A stretch of DNA of 63,767 nt, the filler included, from Folioceros fuciformis (taxonomy: Eukaryota): NCBI GenBank assembly GCA_049999805.1. It is 5 parts of 4 records of this genome, joined end to end, with 100 filler letters (N's around TTAATTAATTAA, not from the genome) between each part and the next. Parts side by side here need not be neighbours in the genome. Positions count along the whole stretch, not along the records: positions 1 to 18,092 come from JBNGIO010005682.1; 4 more parts are not named here. One strand, written 5' to 3'. Both the position numbers and the translations under genes were made by a program. Shown here piece after piece: positions 1-63,767 of this stretch. The notes beneath the pieces were generated by a model. The model did no database searches, was not told where the DNA came from, and saw nothing but the letters and a program-made list of their open reading frames with translations. Positions within the stretch are counted from its first letter, which is position 1, and each line of letters starts with the position of its first letter.

Positions 1-712
1 GGCGTTGCAAGATTAACTCGACCGTCTGCGGCCGGAATTCGGTCGCTCCCGACTAAATTTGCCCACACCCACGTCCTCACCTATTGCGCACGACACCCAC
101 GTTCACGACTGGTGCCGGCGGCGCCCATAGCGTCCGAGCCCGCTGTGCCCGTGGCGGTGCCCCCGCGGTCTGGCGCCTGCCACCTGCGCTTGCTGCGGCG
201 CTCTGGTGTGCCCACATTGCCTGCGCCCGCGGCCTGGCACCCACGGCGCCTCGCGATGCCGCTATCGCTGCCACAGCCTGAGCAAGGCACGNNNNNNNNN
301 NNNNNNNNNNNNNNNNNNNNNNNNNNNNNNNNNNNNNNNNNNNNNNNNNNNNNNNNNNNNNNNNNNNNNNNNNNNNNNNNNNNNNNNNNNNACACGATGG
401 GCCCAAGTCCGATTCTGGCCCTCTTGGCATTGCAAGATTAACTCGACCGTCTACGGTCGGAATTCGGTCGCTCTCGACTGAATTCGCCCATGCCCATGTC
501 CTAACTACTGCGCATGACACCCACGTTCACGACTGGTGCCGGCAGCGCCCACGGCGTCCGAGCCCGCTGTGCCCATGGCGGCGCCCCCGCGGTCTGGCGC
601 ATTCCGCCCGCGCTTACTGTGGCGCTCCGGTGCGCCCACATTGCTTGCGCTTGCGGCCTGGCACCCATGGCGCCTCGCGATGCCGATATTGCTGCCACAA
701 CCTAAGCAAGGC
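1..712. repeat. Diverged direct duplication (1-291 vs ~426-712) flanking a 100-N gap, internal to a minus-strand LTR element
   Basis: GCAAGATTAACTCGACCGTCT recurs at ~7 and ~432. The following ~280 nt align with many transitions. Confidence 0.8.
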
Positions 713-865
713 ACGGCTGGAGCCTGTTGCACTCCGGGCAGCAGGTGGCCTCAAACGGCCACCAGGATTCTTCCTTCACTCCGAAGCCTTCCTCATGCCT
801 CGGTGCACCTCGTCCACAGCACCTGCCATCACCCTCTGCTCCACAGTCCTAGCTCCACAACCTGC

Positions 866-877
866 GCTTTGATACCA
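866..877 (-). promoter_or_regulatory. Primer-binding site (tRNA-iMet type)
   Basis: Reverse complement reads TGGTATCAAAGC, one mismatch from the plant tRNAi-Met PBS TGGTATCAGAGC. Confidence 0.75.
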
Positions 878-1237
878 GTTAAAAGGATCGATAGAGGAGC
901 ATGGTGAAGGAGAGGAGAGAAGAAGAGAGGAGGAGAGGAGAAAGAGAGGTCTCACAGTGTCTCTCATAGCTCTATTGCAAAGGGAGCTCAAGAGGGTATT
1001 TATACCCTTTAGAAAAGCTCCCAAAGGAAGCTTCACAGGAAGCTTCACAAGAAGCTTCACAAGAAGCTCACAGGAAGCTATGTAGGAAGCTTCCTAAAGA
1101 TTAGCTTAAGCTAATCTAAACTAATGATACTTAATTAGACACTAATCTTAGACTAATTACATTAGTCTAATTAAACTAATCACATTAGTTTAATTAGACT
1201 AATCGCATTAGTCTAAGCACATTGGGCTTTAATAACC
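878..1237 (-). mobile_element. Putative 5' LTR of a minus-strand LTR retrotransposon
   Basis: Abuts the PBS. Contains a TATA-like GTATAAATA and a CT-rich tract on the minus strand. Has ATCGATCCT just before the PBS, as in the LTR ending at 15528. The outer boundary is approximate. Confidence 0.55.
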
Positions 1238-2058
1238 CTACATTACTCTGATTAGTTGGGGCTGGATTCACTTCTTGTAGGCAAGAGGGTGCAAGTTGCA
1301 CTACTGGCTTGTGAAAGTCAAGGTTTGCCAGTCGTACAGCCCACAAATTGGCGCCAAGCCACAATTGGCAATGTGCTGGTGGACAACCGTGGCAGCCACG
1401 TGCTGGTGAATGGGTTTGCGCCTAGAGTAGTGTTGTTGGACACATGAGCACAACCATTTATCATAGGAAAGGCTCTAGCTGCCAGGCTACAACTGGAAGG
1501 CAGTGCTTTGCAGCCGTCCCCCTAGAATATTCGCACAGCATTAGGAGCGATTGCGGCTGTCAAAGGGGAAACCACCCAACCAGTCAAGATCACTTTGAAG
1601 CCCAACACAGCGGATGAGGTGAGCTTGACGGTGTGCTGCCTAGTCACTAGAGCCACCAATTATGACATTCTGTTGGGATAGGAAGTTTTGTTCCCTCTAG
1701 GAGTTTCTATTGACAACTGGACAGAACATGCCTTTTACAGGCCAGGTTGGCAACAAGGGGGAAAGCGCATTGCTTACCTGCCGCTAGATTTGCATGGCAC
1801 CACACAAGCAGCCGAGGCCACACTAGTGGTAAGGCAAGCCTGCATGGTGCAGATCTAGCCATGGGAGGATGGGACAATGCCCTCATTACCACAAGACCAC
1901 CTCACTCAAGTATGGCTAGCTAAGTATGGGGAGGACGAAGACATTCTTGTCCCTGCCCTTGAAGAAGATGCACTGGTCCCATCTGGAGTCTTCATAGCTA
2001 GCGAGGGCCGTCTACAGCAAGCACAGGAGACTATCACTCGTGTCATGCAAGTACTGCA
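1238..2058 (+). pseudogene. Decayed Gypsy-type aspartic protease plus linker, related to the DNMT-bearing element at 8800-10839
   Basis: Reads VVLLDT*AQP (LLDTG active site with a stop) ... CLVTRATNYDILLG*EVLFPLGVSIDNWTEHAFY, then EGRLQQAQETITRVMQVL. This is colinear with 9260-9700. Cut by a Copia LTR at 2059. Confidence 0.75.
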
Positions 2059-2213
2059 TGCTAGAAGAAAAGATGCTAGTGCACAAGTTGCATAAAATGA
2101 CAATTAATTAAACTCAACCAAACAAAAAGGTATTATATACAAAGTGTCTTTTCATAACTATGGTTAATTAACCCTAAGGTAGGTTATACTAAAATAACCC
2201 CTTATTATTAACA
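2059..2213 (-). repeat. 3' LTR of Copia 2059-8370
   Basis: TGCTAGAAG...TATTAACA, adjacent to the PPT. Confidence 0.95.
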
Positions 2214-2821
2214 CTCCCACTTAACCTACTCTTAGGTTAAAGGTAGAATCCCTCTGAGGTTAAAAGTAAAAAAAAAACTTAACCACCGGGAAAACTTCAT
2301 AACGGAACGGTGTCACGCAACGGAACGGAACAGAAAAACCCCAGAGAACGTGCAGCGGGAAATTAAAGCCGCATAAACTTGCACATGCGGAAACCAACTC
2401 ACGAAATCCCCACGGCGATTTGCACACGCACGGCCGCTACACGAGAACGGCCCACAACGAGAACACATGCGCGGCACATAACACACAGAGCACGAAGCCA
2501 GCTTGTGATCCGCGAGTCCTCTACAGGATATCGCGATGCCGCCGCAAGGCACCCATCCAGCAATCCGGCGCAGGACTTGTCCTGCTGCCTCGCAAGCGCG
2601 GCGCGATCCCGCTGCTGGTTCAGCTCGGGCTGATGAAATGCCAGAAGGCTCACAACCCAGCCATCCAGAGATTGAGGAACGACGCAGGCTAACCTCGTCC
2701 TCGTTCTTGCTCTGCTCTCGATCTGATCACCTTTGCTTTCGGTCTTGGCAGGTCTCGCGGAGTGCTGTTGGTTCACGCTCACCATCTCATCACGTTCAGG
2801 CTCAGCACCTGCAGGGCTTCC

Positions 2822-3018
2822 ATGGCGCGGACTAAGCAGAAAAAGAGGCGCCAAGGCCAGCCCGCTGTGGAGGAAGAGTGTGAGGAGACCATCAGCACTG
2901 AAGCATCGAGTGAGAAGTGGTGGCCGACGCAGGCGAACCGAAACCAGATTGTTCACTTGCTCCAAACCTCGCAGAAGTGTGAGGAAATTGAGAACCTCCT
3001 CAAATCAGCCAGGCTGCG
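2822..3018 (+). CDS. Antisense ORF in the Copia 3' region beginning MARTKQKKRRQG, running into an N gap
   Basis: ATG in good context (TCCATGGCG). Open for 65 codons until the gap. No evidence of expression. Confidence 0.3.
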
Positions 3019-3118
3019 NNNNNNNNNNNNNNNNNNNNNNNNNNNNNNNNNNNNNNNNNNNNNNNNNNNNNNNNNNNNNNNNNNNNNNNNNNNNNNNNNN
3101 NNNNNNNNNNNNNNNNNN

Positions 3119-4797
3119 TTTGGTAGTCCTTTTGTTAGGAGATCAGCTGTGTTATCTTCAGTGTTCACATATTCAACTTTAACCAGTCCTCTCTCAGCCA
3201 CATCTCTTATATAGTGATGGTATAATTCGATGTGCTTTGTTCGAGCATGAAACCGGGGGTTGGACACAAGGGCAATAGTAGACATGTTGTCACATTTCAG
3301 CTGAGTTGATCCAACTTGTGTTTGTTGTACAGAATCAAGGAATTGGCGCTCCCACTCATCTTCTTTACATGCATCTGTTAAGGCCTTGTATTCAGCCTCA
3401 GTGGAGGACAAAGCTAACGATGTTTGCTTTTTGCAGCTCCAGCTGACAACACCTGAAGCCAAGATAAAGCAGTATACTGAAAGGCTCCTCCTAGTGTCAG
3501 AATCAGCTGCCCAATCAGCATCAACAAAAGAGGTCAGTATAAATTTATTATGTCCACTAGCTGTATAGTGAAGTCCCCAATTTAGTGTGCCTCTTAAATA
3601 CCGATAAATTCTCTTAACTGCTGACCAATGAGTTCTCCCAGGTGCCTTCAAGAAAACAATGCTAACAGCATAGGAAATATCTGGACGGGTCCAGTTAGCA
3701 AGGAAAATCAAGCAACCAACGGCTTCAGCATATGGAACAGTAGCCATATCAGTAAGTTCTTCAGAACTTTGACGAGATTGCACTGCTGTCAATTTTTCTC
3801 CCACTGCTGAAGGCGTAGTGACTGGTCTTGCTTCAGCTAAATTAAACCGTTTGAGTATTTCCATTATATATTTGGTCTGATGTAAGATTACCACTCCCTT
3901 GTCACGATGTCTCAGAATTTGAATACCCAAGCAATATTGCAGCTCACCTTGGTCAGTCATCTCAAACTCTGCCCTCGGCATGTCTTCGACTTTAGATAGT
4001 AAAGTCATATTGTTAGTAACAAGGATGGCATCATCCACATACAAGGCTAATATAACAAACTTGCTGTCTTCTGAAAAGAAGAAAACATTGGAGTCTGCAG
4101 GTGACTGTACAAAGCCAAGCTTCTGAAGGTATTTCACAATTCGTTTATACCAAGCTCGAGGACTTTGCTTTAATCCATAAATAGTTTTAAGTAGCTTACA
4201 TACTTTATTTGGATATTTCTTACTAACAAACCCCTCTGGCTGTTGCATGTACAGGGTTTCTTCAAGCTCTCCATGAAGAAAAGCGGTACACACGTCCATT
4301 TGGTGAACTTCCAAGTTATATTCAGCTGCCATAGCAAGGAGAATTCTAACAAATGGGGGTTTAACAAAAGGTGAGAAGGTATCACCATAATCCAAACCAG
4401 GTATTTGACTAAACCCTCTCGCTACAAGTCTTGATTTGTAACGTGCAACTGTGCCATCTGATTTGAGCTTTGTTTTAAAAGCCCATTTACAGCTGATTGG
4501 CTTATGCCCAGGTGGCAACTCCTCTAACACCCATGTGTTGTTTTTTACTAAGGAATTAAATTCATCATCAATGGAGATTCGCCACTTATCACCATCAGGG
4601 CCATTGATAGCCTCTGAATAGGATTGGGGGTCAGGTCTCACGTCAGGTACATATATTTCAGCAATATGGGCCTGTCTGAAATCAACTGATTCATATGGTT
4701 TCTCTAACCAATTCTCACGTGTACGCCTCTCTCTCATAGGATAACGAGGTTGATCCTGGATTTGGGCTTGTGGAACTTGAGGTAAGACCTCTGGCAC
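3119..4797 (-). CDS. Copia reverse transcriptase and RNase H
   Basis: Motifs RYKSRLVARGFSQ, QMDVCTAFLHG, YGLKQSPRAW, LYVDD, DADWAAD, SSTEAEY, DNMSTI, RTKHIE, ADLLTK. Confidence 0.93.
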
Positions 4798-4977
4798 AAT
4801 TTTAGCTGTACTGTGTGTAGAATGTTGAGAGGNNNNNNNNNNNNNNNNNNNNNNNNNNNNNNNNNNNNNNNNNNNNNNNNNNNNNNNNNNNNNNNNNNNN
4901 NNNNNNNNNNNNNNNNNNNNNNNNNNNNNNNNCTCAAGGTCACCCTCAGCATCTTCATCTTGTATTTGATTAAAATG

Positions 4978-7356
4978 CTATTGTATATTTGAGCCATCTT
5001 CTGAATAAGACAGGTCTTCATGAGCATCTTCTACAGATGTTGAAGCTTCAGGACGTGGTGAAGACAACTCTTCAAATGTCACACTCCTAGCTAAGGTAAT
5101 AGCTGAAGTATTGGAGTCAAATAATTTATATGCCTTAGATTCTTCAGAATAGCCTAGGAAAATTAGAGCCTTTGCCCTATCATCTAACTTCCTGCGTTTC
5201 TGTTGAGGAATAAAGGCAAATGCAAGGGAACCAAAAACTCTTAGGTGAAGCAAGCTTGGTTTTCTTCCCCAGAATGATTCATAGGGAGTTTTATCAGGCA
5301 CGGACTTTGTCAACACTCTATTTAGAATGTAAGTTGCTGTGACTATAGCCTGAGCCCAGAAACGCTTTGAAAGTCCTGCCCATGAAAGCATGCTTCGAGT
5401 CATTCCCATAAGTGTTTGGTTCTTGCGTTCTGCCACACCATTTTGCTGTTGCGTATATGGTATGGAAAATTGCCTTGTGATTCCAAACTGATCAAATAGG
5501 GAGTCATATTTGTGACCTACAAATTCACCTCCATTATCTGATCTCATACACTTGACTAACTTTCCAGTTTGCCTTTGTACCATAGGTATCCAGGATGATA
5601 TCTTGTCAAAAGCATCACTTTTCTGTTTAAGAGGAAAGGTCCAAGTGTACCTACTGAAATCATCAGTTAAGGTTAAGTAGTACTCCGCTCCTCCTAGCGA
5701 AGGTACCTGTATCTTCCCAGCAATGTCCATGTGAATCAATCCTAGAACGCAATCAGCTCTTGTAGCATTTTTGTTCTTGAAAGGAAGCTCCTTTTGTTTA
5801 GAGAGTACACATGACTTGCAGACTGGAAGGTGCTTAAAGCATGAAGGTAACTTTTCTTTATAATAGTCACCTGTGGACATTAAGTCTAGCTTGACCTTAT
5901 TTACATGTCCAAGTCTAGCATGCCATAGATTTGCTAGAGACTTAGATGTAGCAACATTCACAGTTGGACTATGATCTCCCACTGAAAGCTGATAGAGATC
6001 ATTCTTAAGTAACCCTCTAGCTAAACACACACTAGGTTGTGTTATGCTATACAAACAGCAGGAGTCCTTCTCAAAGCGAAAAGCAAACTCTGACATTTGT
6101 GTAAGTGCTCTAATTGACAACAGGTTCTTTGACATGTCAGGAACATAAAGTACATCCTGCAATTCAAGAGTGAATTCACTAGAGACAGGTACACTTACTG
6201 TTCCACTTCCTAGTACCTTCACAGCACGTGAATCTCCCACATACACTGACTGTGGGAATGATTGTCTAATGAAGGTAGTGAACAGGTGGCGATTGTTACA
6301 CACATGTGAGGTCGCCCTTGAGTCAATGAACCAAAGAGAGGGATGCTCTCTTGTTGAAGTCAAGCAGACGGTCAACACTGTTGAGCTGCTCTTTTGAGCA
6401 ATTTGGGTACTAGAAGATTTGTTGCCTCTTTCAGCAACATGAGCTTCAAGTTTTGGCTCCTTGCGAGCTTCTCCTGATTTCTTCTTATGACACTCTCTTT
6501 CCCAGTGGCCAGGGAGCTGACACCAATTACAATTGCCTTGCCTTTTGGGATTTCCAGGTGGGGTTTTCTTACCCTTACCCTTCCCCTTCCCAAAAGGCTT
6601 CTTCATTGCAACTAACACTTTCTCTGTTCTAACCTTTGTAGAACCAGAAGGCCGATGGCGAGTCTGCTCCTCTTGATGGAGAGCTCCCACTAGCTCATTG
6701 AAAGTGAGGGTGGCAGCACCACCTGCTTTAACTGCGGCAACAGAGGTGCGCAAGGCTACATTCTGTGTGGACACAAAGTTTTGATAGGAGGAAGGAAGAC
6801 TGGACAACAATTGTGCAACTGTGTCTATATGAGATACAGTTCCACCAAGCTGAACAATTTGTTGTCTCAAGTAGCGGAAGCGGGTAATGTGAGCACTCAT
6901 TGTATCTCCCTCCTTCATTCTAAGTCCATAGAATTCATTCCTAGCAGCAACAAGAGTCAATATATTCCTTACTTGATATGTATCATGTAGTTGTGTCCAG
7001 ACATCTGCTGCAGTTGGTAGAAACTCCACCTCCATAGCTGTGGCCTCATCAAGGCCTGAAAGTAGCATAGCAAATGCCAGTTTGTTACCCTTTTTCCATT
7101 TATCAATTTCAGTTTGTTGTGCTGCAGGGCCAGGTTGTTCAAAGGTGCCATCCACAAATTCCAGAACATCACGGGCATCAAGAAGGGCCTTCATTTTGGC
7201 ACGCCAACTCTCAAATCGCTGTGGCTTGCCATCAAAGCGGTCCTTTTCTTTGAAGTCACCAGAGAATGCAGACGTTGTAGCAGAAGACATGTTTGCTGAC
7301 CCACCAAGTAAGCTAGAAGCAGCCAATTGTGAAATAAGCTGATCTAAAGCAGACAT
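4978..7356 (-). CDS. Copia Gag-protease-integrase polyprotein
   Basis: Zn knuckle CNWCQLPGHWEREC, protease WFIDSRATSH (DSG mutated), LWHARLGH...CKSC, and integrase HMDI/SDNGGEF/QQNGVAERKN. Confidence 0.93.
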   Translation of the reverse strand: MSALDQLISQLAASSLLGGSANMSSATTSAFSGDFKEKDRFDGKPQRFESWRAKMKALLDARDVLEFVDGTFEQPGPAAQQTEIDKWKKGNKLAFAMLLSGLDEATAMEVEFLPTAADVWTQLHDTYQVRNILTLVAARNEFYGLRMKEGDTMSAHITRFRYLRQQIVQLGGTVSHIDTVAQLLSSLPSSYQNFVSTQNVALRTSVAAVKAGGAATLTFNELVGALHQEEQTRHRPSGSTKVRTEKVLVAMKKPFGKGKGKGKKTPPGNPKRQGNCNWCQLPGHWERECHKKKSGEARKEPKLEAHVAERGNKSSSTQIAQKSSSTVLTVCLTSTREHPSLWFIDSRATSHVCNNRHLFTTFIRQSFPQSVYVGDSRAVKVLGSGTVSVPVSSEFTLELQDVLYVPDMSKNLLSIRALTQMSEFAFRFEKDSCCLYSITQPSVCLARGLLKNDLYQLSVGDHSPTVNVATSKSLANLWHARLGHVNKVKLDLMSTGDYYKEKLPSCFKHLPVCKSCVLSKQKELPFKNKNATRADCVLGLIHMDIAGKIQVPSLGGAEYYLTLTDDFSRYTWTFPLKQKSDAFDKISSWIPMVQRQTGKLVKCMRSDNGGEFVGHKYDSLFDQFGITRQFSIPYTQQQNGVAERKNQTLMGMTRSMLSWAGLSKRFWAQAIVTATYILNRVLTKSVPDKTPYESFWGRKPSLLHLRVFGSLAFAFIPQQKRRKLDDRAKALIFLGYSEESKAYKLFDSNTSAITLARSVTFEELSSPRPEASTSVEDAHEDLSYSEDGSNIQ

Positions 7357-7622
7357 GTGCAGACAAAGTGGAAAAAGGAGCAGATATGAAGAGGCCTAGC
7401 ACTACAAACACATGAAGAGGCATGTGAGGTAAGCAAAAGACCCATTCAATGTGAAAAGCTACCCTAATTTAATTAAAAATAGAATTAAATTAAATTAAAG
7501 GTCAGAACCCTAACTGCCAACCAATCAAAAGGAACTAACTTTGGCAGTTGCTGGTGCTTTTTGCAGGCACCCTTTCATCACAACCTTTCAGGACAGGCTG
7601 TGGCTTTTGCTATCTGAAGGTA

Positions 7623-8078
7623 TCAACTAGATTGATGACCCAAATTTGCTTGAAAATTAGCAAAATTGGAGTGATTAGAAGTAGACTGTGCAGGTGCAAT
7701 TTGAAATTCATACAATCTATTAACTGTTGCAGAAACATCTTGCAAAATTAACAGCAAAAATTCCAAACGATCCTCCAAAGCCTCAATTCTTTCAGGTACT
7801 TGATCAAGCCAAACCAGCCTGTTGTTCATTTGTTGGAGAAGACGCCTCTGAATCTCTCTAGCACCTGAATTGACCCTCTCAGCAGCAATTCTGAGGGAAT
7901 TGTGTTGTGCAGGATGCAAGCGAGGAGGTGGGCACCTACTACCCCTAGCACAGTGAAACTGTGGGTTTGTAGAGTAGAATGTAGGTGACTGTAGTGGGGA
8001 TTGCTGCTCTCTCTGCAATCTTTGGCCTTGTGAAGGCTTGAAGCTAGAAGAACAATAGCTTCCCCTTCTCCTCGTCAT
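7623..8078 (-). CDS. Extra sense ORF (151 aa) between PBS and gag, coiled-coil-like
   Basis: Uninterrupted ATG-TAG frame, MTRRRG...LDQVPERIEALEDRLEFLLLILQDVSATVNRL. Confidence 0.45.
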   Translation of the reverse strand: MTRRRGSYCSSSFKPSQGQRLQREQQSPLQSPTFYSTNPQFHCARGSRCPPPRLHPAQHNSLRIAAERVNSGAREIQRRLLQQMNNRLVWLDQVPERIEALEDRLEFLLLILQDVSATVNRLYEFQIAPAQSTSNHSNFANFQANLGHQSS

Positions 8079-8215
8079 CCTACACAAAATTCACTAGCAT
8101 AAATGCATTTTAAAACTCTAAGTAGCACTCTATGCTAGACAATAGAAGTAGAGACAATCTTCTTCTACAATTAGCCATAGGACTACTAGATAAAAATGCA
8201 TGGGCTCTGATACCA

Positions 8216-8370
8216 TGCTAGAAAAAAAGATGCTAGTGCACAAGTTGCATAAAAATGACAATTAATTAAACTCAACCAAAAAAAAGGTATTATATACAAA
8301 GTGTCTTTTCATAACTATGGTTAATTAACCCTAAGGTAGGTTATACTAAAATAACCCCTTATTATTAACA
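8216..8370 (-). repeat. 5' LTR of Copia 2059-8370
   Basis: Near-identical to 2059-2213 and adjacent to the PBS at 8204-8215. Confidence 0.95.
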
Positions 8371-8799
8371 CCGTGTCCTTTCCAAAGTTCTCTTGAATAC
8401 CATTCTTACCACCCCTGAACTTGCCTCCTTATAACGTTCCATTGGCACTGTGCTAGAAGCGCATTTTAGACAAATCGTGCACGAGTGATTGGGAATGGAT
8501 CCCTAAGGTAACCTTTCCGTCTGGTGTGTTCTTCTGGAACTTCGCTTAGTGAATGGACCATTGCTGACCATGCTCGTACCCACTTTGCCTCGTTGCCCGC
8601 TCCGACTCCCACTTCTCATATCGCCCTCGCGATACCCATCCCTCTCTGTTGGAGTCGCCCGCTGGTGCAACGCGCTTACTGACACTGCGAGTTGCCTAGT
8701 CGGACTAGTTGGCCCGCTTGCTGCTCTGGTGAAGTTGAGTTCCTGTACTTTGACCAGCTTGCCTCCTTGCCGCCTTATTAGATGTCAGAGGCTTTGCCT

Positions 8800-9771
8800 T
8801 GAGAGAGTACGACACTCACCCAAGCCAGCCAGTGTTGCTGAACTGGTCAGAGACAAGGAGGAGGATTACGACTCACCACATCAAGTGTGTGTCGCCAACC
8901 GAATGGAGGCTAACATGGCAATTGCTGAGTTACCATAGATGTGGGTAGCGCAACATTTATACCCACCAGTGTTGGAGACAACAACAAGGCCAGTCACTTG
9001 GCAATGAGGTGTGAGGGCGCTCATGACCCAATCGTTTACATCACTGCCGCCAAGAAGTGCAACCCTAGTCCGAGGGCAAGAGCATTCCACCTTGGAAGGA
9101 AGGTCACAAGCAATAGACAAGCCTCCATTGTAGCCGCAAGTGGTAGTCAATGGGCCAGTCTACTTGATGCCTAGGGCTTTCATTGCAGAACAACTATATG
9201 AGAAACAAACTGGCATCCCTCTATTTTCTTTGCAACACAGGGCTAGGACATTGAGTCTTCCATGCCTAGTGACAACAGCCACGAACTATGATGCGCTGTT
9301 GGGGCAAGAATTCTTATTTCCACAAGGTTTGATTGTGGACAATTGGACAGAGCAGGCATACTATCGTTCAGATTGGAAGCAAGGAAGGAGGGAGAAGGCT
9401 GGCATACTTATCCTTCAATTGCATGACATGTCAAAGGCCGACACAGCTACACTTGTGGATCCACAAGCCTGTACGCGGTCGTGGTTAGTGAGGGAACACT
9501 GCTAGCTAACAACAATTTGCAAGATGAGGACCACGTGGAATCAGAGCAAGAGGATGAGAGCTTTGACAGCTACTCCAACAGCACCATAGCTACATGCAGA
9601 TTGACAGATCTGATCAAGGCCGCTCACCATTCCACACAGGTTGAAGGTGTGCTACAAGTTGCTCATGAGCATATCCAACATGTGCAAGCTCTATTGCAGC
9701 TAGGACTCAAGGACTCCATGCAAGAGCATGTTGTCAAGTCTCAAGTGATTGATTGGCCCATCCCAGCCGTT
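8800..9771 (+). pseudogene. Decayed Gypsy-type polyprotein segment (protease C-terminal half plus acidic linker)
   Basis: CLVTTATNYDALLGQEFLFPQGLIVDNWTEQAYYR matches the retropepsin D-x-L-L-G region at 1640-1740. The catalytic DTG part appears deleted. The left boundary is approximate. Confidence 0.65.
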
Positions 9772-10730
9772 GGCCTTTTTCTTGTGGAGCTGTTTGGTGG
9801 CATGTGTACTAGCCTAGAGGCTTTGCTAAAAGCATGCCTCCCTATTAGGCATTATGTATATTGCGAGAGCAGTGGGGAAGCACGGCAGATAGCTGCTCAT
9901 TGCTTACAGGAGGTCCGTAGTAGGTTCCCCACACAACTACCGGAGGCAACCTTAGCTGCCACATTCTCAGCACTGCCTCAAGACGTCAGGTACATCCAGC
10001 AAGGCCATATCTAGGCCTTGGGATCCATAGATGTGCTAATATCTGGGCGGGAATGCCAGGGGTTCTCCCAAGCAGGCACAAGAGCGGGGTTGGAGGACCA
10101 TCACACTGGATTCTTTCGAGACCTGCATGAGATCTTGGCATGGGTGCAACAGGAAAATCCACAGTGTGGTTATCTCCTTGAGAGCACCCCAGTGCAGCTT
10201 GACAAGAGAGACCCCGTGTAGCAGGACATGGCAGTCATGGAGCACCATCTTAGGGCTCCCTTTCTTTTAGATTCTATCCAGGTGGGCAATTATGCGCACT
10301 GTTTGTGCAACTATTGGACCAACCTCATCCTTGGTTCAGTCTTGGTGCTTGCGCTTCGCAACACAAAGCGGGATCCCACCTTGCGACTACAGGATGTGAT
10401 GGATGTAGATCATGAACCCAGGCCTGTGCTCACTAGTGAGCGACCACCCTGGTATCCAACCAACACACCTGGTCAGCCTCACAAAACATTGCCTACCTTG
10501 GTGAGCTTTCCTAGTTCCTTTGCCCATCACGGTAATGGCGATGGACTGTTGTACAACATTGGCACAAAGCAATGGGAAGAGCCCCGCATTGACGAACATG
10601 AGCAGATCATGGGCTTTCCACCACATGCCACAACAACACCGAAGGTTATTGTCTCTCAACGTTGTGTCGCTATCGGTCAAGCTATGGAATTGCACGCCAT
10701 CACTTGGCTTGTCAGCTTATGCTTGGCTTT
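9772..10730 (+). pseudogene. Dnmt3-like C5 cytosine DNA methyltransferase, copy 1 (two in-frame stops)
   Basis: Motif I LVELFGG; motif III-IV QDVRYIQQGHI*ALGSIDVLISGRECQGFS; GLEDHHTGFF; VI YLLEST; VIII YAHCLCNYWTN; IX EHEQIMGFP; X QRCVAIGQAM. All are in one frame and in canonical order. Confidence 0.88.
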
Positions 10731-10839
10731 CCAGCACATGCCACGGCAACACCGAAGGTTATCGTCTCTCAACGTTGTGCTGCTATCGGTCGAGCTATGG
10801 ACTTGCACACCGTCACTTGGCTTGTCAGCTTATGCTAGG
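10612..10839 (+). repeat. 113-bp tandem duplication of the DNMT motif IX-X tail
   Basis: CACATGCCAC at 10622 and 10735. Both units are preceded by GGCTTTCCA. Confidence 0.85.
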
Positions 10840-10977
10840 TGTAAACGAAAAAATGTTTAGAAATCCCTTGCCCAAGTGCGAGACTTGGTGTTTTTTTTGC
10901 TTTTGGTAAGTTGGGTGTAAAATCGGCTTAGGTTGGGAATAGGCCGAGTTATTTATACTCAAGACTTCCTTGGGTCT
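10840..10977 (+). mobile_element. Terminal fragment of a third copy of the large TG-ended element (continues at 15072-15220)
   Basis: Aligns to 31777-31920. Its continuation at 15072-15220 aligns to 31916-32040 (GGTGCTACTTG; AAGCCTATA-AAGGA-polyC). Confidence 0.75.
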
Positions 10978-11809
10978 TGTGGAGTAAACTATTGTGTCCG
11001 AGGACACCGCGAGGCCCACACAAACCCTTTATGTCATTGTAGCCATGGGATTCGCTCCCAAGGGAATGATTTGTGCCAAGTAACATAGGTTTCTTCTACT
11101 CCTGACTCTTACCTAGGTTAGGCCCTATCCACTATCGTTTCTACTACCTACTACTCCCTACCGCTACCCCTCAGTTAGCCTAGCTACCGCGGACCCTACT
11201 CTTCGACTCCGGGTCCTACCCTATGACCGCGGTCACTGGTTTCACGACTGGTAGTGGTCTCCACGATCGTGGTGGGTCCCACTCAAAACCCTAACTAATA
11301 TTTACTGGCACAGGCACCACTGCAGGTTTCCACCACGGATTTTTGCCCCAGGGGCTTCTAGATTCACTGATCTGGTCTTATTGGATGCTCCTCACACATG
11401 CAAATGCTAATCCTTCAGAAACAAGACCCTGCGGATCAGCCACACTCTCTCACACACCCATGCATTACTCTCCACACATGCAAAGCACACAAGAACTCTG
11501 GTGTACACTTATTCCTCACAAGTCTGTCTCCAAGTGTCGTCAATCTCCCAACAAAGTCCACAAATCTCCAACGATTCCTTAGCAATCCTTCACAACACCT
11601 CACAAGCTTCCACAATATTCAATAGTCCTTCGCACGCATCCGGAAATCTCTTCAAAATCCTTCAGAACTCACATCCCAGCTTCAGCACTCTTTCTCAATC
11701 ATCTAGCAATTTCTTAGCAATTCTCTTTAGTCTCAACAATCTTGCCGCAATCTCAGCAATCCTCCAAGGTCCTCCTCAATCTCTGAGCTCACTCTTCCGC
11801 AGCCAACGG

Positions 11810-12295
11810 TTCAGGGGATAAGGGAAGGAGAAACTCTCCCTCCACTGCGTGCAACGGGCGGATTCGTCCCCCTCTGCTCGGCTTACGGCTAGTCAGTCTC
11901 CCTCTCACACACTCACTCCTTCACCCTTCTCCTCCTTACCCACTCGCTCTTCACTCGCCCCTTCTCGCTCACTTCAACTCCTTATCTTCTCACACACACT
12001 CTTCTTCACACACGCTTTTCCCCACCGGATTTGAAATGCAGCCAAAGGGTCAGGAAATAAGGGAAGGAGGCGCTCCCCTTCCACCCCGCGCAACTGGCGG
12101 ATTCGTCCCCCTCTTCTCGGCTATGGACCACAGACAGCCGTTCAAGGAATAAGGGAAGGAGAAGTTCTCCCTCCACTCCGCGCATCGGACTGATTCGTCC
12201 CCCTCACCACTCACCGTAGAACACAACTAGCAATGCAGGGAATAAGGGAAGGTGACCTTCCACTCAGCAGGCTCTTGCTGATTCGTCCCCCTTAC
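11810..12295. repeat. Four dispersed ~60-nt modules in copy A
   Basis: Consensus GGAATAAGGGAAGGAG-N4/5-CTCCC(T)TCCAC...GGCGGATTCGTCCCCCT at ~11813, 12053, 12147 and 12238. Confidence 0.8.
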
Positions 12296-12695
12296 CACCA
12301 ATTGTGGAGCAAAAATCTCTCGACCACCCTTATGAGCGTCGCGCACATGCTGCCCACCTAGACATCCCCAATCCAGCTAAGGACAACGCGAGGACCTTGA
12401 CTGAGAAAAGTTGCCAACTTTTGCTGATTAGTGAGGCATCAACATGCCTCTTTGTACACATGCCAGGCGGAATCGTAGCCGCCATTAAGTTCAATCTCAA
12501 GCAGTCATGTGCTCTTAATTATGAGCGGCATCAGGTCAAAGAAAGCATCTTCACTAAATGAAAAGATCTTACTAAATGTTATTATAAGATGCAATGAATT
12601 CTGGCCTATCCTATCGCCGCGCTCGCCTCCTATCTGGCCTTCACGTAACCCTCCCCTTGCCGCCAAATCCCTGGGCCCTCCTTCCTCTTTGCTAG

Positions 12696-14900
12696 TTAGG
12701 CAGATCCTCCCATAAAACCTCTATCTCGCTCTCGCTGCCGCCTGTTGCTGAGGACCATCATGGGTTCTTGCTCCACCCATGCCTGCGCTTCTTCCTCTGT
12801 TAGTTCCTCCAAGACTGCCTCCGAATAACGAGGCAATCCCCACACCCGGAAGTAGTGGGAGAAGCATCCCCTGCGAGTCCTTAGTTGTAGGCAGTACGCC
12901 CTTGTCCCTCCTATTTCCACACGCACATGGACAGTCAGGTTAAGTACACGGTCCCCATTCTCATACAAGCCAAGAACATAAGTTTCCTCATCCAGATGTT
13001 GTAATACAATCTGGCCCCCTACTGCAGATGAGGTGCTTACCCCCTCTTCCCGTGGGCTACCCCAAACTGCCTGTCTTCTGCTCTCCAGGGTACTGGGCTG
13101 CCGCTATTCCCTGCCTCGTCCTCCTTGTGCGAATCACCATCCTAGCTCTTCTGGTTGCGGGCTCCACGACTGCTGCTGCTTCCTCTACCCTGGTAGGGCT
13201 GTCCTCTACTGGCGTGGCCTCCTTCTGATCGGTAGCGGCTTCGGCTACCTTGGTCGCGGACCTGCTACTCCGTTTGACTCTCCCTTTCCCTTTCACCCGG
13301 CTCCGGGCCTCATCGCGTTCCCATTTATAACGGTCTGCGAGTTTCTGAACCTTCTCCACTGCGCCCGCCTCCTGCTCCTGTGCTCTCAACAGCTCATGTT
13401 GCATTTCCTGGTTGGCTTCGTGGACCTCCTTGACTTGAATCAGGAGCAGTTCTTGCTAATCTTTCATGGCCTGCATTTCCTCCCGAGCTCGGTGTCCTTC
13501 CTCCTGCGCCTGTTCCTTTGCTGCACTCAAGGCTTGTCGAGCTTCCTCCACTTGCTCCCGCCTTGCTTCTGCCTTAGACAGCTTGGCCTGCACCTCCTCT
13601 TCTTGCTGCCCTTGCATGCTCCGCCAAGTGAGCGCCCGTGCAGCCTGGTCTAGCATATCTGCCTACGCCTGGACCATGGCCGCTGTCAGGCCTAGTAAAT
13701 CCACCTATTGGGGCGTGCCTCCAGTAGCCATTCCTTTGTCCAGGATCCCCCTTCCCAGCAGTGCGCGTACTCTGGCCAAATCCTCCTCCTGCAAATTCGC
13801 CACCAAGGGGGTGGCCCTGAAGATCTCTTCCCACCCCGAAAAGAGTTCTTCCCCCGGGGTCAGCCCTAACTTCTCTGCCACCTCAGCCGGTTTTGCCCCC
13901 TTCGCTGGCGCTGATTCCTTGGGTTCGGTTGAGGGGGTGCTCGGTTGCCTGTCCCCTGTTTTTCGGGCAGACTCCTGCAGCGTCGAATCTACTGCTGCCC
14001 TGGTAACGTGCGCACTGACCTTCCTCCTCTTCGCGGGGGTCTTTTGTCCGACCCCTGCCTTTCGCTTCCTGCTGACTGTCACCTCCTCCTCTGGACTCCC
14101 CGTTGCTCTAGACTCCTAGCTGCTGGACTCGACCTCCTCCTTGGGCTCCTCCGGCTTCTACTTGACCTCCCGGACAGGCTTCCACATGTGCAGGGAAGCC
14201 ACCACTTCTAACTCTGGCATATTATTAGTATAGGAATACAGATGGACCAGGAAGGGTGAGATCACAAACGGATAGGGGGTCGGAGAAGTCAAATTCTGCC
14301 TCTTCTAGATAATTTTCCCCCAGTCGATCCTGCTCCCCTTGATAACTTCGTGTAGGAACAGCAGCATGTGGTTCGACAGGTAGTCTTGCTTCCTGGGCTG
14401 CAAAAGCATAGGAGCCACCTAGCCAGACCCATGAGCTGGGCGGTCGCCATCTCTTGCGCCAGCCAGTTGTTGGCCTCCCTTCCGATTCCGGATTTGAACA
14501 GTGCCGCTACCGCCACCGTGGTGCTGTGCTTCCTCAGGGACTCAATCACAAGTCCCCCGGCTTCCTCTTGACTCTGCCCATACACTGTCTAATCAACTCT
14601 ACATCTAAGTCTTGGGGTCTCTCCCTGGTCCCTTCTCCTTTGGTCTTGTTCTGCAATCGGTGAGTGCACTCTTGCACTAGAGCGGGGGTCACATGGTTCC
14701 ACCTCTTGGCCATGAACCCGAGGCCTAGCTCCTCTACCAGCCCTCCGACTCTGGCCTTCCAATGGTCCATGTTGGGCCAGAGGGCTACCTCCACCTAGGG
14801 CAACGGCTCAAGCGCGGCATCCCTGAACGACTCTACCTGCGCCACGTATGTGGTTACTCCCTCCATCGGTCTCCGCTCCACAGTCGTCCTGGGTGCCGCC
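12696..14900 (-). pseudogene. Decayed long ORF of unknown function in copy A
   Basis: Fragments VALWPNMDHWKAR, RIDWGK, ISPFLVHLY, RKRK/KRRK, a long heptad region and YENGDRVLNLTVHV join into one frame across stops and frameshifts. Homologous to 32075-34697. Confidence 0.7.
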
Positions 14901-15231
14901 GCCTCTCTTGATACTAGCACAATACCTCTTGAGACCCAAGGAGATCTTGAGCATAATACCCCGGCCGATTCCCAACCTAAGCCGCTTTCGCACCCATCTT
15001 ACCAAAAAAAACAAAAAAAACACCAAGTCTCGCCCTTGGTCAGGGGAATTCTAAACATTTTTCTGTTCACAGGTCCCGAGGTTTTGAGTTTAGGAGTAGG
15101 GTTGACCAATAATTGGTCCGTGGACCAAGTCAAGAGGGGTGCTACTTGTTCCTTGGCCCTCGGTCCTTGAGCAAGTCCTAAAAAGCCTATACAAGGAGCC
15201 CCCCCCCCCCATAGCTTTATGGCTAGATATT

Positions 15232-18092
15232 TGTTGAGTTATCGAGCTCTATATAAGCTAAACTCATGTGGTGTTAGTTATCCCGGTTGGGTTCATACTA
15301 AACTAGTTCTAGTTATTAATGAACTTAAGATAGTGTAGATTATTTCATATTGAACTTGGAAGTTGTGTAGCCCTAAATGTACTACTTAAATGGACACCTC
15401 GGACCTCCATAGTAAGACAGCGGTGATGTGTATTGTTTTTGGTTGTGACCACCAATACCACCCTCTCTTCTCTCCTCTCCTCTCCTACACTTGCACATAG
15501 ACTGGAATCGATCCTATTGACATGGACATGGTATCAGAGCTTGAGAGCCAGATTGCCAAGCATAGCCCAGAGCCGAAGAGCCAGGTGGCTACACATGAGG
15601 GCGGTGCAAGATCGGCGTAGGAGGTGCTGCAAGAGGCAGCAAGAGTGCACACCAAGAGCTGGAGTAGCTACGAGGAGTTGGAGCAGCTTGAAGGGAGATC
15701 GGCAGCAAGCGTCCCGGCAGCTAACTCTCATATTGGTGTGTGCAGGAAGTGAGAAGAAGGGCAACAAGGCCCTATCAGCTTACTGGACGGGATGTTGATC
15801 CCCGAAGCTGTGGAAGGGCTGACAGGTGTAGGCAACAGCTGCAGTAGCCTCAGTAGCTGCAAGAAAGTGTGCTAACCCTAGCTTGGCAGCAGGGAAGGAA
15901 TTGACAAGAAATCTCACGGGAGCTTTGTTGGCAGATCGTCAAGTGTCTGTAAGGACAATCTGATTCATGCAAGGCAGCGTGATTTCGCACCAAATTGCTC
16001 TTAGGAAGAAGAGACTTAAGGTCTTGTGAGTAAAACTCCACTCAGAAGCAATCTCTTTCTTGCAGACATTTATCAGGTGTGAGTACTCAAGAAGGATTGA
16101 GTGTCAACCTTGAGTGGTGGCAAGAATGGCCAGTAACAATATTAACCAGATCGTGCAAGAGAAGCTGGACAAAAACAACTTCCATGCCTGGAAGTTTCGT
16201 TTTACAAACTTTCTTATGGGAAAGGGTTATTGGGACTACATTGAGGGGGAGCATGAAAAACCCCCTGTAGTACTTGAATAGAATGCAACAGCGGAGCAGA
16301 TTAAGGCGCTGAAGGATTGGAATCAAGGATCTCGGAAGGTCATGTATTGGCTGTCAATCAGCATTCATGACACCATGATTGGGCACATATAGGATGCAGA
16401 GTCACCCAAAGAAGCATGGGATGAGTTGGTCAAACTCTATGAGACCAACATGAAGGCAAGGAAACTACAGTTGAAGAATGACTTCAACACAATTATGAAG
16501 AAGAACTTATCAATCAATGAGTATGCGTTAAAGATCAAAGAGATAGTGGAATCCCTTGCGTCCATTGGTGTCAGTGTGGAAGATGACGACAAGGTCGAAG
16601 TTTGCTTACACGGGTTAACACCTGCCTATAAGCAGTTCAAGACTTCCATACAGACTCGAGAAAACATTCCCAATTTCTCAGACCTGATTTCTATGTTGAT
16701 CATAGAGGAGAAAAACCTAGGCGAGGAATCATCCTCTAAGCCTAAGGAAAACTCTGAGCAAGCCTTCTACTCTGGCAGAGGCAGAGGTAGAGCCCAAGGT
16801 GGTAGAGGGCAAAGAGGTGGTAGAGGTAGAAATTCCTACCAAAATCAGCAATAGAATCAGGAGTCCCAGTACAAGAGTACATGTGGAAGAGGAGAAAATT
16901 CTCGAGGCTAGGGGAGTCAAAGAGGACATGGAAATCAACAACAAAATGATGCAAATGCAGACAATAGTGGTTGCTGGACTTGTGGTAGATTAGACCACTT
17001 CAAAAGAGATTGTCCACAGAGAAATCAAGCAACAAGAGGCAGCAGAACAATTATGCCTCAAGCAGCAGTCAGAATGACTCGGACAACTTGTTTGTCATGC
17101 AGCATATGCTTAACTCTGTGTCTGCTAATGGATCTACCAATGGTGAGATTGTGTGGTATGTGGACTCAGGAGCTTCAAACCACATGACATCCCATGGGGA
17201 GTGGTTCAAAGAAATGCAGGTGCTTGACAAACCTGGATATGTGAAAACTGGAGATGACACAACACATGCAATTGTGCATACAAGAACTGTACCTTTGAAG
17301 ATGCAGGATGGCAAAGTGAAGTGCTTGATAGATGTTCTTCACGTACCCAACATCACGAAGAACTTGGTGTTAGTTGGGTAGATGGTTGAGCAAGGACTGC
17401 AGGTTAGGTTTACACCTACAGGACTCTTTGTTGAAGAGTGCAAGAAAGGCGCTCACCTGATTGCTCAAGGGCAGAAGGTTAGACAGATGTTCACCTTGAA
17501 CGTGGAGGTTCCTAAGCTGAAGTCAGCCATGTTTGCGAAGGTTAGGGTACAAAGATAGTGGCAGACTTAGAGATGTGGCACAAACGCATTGGACATGTAA
17601 ATGTGCAGAAGTTGAAGTCCATGCAACATCAGAAGGTTGTCACAGGCATACCCAACCTTACAGAAACTGGACTGCAAGGTGTATTATGTGAAGCATGTCA
17701 ACTTGGGAAACAGCCTAGGAATGCGTTCCCCCATGACAAACATGTCAGCAGATATGTGTTGGATGTTGTGCATTCAGATGTATGGGGTCCTACACAGACT
17801 GCATCAATCGGAGGATGCAAGTACTATGTGACCTTCATTGACGACCACACAAGGAAGGTGTGGGTCTATTTCATGAAAGAAAAAAGTGAAGTGATCACTC
17901 ATTTTCATACTTTCAAGGCGATGGTTGAGAAGCAGACAAGTAGGCACATCAAATGCCTAAGATCTGATGGAGGGGAAGAGTACTTCTCTAGAGAGTTCAG
18001 CAAATTCTTATCAGAACAGGGCATTCAACGGTAGTACTCATGTCATTATACGCCACAACAAAATGGAGTTGCAGAGCGCAAGAACAGGCACA
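15232..18092 (+). mobile_element. Ty1/Copia element, 5' part (truncated by scaffold end)
   Basis: LTR ends ...GACA at 15528; the TGTTGAG start at 15232 is tentative. Perfect PBS TGGTATCAGAGC at 15529-15540. Gag-PR-INT follows. Confidence 0.85.
16126..18092 (+). pseudogene. Copia gag-protease-integrase with multiple stops
   Basis: EKLDKNNFHAWKFR, CWTCGRLDHFKRDC, WYVDSGASNH, WHKRIGH, HSDVWGP, LRSDGGEEY, QQNGVAERKNRH. Confidence 0.9.
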
Positions 18093-18192
18093 NNNNNNNN
18101 NNNNNNNNNNNNNNNNNNNNNNNNNNNNNNNNNNNNTTAATTAATTAANNNNNNNNNNNNNNNNNNNNNNNNNNNNNNNNNNNNNNNNNNNN
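18093..18192. other. Artificial scaffold spacer
   Basis: 44 N + TTAATTAATTAA (stops in all six frames) + 44 N. Confidence 0.97.
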
Positions 18193-18340
18193 TGACCCTC
18201 CATCCACAGCAGCAAGGAACCCCATCGCTCCTTCGTGGGAACGAAACCCAATGTCTCAACGACAATGGGATAAGTGTGGCCACTAAAGGTGGAACCCGTC
18301 GGCAATCAGTGGCCGGGGTTTTGCCTCCACAACACTTCCA
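18193..18340 (+). repeat. Interspersed repeat with inverted copies at ~37390-37513 and ~38615-38716
   Basis: GTGGGAACGAAACCCAATGTCTCAACGACA-TGGGATAAGTGTG recurs as its reverse complement twice. Confidence 0.8.
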
Positions 18341-19699
18341 TAAAAACCTTCCCAGCCGCTCACTACCTACCATGGGCACTTGCCCAGAAACCTACCTTCC
18401 ACATGCCTCCCTTTGAACTGTTCTGAACAAAAAGAAACCAAGTTAGACTTTCCTAGACCGATTACCAAACTTTTACATTCCACATCATAGAATCATGCTC
18501 TAGAAGTACTTGAGAAAAAGGAAAAGAATGCCAAATAGGCGTTGAGTGAAAGTTGTGCAGAGTTGGAGTCAAAGCTACACTTGCGAGAAAAAGGAAAGTC
18601 GATGCTTGTGGAGGAAGACAGTGAAAAGGAGAAGTGACAGCAAACTTTGCGAAGACTTATTTTAGGAGAATCTAGACCTCACAATTGGACTTAGCTCAAA
18701 GTCTTTTGTGAATATTTGATAATTCTCAGAAATCATTTTCCAAACGTAGAAAGTTTAATAAAAGGTTTGGAGAGAAAAAGTGGGGAGCAAAACTTAGTGT
18801 GGAATTCCTCAGGACGTCAAGTCTTAGAAGTGGTGTATTTCACTTTGTTTCCTTGTTGGTTTGGATACAAACTAGTGTAAAAGTTGGATTAAATTGAAAG
18901 TTTGCAAGTTTTTATTCTAAGTTGTTGGTAGACTGGTGTAAAACTTTTTAGTATGAGAAGACCCATAGCTAAAAGTGTTAGGATGACTCGAGCTAGTACT
19001 AGGCAAACACGTTTATCATCAAAGTTTAGCAATAGAATGGGAGATGATGGAGTTAATAGGTCAACTTAGAGTATGGCTGTGGGAAAAAGAAGAGATAAAG
19101 GATTCAAAAGAGGTGTAGGGCGACCAAGGTTGACTAAAAGAAGAGAGGAGAGCAGGAAACTGGAGGGAACACTTGCAGCAGATGGTGGGCCCAGGAAGAG
19201 GATAGAATTCCATTTACAATGAGTGGACGAGATAGAAGTGGGAGGGAAGAACGAGAGAATATGGAGCTTGATCGTGAACTTGGTAATAGACGTAAGAACT
19301 TTGAAGGGGTTGGCAAGGGAGGAGAAAAGTTATGGTTGACAGCTGAGGAGTTGAGGCATTTGTGTCTTGAAAGAGGTCTTGTGATTAAAGACCGAGACCT
19401 TGTGATGGATGTGCAGAATTGAACGGTGGAGGCTACTCTTGCAGTGCCGCAACCTAAAGGTGTGGATAGAAGGGTGAAAGTGATAAATAGACAAGAAAAT
19501 CAAATGTTGAATTCACGACCAGAAAAAGTTTTTGGAGTGGATAAGAACGGTAGAGGTGGGGTAGCGCTACCTGTCAAAAGTGAAAAATATTTAGGACATC
19601 CAAAGTCTTCAATTTCTATTAACTAGTTAATGTGTTTTTTTTATATGGTTAAGTTGCAAGATTGTGGAGGGGAGGATGTTGAGTTGGATCCTTGGTATG

Positions 19700-21000
19700 A
19701 GTATACTCTGTTAAGAAATTTGTTAAGTGGAGATGCTTAAAAGTTTTATGAACTTGATAGTAAATAGTAAGCATGCTAAACCCATGAAGGAATTTTTCAA
19801 TCGATTAGAGATAAGGTTTCCATCAGTAAATGCTATAAAGATAGAAGAGTTGGCCAACTTGAAAAGAAGGCCTAATGAGACCGCGCTCATGTTTCACAAT
19901 CGAACTAGTCACTTGGTAATGGATACATGAATGCATAATGAGATGGAAATGTGTTTTAAATATGTTTGTAATTTGGATGAAGATATTGGGGAAGATGTGT
20001 TTAGAGAGTTGACATCATTATATGGAAAAACATAAATGTTGGAACAAGTTTTTCCAATTGCAGAGAAGCATGAGCAAGCAAGAGCATTGTTGAAAGCCAT
20101 GGGCAGGAAAGTTGGGGGAGATAGAAAGGGAGGTACATTTTTTACGGCGACACCTAGATACAATTATTTGGCCAGATCGAGACCAAGTTGGCAGTAGCAA
20201 ACAACACTAGGAGGATGGATAACAAATATATGAAGCTTGTTTTGAATGTGGAATCGGACAAAGGGATCAAATGTTTGAGGTGTGGGAGTGGTGCACATGT
20301 GATGATGGAATGCATGGTGAAAAAGGATGTAACTTGTAACCATTGTGGGAAAGGACGCTTGGAGAGGGTGTGTTAGCAGAAGCACTCCTCTCTCAGTCCT
20401 ACCAAGCTTGGACAAAGAGGGCAAAATGTTAAAAATGTCAAGCAGGTGCAAAAGGCTGGAAGGAGTCGGGTAGTGGGAACAAGTGAGGAGGTGATAAGCA
20501 ACCGTGTGGATAAGTCTCACAAAATGTTAGAATTGCGTATAGCAAATCTAAAAGCTAATATAGACAAATTGAAGGCTGCTAGTATTCAGAATGGGGTTAA
20601 AATCAAGGAAGTTAAGACTGTGGAAAAGAAGAAAGGAATGAATGAGCAGGAGGAGGCTTACAAAGAGTTTCAGTTGGATGCTTTTGTTTGTGAAATAGAG
20701 TATGAGAAGACTATGAATGTGTGGGGCATGTGGAAGACGGTCAATGCAAGGCTTGGAGGCAAGAGCATGGATCATGGAAGGAAAAATGCTTCAGGGAGAA
20801 AGTACCCTGAGTCATTTTAGGTTATGGATGTGGACCTAAACAATTTTAACACAAGGATGAGGGAGAAGACTGCAAGAGTGTTGGATCAGCATCGAGGTAA
20901 AAAGGTAACAGCCTTGCAGGGGGACTTGATCTTTTGTGTTTAAAATTGGTTGGAGTTATTTAGTAAGGCAAGAATAACAGAAGCAAAAATCCAAGAACTT
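19700..21000 (+). pseudogene. Decayed Gypsy-type gag with two zinc knuckles
   Basis: RFPSVNAIKIEELANLKRRPNETALMFHNR (gag MHR-like), then CLRCGSGAHVMMEC and CNHCGKGRLERVC. Boundaries are approximate. Confidence 0.65.
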
Positions 21001-21004
21001 TTGC

Positions 21005-21849
21005 AAGCCCAAGCTTTTTATTTCTCTGTTTGCTTGTTATACCCTCCACATAGGTGAAATCCGTATCAAAGCCCATTGCCCTCTCTCACTGGGTGACAGA
21101 ACATCCCACATATTCTTCGTGCTGTCAAATACCATTCCAGGTCCATCTCTTTTGAATGCATTAGCGTTTTCAAAGCTGACAAATGTCAGTAACGCCCTTC
21201 TAGGCTCACCCTTTTTACTTACACAATAAAAAGGATGTCTATCATCTAAAACCACCCGCCTACTTCTACGCCCTTCTTCCAAAATTTGATCCACTATAAA
21301 CTCCTCACTCCTTTGCCACTGATTTGCATGTCTTTGCAACAAATGCTTAGGCATCATGTTGTTCCAAAAACAACAAAGTTTGTGAGCCCTTGATCCAAAT
21401 TGCACTGCATCCAACTTTATAGGCTCTCCTAGATCATACTTAATCTCCTCAAAATCTTGTCTCAGCAACACCCTCTTATAGATGTGAGAGTCCACATTCT
21501 CAACTAAATACCCACATTTTGTCTTTTGACACCCTTGTATCAAATTGAGAATCCTTACCAACTCATAAAATAATACATATCTATAATCCATTAACCCTTT
21601 TCCTCTTCTTGTCATTGAGTGTCCCTGACACTCCCAACCCACCACTACAAGATCAATTTCTTCCACCATATGAAATTGCACCAATCCAATAAGCCTAACA
21701 TCTTGTGACCAAGTGGAAAATGCCTTCTTTACAGCCTCAATCTTCAACTACATTGGATACTTTTTACACAGCTTAAACAATTTGGCCTTTGCAATTGTCT
21801 GACAAACTTCATCTAGATCACAATAAATGTAACGTTTAATTGCATATCC
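21005..21849 (-). pseudogene. Dnmt3-like C5 cytosine methyltransferase, copy 2, C-terminal part (motifs II-X)
   Basis: GYAIKRYIYCDLDE; QDVRLIG; IDLVVVGWECQGHS; YLVENV; RAHKLCCFWNN. After a frameshift in a GA run: ERAMGFDTDFT and QRNKKLG. Confidence 0.88.
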
Positions 21850-24800
21850 TGTTGAGATATTCGGCCCTCCTTACATAGCGTAAAATAATGTCAAACAGCT
21901 AACCTAAAATAAGTAGTTAGGGTTAGAAGGTAGTTACACGAATAACCGTCGTGTGCCACCTGCGCACGCACGCACGAACCTACAAGAACTATGTGCGCTA
22001 TTTTTCTTTAATGCAACATTGTATTTTGTGTACACCGCATTATGGTATTAGAGCCTTGACTAGGCGTTGATGAAATCCCTGTGCCCTCTATTGAGGCGCA
22101 GCCTTTTCTGTCACTTTGACAGGAAGCACATGGATAGCACCAACGCCCTGCAAAGTGGTTAGTCAATCAAGAACGACTTACGCTATGAGCAGCCTTCCCC
22201 TTAATCAGTGGGTTGGCTGGATGTTGTTCCTTTGTCAATTCATGGACCCGGAATTAGCCTTCATGATCGATCAAGCAGTGAGTGCTGTGATGTGGCGCAA
22301 CGAGCAGCAGTGGAAGAAGAGGGCGGTTGACATCCACAAGCGTGTCAAGATTGCCCATCAACATTCTTGATTTTCCTGTGCAGTGCGGTCTGGAGGTTAG
22401 CAGGTGTACGCTGCAACTACTAGCCAGTGCAAGGAAGGTGGAAGGGTTGAGGATGGCAAGTCAAAGTGTAGAGCCTGCAAGTAAAGGAACTGGGGAGGTT
22501 GGCGTACCTTGTTCCTAGGATGGCACAACGCCATCGTTTTGGTAGGCGCAATCAGAGGAGCATGCCCCAGTTCATCCCTCCTTATGAAGTGACCAATATT
22601 TTGGTGACCTGAGACAGGCGCACTCAACCTTGGAGGATCCTGAATCTTGCTACAGCAAATCCAAGCATCCATCACTATCGTAGGTCACTGCCGTACAGTC
22701 GATGAGATCCTGTTGCACAGCGTCGTTCAGAGTCAATGTTGAGAAGAGGTCAGGTTGAGTCGCTTGCTGTGTCTGTTCAAAATCTATCCCAACGCCTCGA
22801 TAACATTAACAGCAAAGCATTGTGTTGCACCCAGCATATCCTGTCAACCAATCAAGTTGCTAGACTAGAATCCTACCTACGGCAGTTGGATGTGAAGTTG
22901 TTTGTCTTGCCAAGGCCAAGCCCCACATCCTGGAACATACAAAGATCACTCAGACCTTGGCTTCTAATGAAAACCGTACAGTCTGCATTCACTGTCAACA
23001 GAAACAGGTTGAGTCATACAATGCTGGTAGCTGTGACAGATGAGCAAGAGTCATTCTTACAGAACACCTGCCTAGCTTCGTCATTTAGCACAGGAAGTCG
23101 GTGTTATAGACCTTGATGAGTCTTCAGATAGTGAGTCAATTAGGAGTACAGATGTAGATTCCACCCGTGCATCTGTGAACACAGACCTATCAGAAAGAGA
23201 TATAGTTTGGTTTAGTCGTACCAACATGGATGAGGAGGAGAAGGCCAGAGAAGACATGCAGAATGCATTGCAGTCACTTACCAGCGATGTGTTTAAGGAG
23301 AAAGACCGTATGGTGATTGGTGCTGAATATGACATCTGGGTAATGCGCATGCAAGGTGCGCTTGAAGAAAAGAATCTCTGGCATGTTGTGAGCGGAGAGA
23401 CAGAGAAGCCTGATGTTAATTCTGCCGACCTGCCAGTATGGACTTTGGCTGATATCCATGCAAGGAACCTGATTCGTTCAGGTTTGGGTCCTGAAATGAT
23501 TAAATAGGCCTCAGATGGGCCTGGAGACTCAGCAAAGGAGATGTGGGATCGTTTAGCAATGATGTTTGCCTCCCACGATATGGCTGCGTCTATGTCTACA
23601 TCAGCAAGGTACCACAACCTTAGAATGACAGAAGGTGAGAATGTGGAGCACTACATCGGGAGATTCAGAATCGCACGAGCTAAGCTATGTTCCACAGGTG
23701 TAAAGACTACTGACTACGAAGCTAGTTGCAGGCTGTTGAGTTCATTGCCACCCAGCTTTGGACCCTTTGTCACTGGTCAGCAGGCGATGGCAAAGGTGGA
23801 GGCCCGGTTGTCGAAAGCCTTAAAGATTGATGCAGAACCCTTGACATTTAACGGTGTCGTTGGGGCCATGCAACAAGAGGAAGCCACGCGGCTGTCCTCT
23901 AGATCTAGCAGATAGCAGACACAAGGTCAACAAGCCTTGTTTGCTGGACGGGGCAAACCGTATCAAAGAGGACGTGGAGGTTGGAACTCAAAAAAAGGCA
24001 GCAGACCTAGTTTCTAGTGCTTTTGGACAAGCTTTAGGAAGTAAAAAGAAGGCCGGAAATTGCCATTGGTGTGGCATATCAGGTCATTGGGCTCGAAATT
24101 GCCGGAAACGCAAAGTTGGTGAGCCCAAGAAGGAAGGTGCAGGCTCTCCAGAGGTGCACAATGTGCAAGCTGTTAAGAAGAAAAACCCACAAGTGATACT
24201 TACAATTTGCTTGACCACGGCTGGTACGCATACTTCAGCGTGTTTTGTTGACTCCGGAGCATCTACGCATATCTGTCACAGCAGGTCCTCGTTCAGTGAG
24301 TATGAGAAGTACAGGGACGTGCAGTCCATACTCTTAGGCGATGAGAGCTCACTACCCATAGTTGGGATGGGTACAGTGACCCTACACCTGCATCATGGCA
24401 AGACTCTAGTGCTGCACAACGTTCTTCACGTTCCTGCAGTCACGAAGAACCTGCTATCAGTAAGGAAGCTGACTTCAGACACCACTCTGAATGTGCTATT
24501 CAAGGGAGACAAGTGCATAATTGTGGATAGTGTGCATTCAGATGCCGTACTTGCAGAAGGGTTTCCAGTGAACGAGATATACCAGCTGAGCCTTGAAGGT
24601 AGTAGCTTGCCGATGCTGAATGTTGTTGGTATTCCTGCGAACCTCACACCTGGTGAGATAGCTATGCTTTGGCATCTGCGTTGCGGACATCCACATGGCG
24701 GAAAATTATCAGCAATGTCGAACAACTCATTGTATGCTGATGGGATACCTGGTCAAGTGGGGGACTTACCGCTCTGTGAGTAGTGCATCTATGGGAAACA

Positions 24801-27800
24801 TCATGAGGCTGCCTTTGACAAGACAGGTGCTCATCGTGACTCCACACCTCTGGAACTCGTGCATTCAGATATCTGTGGCCCGATTTCAGTACCTTCCATT
24901 GGTGGTGGGTCATATTTCCTCACTTTTATCGACGATTTCACTTGCTACTACACTTTGTACATACTGAAGTACAAGAGTGAAACCCTTCAGCACTTCAAAG
25001 ATTTCCTGCACATGGGTGAGCGGCAAACTGGCCATAGTTTGCGATGCCTCCGATCCGACAATGGTGGGGAGTACATCTCTGGCAAGTTTAAAGTGTATTG
25101 TCGGGATCTTGGCATCACGAGGCAGCTCATAGTCCCCTACACAGCTCAACTCAACGGCGTCGCAGAGAAGAAGAATCAGCTGTTGCAAGAAACTGCTCGG
25201 GCTTTGCTTAAGCAAGCTAGGCTTCCTAGGCGATATTGGGCTGAGGCCATGAACACTACTAACTACCTGCTCAGCAGGTTGCCTACTTGAGTGTTACCTG
25301 GTAAGACGCCATTTGAGGCGTGGTGGGGACGAAAACCACCAATCCAGCACCTTCGCATTTTTTGTGCTCCAGCATATGCGTTTGTTCCAAAGCCTAAAAG
25401 GACAACAAAGCTGCACGACAGGGCACACCAGTTAGTGTTCATAGGTTACACTGATGGCATCAAAGCTTATAAGCTTTCTGACCCTGAGGCATGCATTGTC
25501 AGTCATGCACGTAGTGTAGTTTTTGATAAACGACGAGTGATGCATCCCCCTACTACCTCCATTGACTCGGACAGAGGTGAAAATGTTCTACCTGAGATAG
25601 TTGAGGACCCCGACGAGGATGATCTAGTCGATGGGGCACCCATGCTGATGTAGATCAGTTTGAAGTTTCATATTTTGGTCAATCTGGCGAGGATGATGAT
25701 GGTCATGATGTTGAGACTGCAATCGAGGGTGATAGTATATCACCTGACACCTATACAGAAGGATTGGAAGCAGCAGAGCCCATAGAGGAGGTACCCATTG
25801 CTGATGTACCTACTTCACAAGTGAGAAGTACATACAATCTGCGTGAAAGAAACAGGCCGTGGAAGGAGCCTCCCCTCGAGATGGAAGACTGGAGGCCTAC
25901 TAGGGTTACTAGATTACAGAAGCAAAAGGGAGGCAAGTCGAATGCTGGTAGTGTCGTTACCTTGGAAGTGCCTGCAGTGGGGGCACCGGCACCAGTACCA
26001 GCACTTGCTGAGGTGGACAGTGAAGATGTAGTTTCAGCTGGGGATGCAACCCCGTCCACGTGGTTTGTTCAAGCCATGGTGGCATCCACCTCGGATTTTG
26101 CTGAACTAGCCTCTATGCAACAAGCATATTCAGGACCTGAGGCAAGATAGTGGAAGAAGGATGTAGAGGATGAGTATGCATCCGTAGTTAAAAATGGAAC
26201 CTGGACATTGGAGGAGTTGCCAAAGGGTAGAAAACCTATCTCATGTAAATGGGTCTTCAAGTGAAGGATGAAAGATGATGGCAGCATTAAACGTTACAAA
26301 GCCAGACTGGTAGCAAGAGGTTTTTCTCAGATTCCTGGCATAGACTTTTCTGACACGTTCACTCCAGTTGTCAAGTTTGCAACCCTTCAAATGATTCTTG
26401 CCATAGCTGCGCATATGGACCTGGATCTAGAGCAAATGGATGTGAAGACCGCTTTTCTACATGGTACTCTTGAAGAAGACATGTACATGGAGCAACCTGA
26501 GGGCTACGTAAAGCTAGGGACAGAGCATCTAGTCTGTAAGCTAAAGAAAACCTTGTATGGACTTAAACAAAGTCCTAGAGCTTGGAATCAGTGGATAGAT
26601 ACTTATCTTAAGAAGATGGGCTTCAAGCAGGGTGATGCTAACCCGGGGCTGTATGTTATGACTGAGGACAAGAGTTTCGTGATACTTCTGTTGTATGTAG
26701 ATGACCTAATCCTGGCTGCAACCACGAGCAAAGGGAGCTTAATGCAGAAGGTTAAATCACTCCTCAAAAAGGAATTCGAGATGACAAAGTTAGGGGAACT
26801 TACATGGTGCCTTGGAATAGACATTGCAAGAGATAGGAAGGCAAGGAGACTTTCCATTTCGCAACATAAGTATGTCAGAGACTACTTGAAGAAGTTTAAC
26901 CTCGAGAATGCGAATGGATGTGCCACTCTGTTGGCCACAAGGCTCAAAATAATGAAGAGCCTGGTTCCCATGATACCTGAAGAAGCTGAAGAGATGTCTA
27001 GGACACCATATCGGCATGTAGTAGGGACCCTAATCTATTTGTCAAATGTTACACGACCAGATATTGCCTTCCCTGTTAGCCTAGAGTCATAGTTCTTAGA
27101 AAACCCTCACCCTAAGCATTGGAGCCAAGTCAAAAGAACGTTCAGATACTTGAAATCCACTCCGACGCATGGCATTACATATGCTGGGATAGAGGAGGAG
27201 CTCTTAACTTTGGAGGGCTTCTGCGACTCAGACTGGGCGTATGACCTAGACAGCAGGAAGTCCCTATCAGCCTTTGTGTTCTTGTTGGCAGGTCCGGTCA
27301 CCTGGACAAGCAAGAAACAAGCAACTGTATCAACTTCGAGCACGGAAGCTGAATACAAAGCACTTATAGTAGCTGCAAAAGAGGCAATCTGGATCAGGCG
27401 GAACCTATCTAATGTTGGGATGAAGCAACCAAGCGCCACCGTTCTTCAATGTGATAATCAGGGCGCCATTGCGCTATCAAGAAACCTTGCTTTCCACTCT
27501 AAGGTGAAGCATATGGAAATACACCACCATTTCATAAGAGAAGTGGTGAGCAACGGTCAAATGACAATCCAGTATATTCCTACAGCTGAGAACCCTGCGG
27601 ATCTACTGACCAAAGCCCTGCCTAGAGAGCTGCACAACAAACATGCAAATAGGCTAGGCATAGCAGCCTGTGAGAAGTAACAACAGATAGTTCGCCTACA
27701 CGCCATCCATCGACAAACTGTAAGCTATGTAGAAGTTTCGACTAGTACCAGTTGAAGTTTTGTCATCAATTCCCACTCGCAGAAGGTAAAGCCTTGTCTT

Positions 27801-28369
27801 CTTGCAGATGAAGGAGGGTGGAGCCCAATTTGCGCCGTGGCAAACCAATGTGCAGCCATTCTGTGTACCGACTAGTAGCAACCGCCGTTGGTCCAAGCTC
27901 AGGTGCTGCGAAGTAGAGAAGAAGAGAGTAGCTTCTGCCTGAATCGTGTTGGAGAGTCTGACGGCTGAGGGTAAGAGTGGCGGCGGGCGATCATCGACAG
28001 TAGGCGCATTTTGGGCAGCTTCAAGCTCTGCAATTACAGTGTCAAGGATTGTGACAACCTAGGCTAGCGCCACAATCAAGGTCTTAAGCGGCCGCCGAAT
28101 CCAAAAAAAAAGAAAAGTGGAGCGTAAGAGCAGCATTAGAAGTATTAACAGTATAAGATAGGACCTCAAGTGGGGGTGTTGAGAAATTTGGCCCTCCTTA
28201 TATAGCGTAAAATAATGTCAAACAGCTAACCTAAAATAAGTAGTTAGGATTAGAAGGTAGTTACACGAATAACCGTCGTGTGTCACCCAGGCGCGCACGC
28301 ACGAACCTACAAGAACTATGTGCGCTATTTTTCTTTAATGCAACCTTGTATTTTTTGTACACCGCGTTA
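21850..28369 (+). mobile_element. Complete Ty1/Copia LTR retrotransposon inserted in DNMT copy 2
   Basis: 193-bp LTRs at 21850-22042 and 28177-28369 (about 12 mismatches; TG...TA ends). PBS TGGTATTAGAGC at 22043-22054. PPT AAGTGGGGG at 28168-28176. TSD TATCC/TAACC. Confidence 0.95.
23175..27680 (+). pseudogene. Copia gag-pol with stops and frameshifts
   Basis: FKEKDR, CHWCGISGHWARNC, FVDSGASTH, HSDICGP, SDNGGEY, YKARLVARGF, LYVDD, DSDWA, SSTEAEY, ADLLTK. Confidence 0.92.
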
Positions 28370-28374
28370 TAACC

Positions 28375-28710
28375 AACAGCCAACATCGCTTCCAAACTAG
28401 ATGCAATTCTAGCAAACAACTCAACCACAACCAATCCATATGCAGACAAACTCAAAGTCACAAGTTTATTACACACAAGTTCCAATTTATAGATTGCCTC
28501 CTTTGTACAGGGTTGACTCTTATCATCCAACTGAAATTCAGCTTGCCTCTTTTCAAGTTCTCTAAAAATTCTAGCTAACACTCTAGCAACATCTGTTTTT
28601 ATCGAGTCATCCTCCACACTAATACTACTGCATTCCTTAGCACACAAATTTTGCATATGACACACAACCCACAACTTATCTTCTTCATCCTCCTCATCCA
28701 TCCCCTCAAA
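28375..28710 (-). pseudogene. DNMT copy 2, N-terminal part (acidic linker and motif I)
   Basis: GLVVVELFARIASSLEAMLAVG joins in frame to YAIKRYIY at 21849 once the Copia and one TSD are removed. Confidence 0.85.
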
Positions 28711-29399
28711 GAAGGTGCCACGTTTACCACACATGCACGCAGGAATTCACTCTCCAGGTGCTTGCAACATCATGCTTGCGTGCACGAATTCGGGAACTTG
28801 GGAAGCACCCAGCAGTCTAGCACGGACAATGGCAGTGGTGGTGCCCAACAACATCGACACCCAACAATCACGACGTGACCCGGATCCCGGTTGCTAGGCG
28901 GCAGGGTCAAGACCAGGCTGCAAGGCAGCCTAGATGCCGGCTACGATCCCCCCCATTTGAATGTGGAGGCATGAAGGAGAAGGAGGAGGAGAAGGTGGCA
29001 TTGGGTGGCTCAAATGTTTTAATTGTGTCATTGCCTCCATACTGTGGGAAGACCATGCACTCTTTTCTTGTTCTATCCATGACTAAGAGATTTAGTAAGT
29101 AAAACCTTGAGGGTACTATGTTAGGAATTGCCTTAACATCAATGGCTTAGTAGGTTTTTCCAGGCTGCTTCTAAAAGCAGTTGCCTCCATAGTAGATATT
29201 TACAAGCGTGTTTCCATTGTCATGTCAATGGGCTTCTAATTACCAACTACAGGCAGCAATAGCAAACTTGAGGCTGGAGTAGTGACTTGCTTACAAACGG
29301 GCACTTACTTCATGCACATTTTGTATCTTAAGTACGTAAAGGTTGCCTACATTTAGTTGCAATCTTGATCTAGCCTAGAAGGAATGGGTGTACATATCA

Positions 29400-30236
29400 T
29401 CCACCTTCAGCCATCCAATGTAGCATCTAGATGGGCAAATGCTTGCATCATCTACAAGGGAAACATCCACGAACCACTCTTATTGCTACATTTTAGCTGT
29501 ACACTCAATGCATATTAACTACGTAAAAACCACATGAATCCATTTTCACCTTGTATTGCAATCAAACCGACCAACTTTGAGGAGGAAGGGGCATGTCCAC
29601 ACCCTCACACTTTGCTTCCAAAATGTCCTCAATCCTTTCAAATAAATGATGGTGACCTCCATCTTCCACCACAAAAAACCCATACACCCAAGAATCCATT
29701 GTTGGTTTCCTATGCTTATCTACATTGATTGTTCAAAAATGATACCCCCAAGCATTCAATCTGCAATATGTGTTCACTGTGAGTCATGGGCCATCCACAA
29801 TAGCTTTGATGTTAGCAAAATTTGGTCGATCAATCCACACACCACTACGCACACCATTTTGCAACCATGTCAGTAGGTCAAGATTGCTTAACTCCCCATT
29901 TTCCAATGTTTCCCTTAACAGAGTGATGGTATTAGTGTGGAGGAGAATGTGCCGATGAAGCCTCTAATGCTCTAGCCTTGTCAATTCCTTGACCTTAGCA
30001 TTCCCAATGGGACGCTCATTTACCATATCATGATAAACATTGCTTAATAAACTCCCATGATCTTGATTACGGGATGCCATGTACTTGCTTGCAAAGTACA
30101 AGGCATCCATTGGTAAATAACCAGTTGCCATGGATCCTTCAAAGCGTCCTTGATTACGTACATGGTTATGCAACACCACCATGTAATGCTCCATTGGATA
30201 CATCAACCTACAATGGGCTGTCCCCTGGGTCTCCAT
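29400..30236 (-). pseudogene. CACTA/En-Spm TnpD-type transposase fragment
   Basis: GTAHCRLMYPMEHYMVVLHNHVRNQGRFEGSMATGY resembles the TnpD motif GPV.YRWMYP.ER....LK..VRN...PEGS.AEGY. Downstream GYHF and KVKMDSCGFYVVN fit the TnpD C-terminal region. Confidence 0.75.
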
Positions 30237-32074
30237 TTCATGGGGGTGCGAGTGGTGGTAGAGTGGTGATTGAAGTGCGTGAGTGGTGATTGGAGTGTGG
30301 AGCGTTGGAGTGCATGAGTGGTGGTGGAGTGGTGATAGGAGTGTGGAGGTTGGGCGGTGGTAGGGCGTAGGTGTGTGTTACTTTGCTATGCCATCATGTG
30401 ATTGTCAGCTAGGGTTTCCACTCTTTGGGGAAAAGTTTGGATGAGGTGATGCATGGCAAGGACAAGTTCATTAGGAGTTGGGGTGTATGTTTGCGTTCAC
30501 GAGTGGAGGGTAGTAGAGTGGGCTCATTGTACATAAGTAGGTATAGGCACATAGCACCTGTAAGTACGTAGATAAGTAGAGGTACACAACTTTCATACGT
30601 ATGTAGGTTGGTATAGGTATGGAGCGGGGCCAGAAGGAGCAGATTAAGGCCCATGGGTATAGCGAGAGTGGTGCATCCACTATGTTGGGAGCTATTGTTG
30701 GGGTTAGGGCTTGGCACCAACGGTTGTTAAGGTTTGGCATTGACAATTTGGTTCTCCAAGTGCGAGGGGCATGGAGCTTGGGCATGGCTAGTTCTAGACC
30801 ATTAGGAATTTTCTAGTCCAAGGTTACTCATATCCCCAACATTTGAGAGAAATTGAAAGACATACAATTGCGCCTCCTACTTGGAACTCCATCAGTTGTG
30901 AACAACAATGATGAGGAGGAAGAGGATGGCCTTGCAGCAAGTGCCAATAATGGCATTGACTTTGATGAAGAGCATGTCGTAAAGGAGTAGGTGCTAATGC
31001 GCTTTAGGGGATGGGGTGGAGGGAGGATGGGTTGGGGGAACTAGATGTGTGGTAAGGAGAAGTGCATACAAGATGATCTACCATGTTCTCCAAGATCGTG
31101 TGTGCAAAGTGATGAGACTATTCAACGCTCTCAAGTTGAGTTTCTACGACCTTGTCTCCAAGAATGACATAAGTGGCATGCAGTCAAGTCAACAAGGGTC
31201 GGTACGCAGCGGCACCAACCACCTATGATAACTATGACAAAATAAAAACCACACCCTAGTGTAAAGTGACTACGAAGTGAATCAAGCCGCTAGCAATGGA
31301 AGGTCTTTTTAGGTGAAACATTCGGTTGGGCCCAAAGCAAGAAAATCCACACAAGATGCACCCACAACGCATGCCTACCATACTTGAGTAGGAAGAGGAA
31401 GCCGACATGCTAGAACCCACTACCCACAGTTGTGGCAAGCAGTGATAGCGGTCGTCGAAGACCGTTTGTGTGACAAGATTTTTTAGAGGATAGTCCTTTG
31501 CATTGAAGTGTAGATGAATACATGTGGACAATGCCCTTAATGTGTTCTTTCTATTTGCCATTAGGGCTTATTTGTACCTGTACTCTTTTTCCCAGTTTCC
31601 ATTGCACATGGGCATCATATCAATCATTCTAGGGTGTCTCGTTAAGGAACACACCCTGCTCCTAGCCACCATGGTCGTGCCTAGCTCATATTTTTTGATG
31701 GCCACTGTTATTTCAACCCTTAGTTTTTGGAAATGTCTCCAAATCGTCCAATTGGTACCCAAGTTTCACGACCCTTTGTAGATGGAAAAATGTTAAAAAA
31801 CCCCCTCACCAAGTGTAAGACTTGGTTTTATTATTTATTATTTTTTTGATAGGACGGATGCGAAAGCGGCTGAAGTTGGGGATGGGAGGGGGTATATACG
31901 CACAAGACCTCCTTGGGTCTTGAAGTTTTGAGATAGATCAATAACTAGGCCATGGATCAGGTTGGGTAGGTGCTACTTGGGTCTTGATGTTCAGATAAAC
32001 TCTAGGAAGCCTATATAAGGACCCCCCCCCCTACATTTATAGAATAGGGAGTAACCCGCGGGGGAGGGAAGATT

Positions 32075-34697
32075 GTGGACTTAGGCGGAAAAAAGGGACT
32101 TTGTGACTCAGTAACGGTAGGGGAAGATGAGTTGCCATCGTGGAAGACGGAACCGGTTGTGGAATCCTGGCATGGTGATGGAGCTGAAGCATTGCGGACG
32201 AATAGGAACCCTAAGGCGGGACCCAAGGGACTTGGAGTATTTTCGAAGTGGAGCGCAACCATGGCGGGAGCGGCATCGAGGAGCGAACGTGGTGGACATG
32301 ACACAAGGTGCAAGCAAGTGAACGGGGCGCAGGCAGAGCCTGAGCGCGGGACTTGAAGAGGAGCGGAGCACACGGGTACTAGGAGAGGCGGCGGCGCCAG
32401 GACAATAGTGGAGCAGAGTCTGATGGCGGGAGTGATTGCAGACTCGGCATCGGTGGCAACATCCAGGGATGCAGCGCTAGAGCAGGTGCCTCAGGTGGAG
32501 GTAGCCCTCTGGCCCAACATGGGCCATTGGAAGGCCAGAGCCGGAGGGCTGGTGGAGGAGCTAGGCCTTGGGTTCATGGCCAAGAGGTGGAACCATGTGA
32601 CTCCCGCTCTGGTATAGGAGTACGCACACCGGCTGCGAAACAAGATCAAAGGGGAAAGGACCAGGGAAAGACCCCCGGACTGGGACGTCGAGCTGGTCAG
32701 GACGGTATATGGGCGGGGCCAGGAGGAAGTTGGGGGACTCATAATCGAGTCCCTAAGGAAGTGCAGCACCACAGCAACCGCAGCAGTGCTGTTCAAAACT
32801 GGAATCGGAAGGGAGGCTAATGGATGGCTGGCGTGGGAGATGGCAACTGCCCAGCTCATGGGCCTGGCTAGGTGGCTTTTGTGTTTTTTGCAGAATAGGA
32901 AGCAAGACTACCTATCGGACCAAATGTTGCTGGTCCTGCACAAGGTGGTCAAGGGGAACAGGATCGATTGGGGGAAAATTATCTTCGATTGACTGAACAA
33001 GTAGAGACAGAATCTAGCTTCACCAACACCCCGTCCGTCTCTGATCTCCCCCTTCCTCGTTCATTTGTATTGCCATGCTAATAGTCTACCAGAAATAGAG
33101 GTAGTGGCTTCTCTGCACATGTGGAAGCCTATTTGGGAGGTCAAGTCGAAGCCAAAGGAACCCAAGAAGGAGGCAGAGTCCAGCAGTTGGGAGTTGGGAG
33201 CAACAGGGAGTTCAGAAGAGGAGGTGACTGCCAGCTGGAAGAGGAAGGCAGAGGCCGGGCGGAAGACCCTTGCGAAAGCAGGAAGATCAGCGGGCGTACC
33301 ACTAGGGTGGTAGGGGACCCAACGCTGCAAGGTCCTACCTGAAAAGTAAGCAACGAACAACTGGGCACCTCCTCAGCCGAACCCAAGGAATCACCACCAA
33401 CAGAGGAACCGAAAGCGGCTAAGGTGGCAAGGAAATTAGGGCTGACCTCGGGGGAAGAACACTTCTCGCGGTGGGAGGAGCTTTTCAGGGCCACTCCTTT
33501 GGTGGCGAGATTGCAAGAGGAGGATCTGGCCAGGGTGCGCACATTGCTGGGAAGAGGGATCCTGGACAGAGGAATGGCTATTGGAGGCGCACCCCAACAG
33601 GTGGATTTACCAGGCCTAACAGCGGCCATGGTTCGGGCACAGGCGGACATGTTGGACCAAGCTGCACGGGCGCTGACTTGGCTGAGCATGCAGGGGTAGA
33701 AAGAGGAGGAGGTGCAGGCCAAGCTAACTAAAGCAGAAGCAAGGCGGAGGCAACTAGAGGAGGCTCAGCAAGCCCTGAGTGAAGCAAAGGAACAGGCACA
33801 GGAGGAAATATGCCGGGCTCGGGAAGAAATGCAAGCAATGAAGGATCAGTAGGAGCTGCTTCTGACCCAAGTCAAGGAGGTCCATGAGGCTAACCAGGAA
33901 ATGCAACAGGAATTGTTGAGGGCACAGGAGCAAGAGGCGGTTGCAGTGGAGAAGGTCCAGAAGCTTGCGGACCGGTATAAACGGGAACGGGATGAGGCCT
34001 AGAGCCGGGTGAAAGGGAAGGGGAAGGCTAGACGGAGCAGCCGGTCCGCGACCAAGGAAACCGAAGCCGCTACCAGTCAGAGGGAACCCATGCCAGTAGG
34101 GGACAGCCCTACCAGGGTAGAGGAAGCAACGATGGTCATGTAGCCCGCAACCGGAAGAGCGGGGATGGCAACTCGCACCAGGAGGCTAGGGCTGACAGCA
34201 GCAGCGGCCGGAGGGGAAAAAGATTTCCCAGTACCCCTGGAGAGCAAAAGAAAGGTAGTTCGAGGTAGCTCACGGGAGGAGGGGGTAAGCACCTCATCTA
34301 CAGTAGGAGGCCAGATTGTATTACAGCATCTGGATGAGGAAACTTATGTTCCTAGCCTTTATGTGAATGGGGACCGTGTGCTTAACCTGACTGTCCATGT
34401 GCATGTGGAAATAGGAGGGACAAGGGCTTATTGCCTACAACTGAGGATGCGCGGGGGGTGTTTCTCCCACTGCTTCCGGGTGTGGGGACTGCCCCCTTAT
34501 TATTCGGAGGTAATCCTGGAGGAACAGACAGAGGAGGAAGCGCAAGCATGGGTGGAGCAAGAACCCGTGATGGTTCTCAGCAACAGGCGACCAAGTGGTG
34601 GAGGAAGGACCTTTCGGCGGGCCCCGCCCATGCCTTAGCAAGAGAAGTCAGGCGACAGCGGGAGCGAGGTAGAGGTTTTATGGGAGGACTTGCCTGA
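32075..34697 (+). pseudogene. Decayed ~850-codon ORF in copy B
   Basis: CTATATAAGG TATA box at 32011. Successive ORF pieces (32075, 32408, 32786, 33065, 33424, 34165) join through single stops and one frameshift. Includes IDWGKIIFD, ISPFLVHLY, a basic NLS-like patch, a coiled coil and a C-terminal globular segment. Confidence 0.72.
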
Positions 34698-35094
34698 CCA
34701 GCGACAAGGAAGGAGAGTGCGGGGATTTTGCGGTCAGGGGAGGGGTACGCCGAGACTGGATAGGAGGCGAGCGTGGCAATAGGATAGGCCAGAATTCATT
34801 GCATCTTAGAGTTATATTTAGTTAAGATCTAGTGAAGATACTTTCTTGGACTTGATGCTGCTCGTAATTAAGAGCGCCTGATTGCTGGAAACTAGACTTC
34901 ATGGCGGCTACGATCCCGCCTGGTGAGTGTGTACAAAGAGGCATGTTGGTGCCTTGCTAATCAGCAAACAATCGGTGACTCGTTCTAGGCAAGGTCCCCG
35001 CGCTATCCATGACTAGACAAGAGAGGTCTAGGTGGGCAGTGCATGCGCGACGCGCCTGAGGGGAAGCCAAGAGTTTTTGCTCCACAATGAGCGG

Positions 35095-35690
35095 TGAGGG
35101 AGACAAATCCGTAGAACCTTTGCTGAGTGGAAGGTCACCTTCCCTTATCCCCCAAACTGTTTGTTGTGATCCATAGTGTGGAGAAAGGGGAACAAATCCG
35201 CCAGCTGTGCGGAGTAGAAGGGGAGACCCTCCTTCCCTGAATGGCTGCCTGTGGATTGTAGCCAAGGTGAGGGGAACGAATCTGCCAGTGCGCAAAGTGG
35301 AAGGGGATCGCCTCCTTCCCTTATTCCCTGATCCTTTGGTTGCGTTTAAAATCTGCTGGTGAGAAGTGTGTAAGAAGTGATGAGGCGTTGAAGAGTGAGT
35401 GTGTAAAAAGGAGAAGGTTGAAGGAGTGAGTGTGTGAGAGGAGAACTAACTGTGGTCCATAGAGAGAGGACGAATCAGCTGGCGGAGTGGAAGGAGAACT
35501 TCTCTTTCCCTTATTCCCTGAACCGTTGGCTACGTTCTAAGTCTGGTGTCAAAGTGAGTGTATGAGAAGAAGAAGAAGAGAAGGAGTGAGAGAAGACTGA
35601 TTGTGGTCTGTAGCTGAGGAGAGGGGGACGAATCCGCCAGCTGCGTGGAGTGGAAGGAGAATGTCTCTTTCCCTTATTCCCTGAACCATT
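35095..35690. repeat. Five ~60-nt modules in copy B (reverse complement of those at 11810-12295)
   Basis: GGGGACGAATCCGCCAG...GTGGAAGGAGA...TTCCCTTATTCCCTG recurs at ~35098, 35187, 35270, 35467 and 35623. Confidence 0.75.
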
Positions 35691-37389
35691 GGCTGCACTT
35701 CGAATCTAGTGAGGAAGAGTGAGCTGAGAGACTAAGGAGGACCCTAGAAGATTGTTAAGGTTGCTGGAGAATTGAAGAAAATTACTGAGAAGTTGCTGGA
35801 TGATTGAGGAAGAGTGCTGAAGTTTGGATGTGATTCCTGGAGAATTCCTAAGGGATTTCGAAGTGTTTGTGAGTGGCTGTTGAAGATTGTTGAAGCTTGT
35901 AAGGAGTTGTGAAGGATTGTTGAGGATTCGCTGGAGATTTGTGGAAGTTGCTGGGAGATTAAAGATACTTGGAGAAAGGCCTGTGAGGAATAAGTGTACA
36001 CCACAGTTCTGGTGTGTTTTACATGTGTGGAGAGTGATGCATGGGTGTGTGAGAGTGTGTGGCTGATATGAGAGAACTTGTCCCCCAAGGATTAGCCTAT
36101 GCCTGTGTGAGGAGCATCCAATAAGCCAGATTTGTGAATCTGGAAGCCCTTGGAGCAGAAACCCGTGATGGAACCCGCAGCGGCGCATGCGCCGGGAAAA
36201 TATTAGTAAGGGTTTCAGGTGGGGCCCACCATGATCGTGGAACCCACTATCGGTCGTGGAAGCTACTAGTGGTCGCGGAGACCACGACCGCAGTCGTAGA
36301 GTAGGGACAAGAGTCGTAGAGTAGGGTCGCAGTAGCTAGACTAACTGAGGGGTAGTGGAAGGGCGTAGTCGGTAGAAGAACTGGTAGTAGGTAAGGCCTA
36401 ACCTAGGTAAGAGCCAGTAGTAGAAGAAACCTGTGTTACTTAGCACAAATCATTCCCTTGGGATTGAATCCCATGGCTACAATGACATAGAGGGTTTGTG
36501 TGGGCTTCGCGGTGTCCTCGGACACAACATTTTACTCTAAACCCTTCAATGTCTATTGCTAGCAAAATACCCTTTGGGTATAATTAGACTTTTCATCGGA
36601 ATTGTTGTTTATATATCAACAAGTTCAAAACACATAGAGGTCATGGACCAAAACAAAGCTTTTCTTCTCAACCATAGCGATGTTCTCCGAGTGTTGCTTC
36701 TTGCAAGCCTATCACATGAATCTAGTATAAATTCGTTAGCCATTATGAGTAGAATTGTCAACAGAAGGCAAGAGAGCCTAAGCACAACATATCTCCTACA
36801 AAGAGCAATGCTACTTCAAAAAAAACTAAGCATCTCACCATTCTTGCACTTTGTTTGTCAACCACATAGATTCCTTTTGACAACTAGTTCTTAGATTCTA
36901 GGGCTATAAGTGACATTTACTTTCATAGAACAGCTCTCTTTGTTTTCACACCAAGGAAAACTTTTCTACACAATTTGATGGTCTTTTACATTCATTCTTT
37001 ATTGTTGTGTAAGGAATTGTGTTGACTAGCTCATTTGGAGGAGTAGGCTATTTTCTACCCTTTATACATGAATGGAATATATACTTAGATGTCTTCCTCC
37101 TACACCATAGAAGTGAAGGCTTGGATTGTTTCCAAGCATAGGTCCTTTATGCACAACGAGAGATTACTACTAAGATGTGGATATTGCAAATGGATAACGG
37201 TGGTAAGTACAATTATGGTTTTGCATCCTTGTGTGAAGGAGAAAGTATTTTGTACTAGTTCACCATGCTCTATACTCCAACTCACAATGCTCATTCTAAG
37301 CATCAAAACAAAAATTAAAGAATGTATATTAGCATCTCTTACTTTGCTAGACTCACCCATGGTTATGGGGTAGAGGTGTGGTGGCCAAA

Positions 37390-37874
37390 CCCTGGGCAAT
37401 TGTTTGCCAAGAAGTTCAACCTTTAGTATTCACACTTATCCCACTGTCATTGAGACATTGGGTTTCATTCCCATGAAGGAGCGATGAGGTTCCTCACTAC
37501 TATGGAGGGTCAAACTCAATCAACTCGATGACAGATTCAAGGGCTCCCCTCCAACACTGATCAAACGTGGGAAAATCTTCGCTATCCAGCAGCCGACTGC
37601 ACCTCTCTTGGTGCCCACAAACTCACTCCAGCCACTACAACGACACTAACCTCTCAGGTCTGTGACTTTCCTCACTCACTCACTCATTCCAACACCAACA
37701 ACACCTTCTACACTTTTCTATCAACTCCCGCACTCAACAAGAGTCACTCAACTAGAGTAACCTCAAAGAAGAACATGTCACTATCCATGATCCTACTAGA
37801 CACCATGCAAGCATGGTCGGCACTCACTCTAGTCCTGCAAGGAAACAAGAGGGACATATCATAGGGACGTGACA
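37390..37874. mobile_element. Probable LTR relic
   Basis: Contains the inverted copy of 18193-18340 and ends in GGGACGTGACA, a typical Gypsy LTR terminus. Confidence 0.4.
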
Positions 37875-38716
37875 CAAATAGCACAATCAAGAATAAAGGG
37901 GCCCAACCCTTAACCATGGCCATTGCTTCTCAAAGCTTTACTAGGCGCTGCACAACACACATAACTGGCACACATTGCTTCATCTTCAACCAGGGACAGC
38001 TTGAGAGAGAGCACTAAGTGATAAGCGGGTTTTAGAGGCTCTCAGCCTCTTATAGAAGACTCCTAGCTCTAATCCCTCTTACTCTCTCTATAGATTGACT
38101 ACTACGACATAATAACTAAAGTATTAGTTTATTCCAAACTATTATTCTAAGCTAGTCTACCCTACCATCAATTTAACGAGTTGCCAACCCCCTTGTTGAT
38201 CCTACCAACAGCCCTTGTAGAACCTTGGCTGTTGACTACTCTTCCGGATATGGTGGGTGCCGCCTTCTTATTGCTGAGTGGCTGCTTGCAAAGTCTTCCT
38301 CTACCACTATTTCCATGGTGGTTGAGGTTGCCTCTAGTCCAGTCACCTTCACCCCTACAACATCTCCCTTAATGGTTCCCACGGTGGTTGATGTATAGCC
38401 CTCATGGGAGGAGCACATGCCATTCTATTAATTTAGTCATAAAATGGTGTTCTATGAGGCCCATGGACAGTAGGTCAAACCTACTCGGGAAGTGTTAGTA
38501 GCAAAAAAAACACAGCAGAAGGAGTCAATGGGGAGGTTGCAGGAGCTGAACTCCCACATGAGTAGGTTAGGATGACAAACAGGCAAGCAATACATCTAGC
38601 CAACCAAGAGAAGTAGCAGTGTGGAGGAAAAACCCCGGGCACTGATTGCCAACGGGTTCCACCTTTAGTGGCCACACTTATCCCACTGTCGTTGAGACAT
38701 TGGGTTTCGTTCCCAC

Positions 38717-38816
38717 NNNNNNNNNNNNNNNNNNNNNNNNNNNNNNNNNNNNNNNNNNNNTTAATTAATTAANNNNNNNNNNNNNNNNNNNNNNNNNNNN
38801 NNNNNNNNNNNNNNNN
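38717..38816. other. Artificial scaffold spacer
   Basis: 44 N + TTAATTAATTAA + 44 N. Confidence 0.97.
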
Positions 38817-38858
38817 GGCTGGGCTGGGCTGGGCTGGGCTGGGCTGGGCTGGGCTGGG
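38817..38858. repeat. (GGGCT)n microsatellite at scaffold start
   Basis: About 8 perfect pentamer units. Confidence 0.9.
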
Positions 38859-41287
38859 TTGGGTCCGGACAAGGCACATGTGAGCAGGGCTCACAGCAGT
38901 AGCACAGCTAAACAGCATTGGGCAGCGCAGAGCGCGCTGCAACCTGATCGGATCCCACGAAATATTTGCGTTGGCGACCAGAGATCTGGAGCGGCAGCCA
39001 GGGGCAGGAATAGCGATGATGGTGCCCACTGTCCACTCTCATCTTTTTACTCATTCCCATCACTAGCACGGTCCAGACGGTACGAGCGGGCGGGAGGTGG
39101 CCTGTCGTCATTAGCCGGCCATTTGCTCTACGCACTACCAGGCAGAGGCAGAGGCAGCGGCAGGGGCAGGGGCACCGGGCAAGGCAAATTTGTCCACACG
39201 GCAGGATGGTATGTTGCGTGAAGAAGTCGGAGGTTGGTTGAGACGAATAAGGGGAGGTAGGTCTCACAATCAGGGTTCCGGGCTTCCTGCTCCGGCTCCT
39301 CCTCTCCAGTTCCGACAAGGGCTCCGGCTCCGGCCCAAGCCCCGGCTCCGGAGTCCAGTTCTCAACAACTGCCACTCGCGGAAACCCCGCTCAGTGCCTG
39401 ACAGCGGCATGTGCACTCACAAATGCTACCAAACCAGACAAAGCCAGCGACTGGCCGCTTCCAGGCACTCTCCGCTCCCCCATAGGCTGCTGCTAATACA
39501 GACTCCTATACGCTCACGTTGCATTTGCTGTGAGGAGATATGGTCGGAAGCCCGATCGAAGATACCTCCCAGGCCCCCCTCTCCTCGCCTNNNNNNNNNN
39601 NNNNNNNNNNNNNNNNNNNNNNNNNNNNNNNNNNNNNNNNNNNNNNNNNNNNNNNNNNNNNNNNNNNNNNNNNNNNNNNNNNNNNNNNNNTGCAATGGCC
39701 TCACATCGTGGTGTCTCCCCTGCGTTTTCTCGGGCATCACCGTACAGTAGAAACAGTCCATACATACGTCCATAGCTCCGATTCGTGGAAATGCTTGCCA
39801 ATGGCCTGTCCTGGTTCCGCCTGAGAATCAGGTGCGTGAAGCTTTGGCTCACAAACCCTAGACTCGGTACCACTTTACCTCTTAATGGCCCTGTTGCTTG
39901 ATAGGTGCAACTGACCTTGCGCACCGCATGTATCGTGGTCCAGAATGATGTGCTTTTCCTACCACAGGAATCACCACTCATGCCGCTAATCTAATTTGGT
40001 GCACCAGCCCAGGCCACGCAGCACGATTCGCTCCAGCCCGGCCAAGTGCCATCTACTGTACATGTCGATTCATCGCATCGGGCACCGAGGTGGGTGCAAG
40101 AACTCGTCTCTCCACAAGTGATACTCGTCAGATATTTGTGTTGAAAATTTATTGGCCTGCTTGTCCATACTGTGTTGTGAGAGCATATTGTCAGAGATGC
40201 CAAACAGCTTTTCCCATACTCGAGCGAGCCCGAACGACCAAACCTCTCGAGCTTCGAGCTGGGCCTCCATCATTCCCTACTCCTCGCCTTGCAGTGTTAC
40301 ATATCTCCCCACATTTAATTAATCGCTTGCCTATGGTCCTCGCCTGTGCACCGTGGCCGAGCCCCATGGGCCATTAGGTGTGTACAACAAGATTCTGTTG
40401 TCCACAGTCCAGGTGGCTCATCAGAGACGGCCACAGGCAGAGATCTCCAGGCAGGCCCACTTCACGGCGCTAGCTATAGCTAGGAGCTACAAGGAGAATT
40501 ATTAAGGCTGCCAGCGGGGGAGCGGCCGGGCTCTTTACAGTTTCACACACAGCAGCCCGGTAATGACGGGGACAAAGCCAGACTGTTGCCACTCTGCTGC
40601 TCCGGCGAGCCTCTCACCGCCACAACCGACCAGCGACCACGGACCGGGCACCTGGCAGACCAGGATCCAGCATTCAACTCGCTGCTGGCTGCATCACTGA
40701 CGCCATGGCCCCTCAGGCCCATGCCCATGACATGTCTTGGTCCCGGACTCGAGCGGCCCGTGCGATTGACAAGTCGCAACAAGCTGGTGACGTCTATGAA
40801 TGTGGCATGCGCATGGAGTGTCCTGGACTGGACTGTCTTTTTCCGTTGGGTCGTCCGTCAGAACGTTGGAATGTCGTCCACGAAAAAAAAGAAAAACGTG
40901 CTTTTCTGCTCACCTTATCAAGCCTGGGGCCCCCGGCGGGGGCACAAGTGGACCAATAATGGCCGCCCTCGGACATTGGATGGCGACGTCCCTATTCCTC
41001 TCCCAACGTTCGTCGCCCGTGTTGGTGGATGGGCCGCCTGATTGTGGTACCACAATCTCCTTGCTGCCGGAACCCTCACTGCTCGGCGGGGGATCGATCC
41101 CGTACCGGAGCAGCACACGGCGGTGGATGGTCGGATCACCGACTTGGCGACTTTGTGTAGGCGGTATGTACGGGTCGCAGGATTTTTGTGCTGGAGAGGT
41201 GTAGCAGGTGTGCAGGTGCAGGTGCCAGATGCTCTTGGGTCCTGCGGAAGTGTCACCCACAAGCTGCCTTGCCTCCCGCAGTCCGCA

Positions 41288-43355
41288 ATGGTGAGTCTTG
41301 CGGCAACCCCGGCAGCTTTCTCCTCTCCTTTGCACCAGTCCCTGAGAAGCACGTGTATTTGTCCCGCCCCTGCCCATGTCGCTGCCCCCTTGTCCTGCCC
41401 CTCAAGCTCCTTTCCCCCTGGCACATCACTGCACAAGAATGCCCATGGAGCGGCTCAAAAGTCGACCCTGACGCACTCCGTGCTGAGAATACCGCCTGGA
41501 ACTGGTCCGCACTTGTCCTGTTCTCCACCAAGGAAACTTGAAACTCGTCCGGTCATTTTGAGAGCTGACCTTCGGGTTTTGGCTTTCCTAATGTGATGTT
41601 GTGCAGCAGCGGGAAGGAGAGTCCTCCGCGTAGCTGCCCTTGACGCAGCCCAGCCATTTGACTACGAGACTAAGCAGTTGCAGGATATAGAGATGGACAG
41701 CAAGTTGAAAGTGGGGATTGTGGGCTTCGGGAATTTCGGGCAGTTTCTGGCCAGGAGAATCGCAGCCCAGGGTCATCATGTCATGGCCCACTCTAGATCC
41801 GATTACTCTCAACTAGCGGACGACATGGGGGTGAGCTACTTCAGGTGAGGATGTTCGCCCTTCACCCCTGCTTTGCAACCACTGCACACCATTATGTTTT
41901 GCCCTAACATTTTGGAGATTGCAGGGATCCAGATGATTTCTGCGAGGAGCACCCCGATGTTGTAATTTTGTGTACATCAATTTTGTCCACGGAGGCTGTC
42001 CTTGGTGCCCTTCCACTCGGGCGCCTGAAAAGGAGTACCTTGTTTGTGGATGTCTTGTCGGTAAAAGAGTTCCCAAAAAGTCTCTTCTTGCAGGTGGGGT
42101 GATCATCGGTAGATGCATAGCTCTCCCGCTTTCGTCAGCTCTTACTGTTGTTTGACATCTTCGCAATGTTCCAGGTTCTGCCGGCAGAGTTTGATATACT
42201 CTGCACCCATCCCATGTTTGGGCCGGAGAGTGGCAAAGATTCATGGTCAGAACTGCCATTTGTGTACGAAAGAGTACGAGTTGCGTCGGAAAGATCCCGC
42301 ACAGATCGATGTGACAAATTTCTTAAGATTTTTGAGAGTGAGGTAATTTTCCAGACAGCCTTGGATTCAGTGCATTAGCTGCAGCTCAGCTCAAATATCT
42401 TCAAAGTGAGGGGAGGGGTGGTGTCTACCGCTGTTCCGGCTGAGTTAACTTGAAGCTAGTGCATCTTCTTGTAGGGGTGCCGAATGGTGGAGATGTCCTG
42501 CTCAGAGCATGACCGATTTGCTGCTGGCTCCCAGTTCATCACTCACACTGTTGGAAGGTAATTTTTCAGCACAGCTCCAAGGTAAAGTGACCACAGAAGG
42601 ATGGGGGTGGTTGCTGAAGGCAGCTGTTGAACTCTGTCACAGGGTCCTTGGCAAATTGGCCTTGGAGTCTACACCCATTAATACCAAAGGTTATGAGACA
42701 TTGCTCCGGCTGGTAATTCCTTGTGTTTGCCCTTGTCCTTCTGGTACTTGTAGTCTCCAGTCTTCGTGTCGTGAAAGCTTTTAACGTTGAATAGGGATGT
42801 GGATGGTGTTGTATTCCCTCGGTTCTGCAGATCCGATGACTAGCAAGGATCTGATGAACACTTATCACAATTCTGTGTTTGTGGCACAAATTCTTTTAGG
42901 TTGAGAACACCTCAGGAGATAGTTACGACCTGTACTATGGACTGTTCATGTACAATATTAATGCTACAGAGCAGGTACTTTGAATTGTGTTATTGCGGCT
43001 CCAGATGGCACTAGGTTTTTGTTCTCCTAAGCAACACTCAATTTTTTCTGTTGGTTTTTTTAACCAGCTGGAGCGTCTGGAACTTGCTTTTGATTCTGTT
43101 AAGAAGCAACTGTTTGGTCAGTTGCACAACGTTTTAAGACATCAGCTATTCGATGCTACGGAGATGGCAAAACCAGCAACTCCACCTGTGCAGAATGGAC
43201 AGACACCACGGAAAGCTCTTCCAGCACCTTCTGCCACCACTGACGTGGCGAGCCTCCTGTCCAAGTCGATTGCAGGTGAGGCTAGCATGAACGGCGTGCC
43301 TTCTGCTGAGCCTGCTCTGAGGACGAAACCTGATTTGACCAGGACTCAACAGTGA
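41288..43355 (+). CDS. TyrA: Plastid arogenate dehydrogenase (TyrA family), 435 aa. Exons 41288-41504, 41607-41844, 41925-42093, 42175-42342, 42475-42557, 42643-42712, 42900-42974, 43068-43355
   Basis: All introns are GT-AG and phase-compatible (1308 nt total). Motifs DAAQPFDYE, GIVGFGNFGQF, DVLSVKEFP, CTHPMFGPESG, EHDRFAAGSQFITH, TPINTKGYE, DSYDLYYGLFMYN. Ser/Pro/Ala-rich transit-peptide-like N-terminus. Exon 1 is the least certain. Confidence 0.93.
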
Positions 43356-43923
43356 CAAATTCTGTAGCTGCGAAATTAATTTTTTTGGGGTGCATCTTGT
43401 TTAGTCATTGCCGATCTTTGCTGATGGGGAAGTCATGGAGTTTATGGGGCATTGAACTGCTGGGTCGTGGGAGCACAAGGGACTCTCTGTGGCCCACTCC
43501 ACGCTATGTGGCGGGTTGCAAGTACAACGTGGTCAAGGATGTTAGGGGCCTAGCCCAACCGCAGCTTGGCCAAGGGTGTCACTACTATTTTGACAGGGAC
43601 CTATCTATGTTACTTCTGAGAGAAAGGGACCAGTCCGCATAGGAGATGTTGATCTGCCCTGCCCATGGTTAGTGAGTGATACACTTCTTGTGAAGAAGGG
43701 ATCCCCAACAGTTTTTTTTCAATCTAATAAATGAGTCACGTTTGCTGAAAATGATGCTCTTGCACCAGTGTTGGCCCACCAAGAAAATACCAATTCAAAC
43801 CTCTTGTCACAAGAGAGGGATCTTCTCGGGTCAAAACGGCAAGTCAGTCTCTAGATACCGATAAGTACGTGCCGTCTGTGCCGTTGGGGCAGTGTTTGTG
43901 AGCGAAGGAAACGAGCCCCAACT

Positions 43924-44399
43924 TCAGGACTCGGCAATTCTTTCAAGCTCCGCTCTGAGCTGCTGAGAAAAATCGTCACTTACATCATCATCGTCCCAAT
44001 CGTCTTCCCATATCTGCGTTGCCTCTACCTCTCCTAGCTGACCATTCCAATCTGTGAAAGCATTAAAACATAAAATATTCCTCTCAGCTACAATGGTACT
44101 TCACATGAGCGAGGGCCCAAAGAATTGCAAAATCCCAAGGGATGGTTCAACCTTAGCCTAAAAATATCCCCTCCGCGTCCTCCTTCCCCGAGGAAACACA
44201 TGAGAACATTCAGCATGACAAAGCCCAAAAACAGAGCATGCAGAGGCAGGAACCTACAAGCTCCGGTAGCAAGAACCTCACCTTCCGTCTCGAACTCCTC
44301 AAACACGTCGTCGTCTTCAAGAACCTCCAGCTTGGTATCAGAAGGCAGCACAGTCTCATTGCCCACGACTTCTTGAGCATCGGCCGGGGTAGCCGCCAT
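43924..44399 (-). CDS. DSS1: DSS1/SEM1 (26S proteasome lid / BRCA2 partner), 81 aa. Exons 44399-44282 and 44051-43924
   Basis: Spliced product [15 protein letters not shown]...[23 protein letters not shown] carries the family signature. GT-AG intron in phase 1. Confidence 0.93.
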
Positions 44400-44599
44400 G
44401 ATTGATAGACGCCGCCTATTAACTATACTGGTTGTACTTCAACTTGATGTGGATGGGAAGCTTTAGGTCACATATCAACAAGTTTTCCTTCTTAGGGCCT
44501 CCCAATCCACGCAGTTTTTTACAGGCTTTAATTCCACGGTTTCGCGGACTTTTGATATCGCTTCATGTCGCTCCCGCCTACGTTTGGCGGTTCACGACC

Positions 44600-44760
44600 G
44601 AGGCTTAGATGCAGCTTCCTGATCTGGAATCTTCGAAGGCTTATACGCAGCTTCCTGATCTTGTATGTACGAAGCCTGAGGTGCAGCTTCCTAATCTGGA
44701 GTCTTCGAAGGCTTGGTTGCATCTTCCTGATCTGTAGTCTCCGGAGGTTAGATGCAGCTT
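44600..44760. repeat. ~38-bp degenerate tandem repeat, about 4 units
   Basis: GAGGCTTAGATGCAGCTTCCTGATCTGG... recurs. Confidence 0.8.
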
Positions 44761-45020
44761 AAGGTATGTCCGTCCAAGTAGCTTATTTAGCCTAAAATCG
44801 ACATACATATCTTGAGAAAATAGTAGCCAAATGGACCAACTCTGCAATAGAGACCCGGATGGTGAGCCTAGAAAGGAATTACTATGGTGCTCAGTAGCCT
44901 AGGTCAATTCGTGGAGTAGGTTATCTAGAGCCGGAGTTCCATGGTGGCATGTCGTCCTTTGTGAACAGAAAAAGTCGTTTGTTTGTGCTTGATCTGGAGT
45001 CATGGGAGGCTAAGATTGGA

Positions 45021-45335
45021 GTCAGAGGCTTAGATGCCCGAAGTATGGTATGCCAAAGAGGATAGAGAGTGTGTCAGAGGCTTAGATGCCTAAAGTATGG
45101 TATGCCGAAGAGGATAGAGAGTGTGTTAGAGGCTTAGATGCCTTAAGTATGGTATGCCGAAGAGGATAGAGAGTGTGTCAAAGGCTTATATGCCCTAAGT
45201 ATGGTATGCCAAAGAGGATAGAGAGTGTGTCAAAGGCTTAGATGCCCTAAGTATGGTATGCCAAAGAGGATAGAGAGTGTGTCCAAGGCTTAGATGCCTT
45301 TAAGTATGGTATGCCAAAGAGGATAGAGAGTGTGT
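45021..45335. repeat. 52-bp minisatellite, 6 units
   Basis: Units start at 45021, 45073, 45125, 45177, 45229 and 45281. Confidence 0.95.
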
Positions 45336-48300
45336 GACCGGGACCTCCTTACCCACGCTATACATCCTCATTGTGTATGCTTTGGTGCTTTAATGAGCAA
45401 GACCCCCTTTCCCAAAGAAGACAACAAACTTGCACATCAATGGACTGGCCAATTGTGTCTAGTCATGGTCTTGGTCGTTTCATAGGGAATCTAACACACA
45501 CATTGTCCATACTACCAAAACACACGTGACTTGCTTCTACTTGCTACACGCATAACAAAATCATATCATAGCACTTTTATTCTCCAATATTTAGCAACAA
45601 GCATATTGCCCCCATTTCACGGGAACTCTAGCTCATCAACTGCTTAAGCATCTACACTAAGAGGCTTGGAGGGTCACTTGAAGCCCAACTTGTCCACAAT
45701 GCGGCCCTTCGGCCATAGTGGTCCACACAAATCCACAATGAGTATGACTAGGCCAAGTTGCATTAGCCATGCCAAAGTCCATGTAGGGCACATAGTCAGC
45801 CAAAGCTCTGATTCCAAGCATGCATGTTGTCACCAAAGTGGAAAGCCACAACTTGCAATCGCTTCACCACACTTCCATACTACATACAGGACTCCTTATG
45901 CTTGTAGGGTTCACAAAAAAGCAAGGTTGTCATGAAAAAGGAAAAAAATTCCACTGCTAGACTTTGGACTATGATCCATCCACCATTGAAGTGCATAGCA
46001 AGACTTCACTCGTGAAGGTCTCAGCATCTTAATGAGTGAGGACTACATCAGCTAGCATTCCATTCCACAGAAACACAGTTATGGGTCTCAACTAGCATTC
46101 TAGCAATTGGAAAAGAGTTCACTCTCACCTAAAATCAGTCATTGTCCACAACAAAGGAATTTTACAATAGCCCCATCCGCCAACATCAATTCTGACAACA
46201 CACACACCTTAAGAAGGTCTCACAACAACAACATTGTTCCCCTTGCTGCCCAAAATTCAATCTTAGCAACAAAAGTAAGTGAGTTGTAGTAAGTCGTTCC
46301 AACAGGTTTAGGGATTGCAAATCTTCAACAACACTCATAGACAACTACCACATCCAACTGCAAACATTAGGATCATTAATCAATTCCAACTTCAACCTTG
46401 AAATTTGAAGTTTTATGATTTCTGAAGTTCAGAAATCATAAACACTAGTGATTTATCCCGCATAATCAGTACAATCCTTAACGGTGGTGGCCTCTCACGC
46501 ACCACCAACCCTCTACACGCACGATGACTTCTAACAACTGATCACCCTAGCCACCTTGCTAGCAACTCAACTATTTTCTCTCTCCACGCTACAACCACCC
46601 TTCTCTCGCCATGCCTCCAATGCTTGTACCAAGTGAATGATAGCTCCAAGTGGTTCACATCACACCGCTTGCATGCTTGACTCACACCACAATCCATGAT
46701 CACTTGCCATTGCTCGATGACTGGCACATTGGTGCTGCTTGGCTGAGCTAGGATCCGGTAGCGACTTGTACGTCGTCAACCACTGTAACTTACAACTGAA
46801 AGACCTAAAAACTAGCCAACTAAATGCTTTGCCAGCATAATTTAGCACAGCTTGTCAAGGTTAAAGACACCAAGGCTCACAGAGGGTGACTTGCATAAGC
46901 CGCATGTTGTTGTTTACACATTTCCTCATGCTCCATTGGCTTCTACATGCAGATGGAGCACAAAGGCAAGTGTTGCCTCAAAGTGAGAACATATCTCTTA
47001 TAACCTTGATCACACGAGGAACAGCAAGGAAACAACATGGAACAACACAAAGTTTAGACTGCCAACAGCAATACATTGCACGCTGCAACATTGACCGATC
47101 ATAAGAGCAAATCTATAGATGTAAGTGCTTCGACCTCATTGGCCTCTTACCCCTCTTTCTCCCCTTCCACAAATAGACCATAGCATCCCCCTCCTCTACT
47201 CCCCTTCTACAAACAAACCACGCAAGAGGTTGATTTCTTGCCATGTCCACAAGCTGCACTCATCCTCAATCCACGTCCACACTTAGTCTTTAAGGCGCAG
47301 GCCCCTCTTCGTGCAATATAGGCACACCAACATCAATGCATGATGCAATTGATTTGCATATGACAAATTAGACTGTTTAGTGCACGCTACAACGATAGGC
47401 CTTGTCCCTTGCATCTTCTAACACCTATATGAATAGTTCTCAACTCGGGTCGTAGATCACACACATTTATCTCTTGACCCTTTCACATTGCATTTTGCCT
47501 TTCCCTTATCAACAAGGGAACCCTGCACAAGTCTAGTTGTTCTAGAGGATTGTTTCTTGCAAACTGCAGTCCCGAATCCTATACTAAGGAACTTATTTAT
47601 TTTAGAAGAACAAGATGGATAAACCCATCTAACCCTAGAGAGGGAGATAAACCATGATAGGAACACTTGGGGCTAACCCCGAAGCCTAATGACCACCAAT
47701 AGCACCTAAAACATCATGGTCTAGGAGGAAAAAGGGTCTACCCACCATTGGGGTTGCTGATGCTGCCTCTCTTGCTAACATTGTTGTCTTGTATATGGCA
47801 TTAGTCAATGCTCGTTGTAGGGCAATAGAAACTCTCCCACCGAAAAAAATGCTTCAATATATTAAAGAGGAAGACCAAGCCCACTTTTCCTATACTCGGC
47901 ACAAATACTATGAAAAATTTATTAAAATAAGAGGAGAGAGAATATCCTCTTTAGCATGACAGTGTGTTGCAAAGATTTATGGCTATTGCACCTCCACATT
48001 TGACTCTAAAGGTCTTATGGTTTTTATCACTTATTGTGTCTTGTTTGGTGAAATGACTTGTGTTATCAAGCGACCAAAGAGGACACCAACACTCCTACGT
48101 CATTTTAGGAATTTCAGAAGGAGGAAGTGAGAGGGTGTGCCCTTTGGCATGCCATGCCTAAGTCACTCAATGAGCAAGTTGTCCAAAGTAGAAGTCCTGT
48201 GGTAGTGTGTCCATCCTTATCTAAGGACACATAGCATGTCACATAAACTGCATTTAGTGTACAATATGTGCACACACTGCAACAAATTAGCAAGGATTTC

Positions 48301-48489
48301 TTTGGGGTCTACCTTTGCGGAGACAAGTACTCAGAGAAACTCAACTCCAACACATACTCCAAACTAAGCTTGTGTTTGGTAAAATGAAGTAGCTAGGATG
48401 CTTGTTTATCCTACCCTGTGGGCACTAGGCATGCCAAAGTGGATGCATAGTCTCTCTCTTAAAAAACACACGCAACATATGTCCCGTTA

Positions 48490-48712
48490 TGGTGCATCCA
48501 TGAATTAGACCCTTGTAACCCATTTTGGTGCATCCGCGAATTAGAATCTTGTAGCCCGTTTTGGTGCATCCATGAATTAGACCCTTGTAGCCCGTTTTGG
48601 TGCATCCATGAATTAGACCCTTGTAGCCCGTTTCGTTGCATCCGTGAATTTGACCCTTCTAGCCTGTTTGGTGCATCCGTGAATTAGACCCTTGTAGCCC
48701 GTTTAGTGCATT
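48490..48712. repeat. 36-bp minisatellite, about 6 units
   Basis: GGTGCATCC(A/G)TGAATTAGACCCTTGTAGCCCGTTTT at 48491, 48527, 48563, 48599 and onward. Confidence 0.92.
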
Positions 48713-50643
48713 TCTGCAAATGGTGTAAAAAAAAAGTATTTGCATGCTAGGGTGATTGAATGGATATGTACGCGTACGGACATGGAGAGGAAAAATGGAT
48801 GAAGGAAGCACAGATGCATATGACGAAAACATGGAGAGGAAAAATCAATGCACCCTACCCCTTCTAGGACTTTGGCTCTCCCTCCAGCTATTGCTTCTAG
48901 ATCGCCTTGCTATTTACAGTACTTTGCCCTGTGTACATCTAGCTTGCAGCTTGTTCAGGCTATTTGTTGTGTACCGTAAACAAATTAGAGTTTAGGCGCC
49001 ATACTTAAGTCTACAGCCCGACTCTCTTCAAGTCCAAACCAAGCTGCCCACTTCATTCTCATCAAAGATGTTGCATTCGGCTGTGCTCCTGCTTGCATCT
49101 TGAAATGGGCTACACCTTCCTTCGTGGCTAATTTCAACATCTCACTTGTAGCGTGGCAAGCTCATTCTCTATGTGGCCCATTTAAGCTATAAGTAGAGTT
49201 GACGCAAGCAGCTACCTACAATCCACAACGTGTTGAAAGGGGCCCTGTGGACAATCTAAACTTCTACCCCACCAAGCCCAAAACTCCCGGGGGGGGGTGC
49301 CAATAGATTGTTTTCGAGCTGATCATGACTGTGAGCTCGTTTTCAGCCGGGCCTGACCTTGCGCAACCTGAAGTCTGGCCTCCCAATTGGGTAAGGCCTT
49401 GTCCAGGTCAAGTCTGCTGCAACAGTTGCTCGCAGGGTAGTTGCTGGGAGGCTTCGTGATCGCGTATAGTAGCCAAGGATGCATCGAGAGCGAGCAATTC
49501 TTTAGCCTGGGCTTGGGCCTGGTTGCACCCTAAAGCATATGCCGTGTAGATCCTCTTCGCAACCTCAGAAAATAATGATGAATGCTTTTGAATGAGTTTG
49601 CAGTCTCGTTGTCGAAGTCATGAACTGGAAAACAGGAAGGCTAGGCCATTTTTACTCAAATATGTGCCTACCTCTTGCTAATGCAATGTCCCCCTCGGTG
49701 CAAGGTCCGGTTCGCTTCCTTTGGCAAAGGAGAAATCGAGAACCTGGGAATGGGGGCAGATATATTTCTAAATACCCAGTAGATACCTAGGAGAAAACAA
49801 TATAATATTAAAAGTGAGAGAAAGGTCACTTCGGCTTGCCATACATTTGTCACTCCTGTTGTCGTACTTTACTAGTGATGCTAGGCCCGTGTGAAGGCAG
49901 GGAGAAGATGCATAGATAGCCCATACGACGGAGGACATCGAAGAGAGGCTCCAAGGGGTGCTGAAATAATGAGCAACTACGCTCCAGCCACCATTGTCGC
50001 AAGAAGTAAATGGCGTACATGATACTGAGGTGACAGATATCCGTCACCTCCTACGGCCACCAATATTATAATGCATAATTGATTGATTGGTCCCGGTTGT
50101 TCAGGCTCACAATCCATAACCTAGTCGGCTACTTTCGTCTGCATCCACCAACCGTGAAGTCACACAGGGAACAAGAGTCCGGAGACGCATAGGTAACGAA
50201 TTTTATAATCGATCGTTGATTGGCGCTCTGTCACGTGACGGGCAACTAGTGTTAGTTTGTCTCAGTTGTCTCCGACCCACTGTCCCTCTTCACCATGAAG
50301 AGAAATCGCCAAAACTGTGAAAATGTTTCAACAGTTACAGAACAACATTGGGATTAAGAGATATTGTCGGTCACGTCTGCACAGTGGAACTGCACTGTCG
50401 TCAGCCCATTCCGAGCTTCGCCTTACAGCTCATGGAGCTGCAATTGTAACAAACAAAATGGCACATATTCTACCTGAGAATCCTCACCTGTTTGAGATGG
50501 GAAGCGAGACCACAGGTCACGCTAAAGAAGCTTTTACGACAAAACACGCAGAGCCGGGAGATCAGCAGTTCAGAGGACCTGGGCCCTCGAGCTCTGTGCC
50601 CCGCAGCATCTGCTGGCAGCTACCTCTAGAGAACTTGCCCCCG

Positions 50644-51689
50644 TCACTCCTTCAGCTTAGCGATAATATCTGCTGCAAGTTCATCCATGTTCGTATCCTT
50701 CATCTTCCTGAACGGTCGAGGCATATCCTGTATTTAAAACACATCAAAACATAATCATCAACATTCGCCATAAACACCCACCACACATGGTATTTTCAAC
50801 TGGAATTTCTCAAGGGTTTACCAGGAGGGATATAAACGTCTGCCCGCCCTCTTCACGTATCTCAAAACATCCCCTCCTTGGCTGGCGAAATCCATAGCAC
50901 ACATATCAGTCAACCGAATCAATCATACATATATAATCGTACATCGATCATCGCCTTGAGGACCAGAGTACGTTAGCCACCAGCAGATCCGAATGCACAT
51001 CTCGCAAACAAGGAAGAGGGTGAACCTTGTCAGGGTTGATGGAAATCTTAATATTTGGATAGGCCTCCTTCAAAGCCTCCTCTATTTTCAAAGCTCTGGT
51101 TTTGAAGGAGTTGCATTGCTTGCTACACAAGAACAGTTAACAGGCCCTAATTAGAGCCCAGAGCAGCAGAAGCAAGAACGAGGGGAAGCACAATATCAAT
51201 AACAAAATGGGAAGAAACAGCCAAAATGCAGCTGGTATAGAAATCAAACCAATGCTCAATGATGATGTGCTTGGGTACTGATGTCGTCTTGGCATCTTCT
51301 TCCTCAGCCAGGGGGCTTTCGGGAGGGGAAGAGGGTGGTGACGCCTCTCCGTCGGCACTCTCAGGCTCAGACCCAGGAGAAGATGGCGGAGAAGGCGTCT
51401 CCTCCTTCTTGGCAGCCTTCTTCTTGGGGGCAGCCTTTGCCTTCGGGGCAGCCTTCGCCGGTGCCTTAGCTTTAGCCGGCTTCGCTGCAGGCTTCTTCTT
51501 GAGCGGGGACTTCGGCGGAGGTTGTGCCTTAACAACCTTCGTTGTAGGCTGAGATGCAACAACCTTGGCTGCAGCCTTGACAGTCGAAGCCCTGACCGGA
51601 GCTGTCCTCTTCACCTTTTTGGACGACACTTCCGTGTCTTCTGCAGGCGGAGGAATCTTGGCGGGTGCGGCTTTACGCTTGGGAGCCAT
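50644..51689 (-). CDS. Selenoprotein H-like (SelT/SelW/SelH Rdx family) protein, Cys form, 226 aa. Exons 51689-51250, 51122-51026, 50881-50822, 50727-50644
   Basis: Spliced frame (681 nt) reads MAPKRK...HIIIEHCKQCNSFKTRA...INPDKPRRGCFEIREEGGQTFISLLDMPRPF. All introns are GT-AG. Confidence 0.9.
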
Positions 51690-53156
51690 TATCGTGGCTC
51701 CCTCTCTCCGGTCACCCGCAACCGTAAAGGTGCAGGAGAAACCTAGGCAAGAGCTGCACACGGAACCACTCCGCTTTCTGCAGGCAACAAAGTGATGAAC
51801 CGCGAATTACACGACGTCAAAAGACGACGCGCCAGATGACCACACAACAGTGCCCGGTGAACTTGCACCACAAGACACATCAGTCGCAGCTGGGGCAAAA
51901 AAACTTAAACAGCCTTCCTTACCATGGACTCCAAAGCCAAAAAAACGCGAGGAGCTAGCTAGCAACCAGAACAGAATACAAAGTAACCTGAGCTTCGAAT
52001 AGCACGAAGAAAGAGAAGCATGCAAGCTGAAGTATCAAGCTCAGAACAGGAGAAGATCGTCCGAGAACCAGCTGAAAAAGTGCTTTTCGACACGACAACT
52101 GCAGCCAGTAGCAGGGACGACCAATGTCCATAACTCATCAGGTCACCGGTCCGTGAAGCAAAGCCATTCGACAACAAACCCTTGCCGCTTCCCGGAATGA
52201 AAGAAACAGGAACGGGCAATCAGGCACTCCACATCTCCACTACCACACTCACACCCCCTCACAAGCGACAATACATCAAGTGGCACTACTCACCAGATAG
52301 CGATGCTCTAGACGCGTAAAGCACTGGCGGCAAGCAAGGGCGGCGCTCGATGCGCTTCCGAGCGACCGGCTGCTCGAGAAGAATCAAACATCCACGAGAG
52401 AGGACGTCCCAAGTTTGGCGAGGCACCCCAGGATGGCGGAGCCGCGGGCAGCTTTCCCGCTCCCACTGCACCTTCCTCGGTTCGAACTTGCCCTTTACCA
52501 TGGATATCTCTAGGTACGGCTATGGTCCCGAGACATCAAGTTTTCAAAACCGTTCATAATTTTGCTTCTCGCCAACACGCGCAAGGTTAGGTTCCCCTTC
52601 GCAAGGCCCCTCTAGTGTTTGTTGGAAGCCCATCACCCTTCCTCGGTGGATATGGTGTTAGGCCCGATGGTGGGTTCCTCCGGGGGGGACCTGTCGTTGA
52701 AGGCCCGCTTTGGGGTTCCTGTTGAAGAACAACGAGTGCAACAAAAATATAAATGCATTTCTGTTAGAAAACTTCAACATCAATTGAAATGCATGTCTAT
52801 GACGAGCTGATTGAGTGTAGACCTGCCCGAAAAAGAAGCTCACAAACGCCATAGTGAGCAGCTGTAGTTTCTCTCTGGTGGATTAGGTCTTCTTTAATTT
52901 TTCTTGCCTACTGACAGCCAATATTAGTAAGCTTAAAGCAATTGTGGTAAGCTCAATTGCACATCATGACCACAAAGTGCTTTAGGTTTAGGCCCAGGAG
53001 ATAGAGCTTATCGGCTACCTTAATGTGCTTCAACTTCAAGTCCTATAATGGACTTCACGGTGTACCCAAATGGAGGCACCTTGTCTAAGTCTTGGCCTGC
53101 TAGAGTTATAGGCTCCTTGACTAAGCTCATGGCCTACCTGCCTACATGTTAGGGTT

Positions 53157-53346
53157 GCACATAAGCTTAGTTGTCTATGTTGGGTCTTGTAGAGAAGCTT
53201 AGTGGGCAGCACATAAGCTTAGTTGTCTATGTTGGGTCTTGCAGAGAAGCTTAGTGGGCAGCACATAAGCTTAGTTGTCTATGTTGGGTNNNNNNNNNNT
53301 AAGCTTAGTTGTCTATGTTGGGTCTTGTAGAGAAGCTTAGTGGGCA
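53157..53346. repeat. 52-bp minisatellite with an internal 10-N gap
   Basis: ATAAGCTTAGTTGTCTATGTTGGGT at 53161, 53213 and 53265, and again after the gap. Confidence 0.9.
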
Positions 53347-55100
53347 ATGAAGGGTTGTGCACTATGGATAGGAAAATGAGGAAGGAGAAGTAGAAGGAGT
53401 TATGTAGCTACATTGACCTACCAAGTAACCATGTGGAACATGAGCAAGTGATAATGAGTTGGGATGTAGGAAGTGATGATGAGTCAAGGCATAGGAAGTG
53501 AGCCATATTATGGGCAATGGAGCATGTAGGGTTGCTAATGCAATAAGAAAGATGCTGGACAATATAATAAGAAAGATCATGGAGAAAGTTTAGAGGAAGA
53601 TACATTTTGAATGAAAAAGCTTGTAGACAAGGATTAAAAAATATCAAAATAAACCCTAAGAAAAGGAAAATTTATGGGCTCCTTGAAACCGAGCGATGCA
53701 CACAAGTGCATCCACCAAGGCCTCTACACCCTTTAGGCATGTACTTAGGCTTTCTGCAAGGAAAGCAATTTGTGTAGGCGTAGAGAGCCCTCCTCGTGGA
53801 CTCATCCATTTTGAGGCCTTCTTATGCCCACCCACATTCCGCTCATCTTCACATAAGGGAGTACAATCTTGGCCATGCATTTAGGGTTTTGGAATCATAA
53901 TGGCATCTTTTGTGATCGCGATGAGATTTTGCTTAAATATGGCCTATATCCCATTAGTTCACATGCAACTACGCATGATATTCATTTCTCTAATTCACAC
54001 CTAGCATGTTGTCCTATCAATGGGTTAGCATGTTGTTCTATTAATGGGTAGGGTAGGGTAGCACACTTCCGTACATTGACGCCATTGGAAATGTCATGGT
54101 CTTGATGATCAATAGAGAATATGGGTTTTTTTATTTTCTATTATTGAAAAAGAGATGGAAAGTCCCATCTACTCCAAAGATTTAGGGTTTAGGGTTTTTT
54201 CTTTCATAGGGAACAATCGTACTTTTTACATAATAGTGTTTAGGGTTAATTATGTTTGTTTTGCCGGAGGAAGTAGGTTTGCTTGGTGGGTGTGGTTATC
54301 ACGAACCCCACTAGGGACCCTATTTGTGGACCCTAAACCCTTTGAGCTGGGTGATAGAGGTATTGACAATTATGGTTTACAAGTGCGCCCCTCTATACGA
54401 TGATCATGTTTATCCTCCTTGCTCTAAGCCACAAATCCATGTACAAAACCCTTAACCCTAAACTGGACTTACAAAGGCTTGCGCAAAGGCTTATCACAAT
54501 CATAAGAATAGGACTCTCTTTCTTTTGGTGGTGGTCATTCTTTCTCCAACGCATTTTCATCACTCTACAAAGAGCCATAGTGAATGTGGTTAACAAGTCA
54601 GCTACTCGTGTAGATTTGATAACGTTCTAGGTTTGTTTGCCCTTCGTTATATTCAACCATGATGTGTTAGGGAGTGTAGGTACTTATGAGGTTGGTATTC
54701 ATAAGAACTAGTCCTCCTTTTTCTTTCGTCCCTCTAGGTCTCTTCCTCCTCTTTTTTGAGATAGATGGGATCTTTTCTCTGTAAAAAACCATACAAAAAT
54801 TTACTTTGGTTTTTTTTATCTCTTTAAAATAACATATAGAAAATTACTTTGGTATCCTTTTAAAATCTTAATCTTCACCTCTTATGGCCTAAAAAATCAT
54901 TTACTATACATAAGAATATTCTTCAAGATTGGCAAAGCTACGCAAGGAGTGTTAACAATATCATAAGCTCCATAGTATTTGACATGAACATATACGTAGT
55001 TTCTTACTGGGCTTATATTATGTAATCTATTACAATAAAAAACTATTATGAGCGTTAAAGTACGAGACATCATACCTCCATCCAGCACCAAACAAGAGTG

Positions 55101-55200
55101 NNNNNNNNNNNNNNNNNNNNNNNNNNNNNNNNNNNNNNNNNNNNTTAATTAATTAANNNNNNNNNNNNNNNNNNNNNNNNNNNNNNNNNNNNNNNNNNNN
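55101..55200. other. Artificial scaffold spacer
   Basis: 44 N + TTAATTAATTAA + 44 N. Confidence 0.97.
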
Positions 55201-56655
55201 TTGGTTCTAAGTGGGTGTACAAGCTGAAGTTCAAGTCAGATGGAACGCTGGAGCGTTACAAGGCCAGGTTGGTTGCAAAGGGATATGCACAACAGTATGG
55301 TCTTGATTATGAGGAAACCTTTAGTCCAGTAGCCAAGATGACAACTGTAAGGACAGTCATAGCATTAGCAGCAGCTAAAGGATGGAAGTTATGGCAAATG
55401 GATGTCAAGAATGCCTTCTTGAATGGTGAGTTGCAGGAGGAAGTGTATGTGGAACAGCCTGAAGGCTATGTTCATCCTAAGTTTCCAACATACGTCTGCA
55501 AACTGAAGAAGGCATTGTATGGACTCAAACAGGCACCTAGAGCATGGAATGCTCGTATCACAAGCTATTTGAAGGAGCGAGGGTTTGTGATTGGAGACGC
55601 AGATCACAGTCTGTTTGTAAAACAGACCAAGGTAGGACAAGTGTGTCTTGTCGTTTATGTTGACGACCTGATCATCACAAGAGATGAATGCAGATGGTAT
55701 TGCAGATGTCAAGGCAAATCTGCAAAAAGAGTTCAAGGTGAAGGATCTTGGTGAACTCATATACTTCTTAGGAATTGAGGTTGTGTCTACACTTCAAGGA
55801 ATCTGGCTATTCCAAAAACAATATGCTAAGGATATGTTGCAGAAGTATGGCATGGCAGATTGCAAAGCGATGGATACACCATTGGAGCAGAACATCAAGC
55901 TGCAAATGGATGTAGGAGCTGAGCTGGAAAATGTGACTATGTATTGACAGATGGTCGGAAGTTTGATCTACTTGACTATCACACGTCCTAACTTAAGTTA
56001 TGCTGTGGGACTGATTAGTCAATTCATGCAGAACCCAAGGAAACCGCACTTAGATGCAGCTAGAAGAATCATGAGATATGTGAAAGGAACTACTGAGTTT
56101 GGATTGCTCTATGAGCATAGGAAGCATCTTGAACTGACAGGATATACAGATGCTGATTGGGCTGGTTGTGCGTATGACAGAAGATCAACCAGTGGATATG
56201 CATTCAGTCTGGGAAGTATTATGATCAGCTGGCAAAGCAAGAAACAACCGACAGTTGCTTTGTCAAGCACATAAGCAGAGTATCGAGGACCTGCAATGGC
56301 AGCCTGTGAAGCAGCTTGGTTGCAGAAGTTGCTACATGATCTTGGAAATATAGTGAACAGCAAGATTACAATCTACTGTGACAACATGAGTAGCATGAGG
56401 TTGGCTACTAATCCTGTGTTTCATGCTCATTCGAAGCACATAGAAGTACATTATCATTTCATCAGGGAAGCGGTATTCTATGAGAAGATAGATCTTCGGC
56501 ACGTGAAGACCGAAGACCAGGTAGCAGATATCTTTACTAAGTCGCTAGGTAGAGATAAGTTCTTACACTTTCATGAACTACTTTGAGTGTTACAAATAGT
56601 CTGAGCTTGAAGGGGAGTGTTAGAAATCAAACTCTAACTGAATTGTTATTAAGAG
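55201..56655 (+). mobile_element. Copia RT-RNase H (decayed), PPT and start of 3' LTR
   Basis: RYKARLVAKG, QMDVKNAFLNG, VYVDD, DADWAG, ADIFTK. PPT AAGGGGAG is followed by TGTTAGAAATC at 56618. Confidence 0.92.
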
Positions 56656-56755
56656 NNNNNNNNNNNNNNNNNNNNNNNNNNNNNNNNNNNNNNNNNNNNN
56701 NNNNNNNNNNNNNNNNNNNNNNNNNNNNNNNNNNNNNNNNNNNNNNNNNNNNNNN

Positions 56756-57152
56756 TTTGTCAAGCACAGAAGCAGAGTATCGAGGAGCTGCAATGGCAGC
56801 CTGTGAAGCAACTTGGTTGCAGAAGTTGCTACATGATCTTAGAAATATAGTGAACAGCACGATTACAATCTACTGTGACAACATGAGTAGCATGAGGTTG
56901 GCTACTAATCCTGTGTTTCATGCTCATTCGAAGCACATAGAAGTACATTATCATTTCATCAGGGAAGCGGTATTATCTGAGAAGATAGATCTTCGGCACG
57001 TGAAGACCGAAGACCAGGTAGCATATATCTTTACTAAGTCGCTAGGTAGAGATAAGTTCTTACACTTTCGTGAACTACTCGGAGTGTTACAAATAGTCTG
57101 AGCTTGAGGGGGAGTGTTAGAAATCAAGCTCTAACTGAATTATTATTAAGAG
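56756..57152 (+). mobile_element. Second, slightly different copy of the same RNase H-PPT-LTR start after a 100-N gap
   Basis: Aligns to 56259-56655 with roughly a dozen substitutions. LTR start at 57115. Confidence 0.85.
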
Positions 57153-57765
57153 TATACAAGAGTTAAGACGGAAGCCTAGAATCCATATTTGTAGGTTGTG
57201 GGAACATTTGTTCACCTCGACATGCGGTGCTAAGGGTGCAGATATGTGGGCAAGCTCTTTTGTTGACGGTTTCTATCTCGATGCCAGCAGCCCCAATTGA
57301 ACATAACGTAGTGAAAGAAGGATTCTTGTCAAATAAGGTATAGTGGTAGGACACTAGGTCTAAGAGGGTAATGTATGTCTTGTGCTCAAGACTCCTTGTG
57401 GAGCTGCGCTCTTTTAGTCAATTGCCTCCCTCATGTGCTCCACTCCGAATAGTTGGTCTCATGAAGCAATGCGCATATACATCAACACTTTAAAGGTGGC
57501 TATCTAGATTGACTATTCCTCCACCTCTTTGGGTTTATACTTATACGAAGATGCAAACTCAGCATGGCCTCGGGATGTAGGGCAACTTTTCACATCTCTA
57601 AACATACACCTTCAGCTTTTAGTAGGCTCTCTCGAGATTGACAAATGGTTGAAGGAGACTAGAGTAGAATCAAGAGTGCACGGTCCCATTGTGTCATTCG
57701 TGGAGTATGGAAAATCCAAATACATAGTAATTAGCATTTTAAGTAGCCAGCCTTATTTAATTAGG

Positions 57766-60700
57766 TGTGAAACGACGGGATATGAAATGCTCCGGCGTTT
57801 CATAGAGTCGTAACCTAACTAACCGTTGTTCACGACAACGTGAACCGACACACCCACTTCTTGCCTTAAGGCCGATCTTGGCCGCGCATAATTTAATTCT
57901 TTCTTTTCTGCAATCTTGTTCTCTCGATCTTAGACTGTAATTCTCCATGGTATCAGAGCATGGATTTGCCAATGTCCCCACCTAAGCATTGCGCAATCTA
58001 CAGGAGTGTAGACTGCATTAAAAGATTGTTGCACGAGCACTTCCACATGGTAATCTCTGCAATGCGATTAGCATTGGTTAGGATTGGAGACATGGCTGAC
58101 AAGATTCTCGCAAATACTGTCTTTCACTACTATTCATAGATAAGCGGGATGCCGACAGGACGTGGAAAAGGGAAAATACCTGTAGACCGTTTGCCTGCAA
58201 TGTACGTGATTCTTTAATACGTGTCCCAGGCTTGCATCAAGAAGGTACATTGACCAGTTTTTGAAACCTGTCCAAGTAGATCCCTTAGCGAGTCTAAGAA
58301 AGCAAATACGCAAGGAAATTTCTTACTCACTAGCAATTAGCGCATAGAGAGCGAGTGAAACTTCCTGCTGCAAAACTTGCACAAGCACGTATCCTCTCAA
58401 TCCTGATCCATTCCTTCGGGACATTTACAACCTTGTAAGGTCCGAGTCAGAAAGACATAGACAGCAGGTTTGTGACCTGACTGATAGGGTCATCAATTCC
58501 TAGAGGCATATTGTGACCCTCACACGTCAAATAAAGCTGCTTTCCAAGCTCTCTGCACCCCACAAACGTGCAAAGCAACTTGACCAGACTTGTCCAAACC
58601 TAGAGATGAATTAGGCACAGCCACTAAGTTTTGAGTCATGGGAACGAGAATCCTTGTCTCGTGCATCCCATGATCAGGCATCCCTCTAAACCTGGCGCAT
58701 GTCCCATAGTAACCGTCGTAGGGGTACCAGAAACCCAAGAGGCAGGCATAGAGGTCGTGGTATTGGAAGGGGTGTAAACCCCGACCTGAATCCATTTCCC
58801 ATTGATCCACTAGGTCTAAATCAGGAGGCTGCATCCTCCCAGTCAAATACAAGCTTGCATGCTGTATCAATAGCACAGCTAGCTCGGGAATAAGTTGTTG
58901 CACAATCAAGAGCAGCACTCGCACACCAAGCTATAGGAAACATGGCACAACCACCACCTCAGACTGTCACCAACAATACAACCACGGTCAACAACGTGAA
59001 GATAAACTTTAAAGAAAAAGACAGATTTAATGGGACGCAATTTGACATCTGGGCTTTACGGGTACAAACCATTCTAAGAGAGCATGATCTCTGGGGCATT
59101 GTGATGGGCACAGTGCCCAAGCCTTCGCCAGGAGCAGTCCAAGCTAATGTTGATGCTTGGGCAAAGATGGATCTTCGAGCATTGGGCATCATTCAATCAG
59201 CCCTGGACGGGTCTATGATGCATCATACTCAAGATGCCGACACAACCAAGGATGTATGGGACTCCTTGAATCAAATTTACAGAGTGTCAAACGGGTCCTC
59301 CATGGTGAGTGCTACTCGTGCAATCTACAACTGCAAGATGAAGGAGCACGAGTCAGTGGAACAGCACATTATAAAGTTCCGGATGCTGAGGTCGAAGCTT
59401 ACCTCTAGTGAGACTGCAACAACCGAGATGCAGGCTGCAGTAGCCCTCCTTCTCTCCCTACCGGGTGTTTGTAAGCAATCACTGTACACACATGAGAAAC
59501 GTGGCCCAGGCCACACCTGCAGGACAAACACCTGCAGTATCTCTTTCAGACCTGATCGGAGCCCTCCTGGAGGAAGAATCCACGAGGATTGCTAGCAGAG
59601 GTGGTACCTCCGCCAGAGGAGAGTCCTCAAACAGAGTCCTCTACACTAACATAGGTTCCAAGAGGCAGCCACCACGTCAGGGTTCCCAGTATCAGAATGC
59701 TGGAGGGAGTGGGAGCTTCAAACGCCATCCTTCAGCAGCTGCTACCAAGAAAAAGGGCCCATGCAACTGGTGCCTCATTCCAGGACACTGGGAGGCAGAG
59801 TGCAGGAAAAAAAAGGTAGGGGAGCCCTGCCGTACAGCCCCACCTGAAGCCAACATCACTTCCAGGAAGTCTAGCATAGACCTAACAGTCTACATGGTCT
59901 CTACACCACATTACAAGCATGTGTGGTACCTTGACTCAGGTGCGTCGTCGCACATTTGCCACACTCTATCTACATTCTCTGAGTATAGATAAGTCCCAAG
60001 GGGTCAAGTTGTCGTGCTTGGTGACGATCGAGGCCTGCCATTTGTAGGAGTCGGTAAGGTCCCTGTCCTTTCGACAAGTGGAAGGGTTGAAACCCTGCTC
60101 GAAGTCCTGCACGTACTAGCCCTTGTCAAAAACCTAGTGTCAGTCTACTTACTAGACACGCAGCACAACCTGAGCACTATGTTCACTAACGGGCAATGTC
60201 ATGTAGTTGACCAGCTAAACAAAGGTGAAATAGATGCAATAGGGACTCTTGTGCATAACCTGTCCAAACTGGACATCCAGTATGAGCTTGGCAGACCAGT
60301 GGCAAACCTGACATGGGCACAACAAGAAGAGCCTGTCGCCAAGTTGTGGCATTGCCGGCTGGGTCACACAAACTTTGACAAGCTAAACACAATGGTTAAA
60401 AGTAGCACACTTTACCGAGAGAAGTTCTTGATGAAGCATGCTGAGAAGACCTTCTGCGAGGCATGTGTGTTCGGCAAACACCACCGTGCTCCCTACAAAG
60501 ACAGCAACCCTACTCGGGCTACCAAGCTCCTGGAGCTGGTACATACAGACCTATGTGGACCCATGTCCACAACCTCCCTTGGCAGAGCTAGATACTTTCT
60601 GTCTTTTATAGACGATTGGAGCCGATACACTGTGGTGTACCCTCTCAAGTAGAAGAGCCAAACCCTGGAATGCTTCATGGAATTTGTGACGTTTGCACAA

Positions 60701-60844
60701 AGGCAAACAGGTGAACTGTTGAAAACCTTGAGGAGCGATAACAGGGGCGAATATACCTCAGATGCCTTTGCCAGCTTCTGCAAGGGACAGGGCATAACCA
60801 GGCAGCTAACCACCCCGTACACATCTGCACAGAACCCCATAGCA
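57766..60844 (+). mobile_element. Ty1/Copia element, 5' part (short LTR, long leader, gag-PR-INT pseudogene from 58942)
   Basis: LTR ends CCA at 57947 (start TGTGAAAC at 57766 tentative). PBS TGGTATCAGAGC at 57948-57959. Motifs FKEKDRFNG, CNWCLIPGHWEAEC, WYLDSGASSH, HTDLCGP, SDNRGEY. Confidence 0.9.
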
Positions 60845-60944
60845 NNNNNNNNNNNNNNNNNNNNNNNNNNNNNNNNNNNNNNNNNNNNTTAATTAATTAA
60901 NNNNNNNNNNNNNNNNNNNNNNNNNNNNNNNNNNNNNNNNNNNN
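60845..60944. other. Artificial scaffold spacer
   Basis: 44 N + TTAATTAATTAA + 44 N. Confidence 0.97.
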
Positions 60945-63138
60945 CTGAAGACATAGCCAAGTGGGAGGAAGCAGACCAGCAGGCAAAGTCCTTGTTGCAC
61001 TTTAGCGTCAAGAGTACGCATATNNNNNNNNNNNNNNNNNNNNNNNNNNNNNNNNNNNNNNNNNNNNNNNNNNNNNNNNNNNNNNNNNNNNNNNNNNNNN
61101 NNNNNNNNNNNNNNNNNNNNNNNCTGGGGAAACTGCAGCTGACTGGTGGATGCAGGTTAAGCTAGTTTATGATTCCAAAGATCTGATGCTGCAGACTCTA
61201 GTCCTCAAGAAATTCTTAGGACTCAAGATGATAGAGACCGACAGTGTTGATAAGCACATTCTGGAGTTCCAAAACTGGAGAGGAAAAATGGTTTTGGCAG
61301 GCTTTAACCTGGAGGAAGAACTTTTGGCGGTCATTCTCTTAACCACACTCCCCGAAACCTGGTAAGGGGTTGTACAAGGTCTGCAAGACGTTCAAACAGT
61401 CACAATTAACCGGGTAATAGCAGCCATGCTTACTGAAGAGTCTAGGAGGAAGATGGCAAGTACCTCATTATATCCTTCAAGTGACAAAGCACTATATGCT
61501 AACAAACCTTTCAGGGGACGCGGACGAGGTCGTCCCTTTGCGAGAGGAGTCCGTGGTGGTCGTGGTGGCTGTGGTGGCACCAGGACCCAACAATTTGGAG
61601 GCAGTTCAAGGCCAAGGCCTCCATGTGGTCATTGCGGAATGGCAAACCATACATGGGAAACCTGCCGTAAAAGGTTAGCTGGAGAAGGTGGTCAGTCATC
61701 AAGCCACCTGGCTATTACTATGCACAAGTACAGCCGTGCATTTGTCACACATATCAAGAAGGAGCAGCAGGAGGACTCATCTGAGTCATTGACACGTACC
61801 TTTTGCAATGTTGTCACCTGCTTTGCAAATCAGCCATCACACACGTGGTACATAGACAGTGGGGCCTCAGAGCACATGACCCCTCAGAAAGCTTACTTTA
61901 CTGCACTGGATGGAAGCACCCCTACAGAATTCGTGTGCTTAGGAGACGACACGACACATCAGATTATGGGTCTAGGGACAATTCAACTTGACCTGGAGCC
62001 GGATCAACATCTCGAGATCCCCAATGTTCTTTATGTTCCAGGTTTGACCAAAAATCTGGTTTCAGTCCGGAAAATAGATGAGTCGAGCTGATATGCATGC
62101 TTTGGAGGCGGAAGATATGTTGTTGAAACAGCCGATGGTACACTCCTTGCAACTAGGCACCTGCAAAGTGATGGCCTCTATCACTTAGACATCAAGAAGG
62201 AGCAGGAGCAGGCAAACTCAGCCTCTAGGCATGCCCGCTATGCAAGGCCTTCACTGACTTACCTGCGGCACCTACGTCTAGGCCACATGAACTTCCAGAA
62301 GTTGGTAAAAATGTACAAGGAGAAGATGGTAGATGGTGTGATCTTGGATCACTTGGACGACTTTGGAGCATGCGAGGCATGCATTCTTGGGAAGCACAAA
62401 CGTGCTCCATTCCCTGCTGACACAGCCACACAAGCCACTGAAGTGTTAGGACTTGTGCACAGTGACCTCTATGGCCCATTGCCTAAGTCAGTTAGCGGTA
62501 GAGAGTATTTTCTTACCTTCATAGAGGACTTCACCAAATTTTGCGTTGTCTATCTCCTAAAGCACAAGTCAGAGATGTTTGGATGCTTTCAGGAATACAG
62601 GGCATAGGCAAAGAGGCAGACTGGCCATGGGCTGAAGAACCTTCGTTCAGACAATGGCGGAGAATATCTATCTGCAGAATTCACAGCTTACTGCACCACA
62701 CATGGCATAGGTTGTCAGTTAACAAATGCACGCACCCCCCAACAAAATAGGGTCGCGGAGAATAAGAACCAGGCCCTGGAGACCTCTAGTTCAAGCATGC
62801 TACAATATGCTAAGTTGCCCAAATGTTACTCGGCCGAAGCCATCTCCTATGCAGTGTACATTTAGAATCGAATACCACATCGATCTGTTAGAGGGAAGAC
62901 CCCTTACGAGCTGTGGATTGGGAGGAAGTCTATCCTATCTCACCTTCAAGTGTTCGGCTCCACAGTATATGCCCAAGTTCACAAGAACCTTCGTAGGAAG
63001 TTCGATCCCAAGTCGTCATCACATATCTTCGTTGGATTTACTGAAGGCATTAAGGGATACAAAATTTTGAACAAAAGAACTTTGCAAGTCACTCACTCGC
63101 GTGACGTCATATTTGTTGAGGGTGTGGAGTCTGCTTAG
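60945..63138 (+). pseudogene. Copia gag-protease-integrase fragment
   Basis: CGHCGMANHTWETC, WYIDSGASEH, CEACILGK, HSDLYGP, SDNGGEY, RRKFDPKS, FVGFTEGIKGYK. Several stops. Confidence 0.88.
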
Positions 63139-63767
63139 CAAGTGGGAGCTCCTGTTCCAGACAGCTATAGCTCGGAGGACAGCTCTTCAAAAGATGGGGG
63201 CGATTTCTTAGTTGGCCAGCTGCCGGTTCCTTTACCTGCAGCACCTGTGGTCCCTGCACCGACTATACCTGGCCAGATACTTGGTATGCGAGAGCAAGCT
63301 AGCCGGGCCGATGGTGGTGAATCGAGCCCAAAAACCAAGACAGGCATGGATCTGGTGGGAGGCCTGGCGGATCAGACAGGATCAGCCAGGAAGTGGCCTG
63401 CCTGCAGCTGAAGATGGCCAGGCAGGCAGCCAGGCCATTTTGGCAGTGCATGCCGCGGCCGGGCTAATCGGAGTTGGAGGCCAGAAGAGTGAGCCAAATG
63501 CAGGCCGAGGTTGGATCCGGAAGCCAGCCGCCTTGTCGGCTAGCCTGGCTTCTAGGCAGCTGGATTCAGTAGGCAACCAGCCTGGCCGGCTGGTTGCCTG
63601 GCTCAATCTGCCAGGCGGTTGGTAGTAGCGGCTGGGGGGGGTTGGCTAGTGGACTTGAGTGATTTGGCTGGATCAGGTGGTGGCTGATCGATTGGTGGGC
63701 CGGATCTGGCCATACGTCTATGACGGCGTAGTGTTTCGTTTCACCCTAAACCTAAAACTATATATAT

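Follow-up and report, generated by a model that had tools for sequence, protein, structure and literature searches.

The closest described system is KnitGypsy-Dnmt3 of Klebsormidium nitens, a Gypsy-type element with an intronless Dnmt3-type DNA methyltransferase (DNMT) inside its Pol ORF, in which, according to the published description, DIRS-like repeats (A-coding-B-A...) are combined with a Gypsy domain content (de Mendoza et al., 2018, PMC5890265). The same source describes two retrotransposons of Symbiodinium, SymbioDIRS-Dnmt3 and SymbioLINE-Dnmt, that encode a C5-MTase in the coding region, and reports that retrotransposon DNMTs methylate CG de novo (PMC5890265). For higher plants, one published view holds that transposon-encoded methylases were lost (PMC6338049).

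Here, we analyzed a 63.8-kb stretch of DNA (hereafter, the window), which is eukaryotic and transposon-rich and contains 15 runs of N. We consider, with a probability of roughly 80%, that the segment 8787-10839 (copy 1) is a dead, doubly truncated fragment, composed of the C-terminal half of a protease (PR), a linker and a Dnmt3-like DNMT, of a Ty3/Gypsy-type family whose Gag-Pol has the order gag-PR-DNMT-RT-RNaseH-INT-PHD, and that a minus-strand DNMT split by a Copia element (copy 2) and a protease piece at 1400-2056 (copy 3) are further fragments of this family. When compared with the published description of KnitGypsy-Dnmt3, 7 of 21 relatives of the window copies show exactly the layout A...B-A-B. 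In contrast, the window copy is a dead fragment in another organism, and its named kin are from Closterium, not Klebsormidium; the searches for relatives brought up no K. nitens sequence. The relatives of the window family also resemble SymbioDIRS-Dnmt3 in the A-coding-B-A repeat layout, whereas the Symbiodinium elements are described as a DIRS element (tyrosine recombinase) and a LINE, and the family analyzed here has a DDE integrase, a retropepsin and a CCHC gag.

The fragments and their neighbors in the window

The features of the window are summarized in Table 1. The DNMT of copy 1 is in frame 1 (9427-10860, plus strand), which in translation is open apart from two TAG stops (10012-10014 and 10219-10221). 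When aligned with 13 relatives, its motifs were in the unpermuted order I, IV, VI, VIII, IX and X. The Pfam model DNA_methylase (PF00145) scored 24.4 bits on the copy 1 protein against a cut-off of 22, a marginal match in the area of motif IV only, and 21.4 bits when the sequence was scanned as a 3300-aa frame; the scores of the relatives were 36-46 bits. By tblastn, the relatives matched copy 1 over ~330 residues with E-values of 1e-37 to 3e-53 (the last for P0006), and because of these values and the Pfam score above the cut-off, the DNMT of copy 1 is not a chance match. A single-sequence search of PDB with copy 1 gave no more than weak matches to DNMT3C and DNMT3B (E 0.013 to 0.1).

Table 1. 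Features of the window that form, interrupt or adjoin the DNMT-bearing fragments
Feature	Position	Strand	Evidence
Copy 3: nearly whole retropepsin (1400-1786) and acidic linker, ending at a Copia LTR	1400-2056	+	protease profile, tblastn
Copia element between copies 3 and 1	2057-8371	-	LTR pair
5' end region of the repeated fragment, with a possible remnant of the N-terminal protease half	8787-9247	+	contig depth step
Retropepsin C-terminal half (NYDALLGQEFLFPQGLIVDNWTEQAYY)	9248-9400	+	profile, blastp, tblastx
Acidic linker, protease to DNMT, in the DNMT frame	9427-9771	+	translation
Dnmt3-like C5-MTase domain, copy 1, dead	9772-10839	+	tblastn, stops, motif changes
Copy 1 motif I, VELFGGM	from 9784	+	translation
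Copy 1 string DVRYIQQGHI*ALGSIDVLISG	9982-10047	+	translation
Copy 1 motif IV, SGRECQGFS	10042-10068	+	translation
Copy 1 motif VI, GYLLEST	from 10168	+	translation
Copy 1 motif VIII, AHCLCNYWTN	10294-10323	+	translation
Copy 1 motif IX, EHEQIMGFP	from 10594; within 10594-10620	+	translation
Copy 1 motif X, IGQAMELH	from 10672	+	translation
113-bp tandem duplication over motifs IX-X of copy 1	10601-10713 and 10714-10826	+	repeat search and blastn, 87-91% identity
4.2-kb element with inverted ends of ~130-140 bp, directly 3' of copy 1	10840-15071		10840-10977 pairs with 15062-14932, 84-86%
Copy 2: DNMT from past motif I to motif X	21002-21849	-	tblastn
Copia insertion splitting copy 2	21850-28370	+	LTR pair 21850-22043 and 28177-28370, 94% identical
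Copy 2 motif I (GLVVVELFARIASSLEAMLAV) and linker, beyond the Copia insertion	28375-28500	-	translation; tblastn to P0170 residues 329-352

The tandem duplication breaks up motifs IX-X of copy 1. Compared with the family, copy 1 has an R to C change at two positions of motif VIII (CxC for RxR of the family) and an N to S change in motif VI (EST for ENV or ENT). The observed/expected ratio of CpG was 0.5 in the whole window and 0.4 in the copy 1 fragment, and the R to C changes would fit CpG decay. The Pro-Cys dipeptide of motif IV is absent in both DNMT copies of the window, where the Cys is kept and the preceding residue is Glu. An ORF that could encode an enzyme is thus absent: copy 1 carries the two TAG stops, the duplication, EST and CxC, and copy 2 carries a stop, a frameshift and the Copia insertion. 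With its stops, frameshift, duplication and lost catalytic-motif residues, and with no RT or INT, copy 1 does nothing.

Upstream of this DNMT, the sequence NYDALLG...IVDNWTE is in frame 2 (9134-9505, plus strand), and a single frameshift sets the protease frame apart from the DNMT frame. A protease profile of 137 positions, built solely from relatives of type A (defined below), matched the window at 1400-1786 and 9248-9400 and at no other place. The match in copy 1 covered profile positions 77-127 (i-E 3e-10), and that in copy 3 covered positions 2-131 (i-E 4e-32). By blastp, the upstream piece of copy 1 matched the Pfam-defined protease region of relatives (E 2e-8 to 5e-4), which sits right before the DNMT in 11 of them, and by tblastx it was 58% identical over 43 aa to the metagenomic locus L011; Pfam itself calls no protease in this piece. 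The protease of the relatives has a DTGA or DSGA active site and YD(V/I/L)LLG. Of these, copy 1 retains NYDALLG alone: the active-site half was not detected with the profile, and neither Pfam nor the profile gave a significant protease match in 8787-9247. The PR-DNMT spacer of the relatives is comparable to the linker of copy 1, being unconserved and about 90-180 aa long. Copy 3 matched P0065 by tblastn (E 2e-19), reads VVLLDT followed by a stop where L011 has VVLLDTGAQ, and contains NYDILLG.

Copy 2 matched residues 125-386 of P0003 (tblastn, E 2e-47) and showed ~29% protein identity to copy 1 over 21103-21840 in a tblastn search with the read-through protein. Its motifs read VGWECQGHS, GYLVENVD and AHKLCCFWNN; it contains one stop, and a frameshift lies before motif IX. 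The Copia element associated with copy 2 has Copia gag and protease ORFs at 23508-24783, and it split copy 2, because the frame continues across the excised insertion and the DNMT match stops exactly at its LTR. No protease was found upstream of copy 2 by tblastx with L011 or with the protease profile, and copy 2 adjoins a gag of opposite orientation. The other Copia element, between copies 3 and 1, has LTRs at 2057-2214 and 8214-8371 (98% identical) and a gag-PR-INT ORF at 4978-7395, and no matching target-site duplication was found. There are also ten ORFs at 38.8-59.6 kb, two of which are Copia, while seven (38.8-51.8 kb) and one (56.6 kb) have no Pfam family; the best matches of the intact Copia ORF were proteins of an orchid, a moth, a daisy-family plant, Closterium and others, at 25-38% identity.

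The copy 1 fragment is cut at ~8790 (5') and 10840 (3'). The 4.2-kb element on the 3' side is a foreign insertion that truncates copy 1 at 10840; it has a second, inverted copy (31777-36537) that is about 80% identical, and no Pfam family was found in it in any frame. We also considered whether this segment could be a giant LTR of the DNMT element, and rejected this reading because the segment has its own inverted ends and because its two copies are 80% alike, whereas the DNMTs have ~29% protein identity.

A six-frame Pfam scan of 7401-17302 found solely the DNMT and a Copia gag/protease starting near 16150. In the 63.8-kb window, no RT, RNase H, integrase, PHD or terminal repeats of the DNMT family were detectable by tblastn, tblastx and repeat searches, together with Pfam for 7401-17302. 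Ten family polyproteins (tblastn) and L011 (tblastx) matched the window in their protease and DNMT parts alone, and the order gag-PR-RT-RNase H-INT of Ty3/Gypsy does not occur in the window, where PR and DNMT alone are present. A repeat search and blastn showed no long terminal direct repeats around the fragments, and there were no Rfam families or tRNAs in the window. The original prediction, made from copy 1, had described a C5-MTase with ordered motifs behind retropepsin-type sequence and an acidic linker, had called the copy dead, and had seen no RT or INT beside it. All of this was borne out, with every quoted string present in its place, and the DNA_methylase HMM search that it had proposed gave the marginal score reported above.

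Relatives with the enzyme at two positions

A word-indexed protein search with the window DNMT returned a single relative, P0003. A profile was then built from P0003 and the two window copies, and an exhaustive search of 1.84 billion representatives with this profile gave 6246 matches at E ≤ 1e-3, of which 405 reached E ≤ 1e-30; many of the matched proteins have lengths of 1000-3400 aa. Two architectures were recognized with Pfam. In type A (P0148), the order is CCHC, Asp_protease (796-888), DNMT (968-1294), RVT_1, RNase H and integrase, and in type B (P0012, P0009, P0019 and P0023), it is RVT_1, RNase H, DNMT, integrase and PHD. In a domain map of the best 150 of the 6246 matches, 98 were consistent with type B, 7 were type A, and 45 had the DNMT alone, a class that includes many short gene models. 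The named type A proteins are all from Closterium strains (charophyte), and a named type B protein is KAJ9527864.1 of Haematococcus lacustris. A look-up in the ESM Atlas gave scores all below 0.8, which are leads at best.

JGI metagenome contigs were scanned with a motif IV pattern; 247 of 286 stretches were confirmed, and 80 loci were kept. In local tblastn with domain queries, all 80 loci were colinear with GAG-PR-DNMT-RT-RH-INT-PHD. RT was found behind the DNMT in 67 of the 80 loci, and in 62 of the 63 loci that extend 1300 bp or more beyond the DNMT, the sole exception (L043) having RH-INT-PHD. INT was found behind the DNMT in 49 loci and PHD in 36, PR was detected before the DNMT in 31 (E ≤ 1e-5), and RT or RH preceded the DNMT in one locus, a tandem pair. 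The nearest relative of copy 1 is L011 (42.9% identity over 331 aa), in which Pfam recognized, within a single frame interrupted by three stops, the domains DNA_methylase, RVT_1, RNase H, integrase and PHD. The L011 protease, VVLLDTGAQ...SYDVLIGQEALFPPGFTIDNWFEHAYY, is worded similarly to that of the window, and the element is 9316 bp long with A...B-A-B split direct repeats. Of the 21 loci compared with themselves, those with the A-coding-B-A-B layout were L008, L011, L032, L044, L046, L057 and L070, in which repeat A was 236-331 bp (82-92% identity) and repeat B was 161-181 bp (86-95%); the remaining 14 showed no flanking repeat pair, several for lack of flank. A blastn comparison of six window pieces with the 80 loci gave no nucleotide match, and the relatives that show the RT/INT linkage have just 30-43% protein identity to the window copies, with no nucleotide similarity.

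Type B elements (P0012, P0023 and KAJ9527864.1) have a DNMT homologous to that of type A (34% identity, E 1e-56) and the same Gypsy backbone: L011 is 39-41% identical to P0012 and P0023 in RT-RH and 41-42% in INT-PHD, a likeness equal to that among type A members. However, the DNMT is located between RNase H and integrase in type B and between PR and RT in type A, and each type has a clade of its own in the DNMT tree. Because the backbones are equally alike and the DNMT is permuted, we infer that one Gypsy lineage bears the enzyme at two positions. Motif IV was found in 124 of the best 150 representatives (26 being unmatched), and in these the catalytic Cys follows a Glu in 82 cases, a Pro in 39 and a different residue in 3; in the 80 loci, which were picked with a pattern allowing either residue, it follows Glu in 73 and Pro in 6.

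In a FastTree phylogeny of 151 DNMT domains, both window copies fell within a 16-row clade (support 99) that includes every one of the seven type A rows but none of type B. An IQ-TREE analysis (LG+C20 PMSF) was performed with 43 rows, namely 13 type A representatives, 5 type A loci, 22 random type B sequences, P0003 and the two window copies; just 5 of the 80 loci entered because each had to be covered by one HSP of 290 aa or more without a stop. This tree separates type A from type B (UFBoot 100, SH-aLRT 98). The two window copies belong to the type A side, where copy 1 is the sister of L011 (99/98), and P0003 grouped with type B.

When a profile of the type A clade was compared with PDB, the catalytic domains of animal DNMT3A, DNMT3B and DNMT3C (PDB 2qrv, 6kda and 8tci) came first (E 2e-20), followed by tobacco DRM (1e-10), M.HhaI (4e-10), DRM2 (8e-8) and DNMT2 (7e-6), and there was no DNMT1 at 1e-3 or better. 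Wording is shared with the animal enzymes around motifs I, IV, VI and VIII. In contrast to animal DNMT3, the family has no PWWP or ADD, its motif IV is mostly E-C-Q rather than P-C-N/Q, and its domain is embedded in a polyprotein. As a comparison of sequences, this ranking supports the description of the window DNMT family as "Dnmt3-like," in agreement with the original prediction, which had noted the closeness of the motif wording to Dnmt3. The prediction had further proposed a Gypsy-type polyprotein with PR and DNMT. This polyprotein was found in P0148 (gag-PR-DNMT-RT-RH-INT by Pfam) and, as DNMT-RT-RNase H-INT-PHD, in L011, and RT is behind the DNMT in the 62 of 63 loci; because no RT or INT is detectable in the window, the linkage comes from these relatives in other organisms. 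The intact relatives end in split A...B-A-B repeats and not in plain LTRs, which qualifies its term "LTR retrotransposon."

Copies in the same organism and alternative readings

Contigs of two DNA runs of the same organism (X1 and X2) were aligned to the fragment at an identity of at least 80%. Run X1 contained 139 such contigs (10 at 99% or above, 12 at 95-99%, 40 at 90-95% and 77 below 90%), and run X2 contained 188 (12, 8, 58 and 110, respectively). Most were 80-95% alike on the fragment, and the differences were mainly transitions. The summed contig depth, which is not equal to copy number, was 9.3 over 8372-8786 vs. 33-229 in bins of 8787-10778; run X1 steps up at 8787, from 9.3 to 75-229, and has a loose contig end at 8815. 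On the other side, loose ends indicate that the other copies in the reads diverge from copy 1 near 10733. The many distinct, diverged contigs therefore point to a repeated family, with the 5' edge of copy 1 near 8787-8815. In a further run, X5, whose RNA nature is a guess, three contigs touching the stretch share just 27-65 nt with it at less than 90% identity, and one 9251-nt contig has a protease motif ~4.1 kb from one end, as expected of a full-length element.

The alternative that survives best, and that we nevertheless regard as unlikely, is that what was amplified in this organism is a non-autonomous derivative (PR-DNMT or gag-PR-DNMT) without RT-RH-INT, which depends on mobilization in trans; the window copies would then not be truncated autonomous elements. 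Every DNMT-bearing piece in the window is without a downstream RT, as this would require, and both the divergence of the other read copies near 10733 and the 45 DNMT-alone cases among the best 150 representatives, many of them short gene models, can be read in the same way. However, copy 1 stops at an obvious foreign insertion (10840), copy 2 adjoins the oppositely oriented gag, RT is present in all but one of the 63 loci with room for it, and the 9251-nt contig of X5 has its protease motif where a full-length element has it.

It is far less probable that copy 1 goes back to a host Dnmt3 gene, processed or duplicated, whose decayed remains lie beside an unrelated retropepsin remnant by chance. 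The gene is intronless, and the family profile is nearest to DNMT3A/B/C among solved structures, both of which would suit such an origin; the protease-linker-DNMT order nevertheless recurs in the relatives, the DNMT clusters with polyprotein DNMTs, and with copy 1, Pfam found neither PWWP nor ADD nor any further domain that accompanies host Dnmt3. Since the organism contains many copies of the sequence, a single processed gene of the host is excluded; this case had been raised by the original prediction itself and is contradicted by the contigs of X1 and X2. The host-gene reading is thus already contradicted. Just as improbable is a fragment of type B (RT-RNaseH-DNMT-INT-PHD) with a misread protease-like piece: the 98 type B-consistent representatives among the best 150 and the grouping of P0003, the first protein match, with type B speak for it, but both window copies are on the type A side at 100/98, the upstream piece matches protease and not RNase H, and no RNase H or INT is located beside the DNMT.

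We therefore retain the reading of copy 1 as a truncated piece of a type A element. The sequence comparisons support its placement as a fossil member of the known Gypsy-Dnmt3 kind, with the family link running through the relatives. The DNMT of the intact relatives would be synthesized within Pol and cut free by the protease of the element. A Dnmt3-type de novo enzyme could methylate the cDNA of the element or a new insertion, self-methylation of the cDNA being speculative. The PHD finger, which follows the integrase, would recognize histone tails and might thereby steer integration, in analogy with chromodomain integrases.

Implications for the family and its host

In the literature searched, DNMT transposons are on record from dinoflagellates and one charophyte alone, and no paper was found that describes LTR elements with a DNMT from Closterium or any other member of the Zygnematophyceae, or from Haematococcus, although supplements might list some. 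Here, a multi-copy family is present in another organism. This DNMT-carrying kind of element, described from one alga, is far more widespread than published: the searches reveal thousands of relatives, two alternative sites for the enzyme within a single Gypsy backbone, and E-C-Q as the majority variant, where P-C-Q is the near-universal catalytic motif.

More tentatively, the host may belong to a lineage with no earlier report of DNMT-carrying retrotransposons, possibly the land plants; its diverged copies would number in the dozens, and a full-length element may still be transcribed. As part of the same doubtful proposal, Gypsy elements with a PHD-integrase may form a very large and as yet undescribed superfamily of the green lineage, with members among both streptophyte (Closterium) and chlorophyte (Haematococcus) algae, within which a Dnmt3-like E-C-Q domain moved between the PR/RT and RNaseH/INT positions. 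Transposons with their own de novo DNA methyltransferase blur the distinction between the parasite and the silencing machinery of the host. If the host is a land plant, the family would contradict the loss of transposon-encoded methylases in higher plants, as that view is published (PMC6338049).

DNMT position and motif IV in the Gypsy family

Within one Gypsy backbone with a PHD-integrase, the DNMT was found at either of two sites. In type A (Closterium) it sits between PR and RT; in type B, whose carriers include Haematococcus lacustris, it separates RNase H from INT. The DNMTs are homologous (proteins P0012, P0023 and P0021 versus L011, the nearest relative of DNMT copy 1, and P0148, a type A polyprotein). 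Motif IV is Glu-Cys-Gln in about two-thirds of the DNMT family (proteins P0003–P0154 and metagenome loci L001–L080) and in both window copies, in contrast to the near-universal Pro-Cys-Gln; the catalytic Cys is retained.

A 65-nt protease motif of the window was also detected at positions 5085–5149 of a 9251-nt contig from run X5, whose RNA label is a guess. By its size and the motif position, this contig is compatible with a full-length element of ~9.3 kb.

Elements surrounding the DNMT copies

Coordinates of features in the window
Feature	Position	Strand	Remarks
Gag-like ORFs	19727–20820	+	CCHC zinc knuckle; adjoin 3' end of DNMT copy 2
Motif IV, DNMT copy 1	10042–10068		
Motif IV, DNMT copy 2	21616–21642		
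Protease motif	9263–9327		shared with X5 contig
4.2-kb element, first copy	10840–15071		copies in opposite orientation, ~80% identical
4.2-kb element, second copy	31777–36537		
85-bp repeat modules	11799–12214		inside 4.2-kb element
Coiled-coil ORFs	12696–14115	-	in 4.2-kb element
Copia-type	2057–8371	-	158-bp LTRs, 98% identical
N runs	3019–3118, 4833–4932		within preceding Copia
Copia-type	21850–28370	+	
Copia-type	about 16150–18090	+	
Copia-type	55149–55754	+	
Copia-type	58894–59595	+	

The gag-like ORFs, arranged head-to-tail relative to DNMT copy 2 on the opposite strand, weakly matched (E = 7e-4) the gag part of P0172, a Closterium type A protein. The 4.2-kb element has inverted ends of ~130–140 bp, only one of which was detected in the second copy, and its coiled-coil ORFs matched no Pfam family.

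The window holds a minimum of five elements or fragments of Copia type. For the one with 158-bp LTRs, no matching target-site duplication was found. This points to recombination of two copies with each other or, given the N runs at 3019–3118 and 4833–4932, to a join made in scaffolding.

Repeats and base composition

The stretches 44969–45352, 48483–48711, 56259–57152 and 1–715 hold tandem arrays, with units of 52 bp and 36 bp, as well as local duplications of larger size.

Across the whole window, the observed/expected ratio of CpG was 0.5, TpG and CpA were in excess (1.25), and the differences among diverged copies in the reads were mostly transitions. This combination of CpG depletion, TpG/CpA excess and transition bias is the signature of cytosine methylation acting on these repeats over the long term.

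Follow-up and report, generated by a model that had tools for sequence, protein, structure and literature searches.

The window examined here is a stretch of 63,767 nt from Folioceros fuciformis in which a Copia retrotransposon of 6,520 bp (21850–28369) lies inside a minus-strand cytosine-methyltransferase (DNMT) reading frame, and the question raised by this locus is what the interrupted frame was before the Copia entered it. An initial annotation had described it as a second, very divergent C5-methyltransferase, colinear with a first copy (copy 1), more AT-rich and on another scaffold, that had been split in frame by a complete Copia. Copy 1 and the interrupted copy (copy 2) are indeed on different scaffolds, with the spacer N44-TTAATTAATTAA-N44 at 18093–18192 between them, and the GC content is 0.39–0.40 in copy 2 versus 0.51 in copy 1. 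The DNMT copies show a CpG o/e of 0.27–0.35 and a TpG+CpA o/e of 1.36–1.41. The features of the locus and its surroundings are listed in Table 1.

Table 1. Coordinates of DNMT copies, element remnants and Copia features in the window
Feature	Position	Strand	Evidence or content
Aspartic-protease remnant, directly upstream of copy 1	9263..9433	+	tblastn with P0029 residues 1093–1149, E 8e-7
Copy 1 of the DNMT3-type domain, other scaffold	9631..10860	+	family profile 321.8 bits, tblastn
Possible gag-like remnant of the same element family (weak)	19775..20505	+ (opposite copy 2)	colinear class A polyprotein tblastn matches
Copy 2 tail, shifted frame	21002..21085	-	ERAMGFDTDFTYVEGITSKQRNKKLGLA (motif IX region); three-frame translation, tblastn, profile
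Copy 2 main C-terminal part	21088..21849	-	motifs IV, VI, VIII; in-frame TAG
Target-site duplication, 5' copy	21845..21849		TATCC
Copia 5' LTR	21850..22042	+	repeat search, LTR comparison
Copia internal region	22043..28176	+	PBS, gag, Pol_BBD protease, rve integrase, RVT_2, RNase H
Copia 3' LTR	28177..28369	+	193 nt; purine tract AAGTGGGGG abuts on its 5' side
Target-site duplication, 3' copy	28370..28374		TAACC; four of five bases as in 21845–21849
Copy 2 N-terminal part	28375..28746	-	about 105 aa linker and motif I ELFARIASSLEA (28422–28387)

The repeat search returned a single direct-repeat family (21850–22043 and 28177–28370, 94% alike); the last matching base of the called pair is due to chance, and the true LTRs are 193 nt each. 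They differ at exactly 12 positions (181/193 identical; eight transitions and four transversions, K2P 0.065), the number that had been estimated by eye. The two 5 bp target copies agree at four of five bases, the primer-binding site TGGTATTAGAGCC begins at 22043, and the domains follow one another on the plus strand in Copia order, with the integrase (24784–25290) upstream of the reverse transcriptase (26265–27092). Pfam scores were 215.8 bits for RVT_2, 86.3 for Pol_BBD, 46.2 for rve and a weak 19.8 for gag. With its LTR pair, target duplication, PBS, PPT and RVT_2-containing domain order, the insert belongs to Ty1/Copia. It is complete in structure but not in coding capacity: at least four in-frame stops (23505, 24781, 25288, 27090) and no fewer than two frame changes break what would be the intact gag-pol of an autonomous element. 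The LTR divergence places the insertion roughly 2.5–6.5 million years ago under assumed mutation rates, an age that is inflated because about 3–4 of the 12 differences are at CpG sites.

Removal of the Copia and one target copy, which joins 28746–28375 to 21849–21037 on the minus strand, restored copy 2 as a single frame. A single tblastn HSP linked it to copy 1 (query 50–373, window 9631–10578, E 4e-43), with 94 of 324 residues identical (29%) and no gap through the junction at residue 124|125. Against a family profile built from 16 database members only, and used to score both window copies, copy 2 formed one domain through the junction (hmm positions 3–309 of 343, 325.7 bits); the alignment to this profile and to copy 1 begins at residue 106. 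There is one stop in 378 codons, compared with a mean of 30.3 (minimum 15) in 2000 shuffles. The proposed in-frame rejoining, the divergence and the colinearity are all borne out. The copy 2 ORF (236 aa) scored 19.5 bits on PF00145 (E 7.5e-4; gathering cut-off 22 bits), a 68-aa piece of copy 1 scored 24.9 bits, and an ESM Atlas search returned only generic DNA_methylase clusters with scores of 0.90–0.92. Close relatives in the databases are clearly above the cut-off, for example P0002 at 63.7 bits.

In copy 2, motif IV reads GWECQGHS (21639–21616), motif VI YLVENV (21510–21493) and motif VIII SRAHKLCCFWNN (21393–21358); the names I (FxG), IV (P-C), VI (ENV) and VIII (R.R) are those which we take to apply here, and the family's own consensus was computed from database domains (173 for motif counts). 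The motif order, the catalytic cysteine (WECQ) and ENV are kept, but the conserved C5-methyltransferase set (I, IV, VI and VIII in linear order) is not whole. Motif I reads FAR where the family has FGG, FAG or FSG, so that the glycine has become R, and motif VIII is AHKLC here and AHCLC in copy 1, AHR.R being the commonest form among the 173 domains. An in-frame TAG at 21748–21750 is independent of the Copia, and a frameshift in a GAGAGAG run (about 21086–21088) puts ERAMGF in another frame than the rest. The minus-strand residues listed earlier agree with our translations, except that ERAMGF (21085 downward) had been read as if continuous and the TAG omitted. Copy 1 is likewise damaged: TAG interrupts its frame at 10012 and again at 10219, and 115 bp are duplicated in tandem at 10612–10839. 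With the motif I glycine and the motif VIII arginines lost and motif IX out of frame, copy 2 is homologous to these enzymes but is not a competent one, and it is dead apart from the Copia, at a locus that very probably has no present function. Its own TAG, frameshift, lost residues and isolation from other element parts mean that the Copia need not be the inactivator, and the suggestion that the LTR date bounds the time of inactivation falls for the same reasons.

That the gene still functions, with the Copia, the TAG and the frameshift intronic or read through, is extremely improbable. The element plus one target copy measures 6,525 nt, a multiple of three, and all three in-frame stops in the two DNMT copies are TAG, both of which would suit such a gene. 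Homology nevertheless continues from codon to codon past the TAG, the frameshift and the point of insertion, leaving no extra sequence to splice; the catalytic-motif residues are gone; and an intact 805-codon Copia ORF elsewhere in the window contains no in-frame TAG, which argues that TAG is not a sense codon there. Recoding, raised by the finding that six of seven in-frame stops in relics are TAG, was rejected on the evidence of that ORF and because the bias is accounted for by C-to-T change of CAG.

A second possibility is a decayed host de novo methyltransferase gene of the DNMT3 or DRM type. Searched against PDB, the family profile matched DNMT3A at 2.9e-24, DNMT3B and 3C at about 1e-22, DRM at 7.8e-14 to 1e-10, M.HhaI at 2.6e-10 and DNMT2 at 1e-6; neither DNMT1 nor CMT is represented in the 54 matches at E<=0.01. 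The profile used here includes window pieces, and the ranking is by sequence score, not by phylogeny with host genes. On this ranking the domain is of DNMT3 type, closer to DNMT3 than to DRM, DNMT1/CMT, DNMT2 or bacterial enzymes, and it is not rearranged. The best solved-structure matches, DNMT3A/B, thus favour a host gene, but the copy 2 frame is intronless over 1.2 kb, it has no PWWP or ADD and no DRM-type rearrangement, its motifs running linearly from I to X, and its motif IV WECQ is common to 78 of 173 family domains. The nearest relatives, at 37–40% identity, are domains of polyproteins and not host DNMT3. We consider a host origin very improbable.

The relatives of copy 2 form 528 clusters (50% identity, E<=1e-3), with named members in Closterium, Marchantia, Calypogeia, Sphagnum, Chlamydomonas eustigma and Monoraphidium. 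Most are polyproteins, ordered either PR-DNMT-RT-RH-INT or RT-RH-DNMT-INT-PHD. In a Pfam scan of 20 of them, 15 have, next to PF00145, a PR, RT, RNase H or integrase of Gypsy type, and one more has a gag zinc knuckle. Classing of the 202 stored relatives by blastp gave 37 in class A (PR-DNMT-RT... and fragments), 89 in class B (RT-RH-DNMT-INT-PHD and fragments), 75 with DNMT only and one with INT-PHD. Many of the 75 come from short contigs. Some, such as the Marchantia proteins of about 1000–1160 aa, could be free-standing genes. Both window copies have Glu in place of the Pro of the motif IV 'PC' dipeptide, a substitution they share with 100 of 173 family domains.

In an IQ-TREE analysis of 54 rows, both window copies fell on the class A side of a branch with 97% SH-aLRT support, their terminal branches measuring 1.15 and 1.27 changes per site; their position within class A, at 82% support, is drawn open. 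FastTree placed the copies in separate subclades among 175 domains, a placement that we do not claim as the better-modelled IQ-TREE leaves it open.

The surroundings of the two copies were searched for other parts of such an element. At the protease remnant, directly 5' of copy 1, there are 25 tblastn matches (E 1.5e-13 to 0.004), giving the order PR-DNMT. About 500 bp from copy 2, the possible gag-like remnant is matched by P0172 residues 190–237 and 343–422 and P0180 residues 212–314 (E 1.5e-5 to 5e-4). Gypsy RVT_1, RNase H and integrase were absent from the 114 window ORFs by Pfam and from the window by tblastn, and tblastn of the copy 2 flanks with 115 long relatives (E<=0.1) found no adjoining gag, PR, RT or INT, only chance-level matches upstream (E 0.035–0.08) and the weak gag-like ones downstream. 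The LTRs, gag and PR-RT-RNaseH-INT order of a Ty3/Gypsy element are therefore not found at copy 2, and since no other Gypsy part adjoins it, its origin in an element is read from its homologues. Counting copy 2, the window holds no fewer than three or four relics of the family.

Copy 2 is also not unique. Among sequencing runs, the stretch occurs only in those of one sample, and none of the runs listed with it is of RNA. We examined contigs of this source sample, probably the one behind the window's assembly, for sequences bridging the insertion site. Three kinds of joint were seen, their aligned sides separated by 28, 21 and 37 letters, where an empty site with one 5-bp target predicts 28, 21 and 38; two of the three have a short side of fewer than 31 letters. 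The site is bridged at empty-site length, so uninterrupted forms exist, and because the joint letters differ from the window these are paralogues, not alleles. Closer paralogues of copy 2 without the Copia thus exist elsewhere in the same genome. At 90% likeness or more copy 2 is multi-copy in the sample, a statement from contigs that carries no copy number. Summed contig depth drops to flank level from 28732, close to the upstream end of the open frame at 28746, and past about 28775, some 30 bp beyond it, GC jumps from 0.36–0.39 to 0.56–0.62. At the other end, second tblastn HSPs cover 21085–21002, and family homology stops there (hmm position 309 of 343).

These observations bear on a third alternative, in which a free-standing and perhaps domesticated DNMT3-like gene, derived from a retrotransposon domain and lying outside any element when the Copia inserted, left copy 2 as its pseudogene. 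The sharp change in composition just past the frame end, the lack of adjoining PR, RT and INT, and the relatives that show PF00145 only by Pfam (Marchantia proteins, P0029 and P0071) would all fit. However, P0029 and P0071 match protease remnants by tblastn, so that a Pfam result of 'DNMT only' often conceals further parts of an element. Copy 2 groups with PR-DNMT polyproteins, is multi-copy in one sample and lies 500 bp from a gag-like remnant, and no introns, promoter evidence or start codon context were found for it. We regard this alternative as unlikely. Copy 2 is very probably what remains, dead and cut short at either end, of a class A Ty3/Gypsy Pol (PR-DNMT-RT-RH-INT) with a DNMT3-type domain. 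The initial annotation was right that this is a second, divergent methyltransferase copy, but it is a Pol domain and not a host gene, which moves the proposed capture into the ancestry of the element family and away from these loci. Its view of the family as large, old and diversified is upheld by the 528 clusters, the long branches of the window copies and the paralogues without the Copia.

What was observed directly is the anatomy, the homology, the way the relatives are built and the contigs of empty-site length; the order of events, their age and a role in self-methylation are what we infer from them. According to the literature, living elements make the DNMT domain within the polyprotein, and its presumed role is to methylate newly made DNA of the element itself. 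At this locus about 1.2 kb of the DNMT domain survives, which gained the TAG and the frameshift. Transition-type changes would have turned motif I from FGG to FAR and motif VIII from AHRLR to AHKLC, removing the glycine and both arginines. The rest of the element was lost. The Copia, presumably later, entered between motif I and the downstream motifs, duplicating 5 bp of target, and has itself decayed since.

The locus is junk DNA that says nothing about the host methylation machinery, and a tally of this genome's DNMT genes should leave out both copy 2 and copy 1. Its value is that of a pointer: the searches to which it led show that, across the green lineage, DNMT3 domains carried by retrotransposons have a much wider spread and diversity than the one published charophyte case. 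Intact relatives make it testable how many times the enzyme was captured and whether the elements methylate their own copies. As a joint reading, which we hold tentatively, DNMT3-bearing Ty3/Gypsy elements would not be confined to Klebsormidium but form an ancient green-plant clade (chlorophytes, zygnematophyte-type algae, liverworts and mosses). This clade would have two fixed architectures, one placing the DNMT between protease and RT, the other placing it after RNase H and before integrase and ending in a PHD finger, and, in most members, Glu for the near-universal Pro beside the catalytic cysteine. The present genome would hold two or more class A lineages with a deep split between them, of which one was still multiplying within the last few million years. 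A full-text literature search that spanned few subscription journals turned up no account of Gypsy elements bearing a DNMT in Penium, Closterium, Marchantia or chlorophytes.

Several known systems can be compared. The EpiLTRs of Cymbomonas and Euglena also carry a cytosine DNMT in the Pol of a Ty3/Gypsy-like LTR element; according to the preprint (bioRxiv 10.64898/2026.05.21.726589), this DNMT is sister to DNMT4, lies at the pol 3' end and is accompanied by a DAM adenine methylase and by a chromodomain, a kinship, position and partner domains none of which is seen here. SymbioDIRS-Dnmt3 and SymbioLINE-Dnmt of Symbiodinium, according to the paper (PMC5890265), are retroelement-encoded cytosine methyltransferases that represent independent acquisitions, and differ in having DIRS and LINE backbones and dinoflagellate hosts. 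Mammalian DNMT3A, 3B and 3C (PDB 2QRV, 6W89, 6U8P, 8TCI and others) have AHRxRxFWxN in motif VIII, the linear motif order and the ERxxGF...LGRxxxV signature of motifs IX–X in common with the family, which unlike them is without PWWP or ADD and is embedded in a retrotransposon polyprotein. The closest system is KnitGypsy-Dnmt3 of Klebsormidium nitens, described by de Mendoza et al. (2018) (PMC5890265) as a multi-copy, intronless DNMT3-type domain in a Ty3/Gypsy Pol ORF, the acquisition of which is treated there as specific to the K. nitens lineage. Compared by description, not by sequence, the two have in common an intronless DNMT3-type domain without DRM-style rearrangement; KnitGypsy-Dnmt3 belongs to a streptophyte alga. 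Copy 2 is only a truncated, mutated relic. The nearest named relatives of copy 2 are from Closterium, Marchantia, Calypogeia and Sphagnum, with no Klebsormidium name among the matches listed. The kind of element to which copy 2 belongs has thus been known since 2018, and copy 2 is a new example of it, not a working gene.

Copy 2, the minus-strand DNMT relic, reads ...GLVVVELFARIASSLEAMLAV over 28746–28375 and resumes as GYAIKRYIYCDLDEV... from 21849 downwards, on the other side of a Copia insertion. The joined parts aligned with copy 1, the plus-strand relic on a different scaffold, in a single tblastn HSP (9631–10578, 94/324 identical, E 4e-43) that passes the junction ungapped. They also matched an independent family profile, built from 16 database relatives only, as one domain (positions 3–309, 325.7 bits) that is seamless at residue 124|125; copy 1 scored 321.8 bits. 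The DNMT frame split by Copia that was proposed in the initial annotation was thus recovered. It contains one stop in 378 codons, against a mean of 30.3 and a minimum of 15 in 2000 shuffles of the same bases, which shows a genuine coding signature. Two defects went unnoticed in the initial annotation: a TAG at 21748–21750, and a GAGAGAG run (about 21086–21088) in which the frame shifts and which places the ERAMGF motif (21085–21002), first read as continuous with the rest, in another frame. Homology ends downstream at about 21002, and the upstream edge matches a jump in GC from 0.36–0.39 to 0.56–0.62 near 28775.

A repeat search of 20500–29500 found one direct-repeat pair that stands out, the LTRs of the Copia. 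The two LTRs carry 12 mismatches over 193 positions (8 transitions and 4 transversions, K2P 0.065), as had been estimated by eye. The element starts with TGTTGAG, has a PBS (TGGTATTAGAGCC) directly 3' of the 5' LTR and a purine tract preceding the 3' LTR, and is bordered by TATCC and TAACC. Its plus-strand interior, with gag (weak), Pol_BBD protease, rve integrase, RVT_2 and an RNase H region, is in Copia order. It had been called complete, which holds for its structure but not for its coding sequence, where there are four in-frame stops and at least two shifts of reading frame. If plant rates of between 1.3e-8 and 5e-9 substitutions per site and year are applied, the insertion age (K/2r) is about 2.5–6.5 My, likely an overestimate because 3–4 of the 12 LTR differences are at CpG sites. 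Contrary to the initial suggestion, this age does not date the inactivation of copy 2, since copy 2 was disabled independently.

The stretch occurs in sequencing runs of a single sample only, from which the window probably derives, and contigs of these runs were aligned to it at 90% likeness or more. Three joint forms bypass the Copia (21837>28391, 21844>28391 and 21849>28413), leaving 28, 21 and 37 letters unaligned between their two sides, against an expectation of 28, 21 and 38 for an unoccupied site with one copy of the 5-bp target; only 21844>28391 has at least 31 letters on its shorter side. The joints support a genuine insertion event that duplicated 5 bp. Their letters differ from the window, indicating paralogous uninterrupted copies rather than alleles. 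Summed contig depth over 21088–21849 and 28438–28731 was about 2–7 times that of the flanks, though depth does not equal copy number. Joints and depth together lend support to a multi-copy lineage whose spread continued until shortly before the Copia inserted. In run X3, 138 of 157 differences over 20500–29300 were C>T or G>A; in X1 and X2, two other runs of that sample, the spectrum was mixed. X3 may be a bisulfite-type library, in which case the methylation of the DNMT relics could be read from it.

By Pfam alone, assignment of copy 2 to PF00145 would be marginal (19.5 bits against a cut-off of 22; a piece of copy 1 scored 24.9). When 1.84 billion representatives were scanned in full by HMMER with the copy 2 frame (236 aa) as query, 528 clusters matched at E<=1e-3, 275 of them at 1e-10 and 7 at 1e-30, with best identities of 37–40%, in agreement with the large, old and diversified family first envisaged; all claims here concern the window, the databases and one sample's contigs. 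Many relatives are 1000–3200 aa long. In 15 of 20 scanned with Pfam the methylase is flanked by a Gypsy-type protease, RVT_1, RNase H or integrase, and one further relative has a gag zinc knuckle. Against solved structures the family profile ranked DNMT3A best (E 2.9e-24), followed by DNMT3B and 3C (about 1e-22), DRM (7.8e-14 to 1e-10) and M.HhaI (2.6e-10), and two signatures, AHRxRxFWxN and ERxxGF...LGR, are part of the match. Profile ranking, signatures and Gypsy polyprotein relatives identify the family, at the level of sequence comparison, as a DNMT3-type domain within Ty3/Gypsy Pol. Copy 2 is a retrotransposon Pol-domain relic, not a gene copy. Named relatives are Closterium sp. NIES-53, -54, -65 and -68, the bryophytes Marchantia polymorpha, Calypogeia fissa, Sphagnum troendelagicum and S. 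jensenii, and the chlorophytes Chlamydomonas eustigma and Monoraphidium neglectum.

Both copies are dead. Compared with 173 database domains, motif I (FGG, FAG or FSG) is FAR in copy 2 and FGG in copy 1; motif IV (WECQ in 78, WPCQ in 50) is WECQ, with the catalytic Cys kept, and RECQ; motif VI (ENV in 83, ENT in 56) is ENV and EST; and motif VIII (AHR.R, nearly universal) is AHKLC and AHCLC. At the catalytic 'PC' dipeptide (window 21633–21628, E-C of GWECQ) Glu replaces Pro in 100/173 domains and Pro is found in 60; class B domains, defined below, have Glu-Cys in 62 of 86. Copy 1 also has a 115-bp tandem duplication. GC is 0.39–0.40 in copy 2 and 0.51 in copy 1, and CpG observed/expected in the relic sequence is 0.27–0.35. 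The lost arginines and glycine, low GC and low CpG would fit deamination of methylated cytosines. Of seven in-frame stops counted across both relics and the Copia, six are TAG (10012 and 10219 in copy 1, 21748–21750 in copy 2, and 23505, 24781 and 27090 in the Copia) and one is TGA (25288, Copia). A variant code with TAG as sense is countered by an intact 805-codon ORF without TAG; a C-to-T change at CAG, which is a CHG site, fits the bias, and copy 1 has Gln aligned with the copy 2 TAG.

Using blastp with reference segments, a rough method of our own, 89 of 202 stored matches were assigned to class B (RT-RH-DNMT-INT-PHD and fragments; 34 full-length) and 37 to class A (PR-DNMT-RT-RH-INT(-PHD) and fragments), leaving 75 with DNMT only and one INT-PHD; the Calypogeia and Sphagnum matches have no class. 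The two architectures, class B with its C-terminal PHD finger, split on the DNMT tree. In a quick IQ-TREE analysis (LG+C20, 54 rows) a branch with 97% SH-aLRT separates the eight class B rows, and the two copies from the window fall on the same side as class A, without a firm position inside it (82% support) and with terminal branches of 1.27 and 1.15 changes per site. FastTree (175 rows) placed the copies in different subclades, which we do not rely on as IQ-TREE leaves the placement open. Of the named relatives, the chlorophytes Chlamydomonas eustigma and Monoraphidium belong to class B, and Closterium and Marchantia are on the class A side of the trees. The protease remnant just upstream of copy 1 fits class A, and a further one brings the relics of this Gypsy family in the window to at least three. 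Neither the 114-ORF Pfam scan nor tblastn with relatives found PR, RT, RNase H or integrase in either flank of copy 2.

Features of the window discussed in the text
Feature	Position	Strand	Evidence or remark
Copia 5' LTR	21850–22042	+	193 nt after trimming one chance base
Copia 3' LTR	28177–28369	+	193 nt after trimming one chance base
Aspartic-protease remnant, just upstream of copy 1	9263–9433	+	tblastn with relatives
Aspartic-protease remnant, class A Gypsy family	1346–1798	+	database match P0029, residues 1021–1144, 36% identity, E 2e-19
Gag-like match to class A polyproteins, weak, colinear	19775–20505	opposite to copy 2	E 1.5e-5 to 5e-4
DUF4218 fragment, plant-type CACTA/En-Spm transposase-associated	29967–30377	-	Pfam E 1.2e-9
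Direct repeat, 159 bp	2057–2214 / 8214–8371		98% alike
Copia polyprotein between the direct repeats	2953–7395	-	nearly intact
Inverted-repeat element, about 4.2 kb	10840–15071		terminal repeats of about 140 bp, 10840–10977 and 15071–14932, 84% alike
Version of the inverted-repeat element, copy 2 scaffold	31777–36537	inverted	75–80% alike

The window (parts 1–18092, 18193–38716, 38817–55100, 55201–60844 and 60945–63767, with spacers N44-TTAATTAATTAA-N44) has 100-N gaps within its parts as well, and is eukaryotic, transposon-rich sequence. Every Pfam match among its 114 ORFs of at least 90 aa is a transposon domain, all bar one of Copia type (gag, Pol_BBD, rve, RVT_2, SH3_retrovirus). CpG is depleted on each scaffold (observed/expected 0.46–0.58), with TpG+CpA enriched. 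The DUF4218 fragment lies 1.2 kb upstream of copy 2 and has no relation to the DNMT relic. The 159-bp repeat is probably the LTR pair of a Copia much younger than the one in copy 2. The inverted-repeat element adjoins the 3' end of copy 1, and its ORFs had no Pfam match.

In the part of the literature covered, we found no report of DNMT-bearing Gypsy elements in Closterium, Penium, bryophytes or chlorophytes. The assembly in the preprint on the Penium genome (10.1101/835561) is described as strongly fragmented, rich above all in Copia and joined by 100-N gaps, a picture that may be similar to this window; 'methyltransferase', 'DNMT' and 'methylation' do not occur in the text covered. The copy 2 locus is of modest interest, and the breadth of the family and its two architectures are of more. 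KnitGypsy-Dnmt3 of Klebsormidium nitens is described as a DNMT3-type domain that has no introns, is part of Gypsy Pol and evolves under purifying selection; it is read as an acquisition within the K. nitens lineage, with self-methylation of new copies proposed (de Mendoza et al. 2018, PMC5890265). It has since been cited as 'streptophytes (Gypsy-DNMT3)' (bioRxiv 10.64898/2026.05.21.726589, PMC12344493). The copy 2 family likewise has a DNMT3-type domain in Gypsy Pol, and copy 2 is a further member of this already described kind of retrotransposon-borne DNMT3.

Follow-up and report, generated by a model that had tools for sequence, protein, structure and literature searches.

To our knowledge, no plant LTR retrotransposon is known to carry an accessory gene anywhere but between its LTRs. 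An accessory protein encoded within an LTR, as proposed below for the unit studied here, is described for MMTV, an animal retrovirus with a 1.3-kb LTR; its superantigen gene ('LTR ORF') lies in U3, a placement that belongs to the MMTV ORF, and there are therefore two copies per provirus. The protein is unrelated to that of the unit. In plants, the LARD elements, described from Triticeae, have LTRs of ~5 kb and abundant solo LTRs (PMC2851119), and those LTRs are described as non-coding. The same review, from 2010, states that no LTR encoding a gene had been identified to that date (PMC2851119). Also described there is Revolver of Triticeae, a ~3-kb element with one gene for a 139-aa protein from three exons, 20-bp TIRs, and both ends homologous to 5-kb LARD LTRs (PMC2851119). 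Accessory ORFs of the plant mobile domain (PMD), Transposase_32 (PF20167) and ATHILA ORF-1 types are non-gag-pol and conserved within families, and lie between the LTRs of angiosperm Ty3/Gypsy elements. The Athila 3' aORF matches PF20167 (PMC11728184) and PMD-A clades are encoded by Gypsy elements (PMC5418596).

The window analysed here is a stretch of 63,767 nucleotides, filler included, from Folioceros fuciformis (GCA_049999805.1). It contains two copies, A and B, of a 4–5-kb unit, with these borders:

31777..36541, plus strand: copy A, 4765 bp, ends TGT...CTAAA
31772-31776 (left) and 36542-36546 (right): target-site duplication CCCTT of copy A, identical at 5/5 positions
10978..15071, minus strand: copy B, 4094 bp, ends TGTG...CACA
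10973-10977 (GGTCT) and 15072-15076 (GGTCC): target-site duplication of copy B, 4/5 positions equal

The preliminary description had reported copy A as a 4.8-kb insertion with a perfect CCCTT duplication, a TG start and a decayed CA end, and these borders were confirmed. The same holds for the second full copy at 10978-15071 with TG...CA ends and a GGTCT/GGTCC duplication. The two copies are 72–89% alike over their full length, and BLASTN matches of 74.5–80.5% identity between them extend from 31785 to 36537 in A; homology therefore ends no more than 8 bp from both duplications. The sequence split by B is continuous in the homologous stretch of A, and hence the borders of B are independent of the choice of duplication by eye. 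Public contigs of the same organism show CACA at the family 3' end, and the AA terminus of A is, judging from these contigs, decay private to A. With the end of A taken from the contig consensus, both copies have the TG...CA ends and flanking 4–6-bp duplication by which solo LTRs are recognised. From these ends and the 5-bp duplications, at least two insertions of the unit by an integrase-type reaction are evident.

Repeat and frame scans agreed with the earlier claim that the unit lacks internal LTR pairs, long TIRs, gag/pol and RT, integrase or transposase motifs. There was no terminal direct or inverted repeat of at least 14 nt in A, no TIR in the unit beyond TGTG/CACA, and no internal LTR pair in A or B. 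The domain-family scan took in 123 frames, and the 26 stop-to-stop frames of at least 93 aa in A or B gave no match to RT, integrase, gag or transposase families. None of the seven PBS-like sites found in the window lies inside or beside A or B. Neither a pair of units, nor a unit followed by a PBS, nor a PPT followed by a unit occurs in the window, where both copies are solitary.

Copy B has landed inside the 5' LTR of a Copia element, designated C, and this LTR resumes past B with the 5-bp duplication:

10840..10977, plus strand: element C 5' LTR, first part, split by B
15077..15528, plus strand: element C 5' LTR, second part; the whole LTR is ~590 bp
15529..15540, plus strand: element C primer-binding site TGGTATCAGAGC, tRNA-Met-type
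16174..18088, plus strand: element C gag, protease barrel and integrase, decayed, with no RT after them

The order in element C is LTR, PBS (TGGTATCAGAGC), gag, Pol_BBD and rve. The first 150–260 bp of the unit, including the TATA region, are homologous to the start of the element C LTR: positions 1–150 of the latter are 83% identical to positions 1–152 of B and 71% identical to positions 1–156 of A, and in the TATA/C-run block 23 of 25 positions agree with A. The remaining ~4 kb and the 3' end of the unit are unlike the element C LTR. The five Copia LTR ends that adjoin a PBS in the window come from LTRs much shorter than the unit; the three that were measured are ~160, ~190 and ~590 bp. PBS-like sites at 9536 and 45805 (one mismatch each) have no unit-related LTR-like ends beside them, and the LTR next to the PBS at 866 has only a CT-rich stretch in common with that of element C.

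The non-coding parts of the unit, numbered in copy A, are as follows:

31777..32035, plus strand: 5' module, homologous to the first ~275 bp of the element C LTR
31808-31835, plus strand: conserved hairpin and T-run inside the 5' module
~32012-32022, plus strand: TATA-like CCTATATAAGG inside the 5' module, followed by a C-run to ~32033
31942..32382, plus strand: 441-bp segment present in A only and missing from B, carrying the TATA-like box and the leader
35126..35728, plus strand: degenerate tandem repeats, 3–4 copies of units of ~160–190 bp
36050..36541, plus strand: 3' terminus, the best-conserved non-coding part, with a family consensus ending in CACA

There were no Rfam matches at E ≤0.1 in 31000-37200 and no tRNA genes in the window; a scan for bacterial promoters and terminators is not applicable to this organism. 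The contig consensus preceding 36427 in other copies is not present in the window, and looks like a more diverged version of that region.

The coding part of copy A comprises the following segments:

32423..34638, plus strand: decayed ORF of ~740 codons, from an ATG common to B to a common stop region
32513..33100, plus strand: N-terminal domain, homologous to the Riccia sorocarpa family P0002–P0009 and tentatively plant mobile domain/Transposase_32-like
33134..33292, plus strand: Lys/Arg-rich, NLS-like patch, found by reading translations
33697..33996, plus strand: E/K/Q/A-rich stretch, probably a coiled coil, with weak matches to coiled-coil families
34270..34602, plus strand: conserved C-terminal domain, for which no relative was found

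The single long open frame of ~850 codons reported earlier is not intact. Reading 32378-34635 in A meets eight stops (3 + 5) and one frame change near 33311, and the longest ORF starting with ATG on the plus strand inside A has 157 aa. Copy B is worse, with at least eight stops and an ORF spread over three frames. Both copies in the window are dead relics, now pseudogenes. In frame, however, dN/dS between A and B is 0.23 and 0.28, as compared with 0.60–1.17 in the other frames and 0.51–0.71 in the 3' non-coding part, and hence the ORF was once a real gene; in the E/K/Q/A-rich stretch the value is 0.08. Differences between A and B by codon position number 107/93/178, an excess at third positions with p = 7e-8. 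The dN/dS comparison proposed at the outset thus gave purifying selection in the coding frame only, and shows what was evidently a formerly functional gene, selected while the A and B lineages diverged. In a run guessed to be RNA, only six contigs matched the unit, all less than 90% alike. As for the TATA box ahead of the ORF, the TATA-like CCTATATAAGG is present in A, but within the segment that is missing from B.

The translations contain both motifs, IDWGKIIFD and ISPFLVHLY, along with the basic patch and the E/K/Q-rich stretch. In protein searches, the N-terminal domain had relatives in one source alone, a multi-copy family of proteins from the liverwort Riccia sorocarpa. The closest, P0002 (27% identity over 208 aa, BLASTP E = 5e-14), is named 'Aminotransferase-like plant mobile domain-containing protein' in UniProt; among its seven paralogues, P0003 and P0004 are named 'Uncharacterized protein', and the names of the other five start with these words. 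PF20167 (Transposase_32) matched A only, with 18.1 bits and E = 0.0027, below the Pfam gathering cut-off of 45, and PF10536 (plant mobile domain) gave no match in A, B or the eight Riccia relatives, so that one of nine family members has a match of any kind to PF10536 or PF20167. The suggested relationship to the plant mobile domain stands as a distant and tentative likeness, with no Pfam match above the gathering score.

The N-terminal part had no match among proteins of 171–545 aa. The coil and C-terminal part, compared with 1.84 billion representatives, gave one match (E = 6e-4), to a repetitive unrelated protein, which was dismissed. The ESM Atlas, queried with two unbroken ORF pieces, returned no usable match, and the family profile, run against PDB sequences, matched coiled coils only (E ≥0.004). 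For the N-terminal part (11 rows) and the C-terminal part (2 rows), AlphaFold models had pLDDT values of 35.9 and 39.2, respectively, a quality too low for a structure search. Neither tblastn with the ORF nor a Riccia-only profile found a further copy in the window.

Outside the window, 1644 contig pieces of run X1 match the unit at ≥80% likeness. Thirty contigs of this run, and 21 of run X2 from the same sample, continue past the 3' end of the unit into sequences that are unlike each other (agreement 0.46–0.47), which is consistent with insertions at many separate places. These 30 and 21 contigs share no continuation past that end, although collapsed contigs among them may hide a minority of full elements. 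When metagenomes were scanned with a conserved 21-nt motif from the 3' end, one contig was returned, a chance match with no similarity to the window. In a scan of viral contigs 96 stretches fitted the search pattern and none was confirmed by tblastn.

The preliminary description had left two alternatives, an LTR that encodes an accessory protein and a new type of non-autonomous element, and the former is now better founded; it gains from the homology of the 5' end to a Copia LTR, from purifying selection on the ORF and, tentatively, from the distant likeness to the plant mobile domain. The framing by Tat/Athila elements is a misfit, because the only LTR relative seen is Copia-type. On balance, the chances appear about even that both copies are solo LTRs from a family of Copia lineage whose LTRs have grown to 4–5 kb and each hold a complete accessory gene. 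A fuller proposal is put forward more tentatively: in a probably bryophyte Copia family, every 4–5-kb LTR would have its own promoter together with a ~740-codon gene, kept by selection, whose product is a nuclear protein with a PMD-like domain and a coiled coil. As described in the review, LARD and Sukkula-type solo LTRs resemble the unit in being solitary, 4–5 kb long, bounded by TG...CA and a 5-bp duplication and devoid of gag/pol, as well as in their internal tandem repeats and their abundance as single units (PMC2851119). The unit differs from the LTRs described there in its once-selected gene and in that its only protein relatives found are from a liverwort. With the PMD, Transposase_32 and ATHILA ORF-1 accessory ORFs it shares a non-gag-pol protein conserved within the family and a weak match to Transposase_32; it differs from them in that its ORF is inside an LTR-like unit with a Copia-type relative and that the match falls below the cut-off of Pfam. 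Evidence against A and B being solo LTRs is the 3' end, which is unlike that of the element C LTR, so that only one end has a known LTR relative. Also against it are the solitary state of both copies, with no PBS or PPT next to a unit and no shared continuation in the contigs, the loss of the TATA segment from B and seemingly from many other copies, the much shorter Copia LTRs in the window, and the statement of the 2010 review (PMC2851119).

The unit might instead be LTR-derived and carry a single gene, never paired, and be mobilised in trans by a Copia integrase acting on its TG...CA ends. The solitary copies, each with its own duplication, the absence of common sequence past the 3' end in the 30 and 21 contigs, and the layout of a transcription unit (promoter-like start, leader, ORF and long trailer) agree with this, and Revolver, as described, is a precedent that is similarly LTR-sized and high in copy number, with one gene and LTR-homologous ends (PMC2851119). 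Solitary copies, however, are predicted equally by solo LTRs, and no mechanism is known by which a unit without terminal repeats, PBS and PPT could be reverse-transcribed yet keep its promoter-side end. The short TIRs of Revolver are also absent from the unit, which, unlike Revolver, has one ~740-codon coding region without interruption and clear 5-bp duplications. Movement of this kind, the main rival reading, is considered unlikely. An internally deleted or non-autonomous LTR retrotransposon (LARD, TRIM or TR-GAG) with short LTRs of its own and an internal ORF would match the size, the missing gag and pol and the first 260 bp, which resemble a short LTR with a TATA box; but these 260 bp have no second copy at the 3' end, direct repeats of at least 14 nt between the ends are absent, and no PBS-like sequence follows the 5' module. 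This explanation is largely refuted and very improbable. Duplications of 5 bp and a single gene without retroelement domains would also suit a DNA transposon (Transib, Ginger or Maverick) or a segmentally duplicated host gene. Against these, the TIR is limited to TGTG/CACA, neither a transposase nor an rve/integrase domain was found in the unit, the 5' end shares homology with a Copia LTR, A and B differ in their flanks and each has its own duplication, and the family is highly repeated; such an origin is very unlikely.

Under the solo-LTR reading, full elements of the order LTR-PBS-gag-pol-PPT-LTR would have inserted first, and LTR–LTR recombination would then have left solitary units with their duplications kept. 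The gene would sit downstream of the LTR TATA, and therefore could be transcribed from every LTR, solo ones included. Its product would comprise, in order, the distant PMD-like domain, the NLS-like basic patch, the coiled coil and the conserved C-terminal domain, and would most likely act in trans in the nucleus, as an oligomer, to the benefit of the element. By analogy with PMD proteins, interference with chromatin or silencing would be our guess at its likeliest role. Such an arrangement would give two gene copies per element, would place the gene directly behind the LTR promoter, and would let solo LTRs retain it after the loss of gag-pol, so that each LTR, including the many solo LTRs left behind, would be a separate copy of the accessory gene. 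A Copia-related element beyond angiosperms would then also be a carrier of a PMD-like accessory protein, which bears on an issue raised in PMC5418596, namely whether retrotransposons captured the PMD silencing proteins of their hosts or the hosts domesticated them from retrotransposons. If the unit moves alone, it would add an independent second example of the Revolver type, which is poorly understood.

Summed contig depth drops across the segment 31942..32382. Judging by this lower depth, many other copies besides B are without the TATA segment; therefore, either the promoter is unneeded for spread or those copies are dead.

The window is eukaryotic, plant-like DNA dense in Ty1/Copia elements, with gag, Pol_BBD, rve, SH3_retrovirus and RVT_2 domains recognised by Pfam at five places. 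Two copies of a 4–5 kb repeat with one gene lie among them.

31777–36541, + strand: copy A, 4765 bp, starting with TGT and ending with CTAAA, with the pentamer CCCTT on either side
35126–35728: degenerate internal tandem repeats in copy A
10978–15071, minus strand: copy B, 4094 bp, starting with TGTG and ending with CACA, with GGTCT and GGTCC on either side

Positions 31785–36537 of A align with B at 74.5–80.5% identity (BLASTN). Per 200-bp step the identity is 0.63–0.89, the ORF being not above the non-coding 3' part. The segment 31942–32382 of A is missing from B, and the last 500 bp of the unit are strongly conserved (89%). An N run is absent from both copies. The termini of A share no direct or inverted repeat of at least 14 nt, and no retroelement or transposase domain was detected in A or B using Pfam. 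Hence the preliminary description holds for the ends, the 5-bp duplications and the lack of terminal repeats and retroelement domains, but not for an intact ORF.

Copy B is located within the 5' LTR of a Copia element, designated C, which is organised as follows.

10840–15528: 5' LTR of C, starting with TGTAAACG at 10840, interrupted at 10977, continuing from 15077 and ending with ...GGACA at 15528
15529–15540: TGGTATCAGAGC, immediately behind the LTR end
16393–16851: gag
16989–17378: protease barrel
17546–18031: integrase

The LTR of C is ~590 bp in all, and at four further sites in the window (two exact, two with one mismatch) the TGGTATCAGAGC motif again follows immediately on the end of a Copia LTR. 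Positions 1–150 of this LTR are 83% identical to positions 1–152 of B and 71% identical to positions 1–156 of A; the alignment with A extends via a TATA-like CCTATATAAGG at about 32012 and a C-run, where 23 of 25 positions match, to approximately position 258 of A. No relatedness of C and the unit was found past this position or at the 3' ends. The homology to the start of the C LTR indicates that the left end of the unit is a genuine Copia-type LTR start. A, B and the C LTR all retain, close to their 5' ends, a hairpin with a 7-bp stem (ACCAAGT...ACTTGGT) and a T-run behind it, with loop and stem varying in places; this hairpin may act in cis in the LTR group.

31808–31835: hairpin and T-run in A
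15011–15040, minus strand: hairpin and T-run in B
10871–10900: hairpin and T-run in the C LTR

The right end was defined using contigs from three public runs of one sample of the same organism (X1, X2 and X3), of which 1644, 1506 and 608 pieces, respectively, matched A at a likeness of at least 80%. Summed contig depth in X1, which does not represent copy number, was 59–4197 in the unit versus 11.5–19.5 across most of the flanks; it peaks in the final 250 bp and is at a minimum over the segment missing from B. In the contigs that extend past 36537 (30 in X1 and 21 in X2), the consensus starts with CACA, after which agreement falls to 0.46–0.47. The family thus truly ends in CA, and what follows is not dominated by any one sequence, for example a PBS. 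Full elements could still exist as a minority of copies, since identical junctions collapse into one contig. Differences in X3 across 31277–37041 were nearly all C>T over whole contigs (370 places). X3 therefore resembles a library made from that sample after bisulfite or enzymatic conversion and, if so, could yield the methylation state of the family.

The ORF, described previously as one long ORF of ~850 codons, is not open, and from the ATG common to A and B at 32423 it comprises ~740 codons. The longest + strand ATG ORF within A is 157 aa; the conceptual protein of A requires reading through three stops in 32378–33310 and five in 33313–34635 and a frame change near 33311, and that of B at least eight stops in three frames. 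Differences between A and B at codon positions 1/2/3 were 47/46/87 in the first part of the ORF and 60/47/91 in the second (pooled 107/93/178, chi-square p = 7e-8), and were even over the three positions in the 3' non-coding part (p = 0.24–0.82). In-frame dN/dS (Nei-Gojobori) was 0.23 and 0.28, as compared with 0.60–1.17 in the two other frames and 0.51–0.71 in the non-coding control; by region, it was lowest in the coil (0.08), followed by the N-terminal domain (0.15) and the C-terminal domain (0.26). These ratios and the codon-position bias indicate that much of the 20% divergence between A and B arose while the protein was under selection. The ORF was formerly a real gene, and both copies are dead.

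The N-terminal part of the protein gave a sub-threshold Pfam match to Transposase_32 (PF20167; E = 0.0027, 18.1 bits, cut-off 45), a family related to ATHILA ORF-1 and matching a 3' accessory ORF of Athila, according to the accessible part of one paper (PMC11728184). The one relative found among longer proteins was P0002 of the liverwort Riccia sorocarpa (E = 4.8e-8; 27% identity over 208 aa, BLASTP E = 5e-14), which has the ELGLGF, RWN, NWG/DWG and FLVHL blocks in common with the unit's protein. Its UniProt name is 'Aminotransferase-like plant mobile domain-containing protein'. A profile search revealed seven further R. sorocarpa paralogues of 382–682 aa across several chromosome-sized contigs, with the same layout as in the unit, namely the domain, a charged linker and a coiled coil. 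None of the eight Riccia proteins matches the plant mobile domain or Transposase_32 in Pfam; hence assignment to the plant mobile domain is tentative. A Riccia-only profile run against every frame of the window gave its three best scores to pieces of the A/B ORF (E = 4.9e-4, 0.009 and 0.06), the next hit having E = 0.22. The coil and the C-terminal domain, which is well conserved, have no credible relative among 1.84 billion representatives, and structure models of the protein were unusable.

Given the TG...CA ends, the 5-bp duplications and a Copia-LTR-like left end in a unit lacking its own repeats, PBS and PPT, a solo LTR is the simplest interpretation, and we consider the chances about even that A and B are solo LTRs of a Copia-lineage family carrying a selected gene. 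The earlier alternative of an LTR that itself encodes an accessory protein is strengthened by the left end and by selection on the ORF, though unproven. LTRs of ~5 kb with plentiful solo copies are known in LARD elements, as stated in the accessible sections of a review (PMC2851119); the unit resembles these in size class and solitary copies but is unusual in the selected gene inside. The same sections state that no gene-encoding LTR has ever been identified (PMC2851119), and in the literature searched, available in part, the MMTV LTR ORF alone turned up as such a case. The main rival, a unit spreading on its own, has a precedent in Revolver, which is 3 kb long, carries one gene and has ends that match LARD LTRs (PMC2851119, same sections), but would have no known copying mechanism and is unlikely. 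The tests on A and B contradict each of the remaining readings, namely a deletion derivative with short LTRs, a transposon with TIRs and a host gene that was duplicated.

If A and B are solo LTRs, the simplest layout would be a promoter in the LTR with the gene behind it in R/U5, because A has a C-like TATA ahead of its ORF. As this TATA segment is missing from B and the last 500 bp are conserved, transcription might instead start near the 3' end of the unit, which would place the gene within U3.

Paired LTRs in the window (98% and 94% identity, respectively) delimit two Copia elements, listed below with other features.

2057–8371, minus strand: Copia element with LTRs at 2057–2214 and 8214–8371 and an exact PBS at 8204–8215
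21850–28370, + strand: second Copia element with LTRs of ~194 bp at 21850–22043 and 28177–28370 and the PBS TGGTATTAGAGC at 22043
21040–21747, minus strand: open frame of 236 aa, matching C-5 cytosine DNA methylase (PF00145) below the cut-off
29967–30377, minus strand: decayed DUF4218 (transposase-associated) frame, E = 1.2e-9

The first Copia element has an open gag-protease-integrase frame of 805 aa (4981–7395) and an RT/RNase H frame of 674 aa (2956–4977) with an N-masked run within, and looks young; gag-pol of the second is split into many frames. The PF00145 match (E = 7.5e-4, 19.5 bits, cut-off 22) covers profile positions 49–102 only. Its frame, the DNMT of the preliminary description, lies between truncated C and the next Copia LTR and showed no connection with the A/B unit. 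The DUF4218 frame is 1.4 kb upstream of A, which probably inserted into, or next to, what remains of an older DNA transposon. An inverted match of 80% identity between 18193–18339, right after the N-masked end of C, and 37369–37512, ~830 bp behind A, is another repeat family adjoining both loci. Local direct duplications at 56259–56655/56756–57152 (96%) and 1–291/426–715 (88%) each straddle an N-masked run and may be masking or assembly artefacts, or short tandem duplications in Copia pol.
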